In this document: one piece after another, positions 1 through 64,000 of the stretch
Layout: every line of letters starts with the position of its first letter
How positions within the stretch are numbered: the first letter of the stretch is position 1
Origin: Mesotaenium endlicherianum
Lineage: Eukaryota
Reading direction: 5' to 3'
Assembly (NCBI GenBank): GCA_009602735.1
Contig: WELA01003606.1
Location: 80,770 to 144,769 of the forward strand
DNA: 64,000 bases
The notes under the pieces: generated by a model
Told to the model about the DNA's origin: nothing
The model's database searches: none
The model's input: only the letters and a program-made list of their open reading frames with translations
Position numbers and translations under genes: made by a program

Positions 1-16
1 TGGTCAGGAGAAGTTA

Positions 17-1318
17 GTGCCAGACCCCATCAGGAGACGAGCTCTTGTGCAGGAAATGCACGAGAACACTGGACACTATGGTGTCAAGAAGACGTATAGT
101 CTTTTAGAACTGTCTTACTGGTGGAGGGGCATGAAGCAGCAGTGTGAAGATGTGATCAAGGCTTGCCAAAGCTGTGATCGCGTCAAGGCTGGTTTTATAC
201 AGCAACATCCACACTTGCAACCTTTGCCGATCATGGGCCTAGGCCACCGCTGGAGCTGCGATCTCGCAGGTGAGCTACCGCTGTCTAAGCGAGGCAACAA
301 GTATATCATGGTCATGATTGAGCATTTCTCTAAGTGGATAGAGGTCGTGCCTCTGACTGCTAAGGAGAGTCTAGGGACCGCAAAAGCGCTCCTCAATAGT
401 GTGATTGTGCGTCATGGAGCTCCAGCAGAAGTGCTGACAGACCAAGGGTCTGATTTCCAAGGGCCTTTTCAGAAACTCTTGGATAGATGCTTTATCGATT
501 ATTGCACTACGTCTAGAGATCATCCGCAAGCACATGGTCTGGCAGAAAGGATGGTGCAAACCGTTAAGTCTGCTTTGCGCAAGTTTTGCCTTGAGCATGA
601 CAAGCGTGACTGGGATCTGGCCCTGCCATGGCTGGTTATGGGTTACAGATTTAGCAAGCAGGCTGCCTTGGCGAATTACTCGCCATATTAGATACTGTTT
701 GGCAGAAGTCCAGTAGTGCCCAGCAGCACCAAGCTCGATATTGAACAGGTGAAAGACCTGGACAACCCTGATGAACTGCTAAAGGTGATGGTACGTCGTA
801 AGGCGTTATTTGAGCGCATGATGCCGGCTGCGCTGGACAATCTGAAAATTGCGCAGAAAAGAGATACGCAGCGTTACGCCAGGACGCGAGACGGGAGCTA
901 CCGCCTGCAGGTGACGCAGATTCAAGAAGGAGACTTTGTCTACCGCAAGCGCCAGACCAAGACCACCATCGACACCAGTTCAGGTGCAGTGATCTTATGC
1001 GTGAAACATGTGTTTGACAATGGTGTGTTAGAACTGGAAGGTTCTGATGGTAAAACCATGAGAGACCACGTGCAGAATTGCTCGCTATGCCATTTGCCAA
1101 ATATTGATCCTACGATTAGGGTTGTGCCCGAGGAATTGGTGCCAGCCACCCCTTCTGCCAGCTGCAAAGTGCTGGATGATCAGGAAGCAATGGTAACTTG
1201 CGATAAGTGTGGTGCCCGTTGGCACACTTTCTGCATTGGCAAGGAAGAGATTATGGCAGGACGATGGGAATGTCCTGACTCCTTTCCTAAACCCCCTAGC
1301 CGCAGGGCTGGAAAATAA
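17..1318 (+). pseudogene. F1 DDE integrase with C-terminal PHD finger (in-frame TAG at 689-691)
   Basis: HHCC (HENTGH..CQSC), WSCD / TDQGSDF / AER catalytic motifs; ORFs 17-691 and 716-1318 share a frame; C-terminal CDKC-x4-H-x2-C...WECPD is a degenerate C4HC3. Confidence 0.9.
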
Positions 1319-1353
1319 TAGCTTTCAGCAGAAAAGGCACGGACGCCTCAGCT

Positions 1354-1365
1354 GAAAGGGAGGGG
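1354..1365 (+). other. Polypurine tract of F1 copy 1
   Basis: GAAAGGGAGGGG directly before TG of repeat B; identical at 27791-27802. Confidence 0.85.
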
Positions 1366-1669
1366 TGTAAGAGGAATTAAGACAAGGCAAGTATTTTTAA
1401 AATTTTCTGCTAAGTCTTAGGATAAGCAGATGGTGAGAGCTGGGTGAAGGATAACATTGCTCTGAGTGTTGGTCATGGTTGCATGGTGCAAGTTCAGGAG
1501 CCCAGGGATGGGTCAACCTTAGTAAGGCTTGTCTCCGACACACGTTCAAAGGTCGATCGACCATGTTTGCCCACACGTGAGGAGGGCCACCGACACATCG
1601 ACGAGGTCGAAGGCACACGTGCTGGAAGGCTACGCACGTGCCGAGGGATCGACACTGTTAGGCACGACA
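1366..1669 (+). repeat. F1 repeat B (B1, ~304 bp)
   Basis: TGTAAGAGGAATT...TTAGGCACGACA; other copies at 2923-3226, 17040-17343, 27803-28104 and (minus) 28223-28526. Confidence 0.95.
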
Positions 1670-1671
1670 AC

Positions 1672-2922
1672 TGTCGCGACTACTATTTGTTTGACGGTGC
1701 CGCACGCGTAGCGCAAGCTACGGCCACCCAGGTACGGAAAGTCAACGTTGACTCACCGACCACTTGACTGATTACATCGCAGTCAGCGGTTATGTCGACG
1801 TCAAGACCACTGGCAAGGGGTCAATGTGAATGTGTCCCACACCCAGGGATGGGGGAGGTTTTGACAGCATAAACAGCCGCGAGGCTAGAAGCTGGGGATC
1901 AGTGATAAGCCGCCCAGCAGGTACCAAGTCAGGTACTGTGTGACTGGCAGATTAAGCCAGGTCATGGCCGCAATGCCCAGATAGGTTACGGCCTCCCGAT
2001 TGGGAATCTTGAGCAAGTGGCATTTGCTTGTACACGCCGCTCAGGAGTTCTTAGCCATGAGCCAATTAGGCGTGACTGCCAGCTGAGAAGCTAAGCAGCC
2101 ACGCGCGACAATCACGAGGTGTGCATGCATGCCGAGTGACTACGAGTTTGAGTTGAACATGGCTAGGCAGAAGCGACATGCAGCTAAGCTTTGTGACTAA
2201 GCACGGCATTCTCGAAAGATGACGCTGTGTGGTGCCTGCGAATGGCACAAATCTTGCCTGAGACATGTCATTCACTCTCACACACTTTTGCCAAGAAGAA
2301 GGAGCAGAAGGAGCAGAAGGAAGAAGAAGGAGGGCGCAAAGAAGAAGAAGGAGTTCCCAAGGCCATTGAAGAGCCGAGGCCCCACGCTTCTGCCAACGCT
2401 GAAGATTCTTCTCAGTGTATCATAGATAAGTTAGGATTGTAGGAGTGCCCAAGAGGGAATCTCACTGTTGAAAGTAGGAGAATTGCAGAATAGAATCTGC
2501 TAGGAGAGTAGCACAGATTCGGCCGAACGTCACAAGTGTGGGTGAAGCAGCCTTAAAATGGTGAGTTGTGTGTTAGTTTCCAAGTTCTCAGAAGTCGCAT
2601 TCGCATCTCAAAGAGAGAGAGTAGTATTGGCAGATAAAGCTCTCAGTGAAGAACTGAGTGAGCCTAGCCACGCAGTGAAGAGCTGTTAAGGCGCGGAGTT
2701 AAGTGAAGAGCTTGACCCAGGCCAGCATAGACGTGTGGTTTCAGAGTTTTGTAAGCTGTGACTTGCGAAAGTTAAGCGAAAGCCTGAAGGGCGATTTCTC
2801 TGAACCTGACGTTGTATGTCAAGCTGCTTAGAGTGTAATTTCTGCAATCTACAATTTGCTCGCTTGTGAACCCAAGAACCTTAAGGCATAAAGCCTATGT
2901 GGAAGTAAGAGACTTCCGTCCT
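1672..2922 (+). repeat. F1 repeat A (A2, ~1.25 kb)
   Basis: TGTCGCGACTACTAT...GACTTCCGTCCT; other copies at 15813-17039, 17494-18739 and (minus, interrupted) 28527-36464. Confidence 0.95.
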
Positions 2923-3226
2923 TGTAAGAGGAATTAAGGCAAGGCAAGTATTTTTAAAAAATTTCGCTAATTCTTAGGATAAGCAGATGGTGAGAGCTGG
3001 GTGAAGGAGAACATTGCTCTGAGTGTTGGTCATGGTTGTATGGTGCAAGTTCAGGAGCCCAGGGATGGGTCAACCTTGGTAAGGCTTGTCTCCAACACAC
3101 GTGCGAAGGTCGACCGACCATGTTTGCCCACACGTGAGGAGGGCCACCGACACATCGACCAGGTCGAAGGCACACGTGGTGGAAGGCTACGCACGTGCCA
3201 AGGGACCAACACTGTTAGGCACGACA
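2923..3226 (+). repeat. F1 repeat B (B2)
   Basis: Second B copy joined directly to the end of A (…CCGTCCT|TGTAAGAGG…). Confidence 0.95.
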
Positions 3227-3366
3227 TCCATAACTATCTCAATACTTGACCAAATTTGATGAACTTTTTATCAAAATGTTCAAAAAAATGCATTCTACAG
3301 TGCTATACAATCAAAACATACTTTCATGAAACTCAGAAATGCACTTTATAAACCTATGACCTTACA
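3227..3366 (-). repeat. First ~140 bp of an F3 LTR, inverted
   Basis: Reverse complement matches 42395-42534 (TGTAAGGTCATA...GAGGTATGGA). Confidence 0.9.
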
Positions 3367-4221
3367 GTGTGCGTGGGGGGCATGTCGCACACGTGAGGAG
3401 AGCACGCACGGCTGCCGCCCGCACGCACGCACTCCTCCATTTCAAAAGATAAGTGCATCCCGCCTCCTCCTTGTCCTTCTTATCTCAACTAAGTTTTTGC
3501 TTTCACCTGTCCAGGAATGAGGAGGGAGGGGCGGTTGATGGACTAGAGCTGCCAGCTGGCTGGCCTCGGAGCCAGGCAGTGTGGGAGAGACTTCGTTGCT
3601 GCTTCTATCTCTTTACTGCTGCTGCCTGTTGCTGCTGCTGCTGCTTGCTTCTCGGTTGTGCTTGCTCGCTAGATGGTGTGTCGCACTGGACTTGTGTTGT
3701 TCGGCAACACACACACTCACTCCGCCGCTCTGTTGCTCTTGTGGGGATGGTGCTGGCGTTGGTGGGTGCTGACGTTGGTTGCAGCACTCCAAGGAGGGGG
3801 AATATGATAATTTGAACGTTAAAAGGAACCCACTAATCTGAGGGCAGGTGAGCTAGTCATGTGCGACCAGGGAGGAGGCTAGTCTGAGGGCAGGTTCAAT
3901 TGGAGGGGTCTTCTGGAACTGTTTCTCGTGGTGCTATTATGTCTCCCCCCGCAGATCCCGGACCCGTGCATTTAAGCAAAAGCTCGTCACGCCATGCCAC
4001 TTGTCCACGCATGCGTCCACACTATTGCCCGCCTGCTGGGTGACAGTGTGGTGCTCATGGACAGGTGGCACCCAACCCCGGCCCTTGTGCACGTGGGGCC
4101 TTGTCTGTCGACTTTACGTCGGTTGGCGGGTCTTTTCTTTGCCAAGGGCCAACCATTGCTGCCAAGTGGCAGCACACGTTTTGTTTTTTCCTACATCAGC
4201 ATCGATGTTGCTCGCTCCGCT

Positions 4222-4342
4222 GTCTGCCTGCCTGCCTGCCTGCCTACCTTCCTGCTTGTTTGTCTGCGTACCTGCCTGGCTGCACACCGGTCTGCCTATC
4301 TGCCTGCCTGCCTGCCTGCTTGTCTGCGTGCCTATCTGCCTT
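4222..4342 (+). repeat. Degenerate (CCTG)n microsatellite
   Basis: ctgcctgcctgcctgcctacct... repeated with variants. Confidence 0.8.
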
Positions 4343-7300
4343 TCTGTGTGTATGCCGTCTTTGTGTCTTTGTCGTTTACACTGTCCTTGGCAGGCGGGTG
4401 CGGCTGAAGCGCGTGCTCGTAGCTGCATCTGCCAGAGAGCAGCGGCTGGTCCCAAACAGCGACACTCTTTCAAGGTGACAATTCGATGCCACTCCGTCCT
4501 CATTTGTCTAAGAATGGAGTACGTGACCGCTTGTTTGCACCACGCTGTCCGTCTGTAATTTTAGCAGGAGGGAAGCAAGACGGAGATAGGCAAGCCGTGA
4601 GAAAAGGCATGTGAAGAAGCAAAGAGGCAGGCAGGTGGTGTGGTGCACAGTGAGTGTGTGTGTGTGTAACTCTATTTGTTTTAGTCCTTGGCTCAGGTCA
4701 CTAGGGGGCCTCGGGCAGCTGTAGGCTTGAAAGTGCAGAGAGGCCATGTCATGGCCCTAGCCGATCGACGCGCCGAAAGTCCAAAAATGTTGACCTCCTT
4801 ATGCCAATGCCGCAGGATTGTACAGCCACCTTTCTGAGAGAGTGACTGAACCTTGGAAGTGCTTCTTATGACTGAGCAGATGTGGACTTCAGCGATATTG
4901 GCACAAAGGTGAAGACAGTCACATAGAGTTGATTCGATACATTAGAGTAGAACTGCCACAATAAGACTTAGGTCAAAATTCTCATTGACATATTTAAATC
5001 TGTATAGTTAGGTGTGATGTAATGTGTTAGACTAGCAGTTGCTACGACTATGAACAACACAGCATTGTAGCCAAGAGAGGCACTTGCATGCACGTATAAG
5101 CGTAGCATGTGCTCCATTGTACATTCTTTCATTATTATCTGAAGCATTCTGGTCCGGTCGCATGGTGCCTGTGGGGCACGCATGCATTGGGAACAGGCCA
5201 CGCCGACCTCTCTCCACAGAGTGAAGTTACTTGGTTATGATTGAGAAGCACTGTTTAAACTTTATCCCTCGATCCGTTAGGACCTCCCTCCGAAGATCGA
5301 TATCCCCAATCGAGTAGTTTAGCATTGCACTATATAGAGGTTGGCCAGCCCACTCACACGCTCGGAGTGCCTCGCAGTAGGTAGGATCTCGTTGCCACTT
5401 GACGACAGGTTTCGAATCCAATCTAGGGTCCCGCTCCAACTAGAAAACCACGTTGCGGTGTAGGTCGAGCCGATAGCTGACGACATACAATGTGTATGAA
5501 AGTTCCATGTATTGTGCAGTCATGTTCTCTGTGTGACTTGCAATGGCGTACCTTTTCACCGCGCTTGTATGATGAATGTAGTGCTTGTATTTTGTGGCAA
5601 TGCACTGAGTGGGCTACAATGCTCCAAGGAATCGCCTGTATGTTGCATGTCACATCATGCCGTTGCACAATGGCAGTGCCACCCGACAGTATGTTTGAGG
5701 TGTTCATGGGTTTGAATCTCGGGGCTGGTATATACCCAAACATGATTTTTGAACAGTTTTATTTGCCCCTTCAATAGGTGTTGCTTTGATTGATGGTCTC
5801 CATGACTAGTACACCTTTTCTGTGCCACAATTGTGGCCAACCAACGACTCGTTGCAACTTATGTGCATGGACACGCAGTTATAGTTTTGTCCCCTCACAT
5901 GCATATTGAGGCACGCGTAAGGCTCCCTTGCATACAACTGTTGCTTGCTTAAACAACACTGACATACGGAGAAGTCAACACCGATATCAACATACAGAAA
6001 GTCAATGAACTCTTTCTGAAAATAAACTTCTGGAAGATCCCCGTAGAAAAAGTTGACCGTAGAGCATAGTATACTTCTATACATTTGCAACACTTGAAGG
6101 CGTTGGAATGGGTAGAGTCTTTTATCTATATTGTGCCAACATTTTCATCAGTGGGTTGGCTACATACACCAGTTTCTATTGTGCTCTACTTCACATGCTG
6201 ACCTACGTACAGCCTCAACCCCCTCTCCCAGTGTTTAAAAATATAAGTCCTAACTAGTCTGGCAGCAGGTGTTACAAAGGCTCTTCACACTCGGCACAAC
6301 TTTCTGGCCTAGGCAGACAACTGAATGGACGGACATCAGGCGCGTGGCCCAACGCTGCTGTTGCCCCTGCTGCTGCTGCTGTTGCTTGTGCCCTTCTTAT
6401 GTCAGCTCTCAACACACGACCTCTATTACTATCATGAACAGCAGTCACAAGACTTCATATTGTCAGCACACTATTGCCAGTGAGAGCATGGCCTGAAGCA
6501 CACCAGGGAACAGAGAAGGAGAGAGCAAAGGAGAGGAATGCACAGTAAGGACAGGTCAGAAGTACAAGATTCGAAGGGGGGGGTGGAGAGAGGGAAGGAG
6601 AGACGGGCAGATTGGAGTTAATGGACGCGGCAGAGGGCCGCTACCTTACGTCGTTTGATTGCGCCAAATTGAACTTGACCATGGGTGCTTGCTGCCATTG
6701 CGTGGCTGCGCGCCCCTTGCTGCTGCATCCCCGGCAAACCCTTACCTACATCTAGCATAGCCTGAAAAGGACAGTCCAAAGTGGCCTCAGCTCATCTGCT
6801 CTTGCTCCTTCTGCTTATATATTTGTGCTGCTTATGCCTTGCGCAGGGCTAAGTAACTGCTAGGCCGAGAAGTTGGGTTGGCCAATTTTGGGCGGAGGGG
6901 GGGGGGGAGTGGCACTCGTTGCCGTAGAGCGTGGATACTTGGGAATCATTACCCAAGTAGCTCATCAGTACCTACTACCCTACTCATCAGTACCTACTAC
7001 CGTAGCATGGACAGCTGGCGCATAGTCTAGCAGGTTGGTGTGTACCTTGATGTGCACATTTTTTGCCAGTTACTTTTAGACTAGGGTAACCTTAATTTGG
7101 ATCCACTTGACTTTTATTCTTAAATACGTCATACAATATACTTATATGGGCACTTCGAAGTTCTCTTAACATAGATGCAATGTACAGAGAACGTGTTGCT
7201 GTCAGAACATTGAAGATTCTGTTTAATTTGTGCCACTTCAAAGCTCATATCAATAGTTTTCAGGTAAGAGAGCTCAAGCCCTTTCTATTGTGTATGGACA

Positions 7301-7778
7301 GTCAGATGTTAATAGCTGCCTGAACGGCACTGAATGCAGCATTTCACTTCCATCAATCAGCAGTTGGTCTACTGCTAGAATAGCCGCTTGTCTCATGAGG
7401 ACTTTGACTCTCTTCAATGTTGATGCTGCACTTGAAAACACAAGGCCCCAGAGCAGGCCTCTAAGACCTCCTTGCAATGGCCCTAAAGTAGGGGCTTACT
7501 GCATCCACCTTGAATAGGCGACCTAGAACAGGCTTAGGTGGTCAGGTGCACAATGAAGGGGCACTACATGTAAATTGGGAGTTGAAAGACAAATAGCCTT
7601 TGTTTCTACTTGGAATCCAGTGCTCTAAACAATTCTCGCCAATTACGAGCCATGAACATGCGAGAAATCTTGTTTACGGAGCTGACTCCAACGAGGAGCT
7701 TCACATAAAGCATTACATATAAATGATCATGCTTACTAAAGAAACCCACCCTACTATACACATACTAAAAAGCCTGCA

Positions 7779-10700
7779 CTACACTGATGCTGCAACAACC
7801 TCACTAGAGACATGTGGTGCTGACTCAGCTTTTGAAGCTCCTAGTAAGGGACCTGCATCGCACACTCTAGCAGCTGCTTGCCGACCTGACAAAGTTGCTC
7901 CCTCCATGCTGTCAATGTAGTCCTGCAATTGGCATGCATAAAAATATTAAGTGAAGCTGTAACAGGAATAGTCATGATAGCATACCAGACCTAGCAACAT
8001 CACATTTTGTAGAAACACGCCTCATCACTGTGTGCCATCCATCCTGCCTCGCAGTGGTGGACATGAGCTCATCAAACGTGTCCACAGAAGACAAATACAC
8101 AAGAAGCAGGTACAATAGAAATGTCAATATGTTCCAAAATAAATACAGAATGATAAGAATTTACCTGTTTGGTATAAGAGCCAGCAAGGAAGAAGTTGGG
8201 AACGGGGGTCTTCTGGTCAGGCCTGTACACGTCCATGCCCGGCGCCTCCCTGTAGAGTGACTGGCCAATCTTCACCACCGATGACCAGATGACCTCGAGC
8301 CCCTCAGCCGAGGGGAAGAGCACCTTGATCTGCCCAGGTGAAACCCACATATGCGGCCACGTGAGACCTGAATGCTGCTGGTGATGTGCCATGCCACATG
8401 TATCAATGTTTACCCATCTGTCTCCATTCTAACTCAAGATGCTAGGGGCCAGCATGAGCCCATTAGTTGCATAGCAAATGGCACAAGTGTGAATTGACCG
8501 GTTTTGCGCAGGCCAAGAGTGCGGTGCCTGCAACTGGTGACGTGAGAGAGCCCGAGCCCAGGAGTAGACCACCGTCTTCAAGCTTGACAACGCATGCTGG
8601 AGATATAGGGGAGCATACCTGACTGTCAACTGCCGCCACAATTTCTTCGTTACTTTTGGGCATATAAGGGTCAGCTGGTGTCAGGACACACCTGCGCGCA
8701 GATAAGACATACCCATACACGGTCATTGTGCTGCTTCCACCAAGCAGAACTACATCAGAAAACAGTGGTGCTACCGAGTATGGGCGGTAAGCCTAGGAGG
8801 AGGAAGTCAGGTGACGTACTGCATGAGTGAACCTTGCCCCTCTTTGTAATAATCCACAGGCGATGTGAGTGCCAAATCAGCGAAGCAGGAGAAGTCGGCA
8901 TCGGCTGAGTACAGCAAATTGTCCACTCCCGCCGACCTCGCCAGTTCCCTGTTTCCGCATACACAATTCAAACAGGTCAGGCATGGATAGCAAACAAAGG
9001 AATGTCCAAATCTGCCGACACGCACCTCAACCCCGCCATGGTAGCTACACCACTGTTCTGGAAATCCAAGTCCACACATGCATCCATTTGCCCAGTGCAA
9101 GAAGTGAAGGGGGCTAGGCTAAGCTGAGCTTACCGGGACCGCTGGATGTCCTTCATCTCGGTGACCCAGCCGTTGTAGCGCAGCTGCACGGTGATGACGG
9201 GCACGCCCACCAGCTTGTAGATCTTCTCAAACTGGGGCCACTTGCTCCACGCGGACGGCAACAGCCTTTTGATGCCCGGCACATCGCAGGCTGCTCATCA
9301 TCACAGTCATCCGTCAATCCCTCCGCACCTAAGCAGACCATGGTTCACAGATCATAACACGTGTTCCTCAGAAAGGTGACATTTCCAATATAGTGCAGAC
9401 ATTTGTATGACAGTCCAAGTGTGGCAGCATAGGGCCATCCCAGTCCACCTTCCCATACAATTCATTAGAAACGTAACGGACAGGAAACGAGCCAAGTTAG
9501 AGATATACCTGCGACATAAGCATCAGCCGTGACTACTTGCTTCTTTCCTGCCTGCAACACAGCCCACAACCTCCCAATAAGTACAAAATGAATGAGGCAT
9601 GAGCCTCAAACATAGGCCGAGAAAAGTCCTCGAAGAAGGGGCATAATAAGGAGGTATCGTCCTTATCATGCCTCATTGTAGGCGCTTGCTTCACATGGAC
9701 ACAACGAGCACGACTCCACTGCAGGCAACAACATCCATACATGTCCTCACTGCTCCCCTGGCTACACGATTGCCCATCATTGCACTTACACACGTGCACA
9801 CACGCACCTGCACCCGCACCGACATATAGCAGCAGCCTGGTGGATATTGCTAATGGACAAGGCTGGAGAGAAAGCGCCCACCAAAATACCCAAGGGGCAA
9901 GAAAGCGGAATACCTTGATCATAGAAATACCTGTGACTCGAGTCTCCCCATCCTCCCCTTCCTCGTACTGAATTTCGTCACTAGCCCACCTAAGATGGAT
10001 CCTGCAAGGGCAGGAGAAGCACATGCATATATATATCTAAGTACACATCCTGCAATGTACTGCAGTACAAAAGTCATTACGGAATACTTGACTATGGATA
10101 AATCATGACACTACCTATTTCAGATCGCAATGTTCTCAGACTGTTGTGCAACTAAGAGAGTTTAATTAGTCACATTTAGCCCTGCATTCATGCTGGGACA
10201 TGCATTGCCTCAATGAGCCAAAAGAGCAGCTGTTATGATGCACATGTTCAAGCAAGGTTGTAGAAGACCACTAACACAAAATATTCCCAATCTTGTGAAT
10301 GCACAGCATCATTGCACTCAACACATAGGGGACATATATTTCATTGTCATAATGATATGATGAGCCATCTGATTTTTTTTTGGACATCCCACCCTACAAA
10401 TCACACATCCCCAACAGCATAGGCAATGGGAGCATGTATGTACCGGGTCCTCGTCATCCTCATCAGAACTGCGTATGCTTAAGTACTGTCAGTGACGCAA
10501 CACCCATCATGCTACTCCCATCTCATGGAAAAGCATAGCATGCACCAAGAATGCAACAGGAACCTGTAACCCAGTGATGCGGCATCACGATGAGGTTCTC
10601 AGCGCCTCCTTTGGGCGTGTACCTGCCCCCTCGGTCGGTGATGTATTTAGCGATGGGCCCACTCAAGTAGTTGTCAGGTGAACCGTTGAGCATGCGCAGC

Positions 10701-13700
10701 ACCGAGGCCTCGGTCTTGGTGGCAAAGAAGGCGAAGATGGTGAGCATGCAGCGGGCGGAAATGTTGTCGCAGTCAATGAAGCCCAGCGCATACGCCACGG
10801 GGTCCCACATGCGCTCAATACTGCCCCTGGATCCGCCCTGCCCCTCAAACCACTCGCTGAAGCTCACCTGCACCCACAAGACTGAGAGTGAGTCTCCCAA
10901 GCATTGCGGATGCAGCCCCCGCCCTCCCATGGCCTAGGCTTAGAAAATGGAGAAAAGGACAATGAGCACATGTTATCACCTAGGGCCAGAAGGTGATGTT
11001 TGGTAGGGAGGAAGAGGCATAGGTTTTACCCCGCCAGAGCTCAAGGCATCATGCTGCAAAATCAGCACCCATAAAGAAGCTCGCCCAAATCGATGAGCAA
11101 ACATGAATGCCAGACTGCAGACTGGTTCCATATGCAATTCATCCTCTGGAACAAGAAAGTCGACATAGACCAGTGGCAACCACACGAGTATCCTACTGAG
11201 AGGAGGGAGAGGAGAGGGGGAGCTTACAGAGTCCAGCTTGCGGATGTCTCTCATGGCACCATCCGGATCCACAAGCGCTTTCACCACAGGACTTGTCGCC
11301 AATGCAATCGCATTCGCTGCCTTATCGTATGTCTGCACAGTTAACAGGCCAAAGTGTGACCATAAAACGACCCAAAGAATTCAGACATGCCTAGCATATA
11401 CTGTACCGTTGCATGCTACCAGACAAAGCTCAACAAAGGCACGTGCTTCCCTACCTACTGCCCAAAGAAATGTGCATATCACAGTTCTGGTTCTTCCATT
11501 CCAGGAAGCTAACGATGGCTGCCGGTTTGCAACGTGCCGCCATAAGGAGTCATGTTTTCAAAATCTTCATGGACAAAGCGTGCATCCTGACATCATTTCA
11601 AGAAGGCTGGTGTGAGAGCTGTGGTCCATCATGAGTTTGAAAAGACGAAAGCAAGAGAAGTAAACTCACAGTGAGCTGGGTGCTGGTAAAGAATGCCTTG
11701 AGGCCATGCATGGGTGCTCCCACTAGAAACCGGAAGTCCAGCTCTGCAAGACCCCATCCACCCCATGCTACATTCATGCATGGTTGCAAGTGGGTGGGAG
11801 GCCAGGTGCGCTACTGCTCTTGCCACGGCTGCTACACCAACTGTATGTGCATGGCAGGATATGTGAAGGTCGTCATGCTATCTTGGCAAATGCAGGTGAA
11901 GGATTGTTCACAAAGGGTGGCAGGCGGCGAAAAGTGATTACAGTCAGCTGCAAATACACCCCCCCTCCATTCTGGTGATGGGGGGACTGCACTCCCGACA
12001 ACTTAACCAAAAATGCATGACACATAAAGATTTACCTCCAAGATTGCCCCCTTTGTTGATAAACATGTGGGTGTGCTCCTTCAGTAATAAATTTCCAACA
12101 GCCCCTGTCTGAAAGGCCCCATAACCATCCCCAATACGACATACGATCAGTTTCTCCATTAAAATTTAGCATGTGAAGCAAGAACCATCATACAAAGAGA
12201 GGGGGGTGGGGCGGGGGGTTGATGCTAGAACTGGCCGTAGCAATGCAGTTGCACCATGGGCTTATGCAACTGAAAAATGTGCCTCTTAAACTCCTCTGAT
12301 CTAGATTGTATTTCTGCCCTTAGCCTCTGGCGCCCGGTCCATACATTATGCTGACAAACAAGTTGCTCTGAGGCGCATGGTCTAGAGAGGAGCTCTAAAT
12401 CACACAAGGGCACGAAGAATGTCTTGACTGCGACCTTAGTACCTTGTTCATGAGCCTGAACAGGTTGTTGTAGCATCCAAAGAAGACGTGCAGACCCAAC
12501 TCAATATGATTCCCATCTTTGTCCTGGAAGCTCGCAACCTTGCCCCCTATAAAAGGGCGCCCCTCGTATATGTCAACCTGGTTCACACCACCCAGCATTC
12601 AACTCATACAGATAAGAGGACAGCATGCACACTATTGCGACCAATCTCTCCAATCAACCTAACACCCATCATTTTTTGCAGACAAAGGGCCAAGGTGTTA
12701 CTTTGTGGGCCTTTCCCCACTGCCCCTACAATTGTAAGCACAGCTGCAAAATATCTCCATGCCCCTGAAGGTTCCAAGCTGTAATCCCTCCTGATACAGC
12801 AAGTTCTCCTAATACAGCAATTTCTGGGGCAGCATCTTTCCCCTAATTTGAACACAGAACTTCACGTGTCACCAGAAGTAGCCGCTGAGTAAAACAACCA
12901 GACTTCCCATTATAGACCAAGAAGTCCTTCTCAACACTAAATCGCACGAATGTACACCCCTCCCTAGTGACATTCGAGGATGACGCATGAACATGACTTG
13001 TTCCTGGACAAAATACTATTGGTCACGAAGTGTTACCTACAGGGTCAAGAGGAACACAAACTAACTCTCTTGCACATGAGACGCCTCACTCCCATTTTCT
13101 CAAACAGAAAACAGTAGACAAGATCCACACACGCACCAAGAAATTACACAATGATTGGAAAATGCAGACGAAGCAGCCAATGGAATGTGTCGAGCAATGA
13201 CCAGGTACTCCACCATATCACCCCCCTATCCCATTACTGCTGCTTTTTCACAAACTCCCAGCTCTCTTCCTCAGCCTCGACAAACTATGTCAGACAGCTG
13301 ACCTCATGTCCTTGGTCCAGAAGCTCGGCAGCTGTAGACATGCCAGCAAGACCAGCGCCTATGATGGCCACTTTCAACTTGGGGCCCGTGTACTTCTCTG
13401 GTTCGGGAGGAAAGAGGCCCTTGGGTGCTGCACATATCAAGCAAGTAATGGCGGCGTTCACGAGTGTGGCCTAAGGGGTGCCACTGATCTATATGCAAAA
13501 TTGTCCCTTAAGAGCAAAAAAGGGGGGAGCAGGCCACTCTGGACCATGCAGCCTTTACATCAAGCCTTAAGACAACCATTGCGCCAGTGCAGCATCAAAC
13601 ACACCGTGAAGCAGAACTTTACTTCTCATCCCAACCTACCTGCATATTGTTCCCTATTGCAGAGACTCGACTACCAAAAGTATAAATTTCTTAAACATTG

Positions 13701-15235
13701 AGTTAGAAGATCATGCAATCAAGACCCTTCTAAAGCTGCACCTATCAGAAGTCAACAGGCTCCTCCTTGTGACTGGCACCCACTCTTCTGCCTAAAAGTC
13801 TCTCTCAAACAAGCTAAATCAGCTACCTACACAAAACGTTGTCTCATTGTCTCAGAAAGGATCACATATACTTTTATTTACACCAACCAGCTCTCCGGTG
13901 CTGTTCAGCTGCATGATAGCGTACCTGCACGACCCATATCTGAGACATAGTCCATGATTAGGGAGCTCCGGGTCTGCACACAACTCCTCCTCCAATTGCT
14001 CCTCTGAACTGCTGACATGTGAGCTCTGCCTGACAAGGCCAGCTCATTGGCTGTGCCTTCCACAAAGACGGATGACTGCTCATACCTCAAAGACAGAACG
14101 TAACGACTAAGAGACTTCAATTCAGTTGCCGGACTTGCACCAGATAGAGCTGACAACACGGGGTCATCTATTCGGTTCTGGCTTTTTTGTGCTACCGCAA
14201 GAACAGTCGTATCATGACTAAGAGACTTCATACATGAGCCAATGGAAAAGATATGTCTCAAGGAATCCTGTGTACTCTTTGTCTCCCATCACTTGCGCCT
14301 ACCCCCTGCCCGAAAGCTTAAGCAGCTACTGCACCAACGGAGCAAACTAACTATGTGGACATATGTCTCCGCATAACCACCTGATAATGGTCTGCACAAT
14401 CATCTAGAGCACTCAAAGCAACATGCTGAAAATTCCTGACTTCAGATTGGGCAAGGAGGACCTAAATATCTGGCTGCACTCTTAAATGCTGCATGAAGAA
14501 GCAGGTGCATCTAGTAGGACGCTCGCTGTCAAACACCAGTTTTGGAAGAACTTAGTGTATGTACCTTAGTACACGCCTACTTCTGATAAAAGCCAGAACC
14601 CCCAATTATCGACACGCAACAACTGACAAGGTGTGCGTAGTAGAATGCATAATTCTTCTTTGAACAAGATGAATGGCTTGTAACTGCTATCGTGACCCAT
14701 GTACCACATTCGAACTTTAGCCGGCAGTCATTGATATACAATATGCACAATGCCGTGGCTGTTTGACCTGCTTGAGCTAAGATGAAGCAAACAGATACGT
14801 GCAGATCACTTGCCTAAACTCCAAAACCTTATAAATCCTCCTTCGCTACAAGGCAACAATCTTAAGCGTGTTGCTTTCCAACATGTTGTACGATATGTTC
14901 TATTCGACCTCTTTGTCAATGTTGCTCTATGAGGTAAAGAAGACTACTATAGGTGAAAAACTTCGCAAAGTACTTGGCCAAGCTCTGTGAAGATTCAAAG
15001 CCGGAAGCATATATTATATTGTCCCCCAAACCATTACGTAATTAGAAAGACCACTGTGATGCTACGAACTTTCATATACAGATGTACAGCGACGAACCTT
15101 TGCAGCTCCTAGACGGCAAAAGCTGACTTTTCCAACGTGATGGCATCGTCGTCTCTCGGTTGCAAATACTGAAGGGTGGGTTGCAATAGCTCCTTTAAGA
15201 GCTGCTGTCATACCAGCAATCTGCAAAGTTGCCAT
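7779..15235 (-). CDS. ZDS: Zeta-carotene desaturase, spliced. Firm exons: 13427-13303, 12577-12443, 12108-12036, 11743-11670, 11332-11228, 10867-10623, 10001-9914, 9551-9509, 9290-9134, 8948-8820, 8691-8619, 8329-8165, 7922-7779 (TAG). Preceding exon ends at 13925 (start probably 13973). Tentative first exon 15235-15098 (transit peptide-like); alternative ATG at 14231
   Basis: Exons join through GT-AG introns with consistent phases and give [87 protein letters not shown], all characteristic of plant ZDS; the 5' end is uncertain. Confidence 0.93.
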
Positions 15236-15812
15236 CTCTGAAGCCTGACTTTGCCAAAATATTGCAGGCAGGGCTTTGACAAGTTATCAGCCCTCTACAG
15301 TAAGAGAAGTTATTATTGTTATAATCTCAACAGAGCGGCCATTCTGATTCCAGGCCAACAGGAGCTGAATGCTTTCTCAAGCGAAGATTGCAAAGCTCTG
15401 AAATAAGACGAAATACAGCGCCCTCACGGATGACTATAGCGAGACTCTAGCTATTACCTACAAGCTGCTCTATCAAATGGCCTGATGATTGAAGTTCTAA
15501 GACTAGATAGACTAGATAGACTCAGTTAGACTCAGATAGACGGCCAAATACAGAGCTTTCGCTAGTGACTGTTTCATGTGGCAGGAAAAGGAGCTTCTGC
15601 GCACACCTGCAGGTTCTAATGGATAAGCTAAAGCAAGCCACGACTCCTGAATACAGTGATGACGTCGACCGTTATAACGGGATAGAATGTGGTGACGGCA
15701 CAACAAAAGCTTGTGCTCGCGTCCACCAGCGTCGACACCAGCGTCCACCAGCGTCCACCAGCGTCCAAGGCAGGTCCAAGCAGGTCCAAGCCTCGAAGGT
15801 TTTCATGCCTAT

Positions 15813-17343
15813 TGTCGCGACTATTATCCGTTTGACGGTGTCGCACGCGCAGCGCAAGCTACGGCCACCTAGTGCTGAAAGTCAACCTTGACTCACCGAC
15901 CACTTGACAGATTACATCGCAGTCAGCGGTTATGGCGGCGTCAAGACCACTGGCAAGGAGTCAATGTCAGTGTGCCCCACACCCAAGGATGGGGGAGGTT
16001 TTGACAAGACAGTCGCGAGGCTAGGAGCTGGGGATCAGCGATGAGCCGCCCAGCAAGTACCAGGTCAGGTACTGTGTGACTGGCAGATTAAGCCAGGTCA
16101 TGGCTGCAATGCCAAGATAGGTTACGGCCGCCCAGTTGGAAAACTTGAGCAAGTGGCATTTGCTTGCACGCCGCTCAGGAATTCTTAGCCATGAGCCAAT
16201 TAGGCGTGACTGCCAGCTGAGAAGCTAAGCAGCCACGCGCGACAGTCACAAGGTGTGCATGCATGCTGAGTGACTACGAGTTTGAGTTGAGCATGGCTAG
16301 GCAGAGGCGACATGCAGCTAAGTTGTGTGACTAAGCACGGCATTCTCGAAACATGACGCTGTGTGGTGCCTGCGAAAGGCACGAATCTCGCCTGAGACAT
16401 GTCATTCACTCTCACGCACCTTTGCCAAGAGGCAGAAGGAAAGAGAATAAGGGCGCGAAAAAGAAAAAGGAGTTCCCAAGGCCACTGGAGGGCCAAAGCC
16501 CCACGCTTCTGACGACACCGAAGATTCTTCTGTGTATCATAGATAAGTTAGGATTGTAGGAGTTCCCAAGAGGGAATCTCACGGTTGAAGAAGGAGAACT
16601 GCAGAATAGAATTCGCTAGGAGATTAGCACAGAGTCAGCCGAACGCCACAAGTGTGTGTGTGTGAAGCAGCCTTAAAATGGTGAGTTGTGTGTTGATTTC
16701 CAAATTCTCAGAAGTCGCATTCGCATCTCGAAGAGAGAGAGTAGTATTGACAGATAAAGCTCTCAGTGAAGAACTGAGTGAGCCCAGCCTGGCAGTGAAG
16801 AGCTGTTAAGGTGCGGTGTTAAGTGAAGAGCTTGACCCAGGCCAGCATAGACGTAGTTTCAGAGTTTTGTAAGCTGACTTGTGGAAGTTAAGCGAAAGCC
16901 TGAAGGGCGATTTTCTCAAAATCTGACGTTGCATGTCAAGCTGCTTAGAGTGTGATTTCTGCAAACTACAATTTGCTCACCTGTGAATCCAAGAACCTTA
17001 AGGCATAAAGCCTATGTGGAAGTAAGAGGCTTCCGTCCTTGTAAGAGGAATTATGGCAAGGCGAGTATTTTTTAAATTTTCTGCTAAAGTCTTAGGATAA
17101 GCAGATGGTGAGAGCCGGGTGACAAAGAACGTCACCCTGAATGTTGGTCAAGGCTGCATGGTGCAAGTTCAGGAACCCAGGGATGGGTTAACCCTGGTAA
17201 AGCTTGTCACCGACACACGTGCAAAGGTCGATCGACCATGTCTACCACACGTGAGGAGGGCCACCGACACATCAACCAGGCCGAAGGCACACGTGCTGGA
17301 AGGCTACGCACGTGCCGAGGGACCGACACTGTTAGGCACGACA
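15813..17343 (+). mobile_element. F1 solo A-B unit with perfect 4-bp TSD
   Basis: A 15813-17039 plus B 17040-17343; CTAT at 15809-15812 and 17344-17347; termini TGTCG..CGACA. Confidence 0.92.
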
Positions 17344-18862
17344 CTATTCCGCGTCGCGGCCAAGTGATACCATGTGATATGGTGTGAACCAGGCCCAGGA
17401 TTTGACAAAATCCTTGAATTTCGGCAACACCCTGACAGGGAATATATGGATTTCAGCCAACACCCGACTCAAAATGAAGGATTTTAAGAGGCATGTCGCG
17501 ACTACTATCCGTTTGACGGTGCCGCACGCGCAGCGCAAGCTATGGCCACCCAGGTACGGAAAGTCAACGTTGACTCACCGACCACTTGACTGATTTCGTT
17601 GCAGTCAGCGGTTATGTCAGCATCAAGACCACTGGCAAGGGGCCAATGTCAATGTGCCCCACACCCAGGGATGGGGGAGGCTTTGACAGCATAGACAGCC
17701 GTGAGACTAGAAGCTGGGGATCAGTAATGAGTCGCCCAGCAGGTACCAAGCCCAGTACTGTGTGACTGGCAGATTAAGCCAGGTCATGGCCGCAATGCCA
17801 AGATAGATTACGGCCGCCCGACTGGGAACCTTGAGCAAGTGGCATTTGCTTGTACACACCGTGCAAGAGTTCTTAGCCCTGAGCCAATTAGGCGTGACTG
17901 CCAGCTGAGAAGCTAAGCAGCCACGCGCAACAGTCACGAGGTGTGCAGGCATGCTGAGTGACTACGAGTTTGAGTTGAGCATGGCTAGGCAGAAGCGACA
18001 TGCAGCTAAGCTTTGTGACTAAGCACGGCATTCTCGAAGGATGACGCTATGTGGTGCCTGCGAAAGGCATGAACCTTGCCTGAGACATGTCATTCACTCT
18101 AACGCACTTTTGCCGAGAAGCAAAGGAAGCAGAAGGAAGGAGAAGAAGGGCGCGAAGAAGAAGAAGGAGTTTCTTAGGCCATTGGAGGGCCGAGGCCCCA
18201 CGCTTCTGCCGACGCTGAAGATTCTTCTCAGTGTATCGTAGATAAGTTAGGATTGTAGGAGTTCCCAAGAGGGAATCTCACTTTTAAAAGTAGGAGAACT
18301 GCAGAATAGAATCTGCTAGGAGACTAGCACAGATTCGGCCGAACGCCACAAGTGTGTGTGAAGCAGCCTTAAAATGGTGAATTGTGTGTTAGTTTCCAGG
18401 TTCTCAGAAGTCGCATTCGCATCTCGAAGAGAGAGAGTAGTATTGACGGATAAAGCTCTCAGTGAAGAACTGAGTGAGCCCAGCCTGGCAGTGAAGAGCT
18501 GTTAAGGCGCGGAGTTAAGTGAAGAGCTTGACCCAGGCCAGCATAGACGTGTGGTTTCAGAGTTTTGTAAGCTGTGACTTGCGAAAGTTAAGCGAAAGCC
18601 TGAAGGGCGATTTTCTCTGAACCTGACGTTGTATGTCAAGCTGCTTAGACTGTGATTTCTGCAAACCACAATTTGCTCACCTGGGAACTCAAGAACCTTA
18701 AGGCATAAAGCCTATGTGGAAGTAAGAGACTTCCGTCCTACTTCTGAGAACCTCGGTTCTGTGGTTCAAGTGAGTAGAAATTCCCAAGCAAATTGGGGAT
18801 TGAGGCCTGTGAGGGCCGCCGGTGCTCAACCTGGAAGGTGGCCCGGAGAAATTCAACTGTAC

Positions 18863-20560
18863 ATGCGGTTGAGGAGTGGAAGACTCTATGACCTTGTAAA
18901 GTGGAGCCTGCGGAAGGTTCTGATTCAAGCCAGAGTCCACGAGGAAGTGAGACATCTGAGCGCACGGATAACCTGTGGAGTGAGCAACCGTCGGGAGACG
19001 AGTCTCGCCATACTGCCACGAACGGTGTGAATCCGTATCACACGCAAGCCTTTGTACCCAATTTGGGCAGAGAGCACGACGTGTGGGGTAAAGATAGTGA
19101 GTCTTGGTCCCCATTCGAAATGACTGGTGATGATAAGGATGAAAATCCTAAATTCAAGTTGTCTACAAAGTGTTTTAGTGGACGAACCGGGGTAAATAGT
19201 CTCACTTTCGAAGAGTTTGATGAGATCTATTGGGCTAACTTCTTTGAGAAAATCCGACAGGAGTCTTCTTACACTCGATTAGTCGCTTTTATAAGCTTGA
19301 TTCAGTACTTGGACAAGGATGTCTTGTTGCTTAATTGCCAATTCCGGAAGGATGAGAACCTTACCCAGGAATGGGCGTTTGACAAGCAAAAGAAAGCAAG
19401 GGAGAAAGAGGCTGCGAAAGCCCGCCTTACCGCTTTGTTTTCAGGAAGAGCGATACCTGCTGCACCTGTTGAGAGCATAGACTTAGCTGCACTACACAAG
19501 AATTAACAGATGCCATGAGGCAACTCACCGAGGGTCAGCAGCGAGCGGCTACTCGAAATGATGATGTTGGGTCTGTCGCAGAATTGCGTAAAATGTGTGC
19601 AGAATTGTCTGAAAAGATTGCTATTGCTCAGGAACGAGTAACGCGCAGAGCTGCACCTTTTACAGGGCAGCATGGTGATAGTGCCACCACGGAAGCAAGC
19701 CATGCGCAAGCGTTGGCTAGTTGCTGTAGGGATATGGAGGCTGGGGATGACCAGTTAGACTCTGAGCACTGTCTGCGTCGTTTCTTTAAGTTGCTTGAAG
19801 CAAAACTCCCAGAGGATCGCAGTCATAAGGTGCACCGTTATGTGCATTTTGTCCGTCAGAAGAGCGAGACAGTGATGGAGGTCAAATCCAGATTGGTAGA
19901 CCTTGCCAAGAAGGCAGGGATCTATGAGCCTAGGATTGTGGCTGACAAATTCTTATCGTGTTTGGGTAAAGACACAGATCGGGAGGTCAGGCCGCACCTA
20001 TCTGCAAAACGCGGAATCGACTAGAACATTGACGAGGTTTCTGAAATAGCACGCAATGTCGAGGAAGGTAAAGTTTGGTACAAGGACGCGTTCAGGAAGC
20101 TTATGGCTCCTGAGAGAAGGGAGGAATCCTTTCAGCCTAATGCCAATAGCTCTAATTTTCAATTTAAGAGGAAGAGCGGGTCCTTCAATAGGTTTGCTAA
20201 GCACGCCAACACTGCTGAGACAGCAGAGGGCTGTTGGAATTGCAGAAAATCAGGACATCAGAAGAGAGATTGTCCGTACTCGGATGCTAAGCAATTGTCT
20301 TCGAGCAAGGCGCAGGTATGCGCACATTGCAGCAAAAAGGGACACTCAGAAGATGAGTATTGGTCCAAGAATCCAAATCTGAAGCCACCATGGGCTAATG
20401 CTGCCACTAAAGAGGCAGATAAGGGTAAGAAAAAGGAGAAAAATAACTATGGTAACCAAAAGGGTAACCAGAAGTACGATGCTATGAGTGCAAAGATTGC
20501 AGAGTTGAAAGCTCAAATTGTAAGACTAAATGTGCCTAATGTCTATTACGATGCAGATGT
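18863..20560 (+). pseudogene. F1 Gag with two zinc knuckles (frameshifted)
   Basis: MRLRSGR start at 18863; fragments 18901-19506, 19515-20024, 20103-; CWNCRKSGHQKRDC and CAHCSKKGHSEDEY. Confidence 0.8.
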
Positions 20561-20929
20561 GGCCGAAAGGACCGTCTTCAAAGGCGAGAAGCTGACGCCT
20601 GAGAAGGCCGTGGCTGCAACAACTTTGGAGCGTGCAGATCATGACCGTCTGGTTCCAAGGAATACTGAGAAGCTTCCTCAGACCTTTTGGATCACTCTCC
20701 ATGAGAACGAGATTGCGCAGCTACGACAAGCCAAGCCTAAGCCACGCAATACATTTAGTTTTTCGCTGGAGAAGCTGAAGGCTCTGGTGGAACATCGAAT
20801 TCAGCACATTCCTTGTCTTTCACTCGTTGATCTGCGTCTTACGTATCCTTTCACGGTTGAAGAAGCCGGACAGCAGCTGGACATAGCTGAGGAAGGCGCG
20901 AACAGCGCTTCATTGCCTACTAATTTCAG

Positions 20930-21345
20930 CACTGTGAGAGTGCAGAACAAGGATAGAGTTTTGACGTTCAACGACTGGGCCGCTCCCAATATCCTATTGG
21001 ACACTGGCGCACAGCCACTAATCTTGGGAAAGCGAGCTGTGAAAGCTCTGAAATTGACGGCAAGGGACCTGAAAGAAAGTCCTTTTCAATCGAGGACTGC
21101 ATTTGGGCAAATTTCAAAGTCTGGTGGAATCACTCGCAAGCCTGTGAAAATCACAGTAAACTTCGGGAAACCCGAGGAGGCATCACTGCTCATAGAATGC
21201 ACGGTGACAAAAGGCTGAGAACTATGATGTTCTCTTGGGGACAGAAGCCCTGATTCCCCTGGGTATGGTCATTGACCTGCGGAAGCAGAGGGTGACTTAC
21301 CAGTCGACAGATCGGCAGCCGACAGGAGAAATTCCTGTAAAATGG
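20930..21345 (+). pseudogene. F1 aspartic protease
   Basis: ILLDTGAQ active site; YDVLLG motif follows in another frame at ~21223. Confidence 0.85.
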
Positions 21346-21346
21346 T

Positions 21347-22624
21347 TTGCTCGGGAGAGGCGAACTACGGATTGCTAGACGTTGTGTGAATGACCGGTAT
21401 CCAGACCATTATGACCTCATCATGCAACGCGAAGAGGAGGGCTACACCAGCGTCAACATGCCGACTCCCTTGGTTTGGCAACCTCGGATTATGGAGCAAC
21501 TGGAAGCTGTGAGTAACAGGGACCGTGGCCCGCAAGAGCTGCTGCCAGTTCCCTACCCAATTAAGTCTGCTACCAATTTGATGCCTGGAGTAGACCCGCT
21601 GCCGCAAGGCATTGTGAGGATGGAAGATCCTTTTTGCAGGAGAGGAGTAGTAGTGCTGGAATTGTTCGCCGGACTTGGTTCTGGAACCATCTCACTGATT
21701 CAGCGAGGTATCCAGGTATCCAAAGTGCTGTATGTGGACAATGATGAGAGTGCTTTCACAGCATTTAAGGAGGTCATGAGTCAGATGCGGCAAATGCATC
21801 ATTTCAAGGCGTTGGTGCCTATTGACTCTAGTTTGGTGCGTCTTGTTGGAGGAAACGTTCTCGATGTGAAGTCTGAGGACCTGTATGGTTACAGGATTGA
21901 CTGGATCTTTACGGGATTCCCTTGTCAACCTTTCTCGCAAGCTGGGAACAGGAGGGGATTCAATCACCCGCGAGCACAACACTGGGAATGGATGGTGAAA
22001 AACATCAGTATGCTGCGGGAACGCCAGCATCTCTACCCACCAGTGTTTGTGATTGAGAATGTACATCCAGGGATGGATTACAACCAGATGAAGCGAGAAG
22101 ATCCATGGCTGGTCTTCAACTCCACCTTGGGTCATCATGTATTGATTAACGACGCTAGGCACGGAGGACTCTCACACTGGGCCTGACTATTCTGGATGAA
22201 CGGCATGTCCATTGAAATCGTGAGGGAGATGGAGGAGATTACGCGGCGCACACCAACGGCAGTATCTGTGGGAGAAGCACTGATGGTGGAAACCAAGCCA
22301 GTAATCAGGAGGGATTCCTACCCACAATACGTCGTCAACGAGCCAGGCCGGCCAAGGGTGGTGCTGCCCACCTTCACGGCATACCTAGGATCACGCGCAT
22401 TCGTGAATGGAGGACTGAGAATGGTCAAGAATGCGCACGACAAAGAAGCTCAGTGGAGAGAGCCGACAGCTGAAGAGAAGGGAAGGTGCCTGGGGGTACC
22501 CAACTCCATTGCACAAGAAATTGTTGCGATGGTGGGACAAGACGACGCTGGGAAGATATTCGGCAATATGATTGGGCATTACTCCATGACGTGGTTGGTG
22601 GAGACGATTATGACTTGGCAGTAG
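21347..22624 (+). pseudogene. Retrotransposon-borne C5 cytosine DNA methyltransferase domain (one in-frame TGA at 22184)
   Basis: Motif I VLELFAGLG (~21650), IV TGFPCQPFSQAG (~21911), VI VIENV (~22049), VIII-like HWA*LFWMN, IX-like REPTAEEKGRCLG, X IFGN (~22556), all in one frame. Confidence 0.92.
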
Positions 22625-24741
22625 ATGACGTTCTCTGACAAGCCTATGCCCAGGCCGAGACCAGTAACGATTGGAGTCCATGTGGTGCCAACCTCTGATC
22701 AGAGAGCTATCAAAGAAGCGCATCGGCGACAAGAAGAACATAGTGTTGAAAGGGACGCAGCTGAGGCTGACCAAGATGAAACACTCAGAGAAACCAGAGT
22801 GGTGGAGCTGACCAGGTGTCAAGACCTATTGGCGCGAATTGACAATCGGATGGCGGCTCTACACGACCCTCTGGAAAGAGAGCTGCGAAGGCTGCGAGAA
22901 GACGTAGCCATGAAAGACCACGCAACTGGTGCAGCAAACCCTTTGGTGAGCGCTGCAGCAAGCAAACCACAGGAGGTTCCATTATCTGCGGAACGTGCCA
23001 GCCAAGTATTTGTGAGGATGCCGAAATGGGAGGACAATACCACTTCTGAGTTACGGAACATGGCCCCAGATCAGGTCTACGGAAGCCCATCCCCAGACGC
23101 GGTAACGTCAAGATATGAAGAACGCCAGTGTAACATTGGCGAATGGGCCGAAGAATGCAGTCAGAAGTCAGGAAATTCTGGAGGGTCTGGAAAGACCATT
23201 TGCCTGGAGGTAATTTTTGAAGAACGCAGGAAGGAGACGGTCGAGAGATTGCCCGCTACACCTGTTCTGATGAACCCAGAGCCAGAGGCCAAGGGGCAAC
23301 CACAAGACACAATTGGCAGCACAGCTGAGTCGATCGCCAGGCAAATCATGGAACAATTGCTGGAAGCAGACGTCCCTTGACTCAAGGAAGAGAAAGTGGC
23401 GAAAGCAGCTCTCGCTCTACAGTCAGCCATCATCAACATGGCGAGGCTCAACACAAGAGGGGATGAAGAATGGCCGCCTCTTGGAGCAGAGAAGCCAGAG
23501 GAGGGAGAGGATGCAGAGATGCAAGGCCTTTCAGAGTTAGAGTTGCCATCACTCAACAATGAAGGGGACGCCAGGGAAGAAATTCCACGTTTTCCTACGC
23601 CAGAGTTGGATCTGCTTGACTCACAGGAGCTGAGGACAGACAACCGGGTAGCTGACCACTTGATGGAACCAAGCCCGGCAGACCTTTATGAAGAACTAAG
23701 GTCACCAATATCCAGTACCCCTGCTGCCAGTTTTTCAGTGGTAGAGCCTAAGTCAACAGTACGACCGCCGCAACGGCAGGAGGTGACTGCCTGCACTGCT
23801 AAAGTGGAGACAGCCCAAGGTAAGCCCGAGAGTCGTGCAAACAGACCAAGGAAGGTGGCCCGTGAGGGTAACGCATCTTTTAGAAGGATGCTAAAGCGAT
23901 ATTTCAAGCATAAGGGGAAGGCTCAGAGAGAGGGCGTCCCGCGAGGAACTACAGCCCCACCTTCTTTGCCTTTGCGGTATATTTTGCAGAGAGAGGGAGA
24001 GGACGGCTTGATTCGCAGGGCAATGGCATTGGGCATCAGTATGTCGCCAGGCAATAACACGCCCTTGTTGCAACTATCAAACCTTAGGATGTAGAGGCTG
24101 GAGGCACCCGCTCCCACGACACCTGCAATCCCAGAATGGGAACTGATGGATCTGAGAAACAACATCAGACGCTTAAACGCAGCAGACGATGCTTTCCTCG
24201 CACAACTAGCGGCACCTCAAAGGCCGCAAAAGTTGACGCAGGCATGGACGGTCACACCACCTGCAAGGGAGGAGTATGGCACGACCGTCGCCCGCATGGC
24301 TATTATTGAGCAAGAGTGGGGATGGGTAATCAGCCCTAGGACAGATCCTGCAGGTTGGCCAATGGCAAACCAACCTCGGCCACGTGAAGAAGGAGGAACA
24401 GGGACCAGTTGGACTGCAATCGACGAGGAAATGTTTCTGAGGCAACCCATCCGGAGGCGCCTGACGTACACCTCACCGCAGGAGAGGCGACGTGTCATTG
24501 GGAAAGGTAAAAAGCCTAGGAAACAGGCTGCAGAGCCTTTGGCAACGGAGGAGCAAGCTCAAAGCCCGCTACCCCACCTCCTAAGAATCAGGCAAAAAGC
24601 CCTGAGAGCCAGAATCAGGCAGAAAAGCCTGAGGGCCAGGATGAGGGCGGAAAGCCCCCATCTGCACCCAAGGAATAGCAACTACTGGATGCCTTTGTTG
24701 GGGAGAAGCAACCTGAAACTGAGACTTTTGCCATTGGGAAA

Positions 24742-26140
24742 ATGGTCTCAGCCCAGCAGAAAGCACAAGTAGAAAGGTTGCTGAAGAAACACCGCAAGGT
24801 GTTTGCTTTTACTAAAGAGGAGATTGGTAGAACCACTCCCGGTGTGTGTGAAATCACACTAACTACTGATAACCCAGTCAGGCTTGGGCCGCATAAGCTC
24901 AGTCAGACAGAGTGGGACTGTGTGGAGAAAACTTGCAAAGAGCTGCATAAGCTTCGCATGATTGAAAAATCTACCTCAGTGCATGGGGCTCCCACAGTAG
25001 TAGTCGCTAAAAAGGACGAGGCCGGCAATTACACTGCCACTCACATGTGTGGAGATTACAGGCGACTGAATCTCTACACGGAGCCAGACAGCTACGTGAT
25101 GCCTACACCGGAGCGGATCTTTGCGATTGCCACCACCGGAAAGGTGTTCAGCATCATCGATCTGCGCCAAGGTTTCAACCAGATCCCTGTGAAAACAGAA
25201 GATCGAGGTAAGACCGCTTTGTGGGCTCAAAGGGAACTTTGGCAATGGACAGTAATGCCATGTGGGCTGAAAAATGCCCCAGCCATATTTCAGAGGACTA
25301 TGGATAAAGTGCTGGAGGGGCTGGATTCTGCTAAACCATACATTGACGATGTGGTAGTATTCAGCAAGTCCACAGAGGAGCACCTCGAGCACTTGGAACA
25401 AGTGTTCCAGCGCCTGGAGAAATTCCAGATGAAGCTGCATCCTGGAAAGTGCAGATTCTTTGAGGCACACGTGCCTTACCTAGGACATGAGATGGGGAAC
25501 AATGCTATGTCCCCTCAGGCTATGAAGACTGAGGCCATTTACAAGATACCTGCACCTGCGAATGTGTCCAAGCTGAAAGCTCTGTTGGGGCTAAGCGGAT
25601 ACTATCGTAAGTTTATGGAGGATTATAGCAGAATTGCTAAACCCCTGACAAAACTCCTGAAAAAGGATGTGCCTTTTGTGTGGACAGAAGCTCAGGAGAA
25701 AGCTATGAACGAGCTTAAGGAGCGGCTGATAACAGCCCAGTCTTGCGAACGCCTGACTATTCCAAGCCGTTCAATCTGCACACTGACTGGAGTCGTGTGG
25801 GAATTGGCGCAGTACTCACTCAGGCCGCAAGCCCTAGAGAGGAGCATGTCATTGCCTATGCCTCACGCTCTAACAATTGAGCGGAGAGCAACTACTTGTC
25901 CTACGAAGGAGAGCTGCTGGCAGTGCTTTGGGCTGTCACACACTTGAGAGAATATCTGTGGGGAAGACCCTTCACGCTGATCACGGATCACTCACCATTA
26001 CTATGGCTGATGAAGAATGGAGACCTCACTGGTAAGTTGGCTCGCTGGGCTCTTAAGCTGCAAGAGTACCAAATGACGGTGGTGCACAGAGCAGGAGTGC
26101 TCAACAATGACGCCGATGGACTCAGCAGGAACCCAGGCCC
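24742..26140 (+). pseudogene. F1 reverse transcriptase and RNase H (frameshifted)
   Basis: MCGDYRRLN, IDLRQGFNQI, MPCGLKNAPAIFQ, YIDD; RNase H LHTDWS..GIGAVL, YEGELLAVLWAV, TDHSPL. Confidence 0.95.
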
Positions 26141-26439
26141 ATCTTTAGACGACAGAACAGGAGCTCAAGAGGGCAAAGACCCGAGCAGCCCAGCAGAGTT
26201 GGTGACCTGCCTAACCAAAATGGCTGGAATGGTAGCATCAGGTGAAGCTGAGCCTCTACTTCTGTTCAGTCCAGAGATCAGAAAAGATCAAGCTACTATG
26301 CACTGGCTGAAGACGGGAATTCACTTGGAAGGACTATCAGTGAAGGAGAAGGACCAGGTAAGCTATCGAGCTAAAAAGTTTTGCTGGAAACGCAACAACC
26401 TCTTTGAAATTGAAGGTACTGGTCAGGAGAAGTTAGTGC

Positions 26440-27755
26440 CAGACCCCATCAGGAGACCAGCTCTTGTGCAGGAAATGCACGAGAACACTGGACACTATGG
26501 TGTCAAGAAGACGTATAGTCTTTTAGAACTGTCTTACTGGTGGAGGGGCGTGAAGCGGCAGTGTGAAGCCGCTGATGCCGCTAAAGCCGCTGATCAAGAC
26601 TTGCCAAAGATGCGATCGCGTCAAGGCTGGTTTTGCTCAGCAACATCCACACTTGCAACCTTTGCCGATTGTGGGCCTAGGCTACCGCTGGAGCTGCGAT
26701 CTCGCAGGTGAGCTACCGCTGTCTAAGCGAGGTAACAAGTATATCATGGTCATGATTGAGCATTTCTCTAAGTGGATAGAGGTCGTGCCTCTGACTGCTA
26801 AGGAGAGTCTAGGGACCGCAGAAGCGCTCCTCAATGGTGTGATTGTGCGTCATGGAGCTCCAACTGAAGTGCTGACAGACCAAGGGTCTGAGTTCCAAGG
26901 GTCCTTTCAGAAACTCTTGGATAGATGCTTCATCGATCATCGCACTACGTCTAGAGATCATCCGCAAGCACATGTTCTGGCAGAAAGGATGGTGCAAACC
27001 GTTAAGTCTGCTTTGCGCAAGTTTTGCCTTGAGCATGACAAGCGTGACTGGAATCTGGCCCTGCCATGGCTGGTTATGGGTTACAGATTTAGCAAGCAGG
27101 CTGCCTTGGCGAATTACTCGCCATATTAGATACTGTTTGGCAGAAGTCCAGTAGTGCCCAGCAGCACCAAGCTCGATATTGAACAGGTGAAAGACCTGGA
27201 CAGCCCTGAGGAACTGCTAAAGGTGATGGTACGCCGTAAGGCGTTATTTGAGCGCATGATGCCGGCTGCATTGGACAATCTGAAAATCGCACAGAAAAGA
27301 GATACGCAGCGTTACGCCAGAAGGCAGACGGAAGTTACCGCCTGCAGATGACGCAGATTCAAGAAGGAGACTTTGTCTACCGCAAGCGCCAGACCAAGAT
27401 CACCATAGACACCAGTTCAGGTGCAGTGATCTTACGTGTGAAACATGCGTTTGACAATGGTGTGTTAGAACTGGAAGGTTCTGATGGTAAAACCATGAGA
27501 GACCACGTGCAGAATTGCTCGCTATGCCATTTGCCGAATATTGATCCTACGATTAGGGTTCTGGCCGAGGAATTGGTGCCCGCCACGGCTTGTGCCAGCT
27601 GCAAAGTGCTGGATGATCAGGAAGCAATGGCAACTTGCGATAAGTCTGGTGCTCGTTGGCACACTTTCTGCATTGGCGAAGAAGAGATTATCGCAGGACA
27701 ATGGGAATGTCATGATTGCAATCCTAAACCCCCTAGCCACGGGGCTCAAAAATAA
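26440..27755 (+). pseudogene. F1 copy 2 integrase plus PHD finger (~27591-27719)
   Basis: Same DDE motifs as copy 1; CASC..CDKS-x4-H-x2-C..WECHDC. Confidence 0.9.
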
Positions 27756-30623
27756 TAGCTTTCAGCAGAAAAGGCAGGGACGCCTCAGCTGAAAGGGAGG
27801 GGTGTAAGAGGAATTAAGGCAAGGCAAGTATTTTTGAACTTCCTGCTAAGACTTAAGATAAGCAGATGGTGAGGGCTGAGTAAAGTAAACAAAGCCCTGA
27901 GAGTTGGTCATAGTTGCATGGTGCAAGTTCAGGAGCCCAGGGATGGGTTAACCCTGGTAAGGCTTGTCACCGCCACACGTGCAAAGGTCGATCGACCATG
28001 TTTGCCCGCACGTGAGGAGGGCCACCGACACATCAACCAGGTCGAAGGCACACGTGCTGAAAGGCCACGCACGTGCCGAGGGATTGACACTGTTAGGCAC
28101 GACACGCATCCTCGTGCCGGGCAAAAACATTCAAAGTTTACCATTACACTGATATAAATTAGGTACAATTGTACGCATTGCAGAGGTCGGCAAAGGTCTT
28201 ACATAGACTTGTTTGATAACATTGTCGTGCCTAGCAGTGTCGGTCCCTCGGCACGTGCGTAGCCTTCCACCACGTGTGCCTTCGACCTGGTCGATGTGTC
28301 GGTGGCCCTCCTCACGTGTGGGCAAACATGGTCAATTGACCTTTGCACGTGTGTCGGAGACAAGCCTTACCAAGGTTGACCCATCCCTGGGCTCCTGAAC
28401 TTGCACCATGCAACCATGACCAACACTCAGAGCAACGTTCTCCTTCACCCAGCTCTCACCATCTGCTTATCCTAAGACTTAGCAGAAAATTTTAGAAATA
28501 CTTGCCTTGCCTTAATTCCTCTTACAAGGACGGAAGTCTCTTACTTCTACATAGGCTTTATGCCTTAAGGTTCTTGGGTTCACAAGCGAGCAAATTGTAG
28601 TTTGCAGAATTCACACTCTAAGCAGCTTGACATACAACGTCGGATTTAGAGAAAATTGCCCTTCAGGCTTTCGCTTAACTTTCACAAAGTCACAGCCTAC
28701 AAAACTCTGAAACTACACGTCTATGCTGGCCTGGATCAAGCTCTTCACTTAACACCGCGCCTTAACAGCTCTTTACTGCGAGGCTAGGCTCACTCAGTTC
28801 TTCACTGAGAGCTTTATCTGCCAATACTACTCTCTCTCTTCGAGATGCGAATACGACTTCTGAACTTCAAAACCAACACACAACTCACCATTTTGAGGCT
28901 GCTTCACCCACACTTGTGGCGTTCGGCCGAATCTGTGTTAATCTCCTAGCAGATTCTATTCTGCAGTTCTCCTACTTTCAACAGTGAGATTCCCTCTTGG
29001 GAACTCCTACAATCCTAACTTATCTATGATACACTGAGAAGAATCTTCAGCGTTGGCAGAAGCGTGGGGCCTCGGCTCTCCAATGACCTTGGCAACTCCT
29101 TCTTCTTCTCGCGCCCTTCTTCTTTTTCCTTCTTCTCCTTCTGCTCCTACTGCTTCTTGGCAAAAGTGCGTGGGAGTGAGTGACATGTCTCAGGCAAGAT
29201 TCGTGCCTTCCGCAGGCACCACACAGCGTCATCTTTCGAGAATGCCGTGCTTAGTCACAAAGCTTAGCTGCATGTCGCTTCTGCCTAGCCATCCTCAACC
29301 CAAACTCGTAGTCACTCGGCATGGATGCACACCTCGTGATTGTCGCGCGTGTGTAGTGAAACAGATAGATAAAGTACTTAGTAAAACAGAATACTTTATC
29401 TATTCAAGACAAGGATCTTTGAACACAAGTGGTAGCTTCTTGAAAGAGAGATGGCTTCTTGAAAGTTAATATATTTCTGGATTTTGGGAAGTACAAGAGT
29501 GATTCTCGAATGTCTTTCTATGTTCTAGCTCTTGTTTATATACTTGCTACATAAGTAATTTCTAGGAAGGTGTATGTTGATGTGTTGGCACCCAACACAT
29601 CCCAAAACTTGCCACCTCTTTCTAGAATAATGTACACATGTCCTTTTGACCTAAAAATGGCACATTTGACTTTTGCCACATGGAGTTCTTCTAGGTCTTT
29701 CCTCTAACTTCGAAAATGCCTTGGAAGGTTCAAAGGACATGAACCAAGTTACTAGAGTACCTATTCACACTTGACTCCACACAATACTACTCCAAATATA
29801 TTTGAAAACATTAAAATATATGCAAACTAATATATAATAACTCAAATCACTACATCACCCCCCCGATAGAAAAAGCGACGTCTCGGCGCGTCAAGTCAGG
29901 TCTTACACATGTGGAGCAAACTAGTCAACAGTTTCAAGTCAGATGCCACACATGTGAAGAGGACTAGTCAAAGGCGCCAAGTCAGGTGCTACACATGTAA
30001 GGTAGACTAGGCAAGGTCGTAGGTGGTGTGACCTTATTGGCTAGCCTACTCCTTAATGATAAAGAAAATTGTACAAGTTGGCCCAGAATCTGCCACGAAC
30101 TCAAAAATTCATAGCGGCCACAGAACTGCTCCAAATCTGAAAATTCGAGTGCCAGACGGACCGCGTCGGAGAACTCTACCGGGTCACCAAATTTGAGAGC
30201 ATTCTCATTTCTGGAGTGTCGTTGAGAGCTGAGAGAGTAGGCACTCCTCCAAATCTGTGCAGAAACTTCTGAAAATCATAAGTCCTTCTATACTTCTCCA
30301 AATTCTGCAAACTAAGTCTCAAACTGGGCGCTGTAAGATGTTCTACCAGAGTCTTGAGTTTCAGAGCATTCCAAGTTCAGGGGAGGGCACAATGTCAGAA
30401 GGCATATTCTGCCCTAACAATGCCAGCAGCCTGACCCCCTTCTACTTAGAGCATCATATCTCTCTCACCAGTGCTCCAAATTGAGCAAACTTGGACTCTA
30501 AATGACCGGCTACTCATGGACTACAGCCAGGTAAATTTTCAGAATTTATTATGCAGAGACCTATTACCAGTAGCAGTTTTAGTTTTCTGTCCAGAAACTG
30601 CGAGAAGAGAAGAGTGTCTAATG

Positions 30624-33600
30624 TCAATTTTTCCTCTTTCTTGTTCTTGCAGGCTGCCTCCAAGGGGTCTTCTGCTGCTTCTTGATGGTGGCAGGCTGCC
30701 TCCCTGAAGTCTTTGGGCTTCTAGTAGAGAGACTTGGGGCTGGTCCAAGATGGGGGCTGGCGGCATGGAAGCGCTTCAACTTTCTCTGAACTTTGTCAAG
30801 GTAGTGCGCCGCCACCCAACTATTCTTCGAATCTGGATATCCTTTCCTCTTCATCAAGTATTGCTGTTGTCTCCTGAAATTTCTCATAGCCACTATGTCT
30901 TCCACTTCGTACTCCAAATGATCATCCACTATTGTTGGGGCTAGTGGGGTTGTCACACGTCCTGGGAACTTGTTGTCGGGTTGCACATACGGCTTGAATA
31001 GGGAAGCGTGGAATACGGGGTCGATGTGCATAGTCTGGGGAAGTTCTAGCTTGAAAGCAACGGGGTTGACTTGCTGGATAATCTTGAAGGGTCCCAAATA
31101 CTTGGGAGAGAACTTGCTGCCGGCAGGCCTGTTGTTCAGGGAAATGTTCTTGGATGATAGTAACACGTTGTCACCCACTCTGTACGTAATTTCTCTTCTG
31201 GATCTATTCGCCACTCTTGCTTGAGCATCTTGCGCGTGTTGTAGAGCTTTCTTCGCTGCTGTAAGGGCTGCTTCTAATGTCTCCATAAAATTGGTGGCTG
31301 CAGGTACTTCATCAAGGCCAGCCGTGAAGCTCAGTGGCGTGGTCGGATGGAATCCATAGTTGAGGAAGAATGGGGACTCTTAGGTAGAGGCTTGCGTTGT
31401 GTTGTTGTAGGCAAACTCCAAGGGGGTCAAGTACATGTCCCAATCTTGCTCCAGAGTAGACACGTAGGCCTTTAGAGAGGTCTTTAGAGTACAATTCATA
31501 CGCTCGGTTTGCCCATCTGATTGCGGGTGGTAGGCAGTGGACATATCCAGCGATGTACCCAAGTTCTTGAAGAGATTTTTCCAGAAATGGCTTGTGAATC
31601 TTGGGTCTCTATCTGACACAATTCTTGATGGTAGTCCATGGAGTCGGAAGATGTTGTCAAAGATGAGTCTTGCAAGTTGTGGTGCTGTAGCCTTAGTCGT
31701 CGTGGGAATAAAATGAGCCATCTTGGTAAGTCTGTCCACCGCCGTGAGTATTGCATTATGGCCTCGAGGTGTCACGGGCAAGTCCACGATAAGGTCCATT
31801 GAGATGTCCGTCCATTGTCTTTCGGGGATTGGTAGTGGTTGGAGGAGTCCTCCCGCCTTTTGCGATGATGGCTTGATTCTTTGGCATGTGTCACAGCTCC
31901 TGCAGTACTCCTTGACTTGCTTAGACATGCCTGGCCAACAATAAGTCCTAGCTAGAACGCCCGTGGTCCTTAGGATTCCAAAGTGTCCTCCAAGAGGGTT
32001 GTCGTGTGCTTCTCGTAGAAGCAAGAGCCGGAGGTCTAAGTCATTAGGAACACATCTCTGGCCCGTATCTTGCCTCACCCAATAATTGCCTTCTTGCTTC
32101 TTGCATGGGTCCAAGGCTGCTTCTCCGTTCTTGTAGTAAGGGTCTCTTTCATAGGCGGCTGAAAATCGAGCTTCCAGATCTGTCTTCAGGGATACCATCA
32201 CTGCATTTAATTGCAGTCTTGAGAGGGGGTCAGCCGGGTTTGTCTTGCCGGGCTGGTACTGAATCGTGATGTTGTATTGTTGCAAGTATCCGCTCCATCT
32301 TGCTTGTCTCCTTGAGAGATACGGCTGCGTTTGGAGGTGCTTTAACGCCTCGTGGTCCGTGGTGACCAGTACTTTGCGTCCTTCAACGTAGCAGCGCCAA
32401 ACCTTCAAGGCATGTACAATCGCCAATGCCTCTCGCTCCGTGGTTGTATAATTTTGCTCGGCTGGATTTAGCTTCCTTGACTCGTAGGCGATGGGCTGCA
32501 GTCCCTTGCCTTGGTCTTGAAGCAGGATTGCTCCTATTGCATAGGAAGATGCATCGGTGATGACGTGGAAGGGCCAATCTGGGTTTGGACTTGGGAGTGT
32601 GAGCACCGGGGATGTGGTCAATCTTCGCTTTAACTCTTGAAATGCCTCTTCCTCTTTCTCGGTCCATGTATATAGCCTGTCCTTCTTGAGTAGATCTGTC
32701 AGGGGGGCTGCTATGTGCGAGAAGCCTTGGATGAATTTTCTGTACCAATTGGCAAATCCCAAGAATGACTGGAGTTCTTTCTTGGTCGTGGGGGTTGGCC
32801 ATTCCTCCACCACCGTGGTCTTCTTGGGGTCTATCTTGATGCCATCAGCAGTCACGTGGAGACCTAGGAACTCCACTTCTTGTTTGGCAAACTCGCATTT
32901 TGACTCCTTCGCAAACAGCTTGTTTTGCTTCAATACTTCAAGGACTTCTTTCAAGTGTCTCGCATGCTCTTCAAGGGTCTTGCTGTAGATAAGGATGTCA
33001 TCGATGAATACCACCACAAATCTGTCCAACATGGGCTGAAATATGGTGTTCATCATAGTCATGAAAGTTGCTGGCGCGTTGGTGAGTCCAAATGGCAGGA
33101 CCATGAACTCAAAATGTCCATATCTTGTCCTGAATGCCGTCTTCTCTATGTCCGGTTCTGCGATGCGAATCTGGTGGTAGCCGCTCCGTAAGTCAATCTT
33201 CGTGAAGTACTTGGCTCCAACCAGCCGGTCCATGAGCTCATCCATGCGCGGCAGCGGGTATCGATTCTTGATGGTGATCTTGTTGAGGGCGCGATAGTCC
33301 ACACACATCCTCAAGGTACCATCTTTCTTCTTGACAAATAGCACCGGGGCTCCAAATGGCGACTTGCTAGGTCGAATGAAGCCATGCTCCAGTAGCTCCT
33401 TGATTTGCTTCTTGACTTCGTCTAGCTCCGTGTATGACATTTTGAACGTAGGCCGAGAGATGGGCTTGCTTCCGGGCTCCAACTCTATCTTGTGGTCTAC
33501 GAATCTTTTGGGGGGTAGGCCCTTGGGCAATTCCGGGGAGAACACTTCTTTGTAGTCCTCTAAGACTTCTTGTATCTCCTTGGGAACGGGGCTGCCTTCT

Positions 33601-34289
33601 TGACTCTCGATGTCTTTCTTGATGTCTTTTGGCGTGATCAAGGCCAAAAGAAGCTCGTGTCCCTTCCTCACAAGTCTCTTGAGTTGGAGGGCGGACAATA
33701 GTATCTCGTGTGCCGGCTTCTGGATGTCTTGGGTCTGGATATTCTGGATTGCGCGCAAAATACAGATTCTTGAAGTGATGTCATTCTTGATCTTGATAGT
33801 ACCGGTCCTCCAATCAACTTGGGGGTTGTGCTTGGTCAACCAAGGCGTCCCTAGGATGACGTCGTACTTGCCCAATTGCATGGGGGAGAACACTACTCTA
33901 TCCTTGAAGGACTTGATAGAGAGTGCCAAGGGGTACGTCTTCTTGGAAGGGGTAGTATAGGAGAATCCATCGGGCATCATAATCTCCTCGTCGTGGTCAA
34001 GAGTTCGCATAGTAATACCGTGCTTGGTGGCAAAATCTGCAGCAATGAAGTTGCCTTGAGCTCCGCTATCCACCAAGATGTGGACCTTCTCTCCTCCAAG
34101 GTAACCTCTCAAACTCATTGGGGCTGGAACGTCGTCTTCAACGGGGGTCTCCACCTCACTTGGCGTGTTGCCTTCTCGTGAAGTGGGTCTTGGGGTGGTA
34201 GGCTCCTGGCCTACCGGCGCTGTCCGTTTTTTGACAACTTTTTGGGGCATGAAAGTGCACGATGGCCCTTTTCCTTGCAATAAAAGCAT
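30624..34289 (-). pseudogene. F2 Pol (PR-RT-RH-IN-chromodomain), premature TAA at 31380-31382
   Basis: LVDSGA, FIDD, TDASSY, HHCC and DDE, YEVEDIV..YLMKRKGY..SW; TAA replaces the CAA seen in copy 2. Confidence 0.93.
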
Positions 34290-35491
34290 AGTCCAGCCGT
34301 CATGAGAGCTTCTTTTTCAGCCGGGGAGAGTCTTGCTTTCACTCCTTGCTGGTTTCTTGCATCATAAGTGTCATTGGAGGGTCTTCCACTCTTCCGGGCA
34401 GCCGCGGGGTCCCTTTTAATAACTCCGATTTCCATGGGTGTGGGTCCAGATTCGGATGTGGAAGGGGCTGCGTACACCCGCGTCGTCGGTACCCGTGAAG
34501 ATGAAGGCACGGAGTGCTTGAAATCCAAGGTATCCACCTTTTGGGCCACTTCAATGATCTTTGAGAAGTCCGTCAAGTCGCGTAACTCCACTTCCTTTGC
34601 CACCTTGGGTTTGAGGCCAAAGATGTAGCGGTCAATCTTCTCCTCGAGAGACATGTTGGGGATCTCAAGAGTGAGGGCGTGAAATCTGGATGTATACTCT
34701 TGAACGGACGTCGTTTGCTTGAGATGGTGGAGCTTTCCTCGGGCAATCTTCTCCGCATTGATGGGCATGAATTGCTTCTTGAGGGCCTCACGAAAATCTG
34801 CCCATCTTGCATATGATGGTGGGGGCTCTTGGCCGAGCATGGGGTGCGCCATAGCTTGATATATAGCCGCTTGATAGTTACGCCACCATGATGTTGCTGC
34901 TCCTCTAAGTAAGGTAACGGCAAAGGGAACGTAGTCCTCCTCGGGTACTTCAAGGAATGCGAGGTACGTCTCCACTTGGTAGAGCCATAAATTCAGGTTG
35001 GCACCTTTCCCGGGGTTGAAAGTGTCGGGTTTGCCGGGCTTGATGAGTTTCCTTGCTCTCGTTGGCTCTTGTGGAGGCGCTTGAGCCGGGGCTGGATTTT
35101 GAGCATTGCTCGCAATAGGGGCAACCATGGCAGCCATAGCTTCTCTTGACGCTTGCACGGTTGCTTCATAGGTGGCCAAGCCCACTTGGTTGTGGACGGT
35201 CATTAGGAAGGCTGCCCACTCATTTGCGGGAACTCCTTGTGGTGGGGTCAACTTTGCTATAGCGGCTGCCACGGGATTTGACGGTGCTCCTCCTTGTGGT
35301 GCTTCTTGTTGTTGGAGATTTCCTTGAGTAGGCTCTCCCATCGACGCTGGAGGAGGGTGTGCTCCTCCTTGTGGTGCTTCTTGTTGTTGCAGATTTTCTT
35401 GAGTGGGCTCTCCCATCGGCGCTGGAGGAGGGTGTCTTGGAGAGGAAGGGCTTCCTTCGAAAGCTTGCTGTTGGTCTTGAGGATCGGCCAT
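34211..35491 (-). CDS. F2 Gag (426 aa, CCHC zinc knuckle)
   Basis: Retrotransposon gag signature ([11 protein letters not shown]), [22 protein letters not shown]; same protein as 56339-57619. Confidence 0.92.
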
Positions 35492-36464
35492 CTTCTTGTG
35501 CTACCAAAGTGCCTAGCTCCGATACCACTGTAGTGAAACAGATAGATAAAGTACTTAGTAAAACAGAATACTTTATCTATTCAAGACAAGGATCTTTGAA
35601 CACAAGTGGTAGCTTCTTGAAAGAGAGATGGCTTCTTGAAAGTTAATATATTTCTGGATTTTGGCAAGTACAAGAGTGATTCTGGAATGTCTTTCTATGT
35701 TCTAGCTCTTGTTTATATACTTGCTACATAAGTAATTTCTAGGAAGGTGTATGTTGATGTGTTGGCACCCAACACATCCCAAAACTTGCCACCTCTTTCT
35801 AGAATAATGTACACATGTCCTTTTGACCTAAAAATGGCACATCTGACTTTTGCCACATGGAGTTCTTCTAGGTCTTTCCTCTAACTTCGAGAATGCCTTG
35901 GAAGGTTCAAAGGACATGAACCAAGTTACTAGAGTACCTATTCACACTTGACTCCACACAATACTACTCCAAATATATTTGAAAACATTAAAATATGTGC
36001 GAACTAATACATAATAACTCAAATCACTACAGCGTGGCTGCTTAGCTTCTCAGCTGGCAGTCACGCCTAATTGGCTCATGGCTAAGAACTCCTGAGCAGG
36101 GTGTACAAACAAATGCCACTTGCTCAAGATTCCCAACCGGGCGGCCGTAACCTATCTTGGCATTGCGGCCATGACCTGGCTTAACCTGCCAGTCACACAG
36201 TACCTGACTTGGTACCTGCTGGGCGGCTCATCACTGATCCCCAGCTTCTAGCCTCGCGGCTGTCTATGCTGTCAAAACCTCCCCCATCCCTGGGTGTGGA
36301 GCACATTGACATTGACCCGTTGCCAGCGGTCTTGACGTCGACATAACCGCTGACTGCGAGATAATCAGTCAAGTGGTCGGTGAGTCAACGTTGACTTTCC
36401 GTACCTGGGTAGCCGTAGCTTGCGCTGCGCGTGCGGCACCGTCAAACGGATAGTAGTCGCGACA

Positions 36465-39400
36465 TGCATTTCCGAAGTTTAATTAGTTTGAGGTCGGTTG
36501 ACGACTGTCCTTACTTTGCGGTGAGCGCGACCGTCGGATTGACCGGCAGCGTCGAGCGATCTGGCCCGTTAGATAGAACTCAAACCTTCACGTAAGTTCG
36601 GCTGACGCGGAGTGCCGACTAGGTCGATTTACTTGGAAGTTTTGGTTTAGCCTAGCGCGTCTAAAATAGAATATTCTAGTAATGTCGATGCATGTATGTG
36701 GACGTCAATTCGACCCGACACGTCAGATTAGACCGATCTGGCTTACTCACCAATATTCTGGAAGGGACGATTTGACGAACACTTGGGAAAATCCGTAGCT
36801 TCCTCCAAGGCAGGAGCACTTAGGCAGAAAATTATAAATAGGCATAACTTCTTTGTTTCTTATCAGTTTTCACTTCTGTAAATTTCTACGAGTTTGTAAT
36901 GACAAGGCCTTTCATCCTACCTTATTTGTGAGTAGTTTCTTGCTACTCAAAATGTTGAGTAATTTTCCTAAGCTTTCTTAATGATATGCCGCTGCATTCT
37001 TTAGTATGATTGCAACTAGTTCTTTCCATCGTGACTCACTACGCTTCCACTAGGGCACTCTGCCCCTTTCATCTGGTATCGGAGCTGGACTAGTTTGCGT
37101 ATTATATTATGGAGTCGCAGCCGGCAGCTGGAGGAGGCGAACATGTCGAGCATGTTGAGCGCGCGGGGCAACAGGCAGCACCAACGATGACTAGAGGGCA
37201 ACAAGAGATGCAGGCGATGTTAACGTAAATGGCAAATGCAATTGGAGGAGAAGTCTACGCCCAATTTCAACAAAATATGCGCGCGGAGGTGGAGAGAATG
37301 GTGCGAGTTGTTGTTGGGAATGCCGCTTCCTGTTGTACCACCAATCCATGTCAATCAAGTGGTGCAACCAGTTATTCCACCCGCATCAAGAGTGCGTGTG
37401 CCTAAGCCTGAAGTTTATACTGGAGAGCGTGGATCGCCACCTATTCATCAATGCATTTTTGGAGTGAAGAAGTTTATGGAGTATTTTGTGCTCATGCCTG
37501 ACAGGCAAGTCGCCTTTGTCATAACTTTGTTGCAGAAGAGTGCTGGAGCTTGGTATGAACGAGAAGAGCAGCTGTTTGGAGTTCCTGCTACTGTTGATCA
37601 GCTCTTTGAAGGCTTGAAGAGGCAATTTCAACCTATTGCACCCGAGGCTACTGCTCGAGATCAATTGGTGCGCATTTGTCAACGAGGAAGCGTTCAAGAG
37701 TATGTATCGCGCTTCATCGAGCTGGTGCTTCAATGTCCATCTATGCACGAGTCGGAGATGATGGACAAGTTCAAGAGGGGACTCAAGCCAACTGTGGCCA
37801 AGGAAGTGGCGCTCAAGGACCCTACCAGTCTTGGAGAAATGATGGCATTGGCAACAAGGGTCGACGCTGTGGAGTATAGTCAGAGGAAATGGAGCAACCA
37901 CAACTTTGGAGGACATGGACACTTTGGTTCTCAAGCACCAAGCACAAGTGGTCAAGGTCCAGTACCTATGGAGTTGGGACTTGTCGAGAACCAGCGCACG
38001 CAACAGAATTACAAGCCGAGAGGACCCTGCTATAATTGCGGCAAGCTTGGACATCTGGCTCGTGACTGTCATGTAAAGGCAAAGCAACCTTAACAACAAG
38101 AAAAAGGGGGACGCCAGTAACTCATTCTGGGGTCTCTACTGGCGTGAAGACGAGAACTCACAAGGAGGTTATCCCTAGGAGCCTGACGAGAAGCGAAAGA
38201 CGAGATGGTAACAAGCCTATCATCGTGGAAGGAGTAGTCGACGGCAACAAGGCGAAGTGTATGGTCGACAGTGGCGCAAGTGCAAACTTTGTGCACAAGA
38301 AGCTGGTGAAGGAGTGGCGAATCCCTGTGCGACTTACCAAATAGGCGATTAACAATTAATAAAGATCTTTATATCAGCAAGTAATCTTTATGGTGTTTTT
38401 CGTTAACTGGTTAAACGGCAAAGGACAACACACTAGCAGTGAACAATACTCGTAAATCAAATGCGAGTGAACTAGCATCCATAATGCAATCAGTATACTC
38501 ATACATAAGCAAGGTTAGAAGACAGTGCGTATCAATGGCTTCACGCCTTGGATTCAGATCCCTCTCACTTGCTGTACAAGAGAGTTGGCCTCGTTTCCAA
38601 ATGCCGAGCTCGAGAGCAATGCCTAGCATATGTACATGGAATGAGTTTACTGTTCAACGGCCAGTGAGATGGCACCGCCTACTCGGGAGTTCACCACGTT
38701 GGTAGGACCTCGGTTAACCAAATCCACCCCCATCTCTCATCATCCCAAATCGCCATCCATCATAGGGATGTCATGTGGCCATTCATCTAGCATACCACAC
38801 TTAGATGCATATCGAGGCAGTTCGCTGCTACCGAGTACAGAAGTCAGCTGGCTGTCCAAGAATGTGTCAGCAAGCTGACTTAAGTTGACTTCAGCCTGCT
38901 GCTTCCGGCTGAGTCATTAAACTGATATTAAATATAAAGTCCAACAGACTGATTATTAACTAGAGTTCAGCAGGCTGAACATAATTACCCATTATGTTTA
39001 AATGAATATTATATTTACCAATATACTGATTCATTACACATTATGAGCCTAAGGAGGCAATTTTGGCAAATGGGCAGAGACTCAAGTGTGGTGCACCTAC
39101 GAAAGCTATTCACGTGGAAGTAGCGGGGCACCGGAGTAAGGAAGTTATGGAGCAGGCAGAGTTCGGTCACCATGCGGTGATATTGGGCCGACCATGGCTA
39201 AGGAAAGCCAACCCTCAAGTGCACTGGAGCACAGGACAAGTGAAGGTTTAAGGGCGTGATGGTCGAATGGAGACAGCGAAACAGGTGGAGGTAAATACAA
39301 CCACAAGCAACTGTCTTCTATTGAGCCTACAACTTAAGAAGCAATGCAGGGCAAATCAGATGAAGGAGATGTACCTTGTTTCGTTGGCCCTGGCCTGGTC

Positions 39401-42400
39401 ATCAGATGGAGCAAGCGTGAATCCTAACAGCCTGGGCGAATGTACTTCGCCAAAGGAGCAAGTAGTGGTGTCTGATCCCTTTGCTCAAAAGGAGCAGAGC
39501 CCAACTGCTCAAGAGAAGAAGCTTGCTGAGATGCCTGCCCAAATTAAGGCGCTGTTGGAGAAGTTCAAGTGCGTGTATTCTGAGGAGCTACCTGCAGGAT
39601 TACCTCCACAGAGAGCTATGGAGCACAAGATTGAGTTGGAACCAGGGAGCAAGCAACCAGTGGGACCCGCCTATCATCAATCGTTTAGAGAGTTGGACAA
39701 GTTGAAGAAGCAGCTGACAGAGTTATTGGAGAAGGGATTCATCCGACCCAGCGAGTCTCCATTTGCAGCGCCAATCTTATTTGTGAAGAAGAAGGATGGG
39801 ACTACGGGGATGTGTGTTAACTACCGGGCACTCAACAAGGTCACCATCAAGAATAGGTACCCACTTCCACGAGTGGACGAGTTAATTGACAGGCTTGTTG
39901 AAGCGAAGTATTTCTCGAAGATTGATAAGAGGAGTGGCTATCACCAGGTACGGATTGCGGAAGGAGACGTTTAGAAGACTGCTTTCAGGACTCGTTATGG
40001 GTTATTCGAGTTCACAGTCATGCCTTCTGGGTTGACTAATGCACCTGCTACATTCAAGGGACTCATGAACGGTATCTTTAGACCGTACTTGGACCACTTT
40101 GTGGTGGTATTTTTGGACGACATCCTGATCTATTCGAGGACCTTGGAAGAGCATGTGGAGCATCTGAAGAAGGTGTTGGAGGTCTTGAAAGATCAGAAGT
40201 TATATGGGAAGATGAGCAAGTGCAACTTCTGTCTCAAGGAGGTTGAGTTTCTTGGGCACATAGTGGGAGCTGAAGGAGTCAAGGTAAAGCATAAGAAGGT
40301 GCAAGCAGTCAGAGATTGGCCCATGCCTGCTGATATTCATCAACTCGGGAGTTTCCTCGGCATGGCAATTTAGTATTAACGTTTCATTGAAGAATTTGCC
40401 AAGGTGTGTGCACCGCTCATGGACATGTTAAAGAAGCAGGAGAAGTGGCTATGGGATGACAAGGAGCAGCAAGGTTTTTAGAAGATTAAGGAGCTGTTGA
40501 CACAGGCACCTGTGTTGGCAATTGCAAGTCCAGAGCTTCCTTTCACCATCATCACGGACGCATTAAACTTCGCAGTGGGAGCCATTCTTCTCCAGGACCA
40601 AGGCAAAGGATTGCAGCCTGTGGCATATGAGAGCAGGAAGTTGAGACCTGCTGAGCAAAACTATGCAGCGCACGAGATGTTGGCTATTATCCAGGCTTTG
40701 AGAATTTGGCGATGTTATGTGGACGGCCGGAAGGTGTTCATCAAGACCGACCACAAGAGCTTGGAGAAGTTTATGACGTAGCCAACGTTGACACTAAGAC
40801 AAGCAAGGTGGATGGAGTTTCTGCAACAGTTCGACCACAAGATTAGGTACTTACCTGGGAAGATCAACTCTGCGGACGCTTTATTCAGGAGGTGTGACCT
40901 TGCAACTGTCTCAGTCATCAAGGAGGGTATGGACTTCAAGGAGAAGCTTTAAAGAGGTTATGAGGAGGACCCAGAGTTTGCTTATGGTGGAGCAGCTGAG
41001 TCAAACTCGAGTATGCAGAAGAAGGACGGCATATGGCATTATGGTGATTCCAAGAGAGTGGTGGTACCTGACATCAAGGAGTTACACGACTTACGACTTG
41101 CGGAGGATCATGATTGCTTATATGTTGGACAATTTGGAAGCGAAAAGACGGAAAGCGTACCGAAGCGGGAGAACTATTGGAGGAATATGGACAAGGACAT
41201 CGAGGAGTGGATCAGGAGTTGTGATGCGTGCCACCGTAACAAGACACCAAATCAAAAGAAGGGAGGTACATTGCAGATCCTGCCTATTCCAGAGTATCCT
41301 TGGGAGCAGACTGCTATGGACTTCATCACATATGCACCAGTGAGTAGTCAAGTGCACGATGCAGTATGGGTTGTGTCTAATAGACTCAGCAAGATGGCAC
41401 ACTTCATTCCCATGAAGGAGACTTTTACGGCAGCAGATGTGGCACGGCTGTTCTTTGATCATATTTTCAAGCTACATGGGTTGCCGAAGGTGATTGTTTC
41501 AGATCGGGATCCGCGATTTACTAGCAACTTTTGGCGGTCATTGTTTACTTTGATGGGGACCAAGTTGAGTATGAGCACTTCCTATCATCCTCAGACAGAC
41601 GGGCAGAGTGAGGGGCTCAACAGAACTCAGCAAGAGGTGCTCAGGAGTTTCATTATGGAGGACCTTTCAGAGCTGGACACGAAGCTACCAGGGTTGGAGT
41701 TTGCCTACAACAACAGCATGCAGGGATCGACCAAGCAGTCACCATTCACTATGGTTTATGAGAGAGAAGTAAATCATCCAGGGAACATCTTGTTGGAAAA
41801 GGCCAAGGAGACTCAGGTTCCTACTACACAAGCTTTTATGGAGCAGATGACCAAGACTTGGAATATGGCGAAGACGTGTATTCGGAAGGCACAGAAAGAG
41901 CAGGTCAAGCATGCTAACAAGCACAGGAGAGAAGTGACATTCCATGTGGGTGACAAAGTACTCTTGTCAACAGAAAATCTACCCTTCACAGGCAAGAGGA
42001 AACTGCGGGCACGATTTACAGGTCCCTTTGTGGTGCTCAAGCAGGTGAATCCAGTGACCTACAAGTTGGAGCTTCCTTCAGGCTGGTGTATCCATGATGT
42101 GTTCCATGTCAGTTGTTTGCGGCCATACGTTGTCTAAAATGAAGGACATCCAGGACGACTACCTACACCAGTTGAGATCGATGATGTATTGGAGTATGAA
42201 GTGGAGGCGATTGTTGGCGATCGACGAGTCCAGCGAGGTCAACGACTTGTTCAAGAGTATCTGGTCAAGTGGAAAGGCTACCATGTGGACGACAACACTT
42301 GGGAACCGGAGGCCAACTTGACTCATTGTAAGAGTAAGTTGAGACGTTACTTGCAGAATGCGTCGAGGACGTCGCATCTTGAGGAGGGGGATGATGTAAG

Positions 42401-43148
42401 GTCATAAGTTTATAAAGTGCATTTTTGAGTTTCATAAAAGTATGTTTCAATTGTATAGTAGTGTAGAGTGCATTTTTGTGGTCATTTTGATATAAAGTTC
42501 ATCGAATTTGGTCAAGTATTGAGAGAGGTATGGATTTCTGAAGTTTAATTAGTTTTAAGGTCGGTTGACGACTGTCCTTAATTCGCGGTGAGCGCGACGT
42601 TGGATTGACCGACAGCGTCGAGCGATCTGGCCTGTTAGAATGAACTCAAACCTTCACGTAAGTTCGGCTGACGCGGAGTGCCGACTAGGTCGATTTACCT
42701 AGAAGTTTCGGATTAGCCTAGCGCGTCTAAGTTAGTATGTTCTAGATATTTCGATGCATGCATGTGGACGTCAAATCGGCCCGACACGACAGATGAGACT
42801 GATCTGGCTTTCTCACGAATATTCTGGAAGGAGCGAGTTGACAAACACTTGGGAAAATCCATTGCTAAGCGGCCCTCCCGCCTAAGGGCGAGCGGCCGTC
42901 GTAGAAAACTATTAATAGACATAACTACTTCATTTCTTATCAGTTTTCACTTTCGTAAATTTCTACGGGTTTGTAATGACAAGGCCTTCCATCCTACATC
43001 ATTTGTGAGCAATTTCTTGCTACTCAAAATGTTGAGTAATTTTCCTAAGCTTCCTTAGTGATATGCCGCTGCACTCTTTAGTATGATTGCAACTAGTTCT
43101 TTTCCTCGTTAGTCACTACGCTTCCACTAGGACACTCTGCCCCTTTCA
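36465..43148 (+). mobile_element. F3 chromoviral Ty3/gypsy element, degenerate; 5' LTR truncated
   Basis: 5' LTR 36465-37071 (first ~140 bp missing), PBS 37074-37085, gag 37236-38093 (CYNCGKLGHLARDC), MVDSGA, FLDD, integrase 41013-42137, chromodomain 42189-42407, PPT, 3' LTR 42395-43148; many stops. Confidence 0.92.
38333..39038 (-). repeat. ~706-bp LTR-like insertion in the F3 protease
   Basis: Removing it restores the reading ...WRIPVR|HYEPKEAILANG; its end matches 48270-48347 and its body matches 63610-64000. Confidence 0.7.
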
Positions 43149-44920
43149 GATAGGGACGGACAACGGTGAGGAAAACTCTGTTGGCGTCAGTTGCTGGTAG
43201 GACCAGCCGTTCCGAGTGCTTCAGGGAGTCAGCAGCATGCACTTCAACCACGAGCACAAGACGCGGCAACCTTACTTCTGGTGGAACAATGGGTCTAAGA
43301 TAACTTACGCTAATCTGAACGGTACAAGGAAATAACTACTACCTCAGACATCACTGCGAGTAGGTGAGACAACGAGCCGTCAGCCCGCGCATAACGTCTA
43401 ACCCTATGAGACTTGTAAAGGTCAGCATTTGTATGTGAGAAGCTAGGATCGTGGGCGAACGAGCTAGGACTACTGGGTGTAGATGAGCGTGTAACATGAA
43501 GTGTCTATTGACTAGGCTAGCGATGTTATGGCGGGCTTCAACTCCACGAGACTCTAGGCTAGCAGATCCGTAGCATGTATAGACTATGAAGTACCTTACT
43601 ACAATGTGTGAGGTAACAAACAAGTACGACAGCAAGGGATATGCATAAACATGAGTAAGTGAGAAAATATGGCATTGAAGCATCATGCGACATACAAATG
43701 CTAACACTCTTTGAGTGTTAGCTCGCGGCCTAAAAAGCATACCCACGAACCTCTAGCCCAGTGCCGAAAGTGAAACTCAATCGTAATCGCTACCGACTCG
43801 GGTGTCGCGTGATCGCGTCCCACCAACAAAATCATAAATACTATAGCTAATATATAAAAAGAACTAAATAAGAAAAGGAGAACGTAGTACGACGAGACGA
43901 CACCCCAACCCCATGCGCACACCCATACTCTCCATAACCCCTAACAACCCCGTGGGCGTACCCAGCGGGGCTGCCTATTGTACATGATGACTAGGTCACG
44001 GGCAACTGCAGCTCCCACTTGGTACCAGCGCCGATCCAATGAGCGAGGGGACTCGTGGGTCGACCTCCACACGTGTGAAGGTAGAGGGAAATGCGTGGGA
44101 TCCGGGTGGAACCTCACACCTGCTCAATAGCAGAACCTCGTGAGCGGATCATAGGTCCAAGTGCTTACTGCAGCCGCTTGTGAACTAAGGCATCCTCACA
44201 TACTACCCTAACCCGGCTATCCACTAGCCTGTCAACACCCACCACCCCAGATCAACTGGACCAAACACGCGAGAGACTCGACGGCACCAAGCATGACACC
44301 CTATCTGTGCGCCAACCTAGGTGCGTCGTTGAGGCTCCGGACGGCGGTTTGGCTGCGCAGCGCAGTCCAGGATGCCCCCCCCCATGCGGCATTGCCGCCC
44401 GCGGTCGCCTAGGTGCACCTCACTATGCTGGGCTGCGTGCGTGTGCCATGTGGCAGCGCGTGTGCGCAGCTGGCGTGCGCATCTACTGTTGGAGCTTTAC
44501 CGACCGCGTTGCTGCCGGACGTGCGCAGGGCAGTTCGCGGCGCTGGCTTGTGTGGGTATGTGTGCCTGGCCATGCCGCTGTCGTAAGTGGGCACTTTGCC
44601 CAGCGTGTGCGTGACACGTGGCGGCGGCTGCTGGGGCCTGCTGCTAGCAGCAGTTAGCAGCGGACGTTTGTCCCGTTGCTGCGCGCTTGTGCGCAGCGCT
44701 GCGCACGTTCGCGCGGCCATTTTTTGAACGGCTTTTGAAGCTGTAGCCAAAGTGGCCGGTTGGCGAGCTCGTGCCAAGGCGCCACCTATTGCTGCACAGG
44801 TTCAGGCAGCCCTGCTGGCGCCAGCAGGGCAGCGCACGCAAAGGGCGCGTGTGTTGGCGCCTTTGCCTTCTGCGTTGGCTGCTGCGTGGACCCGTTGGTG
44901 GGCCCGATTGCAGCATTGGC

Positions 44921-45700
44921 TGTCAGGACTGCGCAGGCTTGGGGCCTGCCACCTATCAGCCAGTCAAGACTCGCCGTGCCGCTGCTGACAGGTGTCAGCG
45001 CGGGGCGAGCCGGGCCTGCAGGGACGTCGATGTCAACGCCTGCGGCCTCCGTCGTGGGCGCTCTGTCGTCGTGCGGACGTGCGCGTGGCGGATGCGTCGA
45101 CTTGGTAGCAGGGCCGTGCGCAGCGCAGGCTGGCAGAGCTGCGCAGGCTTAGGGCCTGCCATCTGTCAGTGCGTCAGAGCTTGCCGATTTAGTGCTGATA
45201 GGTGTCAGCGTGAGGCAAGTCGGGTCTGCAGGGGCGTCGATGTTGGCGCCTGCGGCCTTTGTCGTGTGCGCTCCATCGTCGTGCGGATGTGTGCGTGGCG
45301 ACTGCGTCGGCCCAACAGCGGGGCTGTGCGTAGTGTGGGCTGGCAGAGCTGCGCAGGCCTGGGGCCTGCCATCCGTCAGCGCATGGGGGCCTGCTCTGTC
45401 GCTGCTGACAGGTGTTAGTGGGGGGCACGTAGGGTCGGCAAACGCGTCATTGTCGGCGTGTGCAGCCCTCGTCGTGAGTGCCGCGTCATCGTGCAAATGC
45501 TAGTTGACTGCAGTGCGGTGGCTGCAACAGCTGGCAGCGTCTGGATATGCCAGGTGTCATTATTGGGCGTGCGCGCAAATGTTGCGCTATCCCTTGCTCT
45601 CTCGCTACTGACAGGTGTCAAAGCGATGTGCGTCGGGTTTGCAAGGGCGTCCATGTCGACGTCGGCAGTGTCCGGTGTAGGAGCTCCGTCGTAATGCGGG
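44921..45700. repeat. GC-rich ~210-bp degenerate tandem repeat (3-4 units)
   Basis: Units start near 44921, 45131 and 45340 (..ctgcgcaggcttggggcctgcc..gctgacaggtgtcag..). Confidence 0.75.
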
Positions 45701-47001
45701 CGTGTGCATGGCTGCTGCGCTGCTGCCGCGCCATGTGGCCGCCTCATATATTGCCAGGTGTTGGCGCCGGGCGTTTGCGCATGTGCTGCGCAGGCGCCAG
45801 CTATCAATACTGCAGCGTCGGCCGGGGGAGCGTGTGCGAACAGCGCTTCGCAAGCGTCGTAGCTGTTGGCGGCAAAGAGAGCACGAAGTCGCGCGATCTC
45901 CGCGTTGGCCTCCACAAGAGCGTCGCTGACCTTGTTGAAACTGCAGTAGTCGTCCCCGGGGATCATTGCGGCGTTCGTCGTAGCCGTGGCTGCCGTGATC
46001 AAGGGGCTTCTGCCAGTGCGAGGGTTCTGCATTCTTTGTGGGCCCAAAGAGGGCGCAGGATCGTCATAAGCGAGTCCAGACTCCGTGTCGCACTGCTTTT
46101 GCATGCACACAATCTGCAGGTGACCGGCCTTGCCGCAGTAGGTGCAATCGCCTGGCTTGTCGTTCTGCGCCAGAGTGCAGTCACGACGTGAGTGGCCCAT
46201 TTCCCCACATACCCAGGAAGTGTCTCTCGTTGTCGCGGCCATAGAGATACGGCCACGTTGAGCGTTGTGAGACTGCGTCTGTGCAGGCAGCTGCGGCTGC
46301 TGCGGCTGCTGCTGCTGGCGTGCAGGTGCGGGGCGAGCTGTTAAAGAGGGGGCCATCGGGACCTCGTGTCTAACGCTCGTGGATGCAAGGCCAACACGGT
46401 TGCTGATGTTGCTCCGTGCAGCGGCCAAGCTTTGCTTCTCAACAGAGAGGTATGCGTCCTCCAGGATGTACTTGGAGCCGATGTGGTAGATGAGGGGAGC
46501 GATGGCTCTCTTCTCAGGCGTGACTCTACAGCGCGTAGGAAGATCTCTGCGGCCTCTCGGTTAGTGACGGTGCCGACGTCTCGGCGGAGGTGCGTCAGGC
46601 AACGATACATCATCCGAATCGTCTCGCTCTTGCGCCGGAAGAAGTGGTGCAGCTTGTACACCTTCTCTTTGGTCGCGGCCTGGAACTCCTTCCTAAGGAC
46701 GGCCCAGAAGGACTTGACCGGATCTGCAAGGGGGGTCTCCACAAGGGGGTCCTCCAAAAGCTCTGTGCGTGCGTAGATCTCGTCACCTTTTCTCACAAAA
46801 GGTGTCACGGGCCTCGTAGAGGAGGTAGCGCATAAGCGTATAAAACACGTCACGCTTAGTAAGCGTGGGCGTTTTAAGCTTTGCAGTCACGAACTCAGCC
46901 TCAAACTCTAAGATTGTGTCGTCCAGATCACATGTTCCTGGCCTGCCGCTGAAGCGGAAGAGGGAGGACTTGTCAGTCTTGACCTCGTGGTCACTTGCCA
47001 T
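45415..47001 (-). pseudogene. Gag relic related to F1 Gag, two zinc knuckles
   Basis: FRFSGRPG..VFYTLMRYL and KVYKLHHFFRRKSETI resemble F1 CFSGRTG..AFISLIQYL and KVHRYVHFVRQKSETV; WVCGEMGHSRRDC and CTYCGKAGHLQIVC. Confidence 0.7.
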
Positions 47002-48637
47002 GGGATATTAGGATCGTAGTGAGCCCACTGAGAAGGTGGTTCATGGACAATTACAGGAGGTAGGAGTGCTGGCTGTTCCCCTTCAGAGGGTTCAGTGACA
47101 GTGCTGAGACCTAAGTCTGAGTCTTCGCCACTAACCCCTCTGTAGTAAGGCTGATAAGAGAGCTTACTACGTGTAGGCGTACGTTGAAGATTCTAATTGA
47201 TTTTGAGCAAAGCAAAGAGAGATTTTTTTAGAAGTAAGGAGTGTGTACTCTCCAGAGTGAGCACCTCAATATTGTAATCTGATAGGAAAACAACAGATGA
47301 AGTCTGGCCCAAAAGATCACTGGAAGCACATCATGATCTTCAAGAGTAGTCCTATAGCAGGGGGTGTAAGTTGTGAATTTGCTCACCACTTGTGAAGTTC
47401 TTCAAGTGACTGGAAGCAAGCAAGGCTTGCTCTTCACAAGAGAGAGACTAAGTGGTCTTGAAAACACAAGAGATAAAACTGTAAGCTTTACTAAAAATCT
47501 CTATGGCATAATGGGACTTCCAAAAAAATGTCTCTCTAGGGACATTTTTTAGCACTTATACTCCTGGACACCTGGCGTGGTATGCGGCAGGTCCAATGCA
47601 TCTATTCACTCTAGGAGGCTCTCTTATGTTCACTAATGTGTGCAAGGCATGTACTAGCTCTCCTATAGGCTAGGCATGACTCAAACCAATCAAAGCAAGG
47701 TGCGTAGTCTATGCTAAGTGTCTCTCACTGGTGAAGGTTACTTTGGGTGTTTCTACCTAGATAGCGCCTCAAAAGTGAATCTGGAACTTGAGGAAGCTTC
47801 CCCTAGAAGTAGGTGATGCAGTCACCAAGTTATAGCCTCAATGATACACTTATACTATGTAAATGCAAGACTTATGTAGACAAAGGGGCTCGTGGATTTG
47901 TGTGCACAATGCTAGGGGTGCTCGGGGTGACGAAATAGCCCACAATGTCACTTTTGGGCAGATTGAGTCACAAGTTCGCTTTTGGTGTGATTCTGCAAGA
48001 GATTGAAAAGGAGCGCGGACTATATTGCGCCTTTTGTGCTCGATACTTCACCAAACGACGCGAAACTGGTGCCATTTGGAAGATGCTTTGACGCGCCACA
48101 CTTTGAAGACTTGGAAATCTTGAGAAGGTCAATATATGAATGCTTAAATCCAATGCAAAGTTGGTTGTCCTAGATTGATGTTTCGCACATGTATAGCATA
48201 GTTTTGTACGTCAACCTCGACTCAATAAATCATAATAGTATTAAATATTTAGCAGACTTAATATCAATTGAAGCTCAGCAGGCTGAACTTATTTAACTAT
48301 TATATTTAAATGTATAGTATATCTATCCAATATATTGATTCATTACAATCCCTCCAACTTAAATTGTTGTCGACTCGACAACACTTCCTACTATTATGTA
48401 AAATATAGTAACACACATGCAACACAACCAACTGATACTAAAACAAAGACAACAGCAAACTAAGTACTAGGAGCTCTGTCTTTTGGAGAGCGAGACCTGG
48501 AACAGGATCTCCTTCTCCTGTCTGATGGCCTCCTAAAACCTGGGGGCTCGGACCAGGGTGAACCAAGGGGTGAACGCAGCAACTGGGCAGCCTGCTCTTG
48601 CACTATCTGCAAGTTGATGGAGACCGCTCTCTCCTGT

Positions 48638-51600
48638 TGTAGTAATTTGAGTTATTATATATTTGCATATATTTCAATGTTTCCAAATATATTTGGAGTA
48701 GTATTGTGTGGATTCAAGTGTGAATAGGTACTCTAGTGACTTGGTTCATGTCCTTTGAACCTTCGAAGGCATTTTCGAAGTTAGAAGAAAGACCTAGAAG
48801 AACTCCACGTGGCAAAAGTCAAATGTGCCATTTTTAGGTCAAAAGGACATGTGTACATTATTCTAGAAAGAGGTGGCAAGTTTTGGGATGTGTTGGGTGC
48901 CAACACATCAACATACACCTTCCTAGAAATTACTTATGTAGCAAGTATATAAACAAGAGCTAGAACATAGAAAGACATTCCAGAATCACTCTTGTACTTG
49001 CCAAAATCCAGAAATATATTAACTTTCAAGAAGCCATCTCTCTTTCAAGAAGCTACCACTTGTGTTCAAAGATCCTTGTCTTGAATAGACAAAGTATTAT
49101 ATTTCACTAAGTACTTTATCTATCTGTTTTGATACAGTGGTATCGGAGCCAGGCACTTTGGTAGCACAAGAAGATGGCCGATCCTCAAGACCAACAGCAA
49201 GCTTTCGAAGGAAGCCCTTCCTCTCCAAGACACCCTCCTCCAGCGCCGATGGGAGAGCCCACTCAAGAAAATCTGCAACAACAAGAAGCACCACAAGGAG
49301 GAGCACACCCTCCTCCAGCGTCGATGGGAGAGCCTACTCAAGGAAATCTGCAACAACAAGAAGCACCACAAGGAGGAGCACCGTCAAATCCCGTGGCAGC
49401 CGCTATAGCAAAGTTGACCCCACCACAAGGAGTTCCCGCAAATGAGTGGGCAGCCTTCCTAATGACCGTCCACAACCAAGTGGGCTTGGCCACCTATGAA
49501 GCAACCGTGCAAGCGTCAAGAGAAGCTATGGCTGCCATGGTTGCCCCTATTGCGAGCAATGCTCAAAATCCAGCCCCGGCTCAAGCGCCTCCACAAGAGC
49601 CAACGAGAGCAAGGAAACTCATCAAGCCCGGCAAACCCGACACTTTCAACCCCGGGAAAGGTGCCAACCTGAATTTATGGCTCTACCAAGTGGAGACATA
49701 CCTCGCATTCCTTGAAGTACCCGAGGAGGACTACGTTCCCTTTGCCGTTACCTTACTTAGAGGAGCAGCAACATCATGGTGGCGTAACTATCAAGCGGCA
49801 ATATATGCAAACTAATACATAATAACTCAAATCACTACATCACCCCCCCGCCAAAAAAAGCGACGTCTCGGCGCGTCAAGTCAGGTCTTACACATGTGGA
49901 GCAGACTAGTCAACAGCTTCAAGTCAAATGCCACACATGTGAAGAGGATTAGTCTAAGGCGCCAAGTCAGGTGCTAGATATGTAAGGTAGACTAGGCAAG
50001 GTCGTAGGTGGTGTGACCTTATTGGCTAGCCTACTCCTTAATGATGAAAAAAATTGTACAAGTTGGCCCCGAATCTGCCACGAATTCAAAAATTCATATC
50101 GTCCACAGAACTCCTCCAAATTTGAAAATTCGAGTGCCAGACAGACCGCGTCAAAGAACTCTACCGGGTCACTAGATTTGAGAGCATTCTAATTTTTGGA
50201 GTGTCGTTGAGAGCTGAGAGAGTAGGCACTCCTCCAGGGGGGTCAAGTACATGTCCCAATCTTGCTCCAGAGTAGACACGTAGGCCTTTAGAGAGGTCTT
50301 CAGGGTACGATTCATACGCTCGGTTTGCCCAATTGATTGTGGGTGGTAGGCGGTAGACATATCCAGCTATGTACCCAAGTTTTTGAAGAGATTTTTCCAG
50401 AAATGGCTTGTGAATCTTGGGTCTCTATCTGACACAATTCTTGATGGTAGTCCATGGAGTCGGAAGATGTTGTCAACGATGAGTCTTGCAAGTTGTGGTG
50501 CTGTAGCCTTAGTCGTCGTGGGAATAAAATGAGCCATCTTAGTAAGTCTGTCCACCACCGTGAGTATTGTATTAAGGCCTCGAGATGTCACGGGCAAGTG
50601 CACGATAAGGTCCATTGAGATGTCCGTCCATTGTGGTAGTAATTGGAGGAGTCCTCCCGCCTTTCGCGATGATGGCTTGATTCTTTGGCATGTGTCACAG
50701 CTCCAGCAGTACTCCTTGACTTGCTTAGACATGCTTGGCCAACAATAAGTCCTAGCTAGAACGCCCGTGGTCCTTAGGATTCCAAAGTGTCCTCCAAGAG
50801 GGTTGTCGTGTGCTTCTCGTAGAAGCAAGAGCCGGAGGTCTATGTCGTTAGGAACACATCTCTGGCCCGAGTCTTGCCTCACCCAATAATTGCCTTCTTG
50901 CTTCTTGCATGGGTCCAAGGCTGCTTCTCCGTCCTTGTAGTAAGGGTCTCTTTCATAGGCGGCTGAAAATCGAGCTTCCAGATCTGTCTTCAGGGATACC
51001 ATCACTGCATTTAATTGCAGTCTTGAGAGGGGGTCAGCCGGGTTTGTCTTGCCGGGCTGGTACTGAATCGTGATGTTGTATTGTTGCAAGTATCCGCTCC
51101 ATCTTGCTTGTCTCCTTGAGAGATACGGCTGCGTCTGGAGGTGCTTTAACGCCTCATGGTCTGTGGTGACCAGTACATTGCGTCCTTCAACGTAGCAGCG
51201 CCAAACCTTTAGCGCCCATTGTGAGACTTACTTTGCAGAATTTGGAGAAGTATAGAAGGACTTATGATTTTCAGAAGTTTCTGCACAGATTTGGAGGAGT
51301 GCCTACTCTCTCAGCTCTCAACGACACTCCAAAAATGACAATGCTCTCAAATTTGATGACCCGGTAGACTTCTCCGACGCAGTTTGTCTGGCACTCGAAT
51401 TTTCAGATTTGGAGCAGTTCTGTGGCCGCTATGAATTTTTGAGTTCGTGGCAGATTCTGGGCCAACTTGTACAATTTTCTTTATCATTAAGGAGTAGGCT
51501 AGCCAATAAGGTCACACCACCTACGACCTTGCCTAGTCTACCTTACATGTGTAGCACCTGACTTGGCGCCTTTGACTAGTCCTCTTCACATGTGTGGCAT

Positions 51601-52165
51601 CTGACTTGAAACTGTTGACTAGTTTGCTCCACATGTGTAAGACCTGACTTGACGCGCCGAGACGTCGCTTTTTCTATCGGGGGGGTGATGTAGTGATTTG
51701 AGTTATTATATATTAGTTTGTATATATTTCAATGTTTTCAAATATATTTGGAGTAGTATTGTGTGGATTCAAGTGTGAATAGGTACTCTAGTGACTTGGT
51801 TCATGTCCTTTGAACCTTCTAAGGCATTTTCGAAGTTAGAGGAAAGACCTAGAAGAACTCCACGTGGCAAAAGTCAAATGTACCATTTTTAGGTCAAAAG
51901 GACATATGTACATTATTCTAGAAAGAGGTGGCAAGTTTTGGGATGTGTTGGGTGCCAACACATCAACATACACCTTCCTAGAAATTACTTATTTAGCAAG
52001 TATATAAACAAGAGCTAGAACATAGAAAGACATTCAAGAATCACTCTTGTACTTGCCAAAATCCAGAAATATATTAACTTTCAAGAAGCCATCTCTCTTT
52101 CAAGAAGCTACCACTTGTGTTCAAAGATCCTTGTCCAAAGTACTTCATCTATCTGTTTCACTACA
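48638..52165 (+). mobile_element. F2 copy 3: internally deleted and rearranged non-autonomous element
   Basis: LTRs 48638-49136 and 51689-52165, TSD CCTGT, PBS 49138-49149; gag truncated at ~49800, then inverted 3'UTR and inverted RH/IN fragment to ~51210. Confidence 0.92.
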
Positions 52166-55100
52166 CCTGTGCAGCTTTCAATCTGACAGGGACATACACT
52201 GGCATATTGAAGGGGTGCTCCATGACATGGGCTGAAGGTACATGCCCTCTATGAGAGGGGGATGCTGACTGCCTCCTTGGCAACCCTTCTATCTGCTCTG
52301 TCTCACTGAGTCTCACCTCCTAAGGTGGAACTCCTCCTGCTGAAACTTCCCAGCCACTAGAGATCCGGATCTGTGGGTGGGCTGGTATCCCCAAGCTGCT
52401 ATAGGGCTGCTCGTGCAAAGGCCCTTCCAGTCTGCTGTATAGTGGGAGGTGTAACGGGGGTCTGTGCCTCAGCAGGATTAGACTCCTCTCCGGCGCCTTC
52501 CTCCTCTTTGTCCTCTTGTTCCTCTGAGACTTCTAGAGTCTCTCTGGTCATCTCCTCCAGCCGTTCCCAAGAAATAGAGTATCCCACTGACCTCCCCCTT
52601 TTGGATGCGGGTGGGGGTTGCTGGGTCCTGACCGCATACAGGTCTTCCTCCCCTTGCTTACTTGCACATTTGGCATAAGCATATTTTCCCTTAGAGAAAG
52701 AATCTGTAGCCCTGGTCCAATCCTCCTATGTCTCCTGACTCATGCAGTCCCCGACTCCATCCGGTCTTGGGTCCCATGTTCCAATGTGAGGTGGCAGCAC
52801 TATCTTCCCCTGCAAGTCTGCCAGGAAATTGTCTTCCTCAGCTCTGTCATTTTGCTGGTCCTTCATGGTGATGGTCATCCAGCGCCAGTCAGTGGGCTGC
52901 AGAAAGAAAGCAAAATTTGTCCTCTTCAAAGTACAGGGGTGCTTCTTCTTTCCACCTCGTTATACATGGGCCCTAAATCGGTATGGAAAGTGGTATCCTT
53001 GAAGCTATCTGTATGCATAGGGATCAACCTGATGACCCTATTTGTGCCCCAGATCCCAGGTATTGGCATCCTTTCAGATGCACCTATCTGGGCCAATGCT
53101 TTGACCTCGTGGATCGTATATCCCACCATCCTGACATAGTCAGGGTACAATAGAAGCCCTGTGCTAACCTCTATGTACCTGTCAAAACTTTGGGACGTCT
53201 CCCCCTCCCGCTGCAGTATGTCCTTCTGCGACTCACTTTGGCTTCTATGGGCGTACTTGAAAGCTTCCTCCAAAAGGTCAAAGCCCTTGCCCATCACCGT
53301 GTAGCGATAGCTTTTTAATTCTCCTCTGTTCTTCCTCAACATGCTGCTTCCGCCTCTCCTTAGCCAACCTTTGTTCTTCCGTCTTCTTGGCTTCCTCTGC
53401 AGCTTTTTTTGTCTCGCTCCTCCTCTCTCAGCTCGGCCTGTTCTTCCTCCTCCTTCCTCTTCTGAGCCTCCCGCTGCAGTCAAAGTCGCTCTAATTCTCG
53501 AGAAGAGATGGAGGATGATTCGATGTTGCCATGGAACTCCTTGTACTCCGCTTGCACCTCGTCCGCCCTTCTTTTCCTCTTGAGTTTAGACTTTTGAGTC
53601 ATCCTGATCATTCATTCCACAATTGAGTTAGTGTAGTCATGATACTATGCACCGGATTGAGTACCTTGACTGGTAATAACGCAGTAGTGAGAATTGTAAT
53701 ATGCAATACCTGGTGCAAGTAAATTGAAAGTGTCAGTGTGCTTGAGAGAGAAGTAAGTGTGAGCGGAGTTGAGTGTGGAGGATGAATATGTAACGGCAAT
53801 CGGCTAGTTCCCAAGATGTTTATTCCACTCCCTCCAACTTAATGTTTTAGGTGGGCTGCCTGTCCTAACTGTCACTGGGCTGCCTGTCACAATTGGGGCT
53901 GCCTATCACAACTGTCACTTAATGTCAACTACTTTGACTTCTTGTCACTAACTGCCACTTTTGGCCGCGTTTGGCCACATTTCTATTCCAACTTAAATGG
54001 AGACAGGACCTCCTGTCACCTTCCCATGTCAACTAAAATGGCAGTTAGGAAGGTGTCCCAGCCTCTCAAACGTAAAAAGCGTTTCAACGCCCCTTTGGTA
54101 TTAGTCGAATGGTCCTTAAATTCCCAGGTGTCCCCAGAGGCATCGTCACCCTTGCATCAGACCTGACATTTCATGACATATTTAGATGATCAACGGACAG
54201 AGCGAGCTTCTAAAATCTCATCAACCTTATATTCCTCAGGGTCACCATCCCGGACAGCGGGGACCGGTCCCAATTGGACAGGTAACCGACCGCTGAACAG
54301 TGTGTCACTCTTGATGTATGGTTCCAGGAAGAGACATTAAAGACTGGGTGACCCTTGTATTCCGCTGACATGTTCAGTTTGTAAGCATCCTGACCGACAC
54401 TCCGCACCCAAAATATGGACCGACCCAAATTGGACCAAGCTTTTTCTTGACCTTACCAGACAGGTACAGGTGTTGATAATGCAGTTTGACCAAATCGCCC
54501 TCATAAAATGTCAGCTCCCGACGGTGTTGATTAGCATATTTTTGTTGATTTTCTTGAGCTTTGTGCAGATTTTGTTGGACTTCTGACAGGGTGTCAACAA
54601 ACTCCTGAGTCAATTGGAGAGACACCGAGTTGTCAATCCCCTCTGGGTGAGTTAATGACTCCTCTAGCACATCTAAAGGAGACTTGGGGACTCTACCCAG
54701 ACTGAGTTCAAATGGAGTCTTTCCTGTTGACGCATGCACCGCACTATTGACCGCAAATTGAATTTGAGGCAACAGGTCATCCCAAATATCTTGTTTTTGG
54801 TTAATATATGCTCTCAACACCTCTTGCAAAATTCGATTAAAACTTTCAGTTTGCCCATTGGTCTCAGGGTGGTTTGCTGCGCTGTGTAGCTGTTTGACTC
54901 CCATTAACCCCATCAAAGCTCTCAAGAACGTAGAGGTGAATTTTGAGTCTCTGTCTGAGATGATATTGGAGGATAGCCCATGTTGGTATACTACATGGTT
55001 GTAGAACTGTCTCGCAGTTTTGAGTGCAGTGACTTTGACAGGGGTGGGGATGAAAATGGCCATTTTGGTCAATTTATCCACTATTACGAGTATAGAATCA

Positions 55101-56338
55101 TGCCCATTGGCAGTTCTTGGTAGTGTTACCACCAAGTCCATGGATATTGTTTCCCATCGTCCAGCTGGGATGGGTAGTGGTTGTATTAATCAACCCCCCA
55201 AGTGGGCTGTGTCTAGACTTGTTTTTTTGACACTGATCACAGGACTCAACATATTTCAAGACCTCCCGAGGCAACCCTTCCTAGTGATAATGTTTCGCCA
55301 ATTTGCCAACAGTTTTGGCTTGCCCCAAATGTCCACCCAGTACAGTGTCATGAGCCTGACTCAATAATAAAGACCTTAGTTCCAAGTTATTAGGAATCAC
55401 CAACTTCAGCCGTCTTGAAGTGGTTTCAGTTACCCAGAGCCCTCCTTTCAGCCTATGTCCGCGTGTATTAGTAGGATACACACCATCAGTGGGGTTGAGC
55501 TCAAATGTTGGGTCAAAAAGGTAAGTGTTCAAGGAAGGACTTTTTGACTTTTAGTGAAGTGAGTGCACAAAATACTTATCTACAGCGTGCTGACTAAAGT
55601 TGCTTTCTTGCAAGTCAGGTATCCTAGAGAGTGCATCAGCAAGTTTCAACTTTCCTGGTTTGTAGTGAATCTGGACTTGGAATTGCTCCAGCATCTAGCT
55701 CAGCGGTTCTCCCTCCTCGACAGCTTGGACTTCTTCTGGAAGTGAATCAAGGTTAGGTGATGTATAATTACCTTATAAGCTTTGCCATGTAAGTATGCTG
55801 TAGTGATTTGAGTTATTATGTATTAGTATGCATATATTTTAATGTTTTCAAATATATTTGGAGTGGTATTGTGTGGAGTCAAGTGTGAATAGGTACTCTA
55901 GTAACTTGGTTCATGTCCTTTGAACCTTCCAAGGCATTTTCGAAGTTAGAGGAAAGACCTAGAAGAACTCCATGTGGCAAAAGTCAGATGTGCCATTTTT
56001 AGGTCAAAAGGACATGTGTACATTATTCTAGAAAGAGGTGGCAAGTTTTGGGATGTGTTGGGTGCCAACACATCAACATACACCTTCCTAGAAATTACTT
56101 ATGTAGCAAGTATATAAACAAGAGCTAGAACATAGAAAGACATTCCAGAATCACTCTTGTACTTGCCAAAATCCAGAAATATATTAACTTTCAAGAAGCC
56201 ATCTCTCTTTCAAGAAGCTACCACTTGTGTTCAAAGATCCTTGTCTTGAATAGATAAAGTATTCTGTTTTACTAAGTACTTTATCTATCTGTTTCACTAC
56301 AGTGGTATCGGAGCTAGGCACTTTGGTAGCACAAGAAG

Positions 56339-57619
56339 ATGGCCGATCCTCAAGACCAACAGCAAGCTTTCGAAGGAAGCCCTTCCTCTCCAAGACACCC
56401 TCCTCCAGCGCCGATGGGAGAGCCCACTCAAGAAAATCTGCAACAACAAGAAGCACCACAAGGAGGAGCACACCCTCCTCCAGCGTCGATGGGAGAGCCT
56501 ACTCAAGGAAATCTGCAACAACAAGAAGCACCACAAGGAGGAGCACCGTCAAATCCCGTGGCAGCCGCTATAGCAAAGTTGACCCCACCACAAGGAGTTC
56601 CCGCAAATGAGTGGGCAGCCTTCCTAATGACCGTCCACAACCAAGTGGGCTTGGCCACCTATGAAGCAACCGTGCAAGCGTCAAGAGAAGCTATGGCTGC
56701 CATGGTTGCCCCTATTGCGAGCAATGCTCAAAATCCAGCCCCGGCTCAAGCGCCTCCACAAGAGCCAACGAGAGCAAGGAAACTCATCAAGCCCGGCAAA
56801 CCCGACACTTTCAACCCCGGGAAAGGTGCCAACCTGAATTTATGGCTCTACCAAGTGGAGACGTACCTCGCATTCCTTGAAGTACCCGAGGAGGACTACG
56901 TTCCCTTTGCCGTTACCTTACTTAGAGGAGCAGCAACATCATGGTGGCGTAACTATCAAGCGGCTATATATCAAGCTATGGCGCACCCCATGCTCGGCCA
57001 AGAGCCCCCACCATCATATGCAAGATGGGCAGATTTTCGTGAGGCCCTCAAGAAGCAATTCATGCCCATCAATGCGGAGAAGATTGCCCGAGGAAAGCTC
57101 CACCATCTCAAGCAAACGACGTCCGTTCAAGAGTATACATCCAGATTTCACGCCCTCACTCTTGAGATCCCCAACATGTCTCTCGAGGAGAAGATTGACC
57201 GCTACATCTTTGGCCTCAAACCCAAGGTGGCAAAGGAAGTGGAGTTACGCGACTTGACGGACTTCTCAAAGATCATTGAAGTGGCCCAAAAGGTGGATAC
57301 CTTGGATTTCAAGCACTCCGTGCCTTCATCTTCACGGGTACCGACGACGCGGGTGTACGCAGCCCCTTCCACATCCGAATCTGGACCCACACCCATGGAA
57401 ATCGGAGTTATTAAAAGGGACCCCGCGGCTGCCCGGAAGAGTGGAAGACCCTCCAATGACACTTATGATGCAAGAAACCAGCAAGGAGTGAAAGCAAGAC
57501 TCTCCCCGGCTGAAAAAGAAGCTCTCATGACGGCTGGACTATGCTTTTATTGCAAGGAAAAGGGCCATCGTGCACTTTCATGCCCCAAAAAGTTGTCAAA
57601 AAACGGACAGCGCCGGTAG
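56339..57619 (+). CDS. F2 Gag (426 aa) with N-terminal 75-bp direct repeat (56396-56545)
   Basis: Intact ORF; [25 protein letters not shown] twice; CCHC knuckle. Confidence 0.92.
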
Positions 57620-60600
57620 GCCAGGAGCCTACCACCCCAAGACCCACTTCACGAGAAGGCAACACGCCAAGTGAGGTGGAGACCCCCGTTGAAGACGACG
57701 TTCCAGCCCCAATGAGTTTGAGAGGTTACCTTGGAGGAGAGAAGGTCCACATCTTGGTGGATAGCGGAGCTCAAGGCAACTTCATTGCTGCAGATTTTGC
57801 CACCAAGCACGGTATTACTATGCGAACTCTTGACCACGACGAGGAGATTATGATGCCCGATGGATTCTCCTATACTACCCCTTCCAAGAAGACGTACCCC
57901 TTGGCACTCTCTATCAAGTCCTTCAAGGATAGAGTAGTGTTCTCCCCCATGCAATTGGGCAAGTACGACGTCATCCTAGGGACGCCTTGGTTGACCAAGC
58001 ACAACCCCCAAGTTGATAGGAGGACCGGTACTATCAAAATCAAGAATGACATCACTTCAAGAATCTGCATTTTGCGCGCAATCCAGAATATCCAGACCCA
58101 AGACATCCAGAAGCCGGCACACGAGATACTATTGTCCGCCCTCCAACTCAAGAGACTTGTGAGGAAGGGACACGAGCTTCTTTTGGCCTTGATCACGCCA
58201 AAAGACATCAAGAAAGACATCGAGAGTCAAGAAGGCAGCCCCGTTCCCAAGGAGATACAAGAAGTCTTAGAGGACTACAAAGAAGTGTTCTCCCCGGAAT
58301 TGCCCAAGGGCCTACCCCCCAAAAGATTCGTAGACCACAAGATAGAGTTGGAGCCCGGAAGCAAGCCCATCTCTCGGCCTACGTTCAAAATGTCATACAC
58401 GGAGCTAGACGAAGTCAAGAAGCAAATCAAGGAGCTACTGGAGCATGGCTTCATTCGACCTAGCAAGTCGCCATTTGGAGCCCCGGTGCTATTTGTCAAG
58501 AAGAAAGATGGTACCTTGAGGATGTGTGTGGACTATCGCGCCCTCAACAAGATCACCATCAAGAATCGATACCCGCTGCCGCGCATGGATGAGCTCATGG
58601 ACCGGCTGGTTGGAGCCAAGTACTTCACGAAGATTGACTTACGGAGCGGCTACCACCAGATTCGCATCGCAGAACCGGACATAGAGAAGACGGCATTCAG
58701 GACAAGATATGGACATTTTGAGTTCATGGTCCTGCCATTTGGACTCACCAACGCGCCAGCAACTTTCATGACTATGATGAACACCATATTTCAGCCCATG
58801 TTGGACAGATTTGTGGTGGTATTCATCGATGACATCCTTATCTACAGCAAGACCCTTGAAGAGCATGCGAGACACTTGAAAGAAGTCCTTGAAGTATTGA
58901 AGCAAAACAAGCTATTTGCGAAGGAGTCAAAGTGCGAGTTTGCCAAACAAGAAGTGGAGTTCCTAGGTCTCCACGTGACTGCTGATGGCATCAAGATGGA
59001 CCCCAAGAAGACCACGGTGGTGGAGGAATGGCCAACCCCCACGACCAAGAAAGAACTCCAGTCATTCTTGGGATTTGCCAATTGGTACAGAAAATTCATC
59101 CAAGGCTTCTCGCACATAGCAGCCCCCCTGACAGATCTACTCAAGAAGGACAGGCTATATACATGGACCGAGAAAGAGGAAGAGGCATTTCAAGAGTTAA
59201 AGCGAAGATTGACCACATCCCCGGTGCTCACACTCCCAAGTCCAAACCCAGATTGGCCCTTCCACGTCATCACCGATGCATCTTCCTATGCAATAGGAGC
59301 AATCCTGCTTCAAGACCAAGGCAAGGGACTGCAGCCCATCGCCTACGAGTCAAGGAAGCTAAATCCAGCCGAGCAAAATTATACAACCACGGAGCGAGAG
59401 GCATTGGCGATTGTACATGCCTTGAAGGTTTGGCGCTGCTACGTTGAAGGACGCAAAGTACTGGTCACCACGGACCACGAGGCGTTAAAGCACCTCCAAA
59501 CGCAGCCGTATCTCTCAAGGAGACAAGCAAGATGGAGCGGATACTTGCAACAATACAACATCACGATTCAGTACCAGCCCGGCAAGACAAACCCGGCTGA
59601 CCCCCTCTCAAGACTGCAATTAAATGCAGTGATGGTATCCCTGAAGACAGATCTGGAAGCTCGATTTTCAGCCGCCTATGAAAGAGACCCTTACTACAAG
59701 AACGGAGAAGCAGCCTTGGACCCATGCAAGAAGCAAGAAGGCAATTATTGGGTGAGGCAAGATACGGGCCAGAGATGTGTTCCTAATGACTTAGACCTCC
59801 GGCTCTTGCTTCTACGAGAAGCACACGACAACCCTCTTGGAGGACACTTTGGAATCCTAAGGACCACGGGCGTTCTAGCTAGGACTTATTGTTGGCCAGG
59901 CATGTCTAAGCAAGTCAAGGAGTACTGCAGGAGCTGTGACACATGCCAAAGAATCAAGCCATCATCGCAAAAGGCGGGAGGACTCCTCCAACCACTACCA
60001 ATCCCCGAAAGACAATGGACGGACATCTCAATGGACCTTATCGTGGACTTGCCCGTGACACCTCGAGGCCATAATGCAATACTCACGGCGGTGGACAGAC
60101 TTACCAAGATGGCTCATTTTATTCCCACGACGACTAAGGCTACAGCACTACAACTTGCAAGACTCATCTTTGACAACATCTTCCGACTCCATGGACTACC
60201 ATCAAGAATTGTGTCAGATAGAGATCCAAGATTCACAAGCCATTTCTGGAAATATCTCTTCAAGAACTTGGGTTCATCGCTGGATATGTCTACCGCCTAC
60301 CACCCACAATCAGATGGGCAAACCGAGCGTATGAATCGTACCCTGAAGACCTCTCTAAAGGCCTACGTATCTACCCTCGAGCAAGACTGGGACATGTACT
60401 TGACCCCCTCAAGTTTGCCTACAACAACACTACGCAGGCCTCTACCCAAGAGTCCCCATTCTTCCTCAACTATGGCTTCCATCCGACCACGCCACTGAGC
60501 TTCACGGCTGGCCATGATGAAGTACCTACAGCCACAGATTTTATGGAGACATTAGAAGCAGCCCTTACAGCAGCGAAGAAAGCTCTACAACACGCGCAAG

Positions 60601-61205
60601 ATGCTCAAGCAAGAGTGGCGAACAGATCCAGAAGAGAAATTACGTACAGAGTGGGTGACAACGTGTTACTATCATCCAAGAACATTTCCCTGAACAACAG
60701 GCCTGCCGGCAGCAAGTTCTCTCCCAAGTATTTGGGACCCTTCAAGATTATCCAGCAAGTCAACCCCGTTGCTTTCAAGCTAGATCTTCTTCAGACTATG
60801 CACATCGACCCCGTATTCCACGCTTCCCTCTTCAAGCCATATGTGCAACCCGACAACAAGTTCCCAGGACGTGTGACAACCCCACCAGCCCCAACAATAG
60901 TGGATGATCATTTGGAGTATGAAGTGGAAGACATAGTGGCTATGAGAAATTTCAGGAGACAGCAGCAATACTTGATCAAGTGGAAAGGATATCCAGATTC
61001 GGAGAATAGTTGGGTGGCGGCGCACTACCTTGACAAAGTTCAACGCAAGTTGAAGCGCTTCCATACCGCCAACTCCCATCTTGGACCAGCCCCAAGTCTC
61101 TCTACTAGAAGCCCGGAGACTTCAGGGAGGCAGCCTGCCACCATCAAGAAGCAGCAGAAGACCCCTTGGAGGCAGCCTGCAAGAACAAGAAAGAGGAAAA
61201 ATTGA
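57541..61205 (+). pseudogene. F2 Pol (PR-RT-RH-IN-chromodomain), 1-bp frameshift at ~60408
   Basis: Same motifs as copy 1; ACCCCCTCAAGTTT versus ACCCCCTTGGAGTTT in copy 1; chromodomain YEVEDIV..YLIKWKGY..NSW. Confidence 0.93.
57598..57633 (+). promoter_or_regulatory. Putative -1 ribosomal frameshift signal (A AAA AAC plus hairpin)
   Basis: Heptamer in correct gag phase (TCA AAA AAC); pol is in the -1 frame; GGTAGGC-CAGGA-GCCTACC stem starts 10 nt downstream. Confidence 0.75.
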
Positions 61206-63609
61206 CATTAGACACTCTTCTCTTCTCGCAGTTTCTGGACAGAAAACTAAAACTGCTACTGGTGATAGGTCTCTGCATAATAAATTCTGAAAATTTACCT
61301 GGCTGTAGTCCATGAGTAGCCGGTCATTGAGAATCCACGTTTGCTCAATTTGGAGCATTGGTGAGAGAGATATGATGCTCTAAGTAGAAGGGGGTCAGGC
61401 TGCTGGCATTGTTAGGACAGAATATGCCTTCTGACATTGTGCCTTCCCCTGAACTTGGAATGCTCTGAAACTCAAGACTCTGGTAGATCATCTTACAGCG
61501 CCCTGTTTGAGACTTAGTTTGCAGAATTTGGAGAAGCATAGAAGGACTTATGATTTTCAGAAGTTTCTGCACAGATTTGGAGGAGTGCCTACTCTCTCAG
61601 CTCTCAACGACACTCAAAAAATGAGAATGCTCTCAAATTTGGTGACCCGGTAGAGTTCTTCGACGCAGTCCGTCTGGCACTCAAATTTTCAGATTTGGAG
61701 CAGTTCTGTGGCCGCTATGAATTTTTAAGTTCGTGGCAGATTCTGGGCCAACTTGTACAATTTTCTTTATCATTAAGGAGTAGGCTAGCCAATAAGGTCA
61801 CACCACCTACGACCTTGCCTAGTCTACCTTACATGTGTAGCACCTGACTTGGCGCCTTTGACTAGTCCTCTTCACATGTGTGGCATCTGACTTGAAACTG
61901 TTGACTAGTCTGCTCCACATGTGTAAGACCTGACTTGACGCGCCGAGACGTCGCTTTTTCTATCGGGGGGGTGATGTAGTGATTTGAGTTATTATATATT
62001 AGTTTGCATATATTTTAATGTTTTCAAATATATTTGGAGTAGTATTGTGTGGAGTCAAGTGTGAATAGGTACTCTAGTAACTTGGTTCATGTCCTTTGAA
62101 CCTTCCAAGGCATTTTCGAAGTTAGAGGAAAGACCTAGAAGAACTCCATGTGGCACAAGTCAGATGTGCCATTTTTAGGTCAAAAGGACTTGTGTACATT
62201 ATTCTAGAAAGAGGTGGCAAGTTTTGGGATGTGTTGGGTGCCAACACATCAACATACACCTTCCTAGAAATTACTTATGTAGCAAGTATATAAACAAGAG
62301 CTAGAACATAGAAAGACATTCCAGAATCACTCTTGTACTTGCCAAAATCCAGAAATATATTAACTTTCAAGAAGCCATCTCTCTTTCAAGAAGCTACCAC
62401 TTGTGTTCAAAGATCCTTGTCTTGAATAGATAAAGTATTCTGTTTTACTAAGTACTTTATCTATCTGTTTCACTACATATGCTCTCCACTGTTTGAGAAC
62501 ATGAATGATAGCAAGCAGCTCTTAATCGTGTACATAACAATTTATCTTAGTTAAATCGAATTTCATACTCGTACAGTTTAGGGTGCCACTCTTACTTTAC
62601 CTTACCATCCTTTGTGGTTTTGTCAGCAGGCTGCAACAAAATAACACCCATGGCAAAGTCAAAAGCATCAGAAACCACCTGCACGAGTATAACATTTCTG
62701 CTTTTCGAGAGGATCTTTCCTCGATATTCAAGGAATATATAAATGAAGTGGGAAGAAAATCTATATACTTGTCCAAATTGACAAATCCTCGAGAAAACGA
62801 AAATGAAAACTAACGTAGAATGTGTGCTTGTGAGAGTTGCACTCACAATGACTCTGCAGGTATTTATACCTGCAGGACGTGAGGCACTGGAGTGCTTCGA
62901 TTCACCACCTAGGGCACTGGTTCATGTCAACGAAAACAGGCAAAGGGGCACGACCCATTTTGGCTGAATGCTCGAAACGCGCCGTTTGGCCGTTTGGAGA
63001 CTTTTTGACGGTTTCCAAAAAAACCGTTTTGCGCCAAACGGGCGTTTTCGCGTTCTCGCGACTTTCCGAAAAGTCGCAACTGTTCGCGGAGTCGCGTACA
63101 CATGCTTCTTGTCATGAACCGGTAGTTATAAAAACTACTTCGCTAATCGGTCAGGTGTGAACGTTTCAAACGACAGGTCGCAAGTTTGAAATTGCTCGGA
63201 TGCAAAGTCGCTTTGCATATTAGGTGTCGTTTGACTTTTACGACTGTTTGTTCGTCATAACGACTGGTCGTAAATCCAAAATCTGTGACTGTGCATTATC
63301 CGAAATAATGACAATCAAAATTACTTAATCAAACAATGGTTAATTAAGTTATCATCTCATAATTAATCAAAGTAACTTCATGAATAACTATGTCGTACTT
63401 TTGCGAAGTAGTCGAATTACGTTACGACGCTTTTTGCAATAGTATCTCGGTCGTTTCGCCAATCGACCGGGAATTAATCGGCACATGCGTGTGGCGAATA
63501 ATTCAATGTGATGCAATCATTTATCAAATAATGTATGATAAATAGTATAACGTATTTAGGTAATCGGGAAAACGTCCCAAATACGCCTAGAAAGCTCAGT
63601 TCGTTACAA

Positions 63610-64000
63610 GGCAGTTCGCTGCTGCCGAGTACGGCAGCCAGCTGACTGTCAAAGAATGTGTCAGCAAGCTGACACAAGTCAACAAGCTGACCTAGTGGAC
63701 TTCAGCCTGCTGCTCTCGTGAAATAAATCGACTTACAAATAGGCAATTCACGATTAATAAAGATCTTTATATCTGCGAGTAATCTTTATGGCAAGTTCTA
63801 TAAACTGACTAAACAACAAAAGACAAACGTACTGCCGATGAACAATACTCGAAGTCAAATGCAAGTAAACGAGCATCAATAATGCAATCAGTAAACTCGT
63901 ACATAAGCAAGGCTAGAAGACAGTGCGTATCAATGGCTTCTCGCCTTGGATTCAGATATCTCTCAGTAAGCAGTACAAGAGAGTTGGCCTCGTTTTTGAA
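63610..64000. repeat. Repeat related to the 38333-39038 insertion (runs off the window end)
   Basis: 63610-63715 resembles 38815-38905; 63730-64000 resembles 38330-38600. Confidence 0.75.

Follow-up and report, generated by a model that had tools for sequence, protein, structure and literature searches.

Repeat architecture at the locus

The window, by which we mean the whole 64-kb stretch of Mesotaenium endlicherianum DNA analysed here, contains two copies and two solo units of a Ty3/gypsy element whose terminal repeats are split into two parts, A and B. The features on which the analysis rests are the following.

2..1318, plus strand: copy 1, 3' end of pol, with integrase zinc finger, DDE core D,D(34)E and C-terminal PHD finger
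1354..1365, plus strand: copy 1 PPT, identified from sequence, adjoining B1
1366..1669, plus strand: copy 1 B1, 304 bp, from self-BLAST; first part of the reverse-transcribed LTR, ending in CGACA
1665..1676, no strand: putative internal attachment site CGACA-AC-TGTCG, the core of which also occurs in the relatives L120-L124 and in Chlamydomonas entries
1670-1671: copy 1 spacer AC, between B1 and A2
1672..2922, plus strand: copy 1 A2, 1251 bp, starting with TGTCG and containing the predicted RNA start and R-U5
2584..2595, plus strand: A2 copy of the predicted 5' self-primer, a 12-nt complement of the PBS
2923..3226, plus strand: copy 1 B2, 304 bp, fused to A2 with zero extra bases; its CGACA is the right integration end
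3227..3230, plus strand: TCCA, half of a duplication, to the right of copy 1; its partner TGCA lies beside solo 2, and the empty paralogue has the site at 42531-42534
15813..17343, plus strand: solo A-B number 1, with a perfect CTAT duplication
17494..18739, plus strand: copy 2 A1, with the left integration end TGTCG
18398..18411, plus strand: copy 2 predicted RNA 5' end and self-primer, a perfect 14-nt PBS complement
18740..18753, plus strand: copy 2 predicted self-priming PBS, immediately 3' of A1
18892..21215, plus strand: copy 2 gag, with a zinc knuckle, and aspartyl protease, interrupted by stops and frameshifts
21341..22621, plus strand: copy 2 C5 cytosine methyltransferase domain, with one stop inside (PF00145, 1e-16; TIGR00675, 1e-12)
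24679..27755, plus strand: copy 2 RT, RNase H, integrase and PHD, the frames disrupted by stops and frameshifts
27791..28104, plus strand: copy 2 PPT and B (B at 27803-28104), with the right integration end CGACA and a GGCA/CGCA duplication
28223..36464, minus strand: solo A-B number 2, split by a nested chromodomain gypsy element (29352-36031)
42395..43148, no strand: empty paralogue of the host repeat found to the right of copy 1 and on the A side of solo 2

The repeat map was built from a self-BLAST of the window and from junction print-outs; the 5' end of copy 1 lies outside the window, and its A1 is therefore not part of the map. Both sources agree on the layout that a first-pass annotation had described, in which paired LTRs are lacking: copy 1 ends in PPT-B-AC-A-B, copy 2 reads A-ORFs-PPT-B, and there are two solo A-B units. 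Within the window the copies are 88-96% identical to one another, and the A|B joint reads CCGTCCT|TGTAAG in 3/3 of them. All outer ends are TGTCG and CGACA, as had been claimed from the first reading of the sequence, and 4-bp duplications, likewise named there, occur at 3/3 testable sites, one perfect and two with one mismatch. The duplication of solo 1 (CTAT/CTAT) is the one without mismatch, while that of copy 2 is GGCA/CGCA, where three empty-site contigs from public run X1 show four letters that fit either side.

The two flanks of solo 2 do not match each other, and its A-side flank TGCA and the right flank TCCA of copy 1 are the halves of a single site in the empty paralogue. The swapped B-side flanks of the copy 1 A-B unit and solo 2 are probably the result of an inversion by recombination spanning 3227-28222, a reading based on the TGCA/TCCA pair and on B1 being nearer to the B of solo 2 (96.1% identity) than to B2 (94.1%). 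If so, ATGT would be expected to the left of copy 1. Exons of a host zeta-carotene desaturase, at about 8070-11380 on the minus strand (TIGR02732, E down to 7e-44), lie inside the probable inversion and mark the host as a photosynthetic eukaryote.

Two ordinary chromodomain gypsy copies, at 29352-36031 (minus strand) and 55799-62477 (plus strand), are 98.8% identical, have 503-bp LTRs and carry 5-bp duplications (GCGTG and TATGC); further fragments lie at 48635-52135. Their primer site, TGGTATC, is presumably of the tRNA-Met type, and the copies were used as an internal control of ordinary elements. At 44876-45719, a 210-bp tandem repeat in 3-4 copies (65-81%) lies over a minus-strand ORF with a zinc knuckle.

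Encoded proteins and phylogenetic placement

The element is a Ty3/gypsy retrotransposon that encodes a protease, a C5 methyltransferase, RT, RNase H, a DDE integrase and a PHD finger. Copy 2 has these in the order gag, protease, C5 methyltransferase, about 700 codons, RT, RNase H, integrase and PHD, thus including the PR-RT-RH-IN order of Ty3/gypsy LTR retrotransposons, and the best solved-structure match of a profile of the clade is Ty3 Gag-Pol (E 3e-143). The roughly 700 codons between methyltransferase and RT (22625-24770) gave no Pfam match. The pol of copy 1 has one stop (689-691) and matches PF17921 (4e-17), rve (6e-11) and PHD (6e-5), with the catalytic triad at D87, D147 and E182. The presence of rve and the triad, together with duplications of 4 bp at all testable sites, supports the earlier assignment of integration to a DDE integrase. 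Tyrosine recombinases were looked for by Pfam search in 16 frames of copy 2 and 10 ORFs of the relatives described below, with no match.

In a FastTree phylogeny of RT (midpoint root; rows covering <230 residues dropped), the element falls in a clade of 55 of the 145 sequences with support of 1.0. This clade holds all hits in the tree labelled as PHD- or methyltransferase-bearing and includes proteins of Klebsormidium, Coleochaete, Closterium, Calypogeia and Pleodorina; the nested chromodomain gypsy falls outside it. The spacing between the second D and the E of the integrase is 34 in 78/78 pattern-matched proteins of the clade (of 106) and 35 in 54/55 matched outsiders (of 91), the lone exception being itself a PHD-bearing relative. 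The copy 2 methyltransferase matches 11/11 DNMT-bearing relatives tested, and a search for homologues of the methyltransferase returned zero matches at 1e-15. The methyltransferase is an addition to what the first-pass annotation described, as are the self-priming site and the GC spacer treated below.

Predicted priming sites do not coincide with integration ends

Two features of Ty3/gypsy elements, a PBS after the 5' repeat and a PPT before the 3' repeat, are present. What the element does not have is two identical LTRs with outer ends that are the primer-defined ends of the cDNA: on the left there is A only, and on the right B-nn-A-B. The PBS at 18740-18753 adjoins the end of A1 and is perfectly complementary to 18398-18411 within A. 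No inverted match in the region is longer than this 14-nt pairing, a length that 0/100 shuffles reached, and the pairing closes a predicted fold (z -3.3). At the other side, the junction sequence confirms that the PPT adjoins B, which is not an integration end. With the PBS adjoining A and the PPT adjoining B, standard reverse transcription would yield an LTR of the form B-nn-A, and the PPT|B boundary and the 14-nt self-priming site right after A thus uphold the permuted LTR proposed from the first reading. The right ends defined by reverse transcription are CCT (in the window element), TTC and CCC, and never CA. Judged from these boundaries, the integration ends lie inside the predicted reverse-transcribed LTR, at the palindrome GACA-GC-TGTC. 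Since primer sites and integration ends differ, an end-joining step and an internal cut would be forced. The 160 RNA reads from three runs (38, 26 and 96) showed no pile-up at an RNA start or end, and some of them run in from the flanks.

The internal junction recurs in public contigs

As had been proposed, the B-nn-A junction is not a one-off, and it recurs in many DNA contigs of runs X1, X4 and X5. Among public contigs aligned to copy 2, the B-nn-A joint was found in four of X1 and one of X5, and the A|B joint is present in contigs of X1, X5 and X19. In X1, 78 contigs have loose and mutually unlike flanks before 17494, the start of A, and minor A|B joints carry extra letters, either T or one or two PBS-like bases. 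In X4, 34 contigs read G at 1670 (depth 30,755 of 31,925). This greatly exceeds the depth of single listed contigs (47-172), which we use as a hint since contig depth is no copy number. Since these 34 contigs run through 1670 at high depth, a unique junction event is excluded. A solo LTR that landed by chance 2 bp from another end was rejected, given the recurrence of the junction in X1, X4 and X5 and in unrelated families.

The spacer itself calls for a partial correction. The 2-nt gap between B1 and A2 stands as first described, but AC is a local variant, with G at 1670 in the 34 contigs and GC in the relatives; AC as the functional spacer was rejected. We infer that the majority spacer of the family is GC, position 1671 being absent from the rows listed for X4. 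Both the AC of the window and a GT seen in public contigs are one transition away from GC.

In X4, 46 contigs depart from the reference after 1762, and one diverged contig of 179 nt spans the junction (1594-1762). A second subfamily thus likely shares the attachment site and the first 90 bp of A.

Distant relatives carry the same site

Seven contigs (L120-L126) with an integrase 45-56% identical to that of the window element were found in prokaryote genome bins. They are intact or near-intact plant or algal retrotransposon contigs in five such bins, where they are likely contamination. L125 and L126 stop 66 and 157 bases past pol and were placed outside the site count. In 5/5 testable relatives, a PPT is followed by a B of about 55-113 bp and then by GACA-GC-TG(TC). 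Shuffled sequences contained the site motif in 49-92 of 20,000 cases per locus (509 of 20,000 in L123, a truncated contig), and the motif occurs in 0/4 ordinary control elements. Beyond this motif the repeats of the relatives share nothing with those of the window. Because L120 and L121 belong to one family and L122 and L124 share a longer core, we count about three independent families. A third match to the motif in the L120 bin was rejected as unrelated, bacterial-looking DNA.

The whole 3' end, PPT-B1-GC-A2-B2-flank, is present in L121. L120 has a self-priming pair of 13 nt with different letters (reached in 2/100 shuffles; z -3.5), L122 has a match of 12 nt, a length that 18/100 shuffles reach, and in L124 a self-priming pair was not found. 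The methyltransferase lies between protease and RT in the window element and L120, unlike in L123 (3061-9516), where it lies between RNase H and integrase and a Tudor-like domain follows the PHD. A metagenome scan for the junction with a loose pattern gave 0/118 stored loci that match the element by BLAST, and scans of viral contigs gave solely ordinary gypsy-like outgroups (4/66 loci of one scan inspected).

Chlamydomonas families with the split layout

Entries of C. reinhardtii were inspected by eye in the repeat library of PMC9940879 ("Gypsy" matches 6-35, 37-66 and 79-138 of 158). The 10-nt core lies just 3' of a G-rich tract in 9/11 of its matches in this library. Among the matches listed, 22 numbered Gypsy families have a 3' internal end, and the CA-GC-TG junction is found in 11 of them (families 2, 3, 6, 7, 8, 9, 10, 11, 14, 18 and 22), in which the internal part ends with a copy of the last bases of the LTR plus GC; another 7/22 are ordinary and 4/22 unclear. 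Gypsy-14, -18, -22, -3, -6 and -7a resemble the window element in having PPT-B-GC-A-B 3' ends, with a B of 6-55 bp as opposed to 304 bp. Gypsy-14a_cRei is a whole A1...PPT-B1-GC-A2-B2 entry with a 34-spaced integrase and a PHD, which, together with the complete 3' end in L121, establishes the full form A1-ORFs-B1-nn-A2-B2 that had been deduced from the incomplete copies of the window. By eye, Gypsy-3_cRei has a 14-nt self-priming pair, whereas Gypsy-7, -8 and -9 have tRNA-type (TGG) primer sites, unlike the predicted self-priming site of the window element. In the entries of Gypsy-5a, -21 and -24, GC-TGT directly follows the LTR as the first letters of the internal part; to judge from these sequences, they are possibly a mirror product A-B-GC-A or multi-site arrays.

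Gypsy-7a_cRei has a PPT, an 8-bp B, GC and then an LTR that ends in the same 8 bp; it is likened to the window element by this junction layout alone and not by clade placement. According to a 2022 figure legend, its left LTR is without the last 8 bp of the right LTR (PMC9940879; bioRxiv 2022.06.16.496473). The accessible text of the preprint reports 86 new insertions of Gypsy-7a in one laboratory strain, mostly of one full copy, with a few of less or more and no solo LTRs (bioRxiv 2022.06.16.496473). Because these new insertions are mostly full and never solo, integration appears to involve the full split form, and solo units likely arise later. In the accessible parts of the same sources the Chlamydomonas families are filed as ordinary LTR/Gypsy and the junction is left unexplained (PMC9940879; bioRxiv 2022.06.16.496473).

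How the split layout could be regenerated

The layout is real, clade-wide and mechanistically unusual. To account for it, we lean slightly towards a cycle in which the two ends of the cDNA are joined to each other and the element's own DDE integrase opens the resulting circle at the internal site. The starting point, which is the observed part, would be the full form as it stands in the genome, A1-PBS-ORFs-PPT-B1-GC-A2-B2, with its TG...CA ends and its 4-bp duplications. Its RNA is predicted from the sequence to run from inside A1 to inside A2, with the first 12-14 nt pairing with the PBS, and standard LTR reverse transcription would convert it to a linear cDNA [B-GC-A]-ORFs-[B-GC-A]. Since the right end of this cDNA is not CA, it would be a poor integrase substrate. 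The end of A would instead be ligated to the start of B, so that the A|B joint would be remade in each cycle; it would have to be made anew because an RNA with its 5' end in A1 and its 3' end in A2 provides no template for it. The integrase would then nick each strand of the symmetric GACA-GC-TGTC upstream of the PBS just after CA, and the 2-nt stagger would leave two ends like processed retroviral ends, whose strand transfer would give A1-ORFs-B1-GC-A2-B2. Later recombination between A1 and A2 would produce solo A-B units and that between B1 and B2 would produce A-ORFs-B, both of them replicative dead ends.

The extra letters at some minor joints of X1 are consistent with joining de novo and count in favour of the circle. 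Against it counts the exact A|B joint in the three window copies, which is cleaner than usual end joining. Since a two-LTR circle has two such sites, a bias against opening on the PPT side must also be assumed; the product of such an opening, A-B-GC-A-ORFs-B, was not found in the window, and the Gypsy-5a, -21 and -24 entries may represent it. That an integrase can cut a palindromic LTR junction into two processed ends has been described for foamy virus (PMC1180852).

The alternative that survives best, although we consider it unlikely, replaces the circle by an end-to-end template jump, in which the RT leaves the end of A and resumes at the start of B, so that no closed circle is formed and the integrase trims both ends at internal sites. 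Such a jump would account for the PBS-side layout being the only common one and for joints that are mostly exact with rare extra letters, and it fits the Gypsy-7a insertions of more than one full copy. The difficulty is that the end of A and the start of B share no sequence, so that a homology-free jump would be required in every cycle.

It is improbable that the A2|B2 joint is instead copied from an RNA that continues through B2, by strand transfers between split repeats as in PAT or Ngaro. Exact joints would follow directly, and PAT, Ngaro and Viper have the same A1-B1-A2-B2 layout (as the accessible part of PMC4157794 describes it). However, a primer at the PBS after A1 would copy R-U5 only, and this shares no homology with B2; B1 comes after a normal PPT; and variants of the joint do occur.

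Still harder to sustain is an origin from ordinary A-B LTR elements, or A-ORFs-B units, inserting beside their own ends with GC as a remnant. With its TG...CA ends and its TSD, a solo A-B does resemble a normal solo LTR, and contigs cover A two to three times as deeply as the ORFs. But the junction has no gap of TSD size, only two bases that are conserved across unrelated families, the PBS follows A and the PPT precedes B and they are never at the A-B ends, and new Gypsy-7a copies retain the asymmetry. Nor is there a B-to-PBS or PPT-to-A joint, or a loose end behind B, among the 15 joint rows listed of 193, beyond which ordinary A-B or B-A LTR copies could lie. A tyrosine recombinase acting in trans, with the junction as recombination core, would match the layout of tyrosine-recombinase elements and the palindromic junction, but it is hardly credible given the lack of any recombinase match in the frames and ORFs searched and the conserved DDE triad; 4-bp duplications that vary, and ends that have lost the spacer, fit DDE strand transfer.

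In textbook LTR elements and retroviruses the linear cDNA is integrated by its ends, and two-LTR circles are treated as dead ends, a view that has been debated. On present sequences we regard it as an evenly balanced proposition that a clade spanning the green lineage (chlorophytes, charophytes including the host of the window, and liverworts) has uncoupled the ends of reverse transcription from those of integration, that its linear cDNA does not integrate as a copy able to replicate, and that it passes in every generation through an end-joined two-LTR circle opened at GACA-GC-TGTC by its D,D(34)E integrase. If this is true, these would be the first LTR elements with a two-LTR circle as the obligatory integration precursor, with a laboratory-active example in Chlamydomonas, and the presence of the junction in laboratory-active Gypsy-7a_cRei makes the question of the circle directly testable. 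Dating of insertions by LTR divergence would mislead for such elements. A DNA methyltransferase and a PHD finger are further features of the clade.

Comparison with known systems

The first-pass annotation knew of no described DDE gypsy family with this layout. That statement has to be withdrawn, since the legend of Fig. 4c in PMC5890265 describes KnitGypsy-Dnmt3 of Klebsormidium nitens in this way, with DIRS-type repeats (A-coding-B-A-B there) and Gypsy domains (de Mendoza et al. 2018, PMC5890265). By its description, which is the basis of the comparison, KnitGypsy-Dnmt3 is like the window element in its Gypsy domains, in the C5 methyltransferase within pol and in the A-coding-B-A-B order (PMC5890265). 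The K. nitens protein P0178 falls in the same RT clade as the window element, and K. nitens proteins are its top integrase matches. The accessible parts of that paper give no mechanism, attachment site, priming mode or TSD for KnitGypsy-Dnmt3, and its main text does not contain the words "circular" or "target site" (PMC5890265). As far as the literature searched goes, the split layout of a DDE gypsy is in print once, in this legend, and is so not categorically new. New here are the palindrome at the internal site, the permutation of the reverse-transcribed LTR as read from the sequence, and the link to the laboratory-active Gypsy-7a. An account of the internal-site mechanism was not found in the literature searched, outside which lay Repbase, Dfam, the Craig 2021 thesis, subscription journals and figures, and the layout is not treated in the accessible part of a further preprint (10.64898/2026.05.21.726589). 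Because long-B elements are without paired LTRs, LTR finders would miss them, and the REXdb survey, which according to its accessible text demanded paired LTRs, would not have collected long-B forms (PMC6317226).

The split direct repeats A1-B1-A2-B2 are shared with the tyrosine-recombinase retroelements PAT, TOC1, Ngaro and Viper (PMC4157794, accessible part). In place of a tyrosine recombinase, the window element has a DDE integrase, along with a protease, PPT, PBS and 4-bp duplications. Its predicted self-priming resembles that of Tf1 and Tcn1, in which, in the parts of the sources available, the RNA 5' end is complementary to the PBS over 11 nt in Tf1 as against the predicted 12-14 nt here (PMC7175516, PMC6317226); these elements differ in their ordinary paired LTRs, the ends of which are the integration ends (PMC7175516, PMC6317226). 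The cleavage proposed here resembles that of two-LTR junctions in foamy virus and HIV, where a DDE enzyme cuts a palindromic CA-nn-TG into two active ends (PMC1180852, accessible part). In these viruses, as in the insertion sequences compared below, the site is the joint of two DNA ends, whereas the elements described here carry it permanently within the LTR, at a distance of 6-304 bp from the joint. The insertion sequences are IS3, IS21 and IS30, in whose junction transposition a DDE enzyme likewise cuts a palindromic junction.

Follow-up and report, generated by a model that had tools for sequence, protein, structure and literature searches.

The window, i.e. the whole 64,000-nt stretch of Mesotaenium endlicherianum DNA that was analysed, holds four insertions of one retroelement family, whose repeats are here called A and B. 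These are element 1, a solo A-B, element 2 and an inverted solo A-B, and their parts lie as follows.

2..1318, plus strand: 3' part of the pol of element 1, with the zinc finger, DDE core and PHD-like C-terminus of the integrase; broken by a stop at 689-691
1354..1365, plus strand: polypurine tract directly before B1; an identical tract precedes B in element 2
1366..1669, plus strand: 304-nt repeat B1; its end, GGCACGACA, is the right att half
1670..1671, plus strand: spacer, 2 nt; AC in the window copy, GC in most sister copies
1672..2922, plus strand: 1251-nt repeat A2; its start, TGTCGCGAC, is the left att half
2584..2595, plus strand: complement, within A, of the primer-binding site; presumed start of the RNA and self-primer, some 30 nt below a TTAAAA box
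2923..3226, plus strand: repeat B2, with which element 1 ends on the right; differs from B1 at 18 of 304 nt; the A/B joint is at 2922/2923
15813..17343, plus strand: solo A-B insertion, with an exact 4-bp target duplication, CTAT
17494..28104, plus strand: element 2, A-internal-B; A at 17494-18739, polypurine tract, B at 27803-28104; flanks GGCA/CGCA
18740..18753, plus strand: primer-binding site right after A1 of element 2; 14-nt perfect complement of 18398-18411 inside A1
28223..36464, minus strand: inverted solo A-B, split by a chromovirus at 29352-36031; without a 4-bp duplication (TGCA/ATGT)

Element 1, whose left end lies outside the window, has the order integrase, polypurine tract, B1, AC, A2, B2, and its Pfam domains are H2C2, rve and a weak PHD. 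In element 2, the frames of which are broken, the domains follow each other as gag/CCHC, protease (weak), C5 DNA methyltransferase, RT, RNase H, H2C2 and rve integrase. The integrase carries the motifs WSCDL, LTDQG and GLAER, placing it in the DDE class, and its best PDB matches were the Ty3 and foamy-virus integrases, while its C-terminus had no match among viral contigs. A tyrosine recombinase domain was not found in the 28 + 8 frames scanned.

The family thus has Ty3/Gypsy features throughout: the order gag, protease, RT, RNase H, integrase (element 2), the DDE integrase, TG...CA ends, a 4-6 bp duplication (in seven of eight insertions, one mismatch allowed), and a primer-binding site and polypurine tract, of the self-priming type as judged by complementarity. 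It lacks the canonical LTR layout, as its left end is A and its right end B-GC-A-B or B. Instead, the A-internal-B-A-B layout of Ngaro/PAT type occurs, whole in the related loci L083 and L093 and from the integrase onward in element 1. The analogy with Ngaro/PAT drawn in the sequence-only reading therefore holds for the layout but fails for the enzyme, since a DDE integrase and 4-bp target duplications are present and no tyrosine recombinase was found. Chromoviruses (the Tcn1/Tf1 group) also differ, as the window's family has a PHD-like end, no chromodomain and a separate clade. In its features, a C5 methyltransferase inside a Gypsy pol and DIRS-like repeats, the family is like KnitGypsy-Dnmt3.

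Several other observations concern the window itself. The methyltransferase domain of element 2 (PF00145 at 21341-22183, E 9.5e-17) lies in a stretch inside pol, 21341-22620, with visible PCQ and ENV motifs; relatives in the clade carry it before RT, or between RNase H and integrase. From the methyltransferase to RT, at 22600-24700, runs a coding-like stretch of about 2.1 kb that is absent from the compared clade proteins and had no Pfam match. The inverted solo A-B (28223-36464) starts 118 nt from the end of element 2 and is possibly a recombinant of two insertions. The chromovirus within it (29352-36031, minus strand) and a second copy (55797-62482, plus strand) share about 99% identity; both have long open frames, LTRs of canonical form and duplications of 5 bp (GCGTG and TATGC). 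A third, deleted copy lies at about 48662-52135. The window's chromoviruses are a young family, and serve as a canonical LTR control. At 44918-45720, G+C-rich 210-nt tandem units with CTGACA-GG-TGTCAG palindromes adjoin a minus-strand zinc-knuckle frame.

The junction between B1 and A2 reads CACGACA-AC-TGTCGCG (1663-1678), in which CGACA and TGTCG form a perfect 5-bp inverted repeat and the 7-bp arms have one mismatch. The bare motif is common, with 98 inverted repeats of 5-bp arms and a 2-nt spacer in the window, of which 12 have the inner CA..TG. The placement of this copy is nevertheless beyond chance: B ends exactly at 1669 (five B copies in the window) and A begins exactly at 1672 (four A copies), both borders having been set from other insertions. 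These exact repeat boundaries confirm the earlier claim that the right (B, ...GACA) and left (A, TGTC...) termini of the element stand head to head. This is the only B/A junction in the window. A two-sided similarity scan for the junction gave one match in the 64,000 nt of the window and none in 140,294 nt of pol regions; it took in 46 of the 156 loci described below and also matched subterminal repeats at a distance of 5 nt, none of them a junction, and family-M junctions were therefore placed by alignments of A and B rather than by the scan.

Four runs were aligned over window positions 900-2920, run X8 having no contig across 1670. Run X1 has 24,306 depth units from 31 contigs at position 1670, and 22,962 of them read G; these depths are not copy numbers, and were used as shares at single positions only. 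G is also found in a gap-free 581-nt contig of run X5, from a second organism. No indel at the junction occurred among 12 of the 20 indel rows listed for the runs over 900-2920. The majority form is consequently CGACA-GC-TGTCG, a perfect 12-bp palindrome, and the AC of the window is a decayed variant, G having changed to A in a CAG context, probably by methylcytosine decay.

Relatives were collected by alignment of 19 homologous polyproteins, giving 156 loci, from which L082, L101, L104, L107 and L118 were removed because they are duplicates; L120 stops short of its LTR. Self-comparison of the loci revealed L083 and L093 as whole elements of A-internal-B-A-B form, and numerous B-A-B ends. Altogether, 15 distinct junctions, i.e. 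that of the window and those of 14 further loci, were distributed over five families: the window's, M (nine loci), N (L094, L116 and L117), O (L078) and P (L114). The further B/A junctions that the sequence-only reading called for thus exist, and the fixed spacer length it proposed was borne out, the spacer being 2 nt in 15 of 15 junctions. Conservation of AC, on the other hand, was not observed, as the spacers are GC (7 of 15), AC (3), GT (2), AT (2) and TG (1, in a decayed copy). Out of 21 departures from the junction core, 17 are C to T or G to A. The 19 distinct 3' ends of family M comprise nine that continue into B-NN-A, nine that enter host DNA and one with a cut B.

The junction is conserved between families that otherwise differ. 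RT identity between families is 38-47%, and the window's repeats had no blastn match below E 0.68 in the other four families, in a comparison covering those of the window and part of those of family M; the best match to family N was the junction itself. In a quick integrase tree, ten out of ten junction-bearing rows fell in one clade of 26 of the 60 rows (SH-aLRT 100, on a long stem), and the RT tree agrees (support 0.92). Named members of the clade are Closterium, Calypogeia, Pleodorina and Coleochaete, and the clade stands apart from the window's chromovirus in both the RT and the integrase tree. No Klebsormidium protein was seen among the 120 matches listed out of 862, nor among three proteins of a profile search.

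Taken as a whole, the junction is very probably a working att pair, and integrase cleavage 3' of each CA is, as far as can be read from the sequence, the best reading of it. Within B1, CGACA recurs at -134, -79, -20 and -5. Such subterminal repeats before the right att (window B 1536-1669; L083 14480-14529, with a 15-nt period in family M) are possible integrase-binding sites.

Both ends could be compared in eight insertions, where an exact 4-bp duplication was found in three, one with a single mismatch in four and none in one. The length fits 4 bp, with 24 of 32 positions matching, against 6 of 24 at 3 bp, 14 of 40 at 5 bp and 13 of 48 at 6 bp. In L093 and L083 the duplication encloses the whole A-internal-B-A-B unit, so that A-internal-B-GC-A-B inserts as one piece. 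Around A2-B2 of element 1 there is no duplication (CAAC vs TCCA).

Signals for reverse transcription lie on either side of B-GC-A. A purine tract stands before B, and in four of four runs this tract was found ahead of B as a loose end. The 14-nt complementarity of the primer-binding site of element 2 compares with 10 nt for the next longest such complement among 9,043 internal positions, and the letters of 18740-18753 also follow A in runs X2 and X6. The five families have five unrelated priming sites, each of which pairs over 10-16 nt with a site in A that lies some 25-35 nt below a TATA-like box. The pairing is 16 nt (one G-U) in family N, 15 nt in O and 12 nt in P; in family M it is 10-12 nt in six of 11 copies and weaker or elsewhere in the other five. 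In families N and O the self-primer site in A is itself a hairpin (L094 6085-6110, L078 8800-8835), and the primer-binding site therefore looks like the stretch that immediately precedes the inferred RNA start. One RNA run, with only 38 reads, had no peak at the start or end.

In ordinary LTR elements the copied LTR spans from the polypurine tract to the primer site. With the tract before B and the self-priming site after A, reverse transcription should consequently yield B-GC-A at both ends, a copied LTR that should lack a ...CA right end. A ends in CCT, AAT or AGT in three families and B of family M starts ATAC; the cDNA tips are thus not conserved att sites, whereas the internal palindrome is conserved. 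The earlier view of the junction as a stored copy of the end-to-end joint is therefore probably mistaken, as the priming sites put B-GC-A inside the reverse-transcribed LTR; the likely joint is A/B, at 2922/2923.

In the window's family the A/B joint is exact in more than 99% of depth, with no indel reaching 1% (runs X1 and X2), and the rare variants in X1 carry an additional A or AC, with which the priming site begins. The joints of family M are exact in four of nine cases (L083, L095, L100 and L145), 1-2 nt off in three, decayed in one and a duplication in one, L098, where A2 is joined 137 nt above B and the polypurine tract is duplicated. This is as expected if a mis-primed left end was joined to the right end, and L098 together with the A and AC variants would favour end-joining over a copied A/B joint. 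An early idea, that A/B is a ragged repair joint, is weakened by the variants staying below 1% in the window's family. As for the mirror form A-B-GC-A-internal-B, A with its priming site was preceded by non-B DNA in 13 of 15 cases, these 13 having long flanks, while L078 and L114 have B-NN-A followed by the primer site and may be collapsed assemblies. The mirror-image product is absent or rare.

Comparable elements have been described in other algae. For KnitGypsy-Dnmt3 of Klebsormidium nitens (de Mendoza et al. 2018, PMC5890265), one legend gives DIRS-type repeats with Gypsy domains, and another gives the DIRS repeat layout as A-coding-B-A-B. The likeness to the window's family, compared by description only, comprises Gypsy domains, the C5 methyltransferase in pol and DIRS-like repeats; in the available part of that text neither the sequence nor the spacer of a junction is given, nor a target duplication, a priming site or a mechanism. 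A 2026 preprint, in its available part, mentions streptophyte Gypsy-DNMT3 without repeats. Gypsy-7a_cRei of Chlamydomonas reinhardtii (Craig et al., PMC9940879) is PHD-bearing and active, with 86 new insertions in one laboratory strain, and according to a legend the final 8 bp of its right LTR are missing from the left one. In the accompanying library its internal part closes with a G-rich tract followed by these 8 bp and GC, before the TG of the LTR, which explains the 8 bp missing on the left. Among the library entries listed, CA-GC-TG is found in 13 of the 22 numbered Chlamydomonas Gypsy families (2, 3, 5, 6, 7, 8, 9, 10, 11, 14, 18, 21 and 22), seven others being canonical and two unclear; these were scored by eye from entry ends and motif matches, and a left LTR without B is visible for 7a and the whole-element entries only. 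The available text of PMC9940879 holds nothing on the junction or a mechanism. These families are likened to the window's by their PPT-B-GC-A library ends. Their B measures 6-8 bp in several cases and about 50 in others, compared to 304 in the window's family. Several start with TGG, presumably a tRNA-type primer site, as opposed to the self-priming of the window's family. A self-priming arrangement is shared with the Tf1/Sushi and Tcn1 chromoviruses, in which the primer-binding site is complementary to the element's own 5' end (PMC6317226, as far as available), but these have matching LTRs at both ends and chromodomains.

A biochemical counterpart of the junction is the 2-LTR circle of prototype foamy virus. 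There, according to the available part of the report, the integrase cuts the circle junction in vitro 3' of CA on both strands, leaving 5' AT overhangs (Delelis et al. 2005, PMC1180852). Both systems have a palindrome with 2 nt between CA and TG, which is cut to 3'-processed ends in the virus and would be so in the window's family; the foamy-virus palindrome arises only from joined linear ends and is absent from the provirus (PMC1180852). In the window's family it is encoded inside the LTR, and the ring would be closed by a different joint, A/B.

We propose, as a reasonably likely though inferred route, that the ends of the copy join at A/B and that the integrase opens the resulting ring at the internal palindrome before insertion. 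The RNA would start inside A1, self-prime at the site after A1 and end in or beyond A2. Ordinary strand transfers would then give [B-GC-A]-internal-[B-GC-A] in linear form, without a TG...CA pair at its tips, and joining of these tips would create the A/B joint. Since the inserted element has B as its right end, whereas in the linear copy no B follows the last A, tip joining is the simplest source of this end. The integrase would nick 3' of CA on both strands of the left palindrome, giving two CA-3'OH ends with 2-nt 5' overhangs, i.e. a normal intasome substrate, and strand transfer with a 4-bp stagger would produce A-internal-B-GC-A-B, in which the internal junction would template the next round. 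A-internal-B and solo A-B could arise if both junctions are cut, from circles with one LTR, or when repeats recombine later.

Some observations speak against such a ring. A symmetric two-LTR circle should also give A-B-GC-A-internal-B, and given the rarity of this form an asymmetry must be assumed. Speculatively, the A2/B2 stretch of the transcript itself might splint the cDNA ends, or the left junction might become double-stranded first and hence be bound first. The A/B joint is almost always exact, unlike ragged host end-joining, one of the eight insertions lacks a duplication, and pairing of at least 10 nt is clear in only six of the 11 family-M copies. In retroviruses, moreover, linear DNA is the accepted substrate of integration, and cleavage of circles a minor route.

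An alternative without a free ring, which we regard as unlikely, has the integrase cut the left junction on the linear copy and insert both ends, the host then joining the loose A end to the start of B. The product, the A/B variants and the L098 joint would all be the same, and A-internal-B, which makes up nine of the 19 distinct 3' ends of family M, could be obtained from linear DNA by two cuts. A near-exact A/B joint is, however, hard to obtain from the repair of a chromosome break. Furthermore, with intasome footprints as they are, the piece cut off in the several Chlamydomonas families with a B of 6-8 bp would be too short to act as an intasome end before joining.

Ngaro, PAT and TOC1 elements have a tyrosine recombinase and make no target duplication, and the window's family differs from them by its DDE integrase, polypurine tract, priming site and 4-bp duplications. 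The A-internal-B-A-B layout, with an internal B/A matching the joined termini, is common to both (layout as in the available part of PMC5890265). It also underlies another explanation that we hold to be improbable, in which the RNA runs from A1 into B2, switches of template inside A and B rebuild the two ends, A/B is copied instead of newly formed and the integrase merely trims or opens the rebuilt B/A. Such templating is in line with the repeat layout of DIRS-type elements (PMC5890265, in part) and the exact A/B joint, and leaves no mirror product to account for. It sits poorly with the polypurine tract and priming sites, which are conserved exactly where ordinary LTR reverse transcription requires them, with the duplicated tract at the L098 joint, and with the short B, since the 8 bp of Gypsy-7a are too few for a long-homology template switch.

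The junction could also be a fossil or by-product, either of A-internal-B next to a separate solo A-B or of recombination or a tandem array. Solo A-B and A-internal-B are both present in the window with their own duplications, and there is a single junction. The same spacing and core, though, recur in the five families and in the 13 Chlamydomonas library families, and the duplications flank the whole unit (L093, L083) and not A2-B2 of the window, so that this explanation is largely refuted and very unlikely. Even less credible is a tyrosine recombinase supplied in trans with the integrase as a passenger: the layout is typical of recombinase elements, but the scanned frames held no such domain, the DDE motifs are present, and a DDE enzyme is indicated by the 4-bp duplications, by the TG...CA ends and by the loss of both spacer bases. 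An assembly artefact, conceivable in so repeat-rich a region, is refuted by the junction occurring in contigs of two organisms, 14 independent loci and a curated library.

While the repeat layout has been in print since 2018, the conserved cut site and the implied route of ring opening before insertion appear to be new. A literature search, which did not extend to figures, theses, book chapters, Repbase reports or most subscription journals, found no description of the palindrome or of a mechanism. Retrovirology has long asked if LTR-LTR circles lead nowhere or serve as precursors of integration, and circle-junction cleavage is also a topic of HIV papers. We lean towards the view that, in a widespread Gypsy group of the green lineage, the right att has moved from the cDNA tip to the middle of the LTR, making a circle-first route obligatory for a DDE integrase. 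Paired-LTR finders would then overlook such elements in the genomes of algae and bryophytes or cut them at the wrong places. If the proposal is true, it explains the DIRS-like layout of a Gypsy element without a recombinase, and circle cleavage, so far a side reaction of retroviruses, would here be required by the structure of the genome itself, a question that the active, junction-carrying Gypsy-7a_cRei makes directly testable.

Follow-up and report, generated by a model that had tools for sequence, protein, structure and literature searches.

A broken DNMT3-like methyltransferase domain in an abundant Ty3/gypsy retrotransposon family of Mesotaenium endlicherianum, and a probable circular route of insertion behind its split repeats

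Background

Within an abundant family of retrotransposons of Mesotaenium endlicherianum, here called F1, one copy displays the motifs of a cytosine-5 DNA methyltransferase (DNMT) between protease and reverse transcriptase (RT). We asked whether this domain is a shared part of the family, what kind of enzyme it represents, and what it could do in an element whose repeats are split and whose integrase ends in a PHD-like domain. The material is a stretch of 64,000 nucleotides (assembly GCA_009602735.1, contig WELA01003606.1, positions 80,770 to 144,769, forward strand), referred to as the window; all coordinates are window positions.

Cargo of this class is known, as the sequence-only reading of the locus had pointed out. 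KnitGypsy-Dnmt3 of Klebsormidium nitens resembles F1 in having Gypsy domains, an intronless Dnmt3-like domain in Pol and DIRS-type split repeats (PMC5890265, repeats and domains in the legend of Fig. 4c), and SymbioDIRS-Dnmt3 of Symbiodinium, also described there, resembles it in carrying a Dnmt3 in Pol and repeats of the form A-coding-B-A-B; split direct repeats as such are defined in PMC4157794. In the parts of PMC5890265 available to us, KnitGypsy-Dnmt3 is reported to be under purifying selection and SymbioDIRS-Dnmt3 to methylate CG in yeast; KnitGypsy-Dnmt3 left yeast DNA unmethylated, which the authors deem inconclusive, and methylation of the cDNA is advanced as a hypothesis. This 2018 report is restated in PMC12344493, at least in the portion accessible to us, and the available text of bioRxiv 10.64898/2026.05.21.726589 names the streptophyte elements Gypsy-DNMT3.

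The methyltransferase domain

The central copy of F1 occupies 17494-28104 and contains the following coding features.

18892..21340, + strand: gag with a CCHC knuckle, and aspartic protease (DTG); zf-CCHC E 1.2e-4, gag-asp_proteas E 8.6e-4
21620..22621, + strand: C5 cytosine methyltransferase domain, DNMT3-like by family profile and predicted model, broken; PF00145, motifs
22625..24700, + strand: DNMT-RT linker of about 700 codons, with two stops; present in DNA runs
24679..26070, + strand: RT (YIDD at 25339-25350) and RNase H, frameshifted; RVT_1 E 1.4e-29, RT_RNaseH E 4.7e-20
26448..27752, + strand: DDE integrase (H2C2 and rve) with a C-terminal PHD-like domain, broken; Pfam

The open reading frame at 21341-22183 matches PF00145 with an E-value of 9.5e-17 (61.8 bits, against a cut-off of 22), which bears out the C5 methyltransferase recognized from the letters. 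The domain proper extends from about 21620 to 22621, with 21347-21619 as spacer, and its motifs lie in the expected order within one frame, again as first read: I (FAGLG, 21665-21679), IV (PCQ, 21920-21928), VI (ENV, 22055-22063), VIII (about 22148-22201, damaged in this copy), a IX-like motif (about 22460-22500) and X (GN, 22562-22567). The location between protease and RT also holds, the RT by its RVT_1 match and the protease by Pfam matches (about 20988-21152) that lie under the cut-off; tblastn with the relatives P0056, P0072 and P0206 matches the gag-protease region, in which frameshifts and a stop at 20022 interrupt the reading frame. The further claim of a single frame running on to the RT stands only with stops read through, since stops and flanking frameshifts leave the polyprotein closed.

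The central copy retains the catalytic PCQ and ENV, but an intact frame with a full set of catalytic residues is not found in it. An in-frame stop at 22184-22186 and a substitution at 22178 both fall in motif VIII and hit its two most conserved positions (22178 and 22184, identical in 74/74 and 73/74 aligned relatives). A further stop (22622-22624), which may reflect decay or a real boundary of the reading frame, directly follows the domain and is itself followed at once by an ATG; the linker has stops at 23378 and 24092, and frameshifts lie at the protease/DNMT boundary (about 21210-21380) and upstream of the RT. This copy is unable to make the enzyme. Among the best-supported differences listed, other copies depart from it by small indels at 19493, 21210, 21338, 24559 and 27325 and at the stop at 24092, so the breaks look private to the central copy. 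Across 74 aligned relatives the catalytic C, E-N, motif VIII and P-T are conserved in 73-74 sequences at about 27% identity, which implies long selection for catalysis.

Relationship to DNMT3 is suggested by the family profile and by the predicted fold. Compared with PDB chains, a profile of 32 family members ranked DNMT3A (4e-30) and DNMT3B first, followed at a distance by DRM (5e-19), M.HhaI (1.5e-14) and a DNMT2-type chain (2e-8); none of its 58 PDB matches was a DNMT1 chain, and a 24-member profile built without the window sequence gave an identical ranking. A model predicted with X at the stop (pLDDT 88.1, pTM 0.89) has DNMT3A, DNMT3B and DNMT3C at Foldseek ranks 1-11, with a narrow lead in TM-score (0.69 for DNMT3A, 0.62 for Dnmt2, 0.61 for HhaI). 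The motif order is unpermuted, and profile ranking and Foldseek alike put DNMT3 ahead of DRM, DNMT2 and bacterial enzymes, so that the domain is DNMT3-like as judged by profile and modelled fold. A look-up of one relative in the ESM Atlas returned PF00145 clusters only.

A single-sequence search of the PDB had M.HaeIII as its sole match, and in a DNMT tree of 70 sequences, built without host DNMT3, the window sequence sits on a long branch beside stand-alone methyltransferases. Both features would fit uptake by F1 of a bacterial-type C5 methyltransferase, independently of KnitGypsy-Dnmt3, as would the stretch GFPCQPFSQAG, which we take to resemble restriction-modification enzymes. Yet the window domain matches the 24-member retroelement profile over residues 2-333 with 196 bits, against 20-85 bits for 30 low-scoring short proteins, and it shares family-specific stretches with the other carriers, occupies the same position as in Klebsormidium and comes from an element whose RT falls on the same side of a well-supported branch as those of the other carriers. 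We therefore regard separate bacterial capture as very unlikely.

The domain in other copies

The window contains one DNMT copy, and a broken one, as would be expected had the domain entered the central copy as a one-off insertion, or were it a passive hitch-hiker; the sequence-only reading had itself named absence from other copies as the observation that would overturn its claim. That absence is not what was found. The depth of contigs summed in run X1, which is not a copy number, is 24,490-30,193 over the DNMT (four bins), comparable to gag (23,480-36,254), with 29,149-45,479 over the RT. In run X6, which carries another organism label, 30/30 bins were covered, with pieces over 21383-22216 and 22221-22631, and distant relatives have the same architecture. 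A one-off insertion is largely refuted and scarcely tenable. Among the pieces listed, no contig from another F1 copy joined the DNMT to either of its neighbours, protease and RT. The linker at 22625-24700 is likewise present in other F1 copies, as judged by depth.

Classification of F1

The order gag-protease-DNMT-linker-RT-RNase H-integrase-PHD is common to F1 and the streptophyte relatives named below. The linker matches no Pfam family and has no BLAST match among the collected proteins; its counterpart measures 12-138 residues in 10 of 11 relatives measured, the eleventh being truncated. In the central copy the integrase is supported by Integrase_H2C2 (E 8.4e-9) and rve (E 6.7e-13), and the PHD-like domain scores E 0.047 there and 5.6e-5 in a second copy at the left end of the window (23.5 bits, against a Pfam cut-off of 24).

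F1 has the gag-PR-RT-RH-INT order, DDE integrase, polypurine tract (PPT), TG...CA ends and 4-bp duplication of a Ty3/gypsy element, the target-site duplication being perfect in one of three complete-ended pieces, matching at 3/4 bases in the second and absent from the third. Instead of two identical LTRs around the coding region, its repeats read A-coding-B-A-B. Membership of DIRS, PAT or Ngaro was considered and rejected, an rve integrase and a protease being present and no tyrosine recombinase being found among 26 ORFs scanned; chromovirus membership was rejected as well, the element having a PHD-like domain in place of a chromodomain and an RT apart from that of the window's chromovirus. 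Together with the intronless Dnmt3-like domain in a gypsy Pol and the DIRS-type split repeats, these features make it very probable that the window holds a broken DNMT3-like domain in the gag-pol of an abundant Ty3/gypsy family of the Gypsy-DNMT3 kind.

Split repeats and priming sites

Self-BLAST delimits two repeats, A (about 1250 bp) and B (about 304 bp), which together with the sites around them are placed as follows.

1..3226, + strand: 3' end of a second F1 copy (left copy), with integrase-PHD and a PPT at 1354-1365; self-BLAST
1366-1669, 1670-1671, 1672-2922 and 2923-3226, + strand: B1, 2-bp spacer, A2 and B2 of the left copy
1660..1681, no strand assigned: internal B|A junction CA-AC-TG with inverted arms, predicted integrase attachment site
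15813..17343, + strand: solo A-B unit with a perfect 4-bp target-site duplication (CTAT)
17494..18739, + strand: repeat A1, left end of the central copy, starting TGTCGCG; self-BLAST, junctions
18398..18411, + strand: predicted self-primer and transcript start, perfect complement of 18740-18753
18740..18753, + strand: predicted self-priming primer-binding site (PBS) adjoining A1, a 14-nt perfect match
27791..27802, + strand: PPT adjoining repeat B, seen before B in both coding copies
27803..28104, + strand: repeat B, right end of the central copy, ending CACGACA; self-BLAST, junctions
28223..36464, - strand: second A-B unit, split by a young chromovirus (29352-36031); self-BLAST

The central copy thus reads A-coding-B, between the flanks GGCA and CGCA (3/4 matching), and the left copy is 93% identical to it over 1.7 kb. 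No matching target-site duplication was found at the reversed A-B unit. The sequence-only reading had singled out the co-occurrence of split repeats with a PHD-integrase; both are real, the PHD just under its cut-off, but the co-occurrence is not new, the repeats being described in the Fig. 4c legend cited above and a PHD being common in relatives.

A PBS of the tRNA type is absent behind A1, in contrast to the window's chromovirus. The 14 nucleotides that follow A1 are instead the complement of a segment within A, and a match of at least 13 nt occurred in 0 of 5000 shuffles; in the other A copies it has one mismatch in one and two in another, and it is missing in a fourth. The transcript would start at this segment (18398-18411), with TTAAAA at 18369-18374, 29 nt upstream. 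No polypurine tract precedes A2 or B2. The arms of the internal junction at 1660-1681 match at 8/10 positions, and its sequences are the same as the outer ends of the element. That the outer ends match an internal CA-NN-TG junction, with the PBS after A and the PPT at B, points to a B-A LTR, of which A1 would be the 3' part. From a PBS and PPT so placed, standard LTR reverse transcription yields (B-A)-coding-(B-A). In all three window copies that have the A|B joint, the base preceding the PBS is joined to the first base after the polypurine tract. As read from the sequence, the primer site, polypurine tract, end joint and predicted attachment site of F1 can thus be placed to the nucleotide. 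Contigs from other runs contain PPT-B joints (X5, X9), A-B joints (X9, X1) and, in X19, a B-A joint with a short side of 37 bases. One X9 contig of 674 bases across the A|B joint (window 1412-1545 plus 2431-2922) has a depth of 5503, against about 130 on the coding side, and is perhaps an amplicon or an abundant short derivative.

The route of insertion

These positions suggest the following cycle. The RNA would start inside A and prime itself at the site behind A1, and plus-strand synthesis from the PPT before B would give a linear cDNA, (B-A)-coding-(B-A). Its two ends would join, the A|B joint being exactly the PBS end plus the PPT end, and the DDE integrase would then cut the internal CA-NN-TG at B|A in the circle, inserting A-coding-B-A-B with a 4-bp duplication. 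The form A-coding-B could derive from a one-LTR circle or from later recombination between B copies, and solo A-B from recombination between A copies or from a double cut. On this sequence evidence we consider the circular route probable.

The layout A1-B1-A2-B2 is that of PAT and Ngaro (PMC4157794, as far as its text is available to us), and the repeats could have arisen without a ligated circle, in the manner of DIRS and PAT, if B2 were present in the RNA and extra template switches produced the ends A and B directly. The precise A|B joints in 3/3 window copies would suit such a route, and the circle model further predicts a mirror product, A-B-A-coding-B, which is not seen among the four F1 pieces of the window. 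On the other side stand the canonical PPT at B1, the lack of one before A2 and the PBS at A1, which define B-A ends and not A...B ends, and the 26 ORFs scanned include no tyrosine recombinase; the 4-bp duplication points to a DDE integrase. A route without a circle is accordingly rather unlikely in our view.

Rearrangement and neighbouring repeats

To the right, the left F1 copy and the reversed A-B unit are flanked by the two halves of a single site in another repeat, with a 4-bp overlap (3227-3366, 36465-37071 and 42395-43148). An inversion of 25-34 kb, produced when A repeats recombined, is suggested by this arrangement and would account for the reversed unit having no duplication; alternatively, elements inserted more than once at a preferred site. 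B1 has 12 mismatches to the reversed B and 18 to the B2 of its own copy, a modest difference.

The window also holds two young chromovirus copies, at 29352-36031 (-) and 55796-62477 (+), which are 98.8% identical, with LTRs 98.6-98.8% identical; they encode gag, protease, RT, RH, integrase and a chromodomain, have a TGG-type PBS and show one stop at the integrase end, and truncated pieces lie at 48635-52135. A third, decayed gypsy family (gag, RT, integrase, SH3) occupies 37100-42300 (+), its RT about 70% identical to that of the chromovirus. At 44876-46560, a GC-rich 210-bp tandem repeat in three copies lies beside a minus-strand ORF with a CCHC knuckle.

Relatives of F1

Word-indexed protein searches with the DNMT returned just 3 and 2 weak methyltransferases; an exhaustive search returned 261 proteins at E up to 0.001, the best 150 of which were listed. 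Six of its top matches (P0007-P0010, P0025, P0051), which align through short, repeated stretches only, were set aside. Among the matches listed, 42 of 154 collected proteins combine the DNMT with gypsy similarity (gag, protease, RT or integrase). The DNMT lies upstream of the RT or behind gag/protease in 10 of them and behind the RT or before the integrase in 32. Pfam supports both placements, and many relatives have a PHD after the integrase; several upstream-type proteins (P0056, P0170, P0175) are without a PHD call.

The order of F1 recurs in Klebsormidium nitens GAQ93235.1 (knuckle-protease-DNMT), and upstream placement is found also in several Closterium proteins and in Marchantia polymorpha Mp_2g26090 and MARPO_0091s0058, so that the cargo is both of the Klebsormidium kind and family-wide. 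In an RT search (best 120 of 380), the two Marchantia proteins show DNMT-RT-RH and Calypogeia fissa RT-RH-INT; among the matches listed, the nearest RTs with a named source belong to liverworts and streptophyte algae, which makes a streptophyte host likely. The examined catalytic motifs of MARPO_0091s0058 are intact. For Mesostigma viride the DNMT only was seen, and for Coleochaete scutata RT-RH-INT-PHD.

Trees were built with FastTree and have SH-like supports. The RT tree comprises 95 of 160 RTs (all those with DNMT, PHD or a name, and a subset of the rest; no K. nitens RT), and in it a branch with support 0.995 separates F1 and all DNMT carriers from other gypsy RTs. F1 is a long basal branch whose placement within the clade has a support of 0.39. 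Elements with a downstream DNMT form a subclade (0.896) and are grouped in the DNMT tree too (0.976), a pattern suggesting that the domain was captured once, long ago, and changed its position once thereafter. It is conceivable, if doubtful at present, that Gypsy-DNMT3 is a single ancient clade reaching from Mesostigma and Klebsormidium to liverworts, whose cDNA is inserted as a circle through a cut within the LTR, methylated by its DNMT3 and targeted by its PHD; its integration would then resemble that of a circle-forming insertion sequence.

Of 79 metagenome loci, two (L001, L002) have gypsy domains, the locus scans mostly showing unrelated methyltransferases, and 80 viral loci gave weak matches (best E 3e-13). 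L001 (1400-7480 of a metagenome contig) has an open RT-DNMT-integrase frame of 2027 codons, of the downstream type; neither split repeats nor a PPT, nor a junction resembling an attachment site, appeared in the 3.7 kb downstream. A G-patch separates the DNMT from the integrase in P0031 and P0159. Pfam makes no DNMT call in P0301 or P0303, though their cluster representative, P0089, matches the domain, and P0187, within the clade, has about 350 residues from RNase H to integrase and no DNMT match.

The role of the methyltransferase

The position of the DNMT within gag-pol would place the enzyme in the particle alongside the cDNA, and in intact copies it was likely packaged with the reverse transcriptase. 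It may there methylate cytosines on the cDNA or the circle, in CG context by analogy with DNMT3A and SymbioDIRS-Dnmt3, and the element would enter the genome already marked, while the PHD would read chromatin at the target. We rate methylation of cDNA or circle as possible, at slightly less than even odds. Taken as a whole, the reading that joins the identity of F1 with an enzyme packaged with the RT, methylation of the element's own cDNA and circularization of that cDNA before insertion has in our estimate a probability of roughly 0.6.

The mark could instead be set at or after insertion, on the new insertion and its flanks and not on free cDNA, in chromatin chosen by the PHD-integrase. PHD reader and DNMT writer do occur together in many relatives, and 32 of the 42 DNMT-plus-gypsy proteins have the DNMT behind the RT or directly before the integrase; against this, the DNMT sits behind the protease and far from the integrase in F1, Klebsormidium, Closterium and Marchantia, and the PHD call is missing in the upstream-type proteins named above. 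We consider action at insertion unlikely.

CpG observed/expected is 0.62 in F1, as compared with 0.57 and 0.58 in two DNMT-free gypsy elements of the window and 0.52 at 3300-15800; CpG depletion was thus rejected as a sign of self-methylation, F1 being no lower than gypsy elements without a DNMT. Transitions between F1 copies are more frequent at CG sites (0.10-0.19) than at CHH sites (0.03-0.12), a rise that host methylation would explain. The lack of extra CpG loss in F1, and the inactivity of KnitGypsy-Dnmt3 in yeast in the available text of PMC5890265, would agree with the domain being kept not to methylate DNA but to methylate RNA, flip bases or bind DNA, for instance in holding the B|A junction or the circle. 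The near-invariant catalytic motifs among relatives argue for catalysis, and the family matches DNMT3 more strongly (E 4e-30) than it does DNMT2, the tRNA enzyme (2e-8), so that such a role seems improbable to us.

Transcripts are scarce. In two poly(A) runs with the same species label, the 9-kb coding region draws 5 reads out of 6.9 million and 13 out of 12.0 million, and in the portions read (6% and 12% of the runs) none falls on the DNMT, which would be consistent, weakly, with silencing.

Comparison with known systems

F1 is a divergent further member of the published Gypsy-DNMT3 kind, and both its cargo and its split repeats are already in print. Its DNMT is 28% identical to the K. nitens protein by BLAST, and it differs from KnitGypsy-Dnmt3 in the linker of about 700 codons before the RT and in the PHD after the integrase, a term with no occurrence in the main text of PMC5890265; in the parts of that paper available to us we found no discussion of PBS, PPT or junction anatomy. 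SymbioDIRS-Dnmt3 has a tyrosine recombinase and a DIRS-type RT in the same source, whereas F1 combines a gypsy RT with a DDE integrase and shows a 4-bp duplication.

Among other Ty3/gypsy elements, Tf1/Sushi and Tcn1 share with F1 a PBS complementary to their own sequence and not to a tRNA; they are chromoviruses with ordinary LTRs, unlike F1 with its PHD, DNMT and permuted repeats (PMC6317226, a survey whose available text has no match to 'PHD' or 'methyltransferase'). Foamy-virus integrase provides a precedent for a retroviral-type enzyme that cuts an internal CA/TG palindrome in a circle (PMC1180852, as available to us), there at the end-to-end 2-LTR junction, whereas the predicted site of F1 lies inside the LTR and gives a permuted product. 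EpiLTRs and DAM-LTRs, described in the accessible text of bioRxiv 10.64898/2026.05.21.726589, are likewise gypsy elements with a DNA methyltransferase and a chromatin reader, but with a DNMT sister to DNMT4, an adenine methylase and a chromodomain, and their authors set them apart from Gypsy-DNMT3. In the literature accessible to the search, which had subscription journals and Repbase outside its range, we found no account of circle integration, a PHD or land-plant members for Gypsy-DNMT3.

Implications

What the window adds is a likely origin of the split repeats, as a permuted LTR inserted from a circle, and the reach of the family into liverworts. Retroviral-type integrases are held to act on the ends of linear cDNA, and circle integration becomes testable in an abundant family that, once inserted, has its ends within the LTR. 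Such integration would also explain the repeat layout noted in 2018, an explanation that we did not find in the available parts of PMC5890265. Elements of this build may escape ordinary LTR finders and inflate the DNMT3 gene counts of their hosts. Finally, the relatives in Marchantia polymorpha bring the question of what a retrotransposon does with a DNMT into a model land plant.
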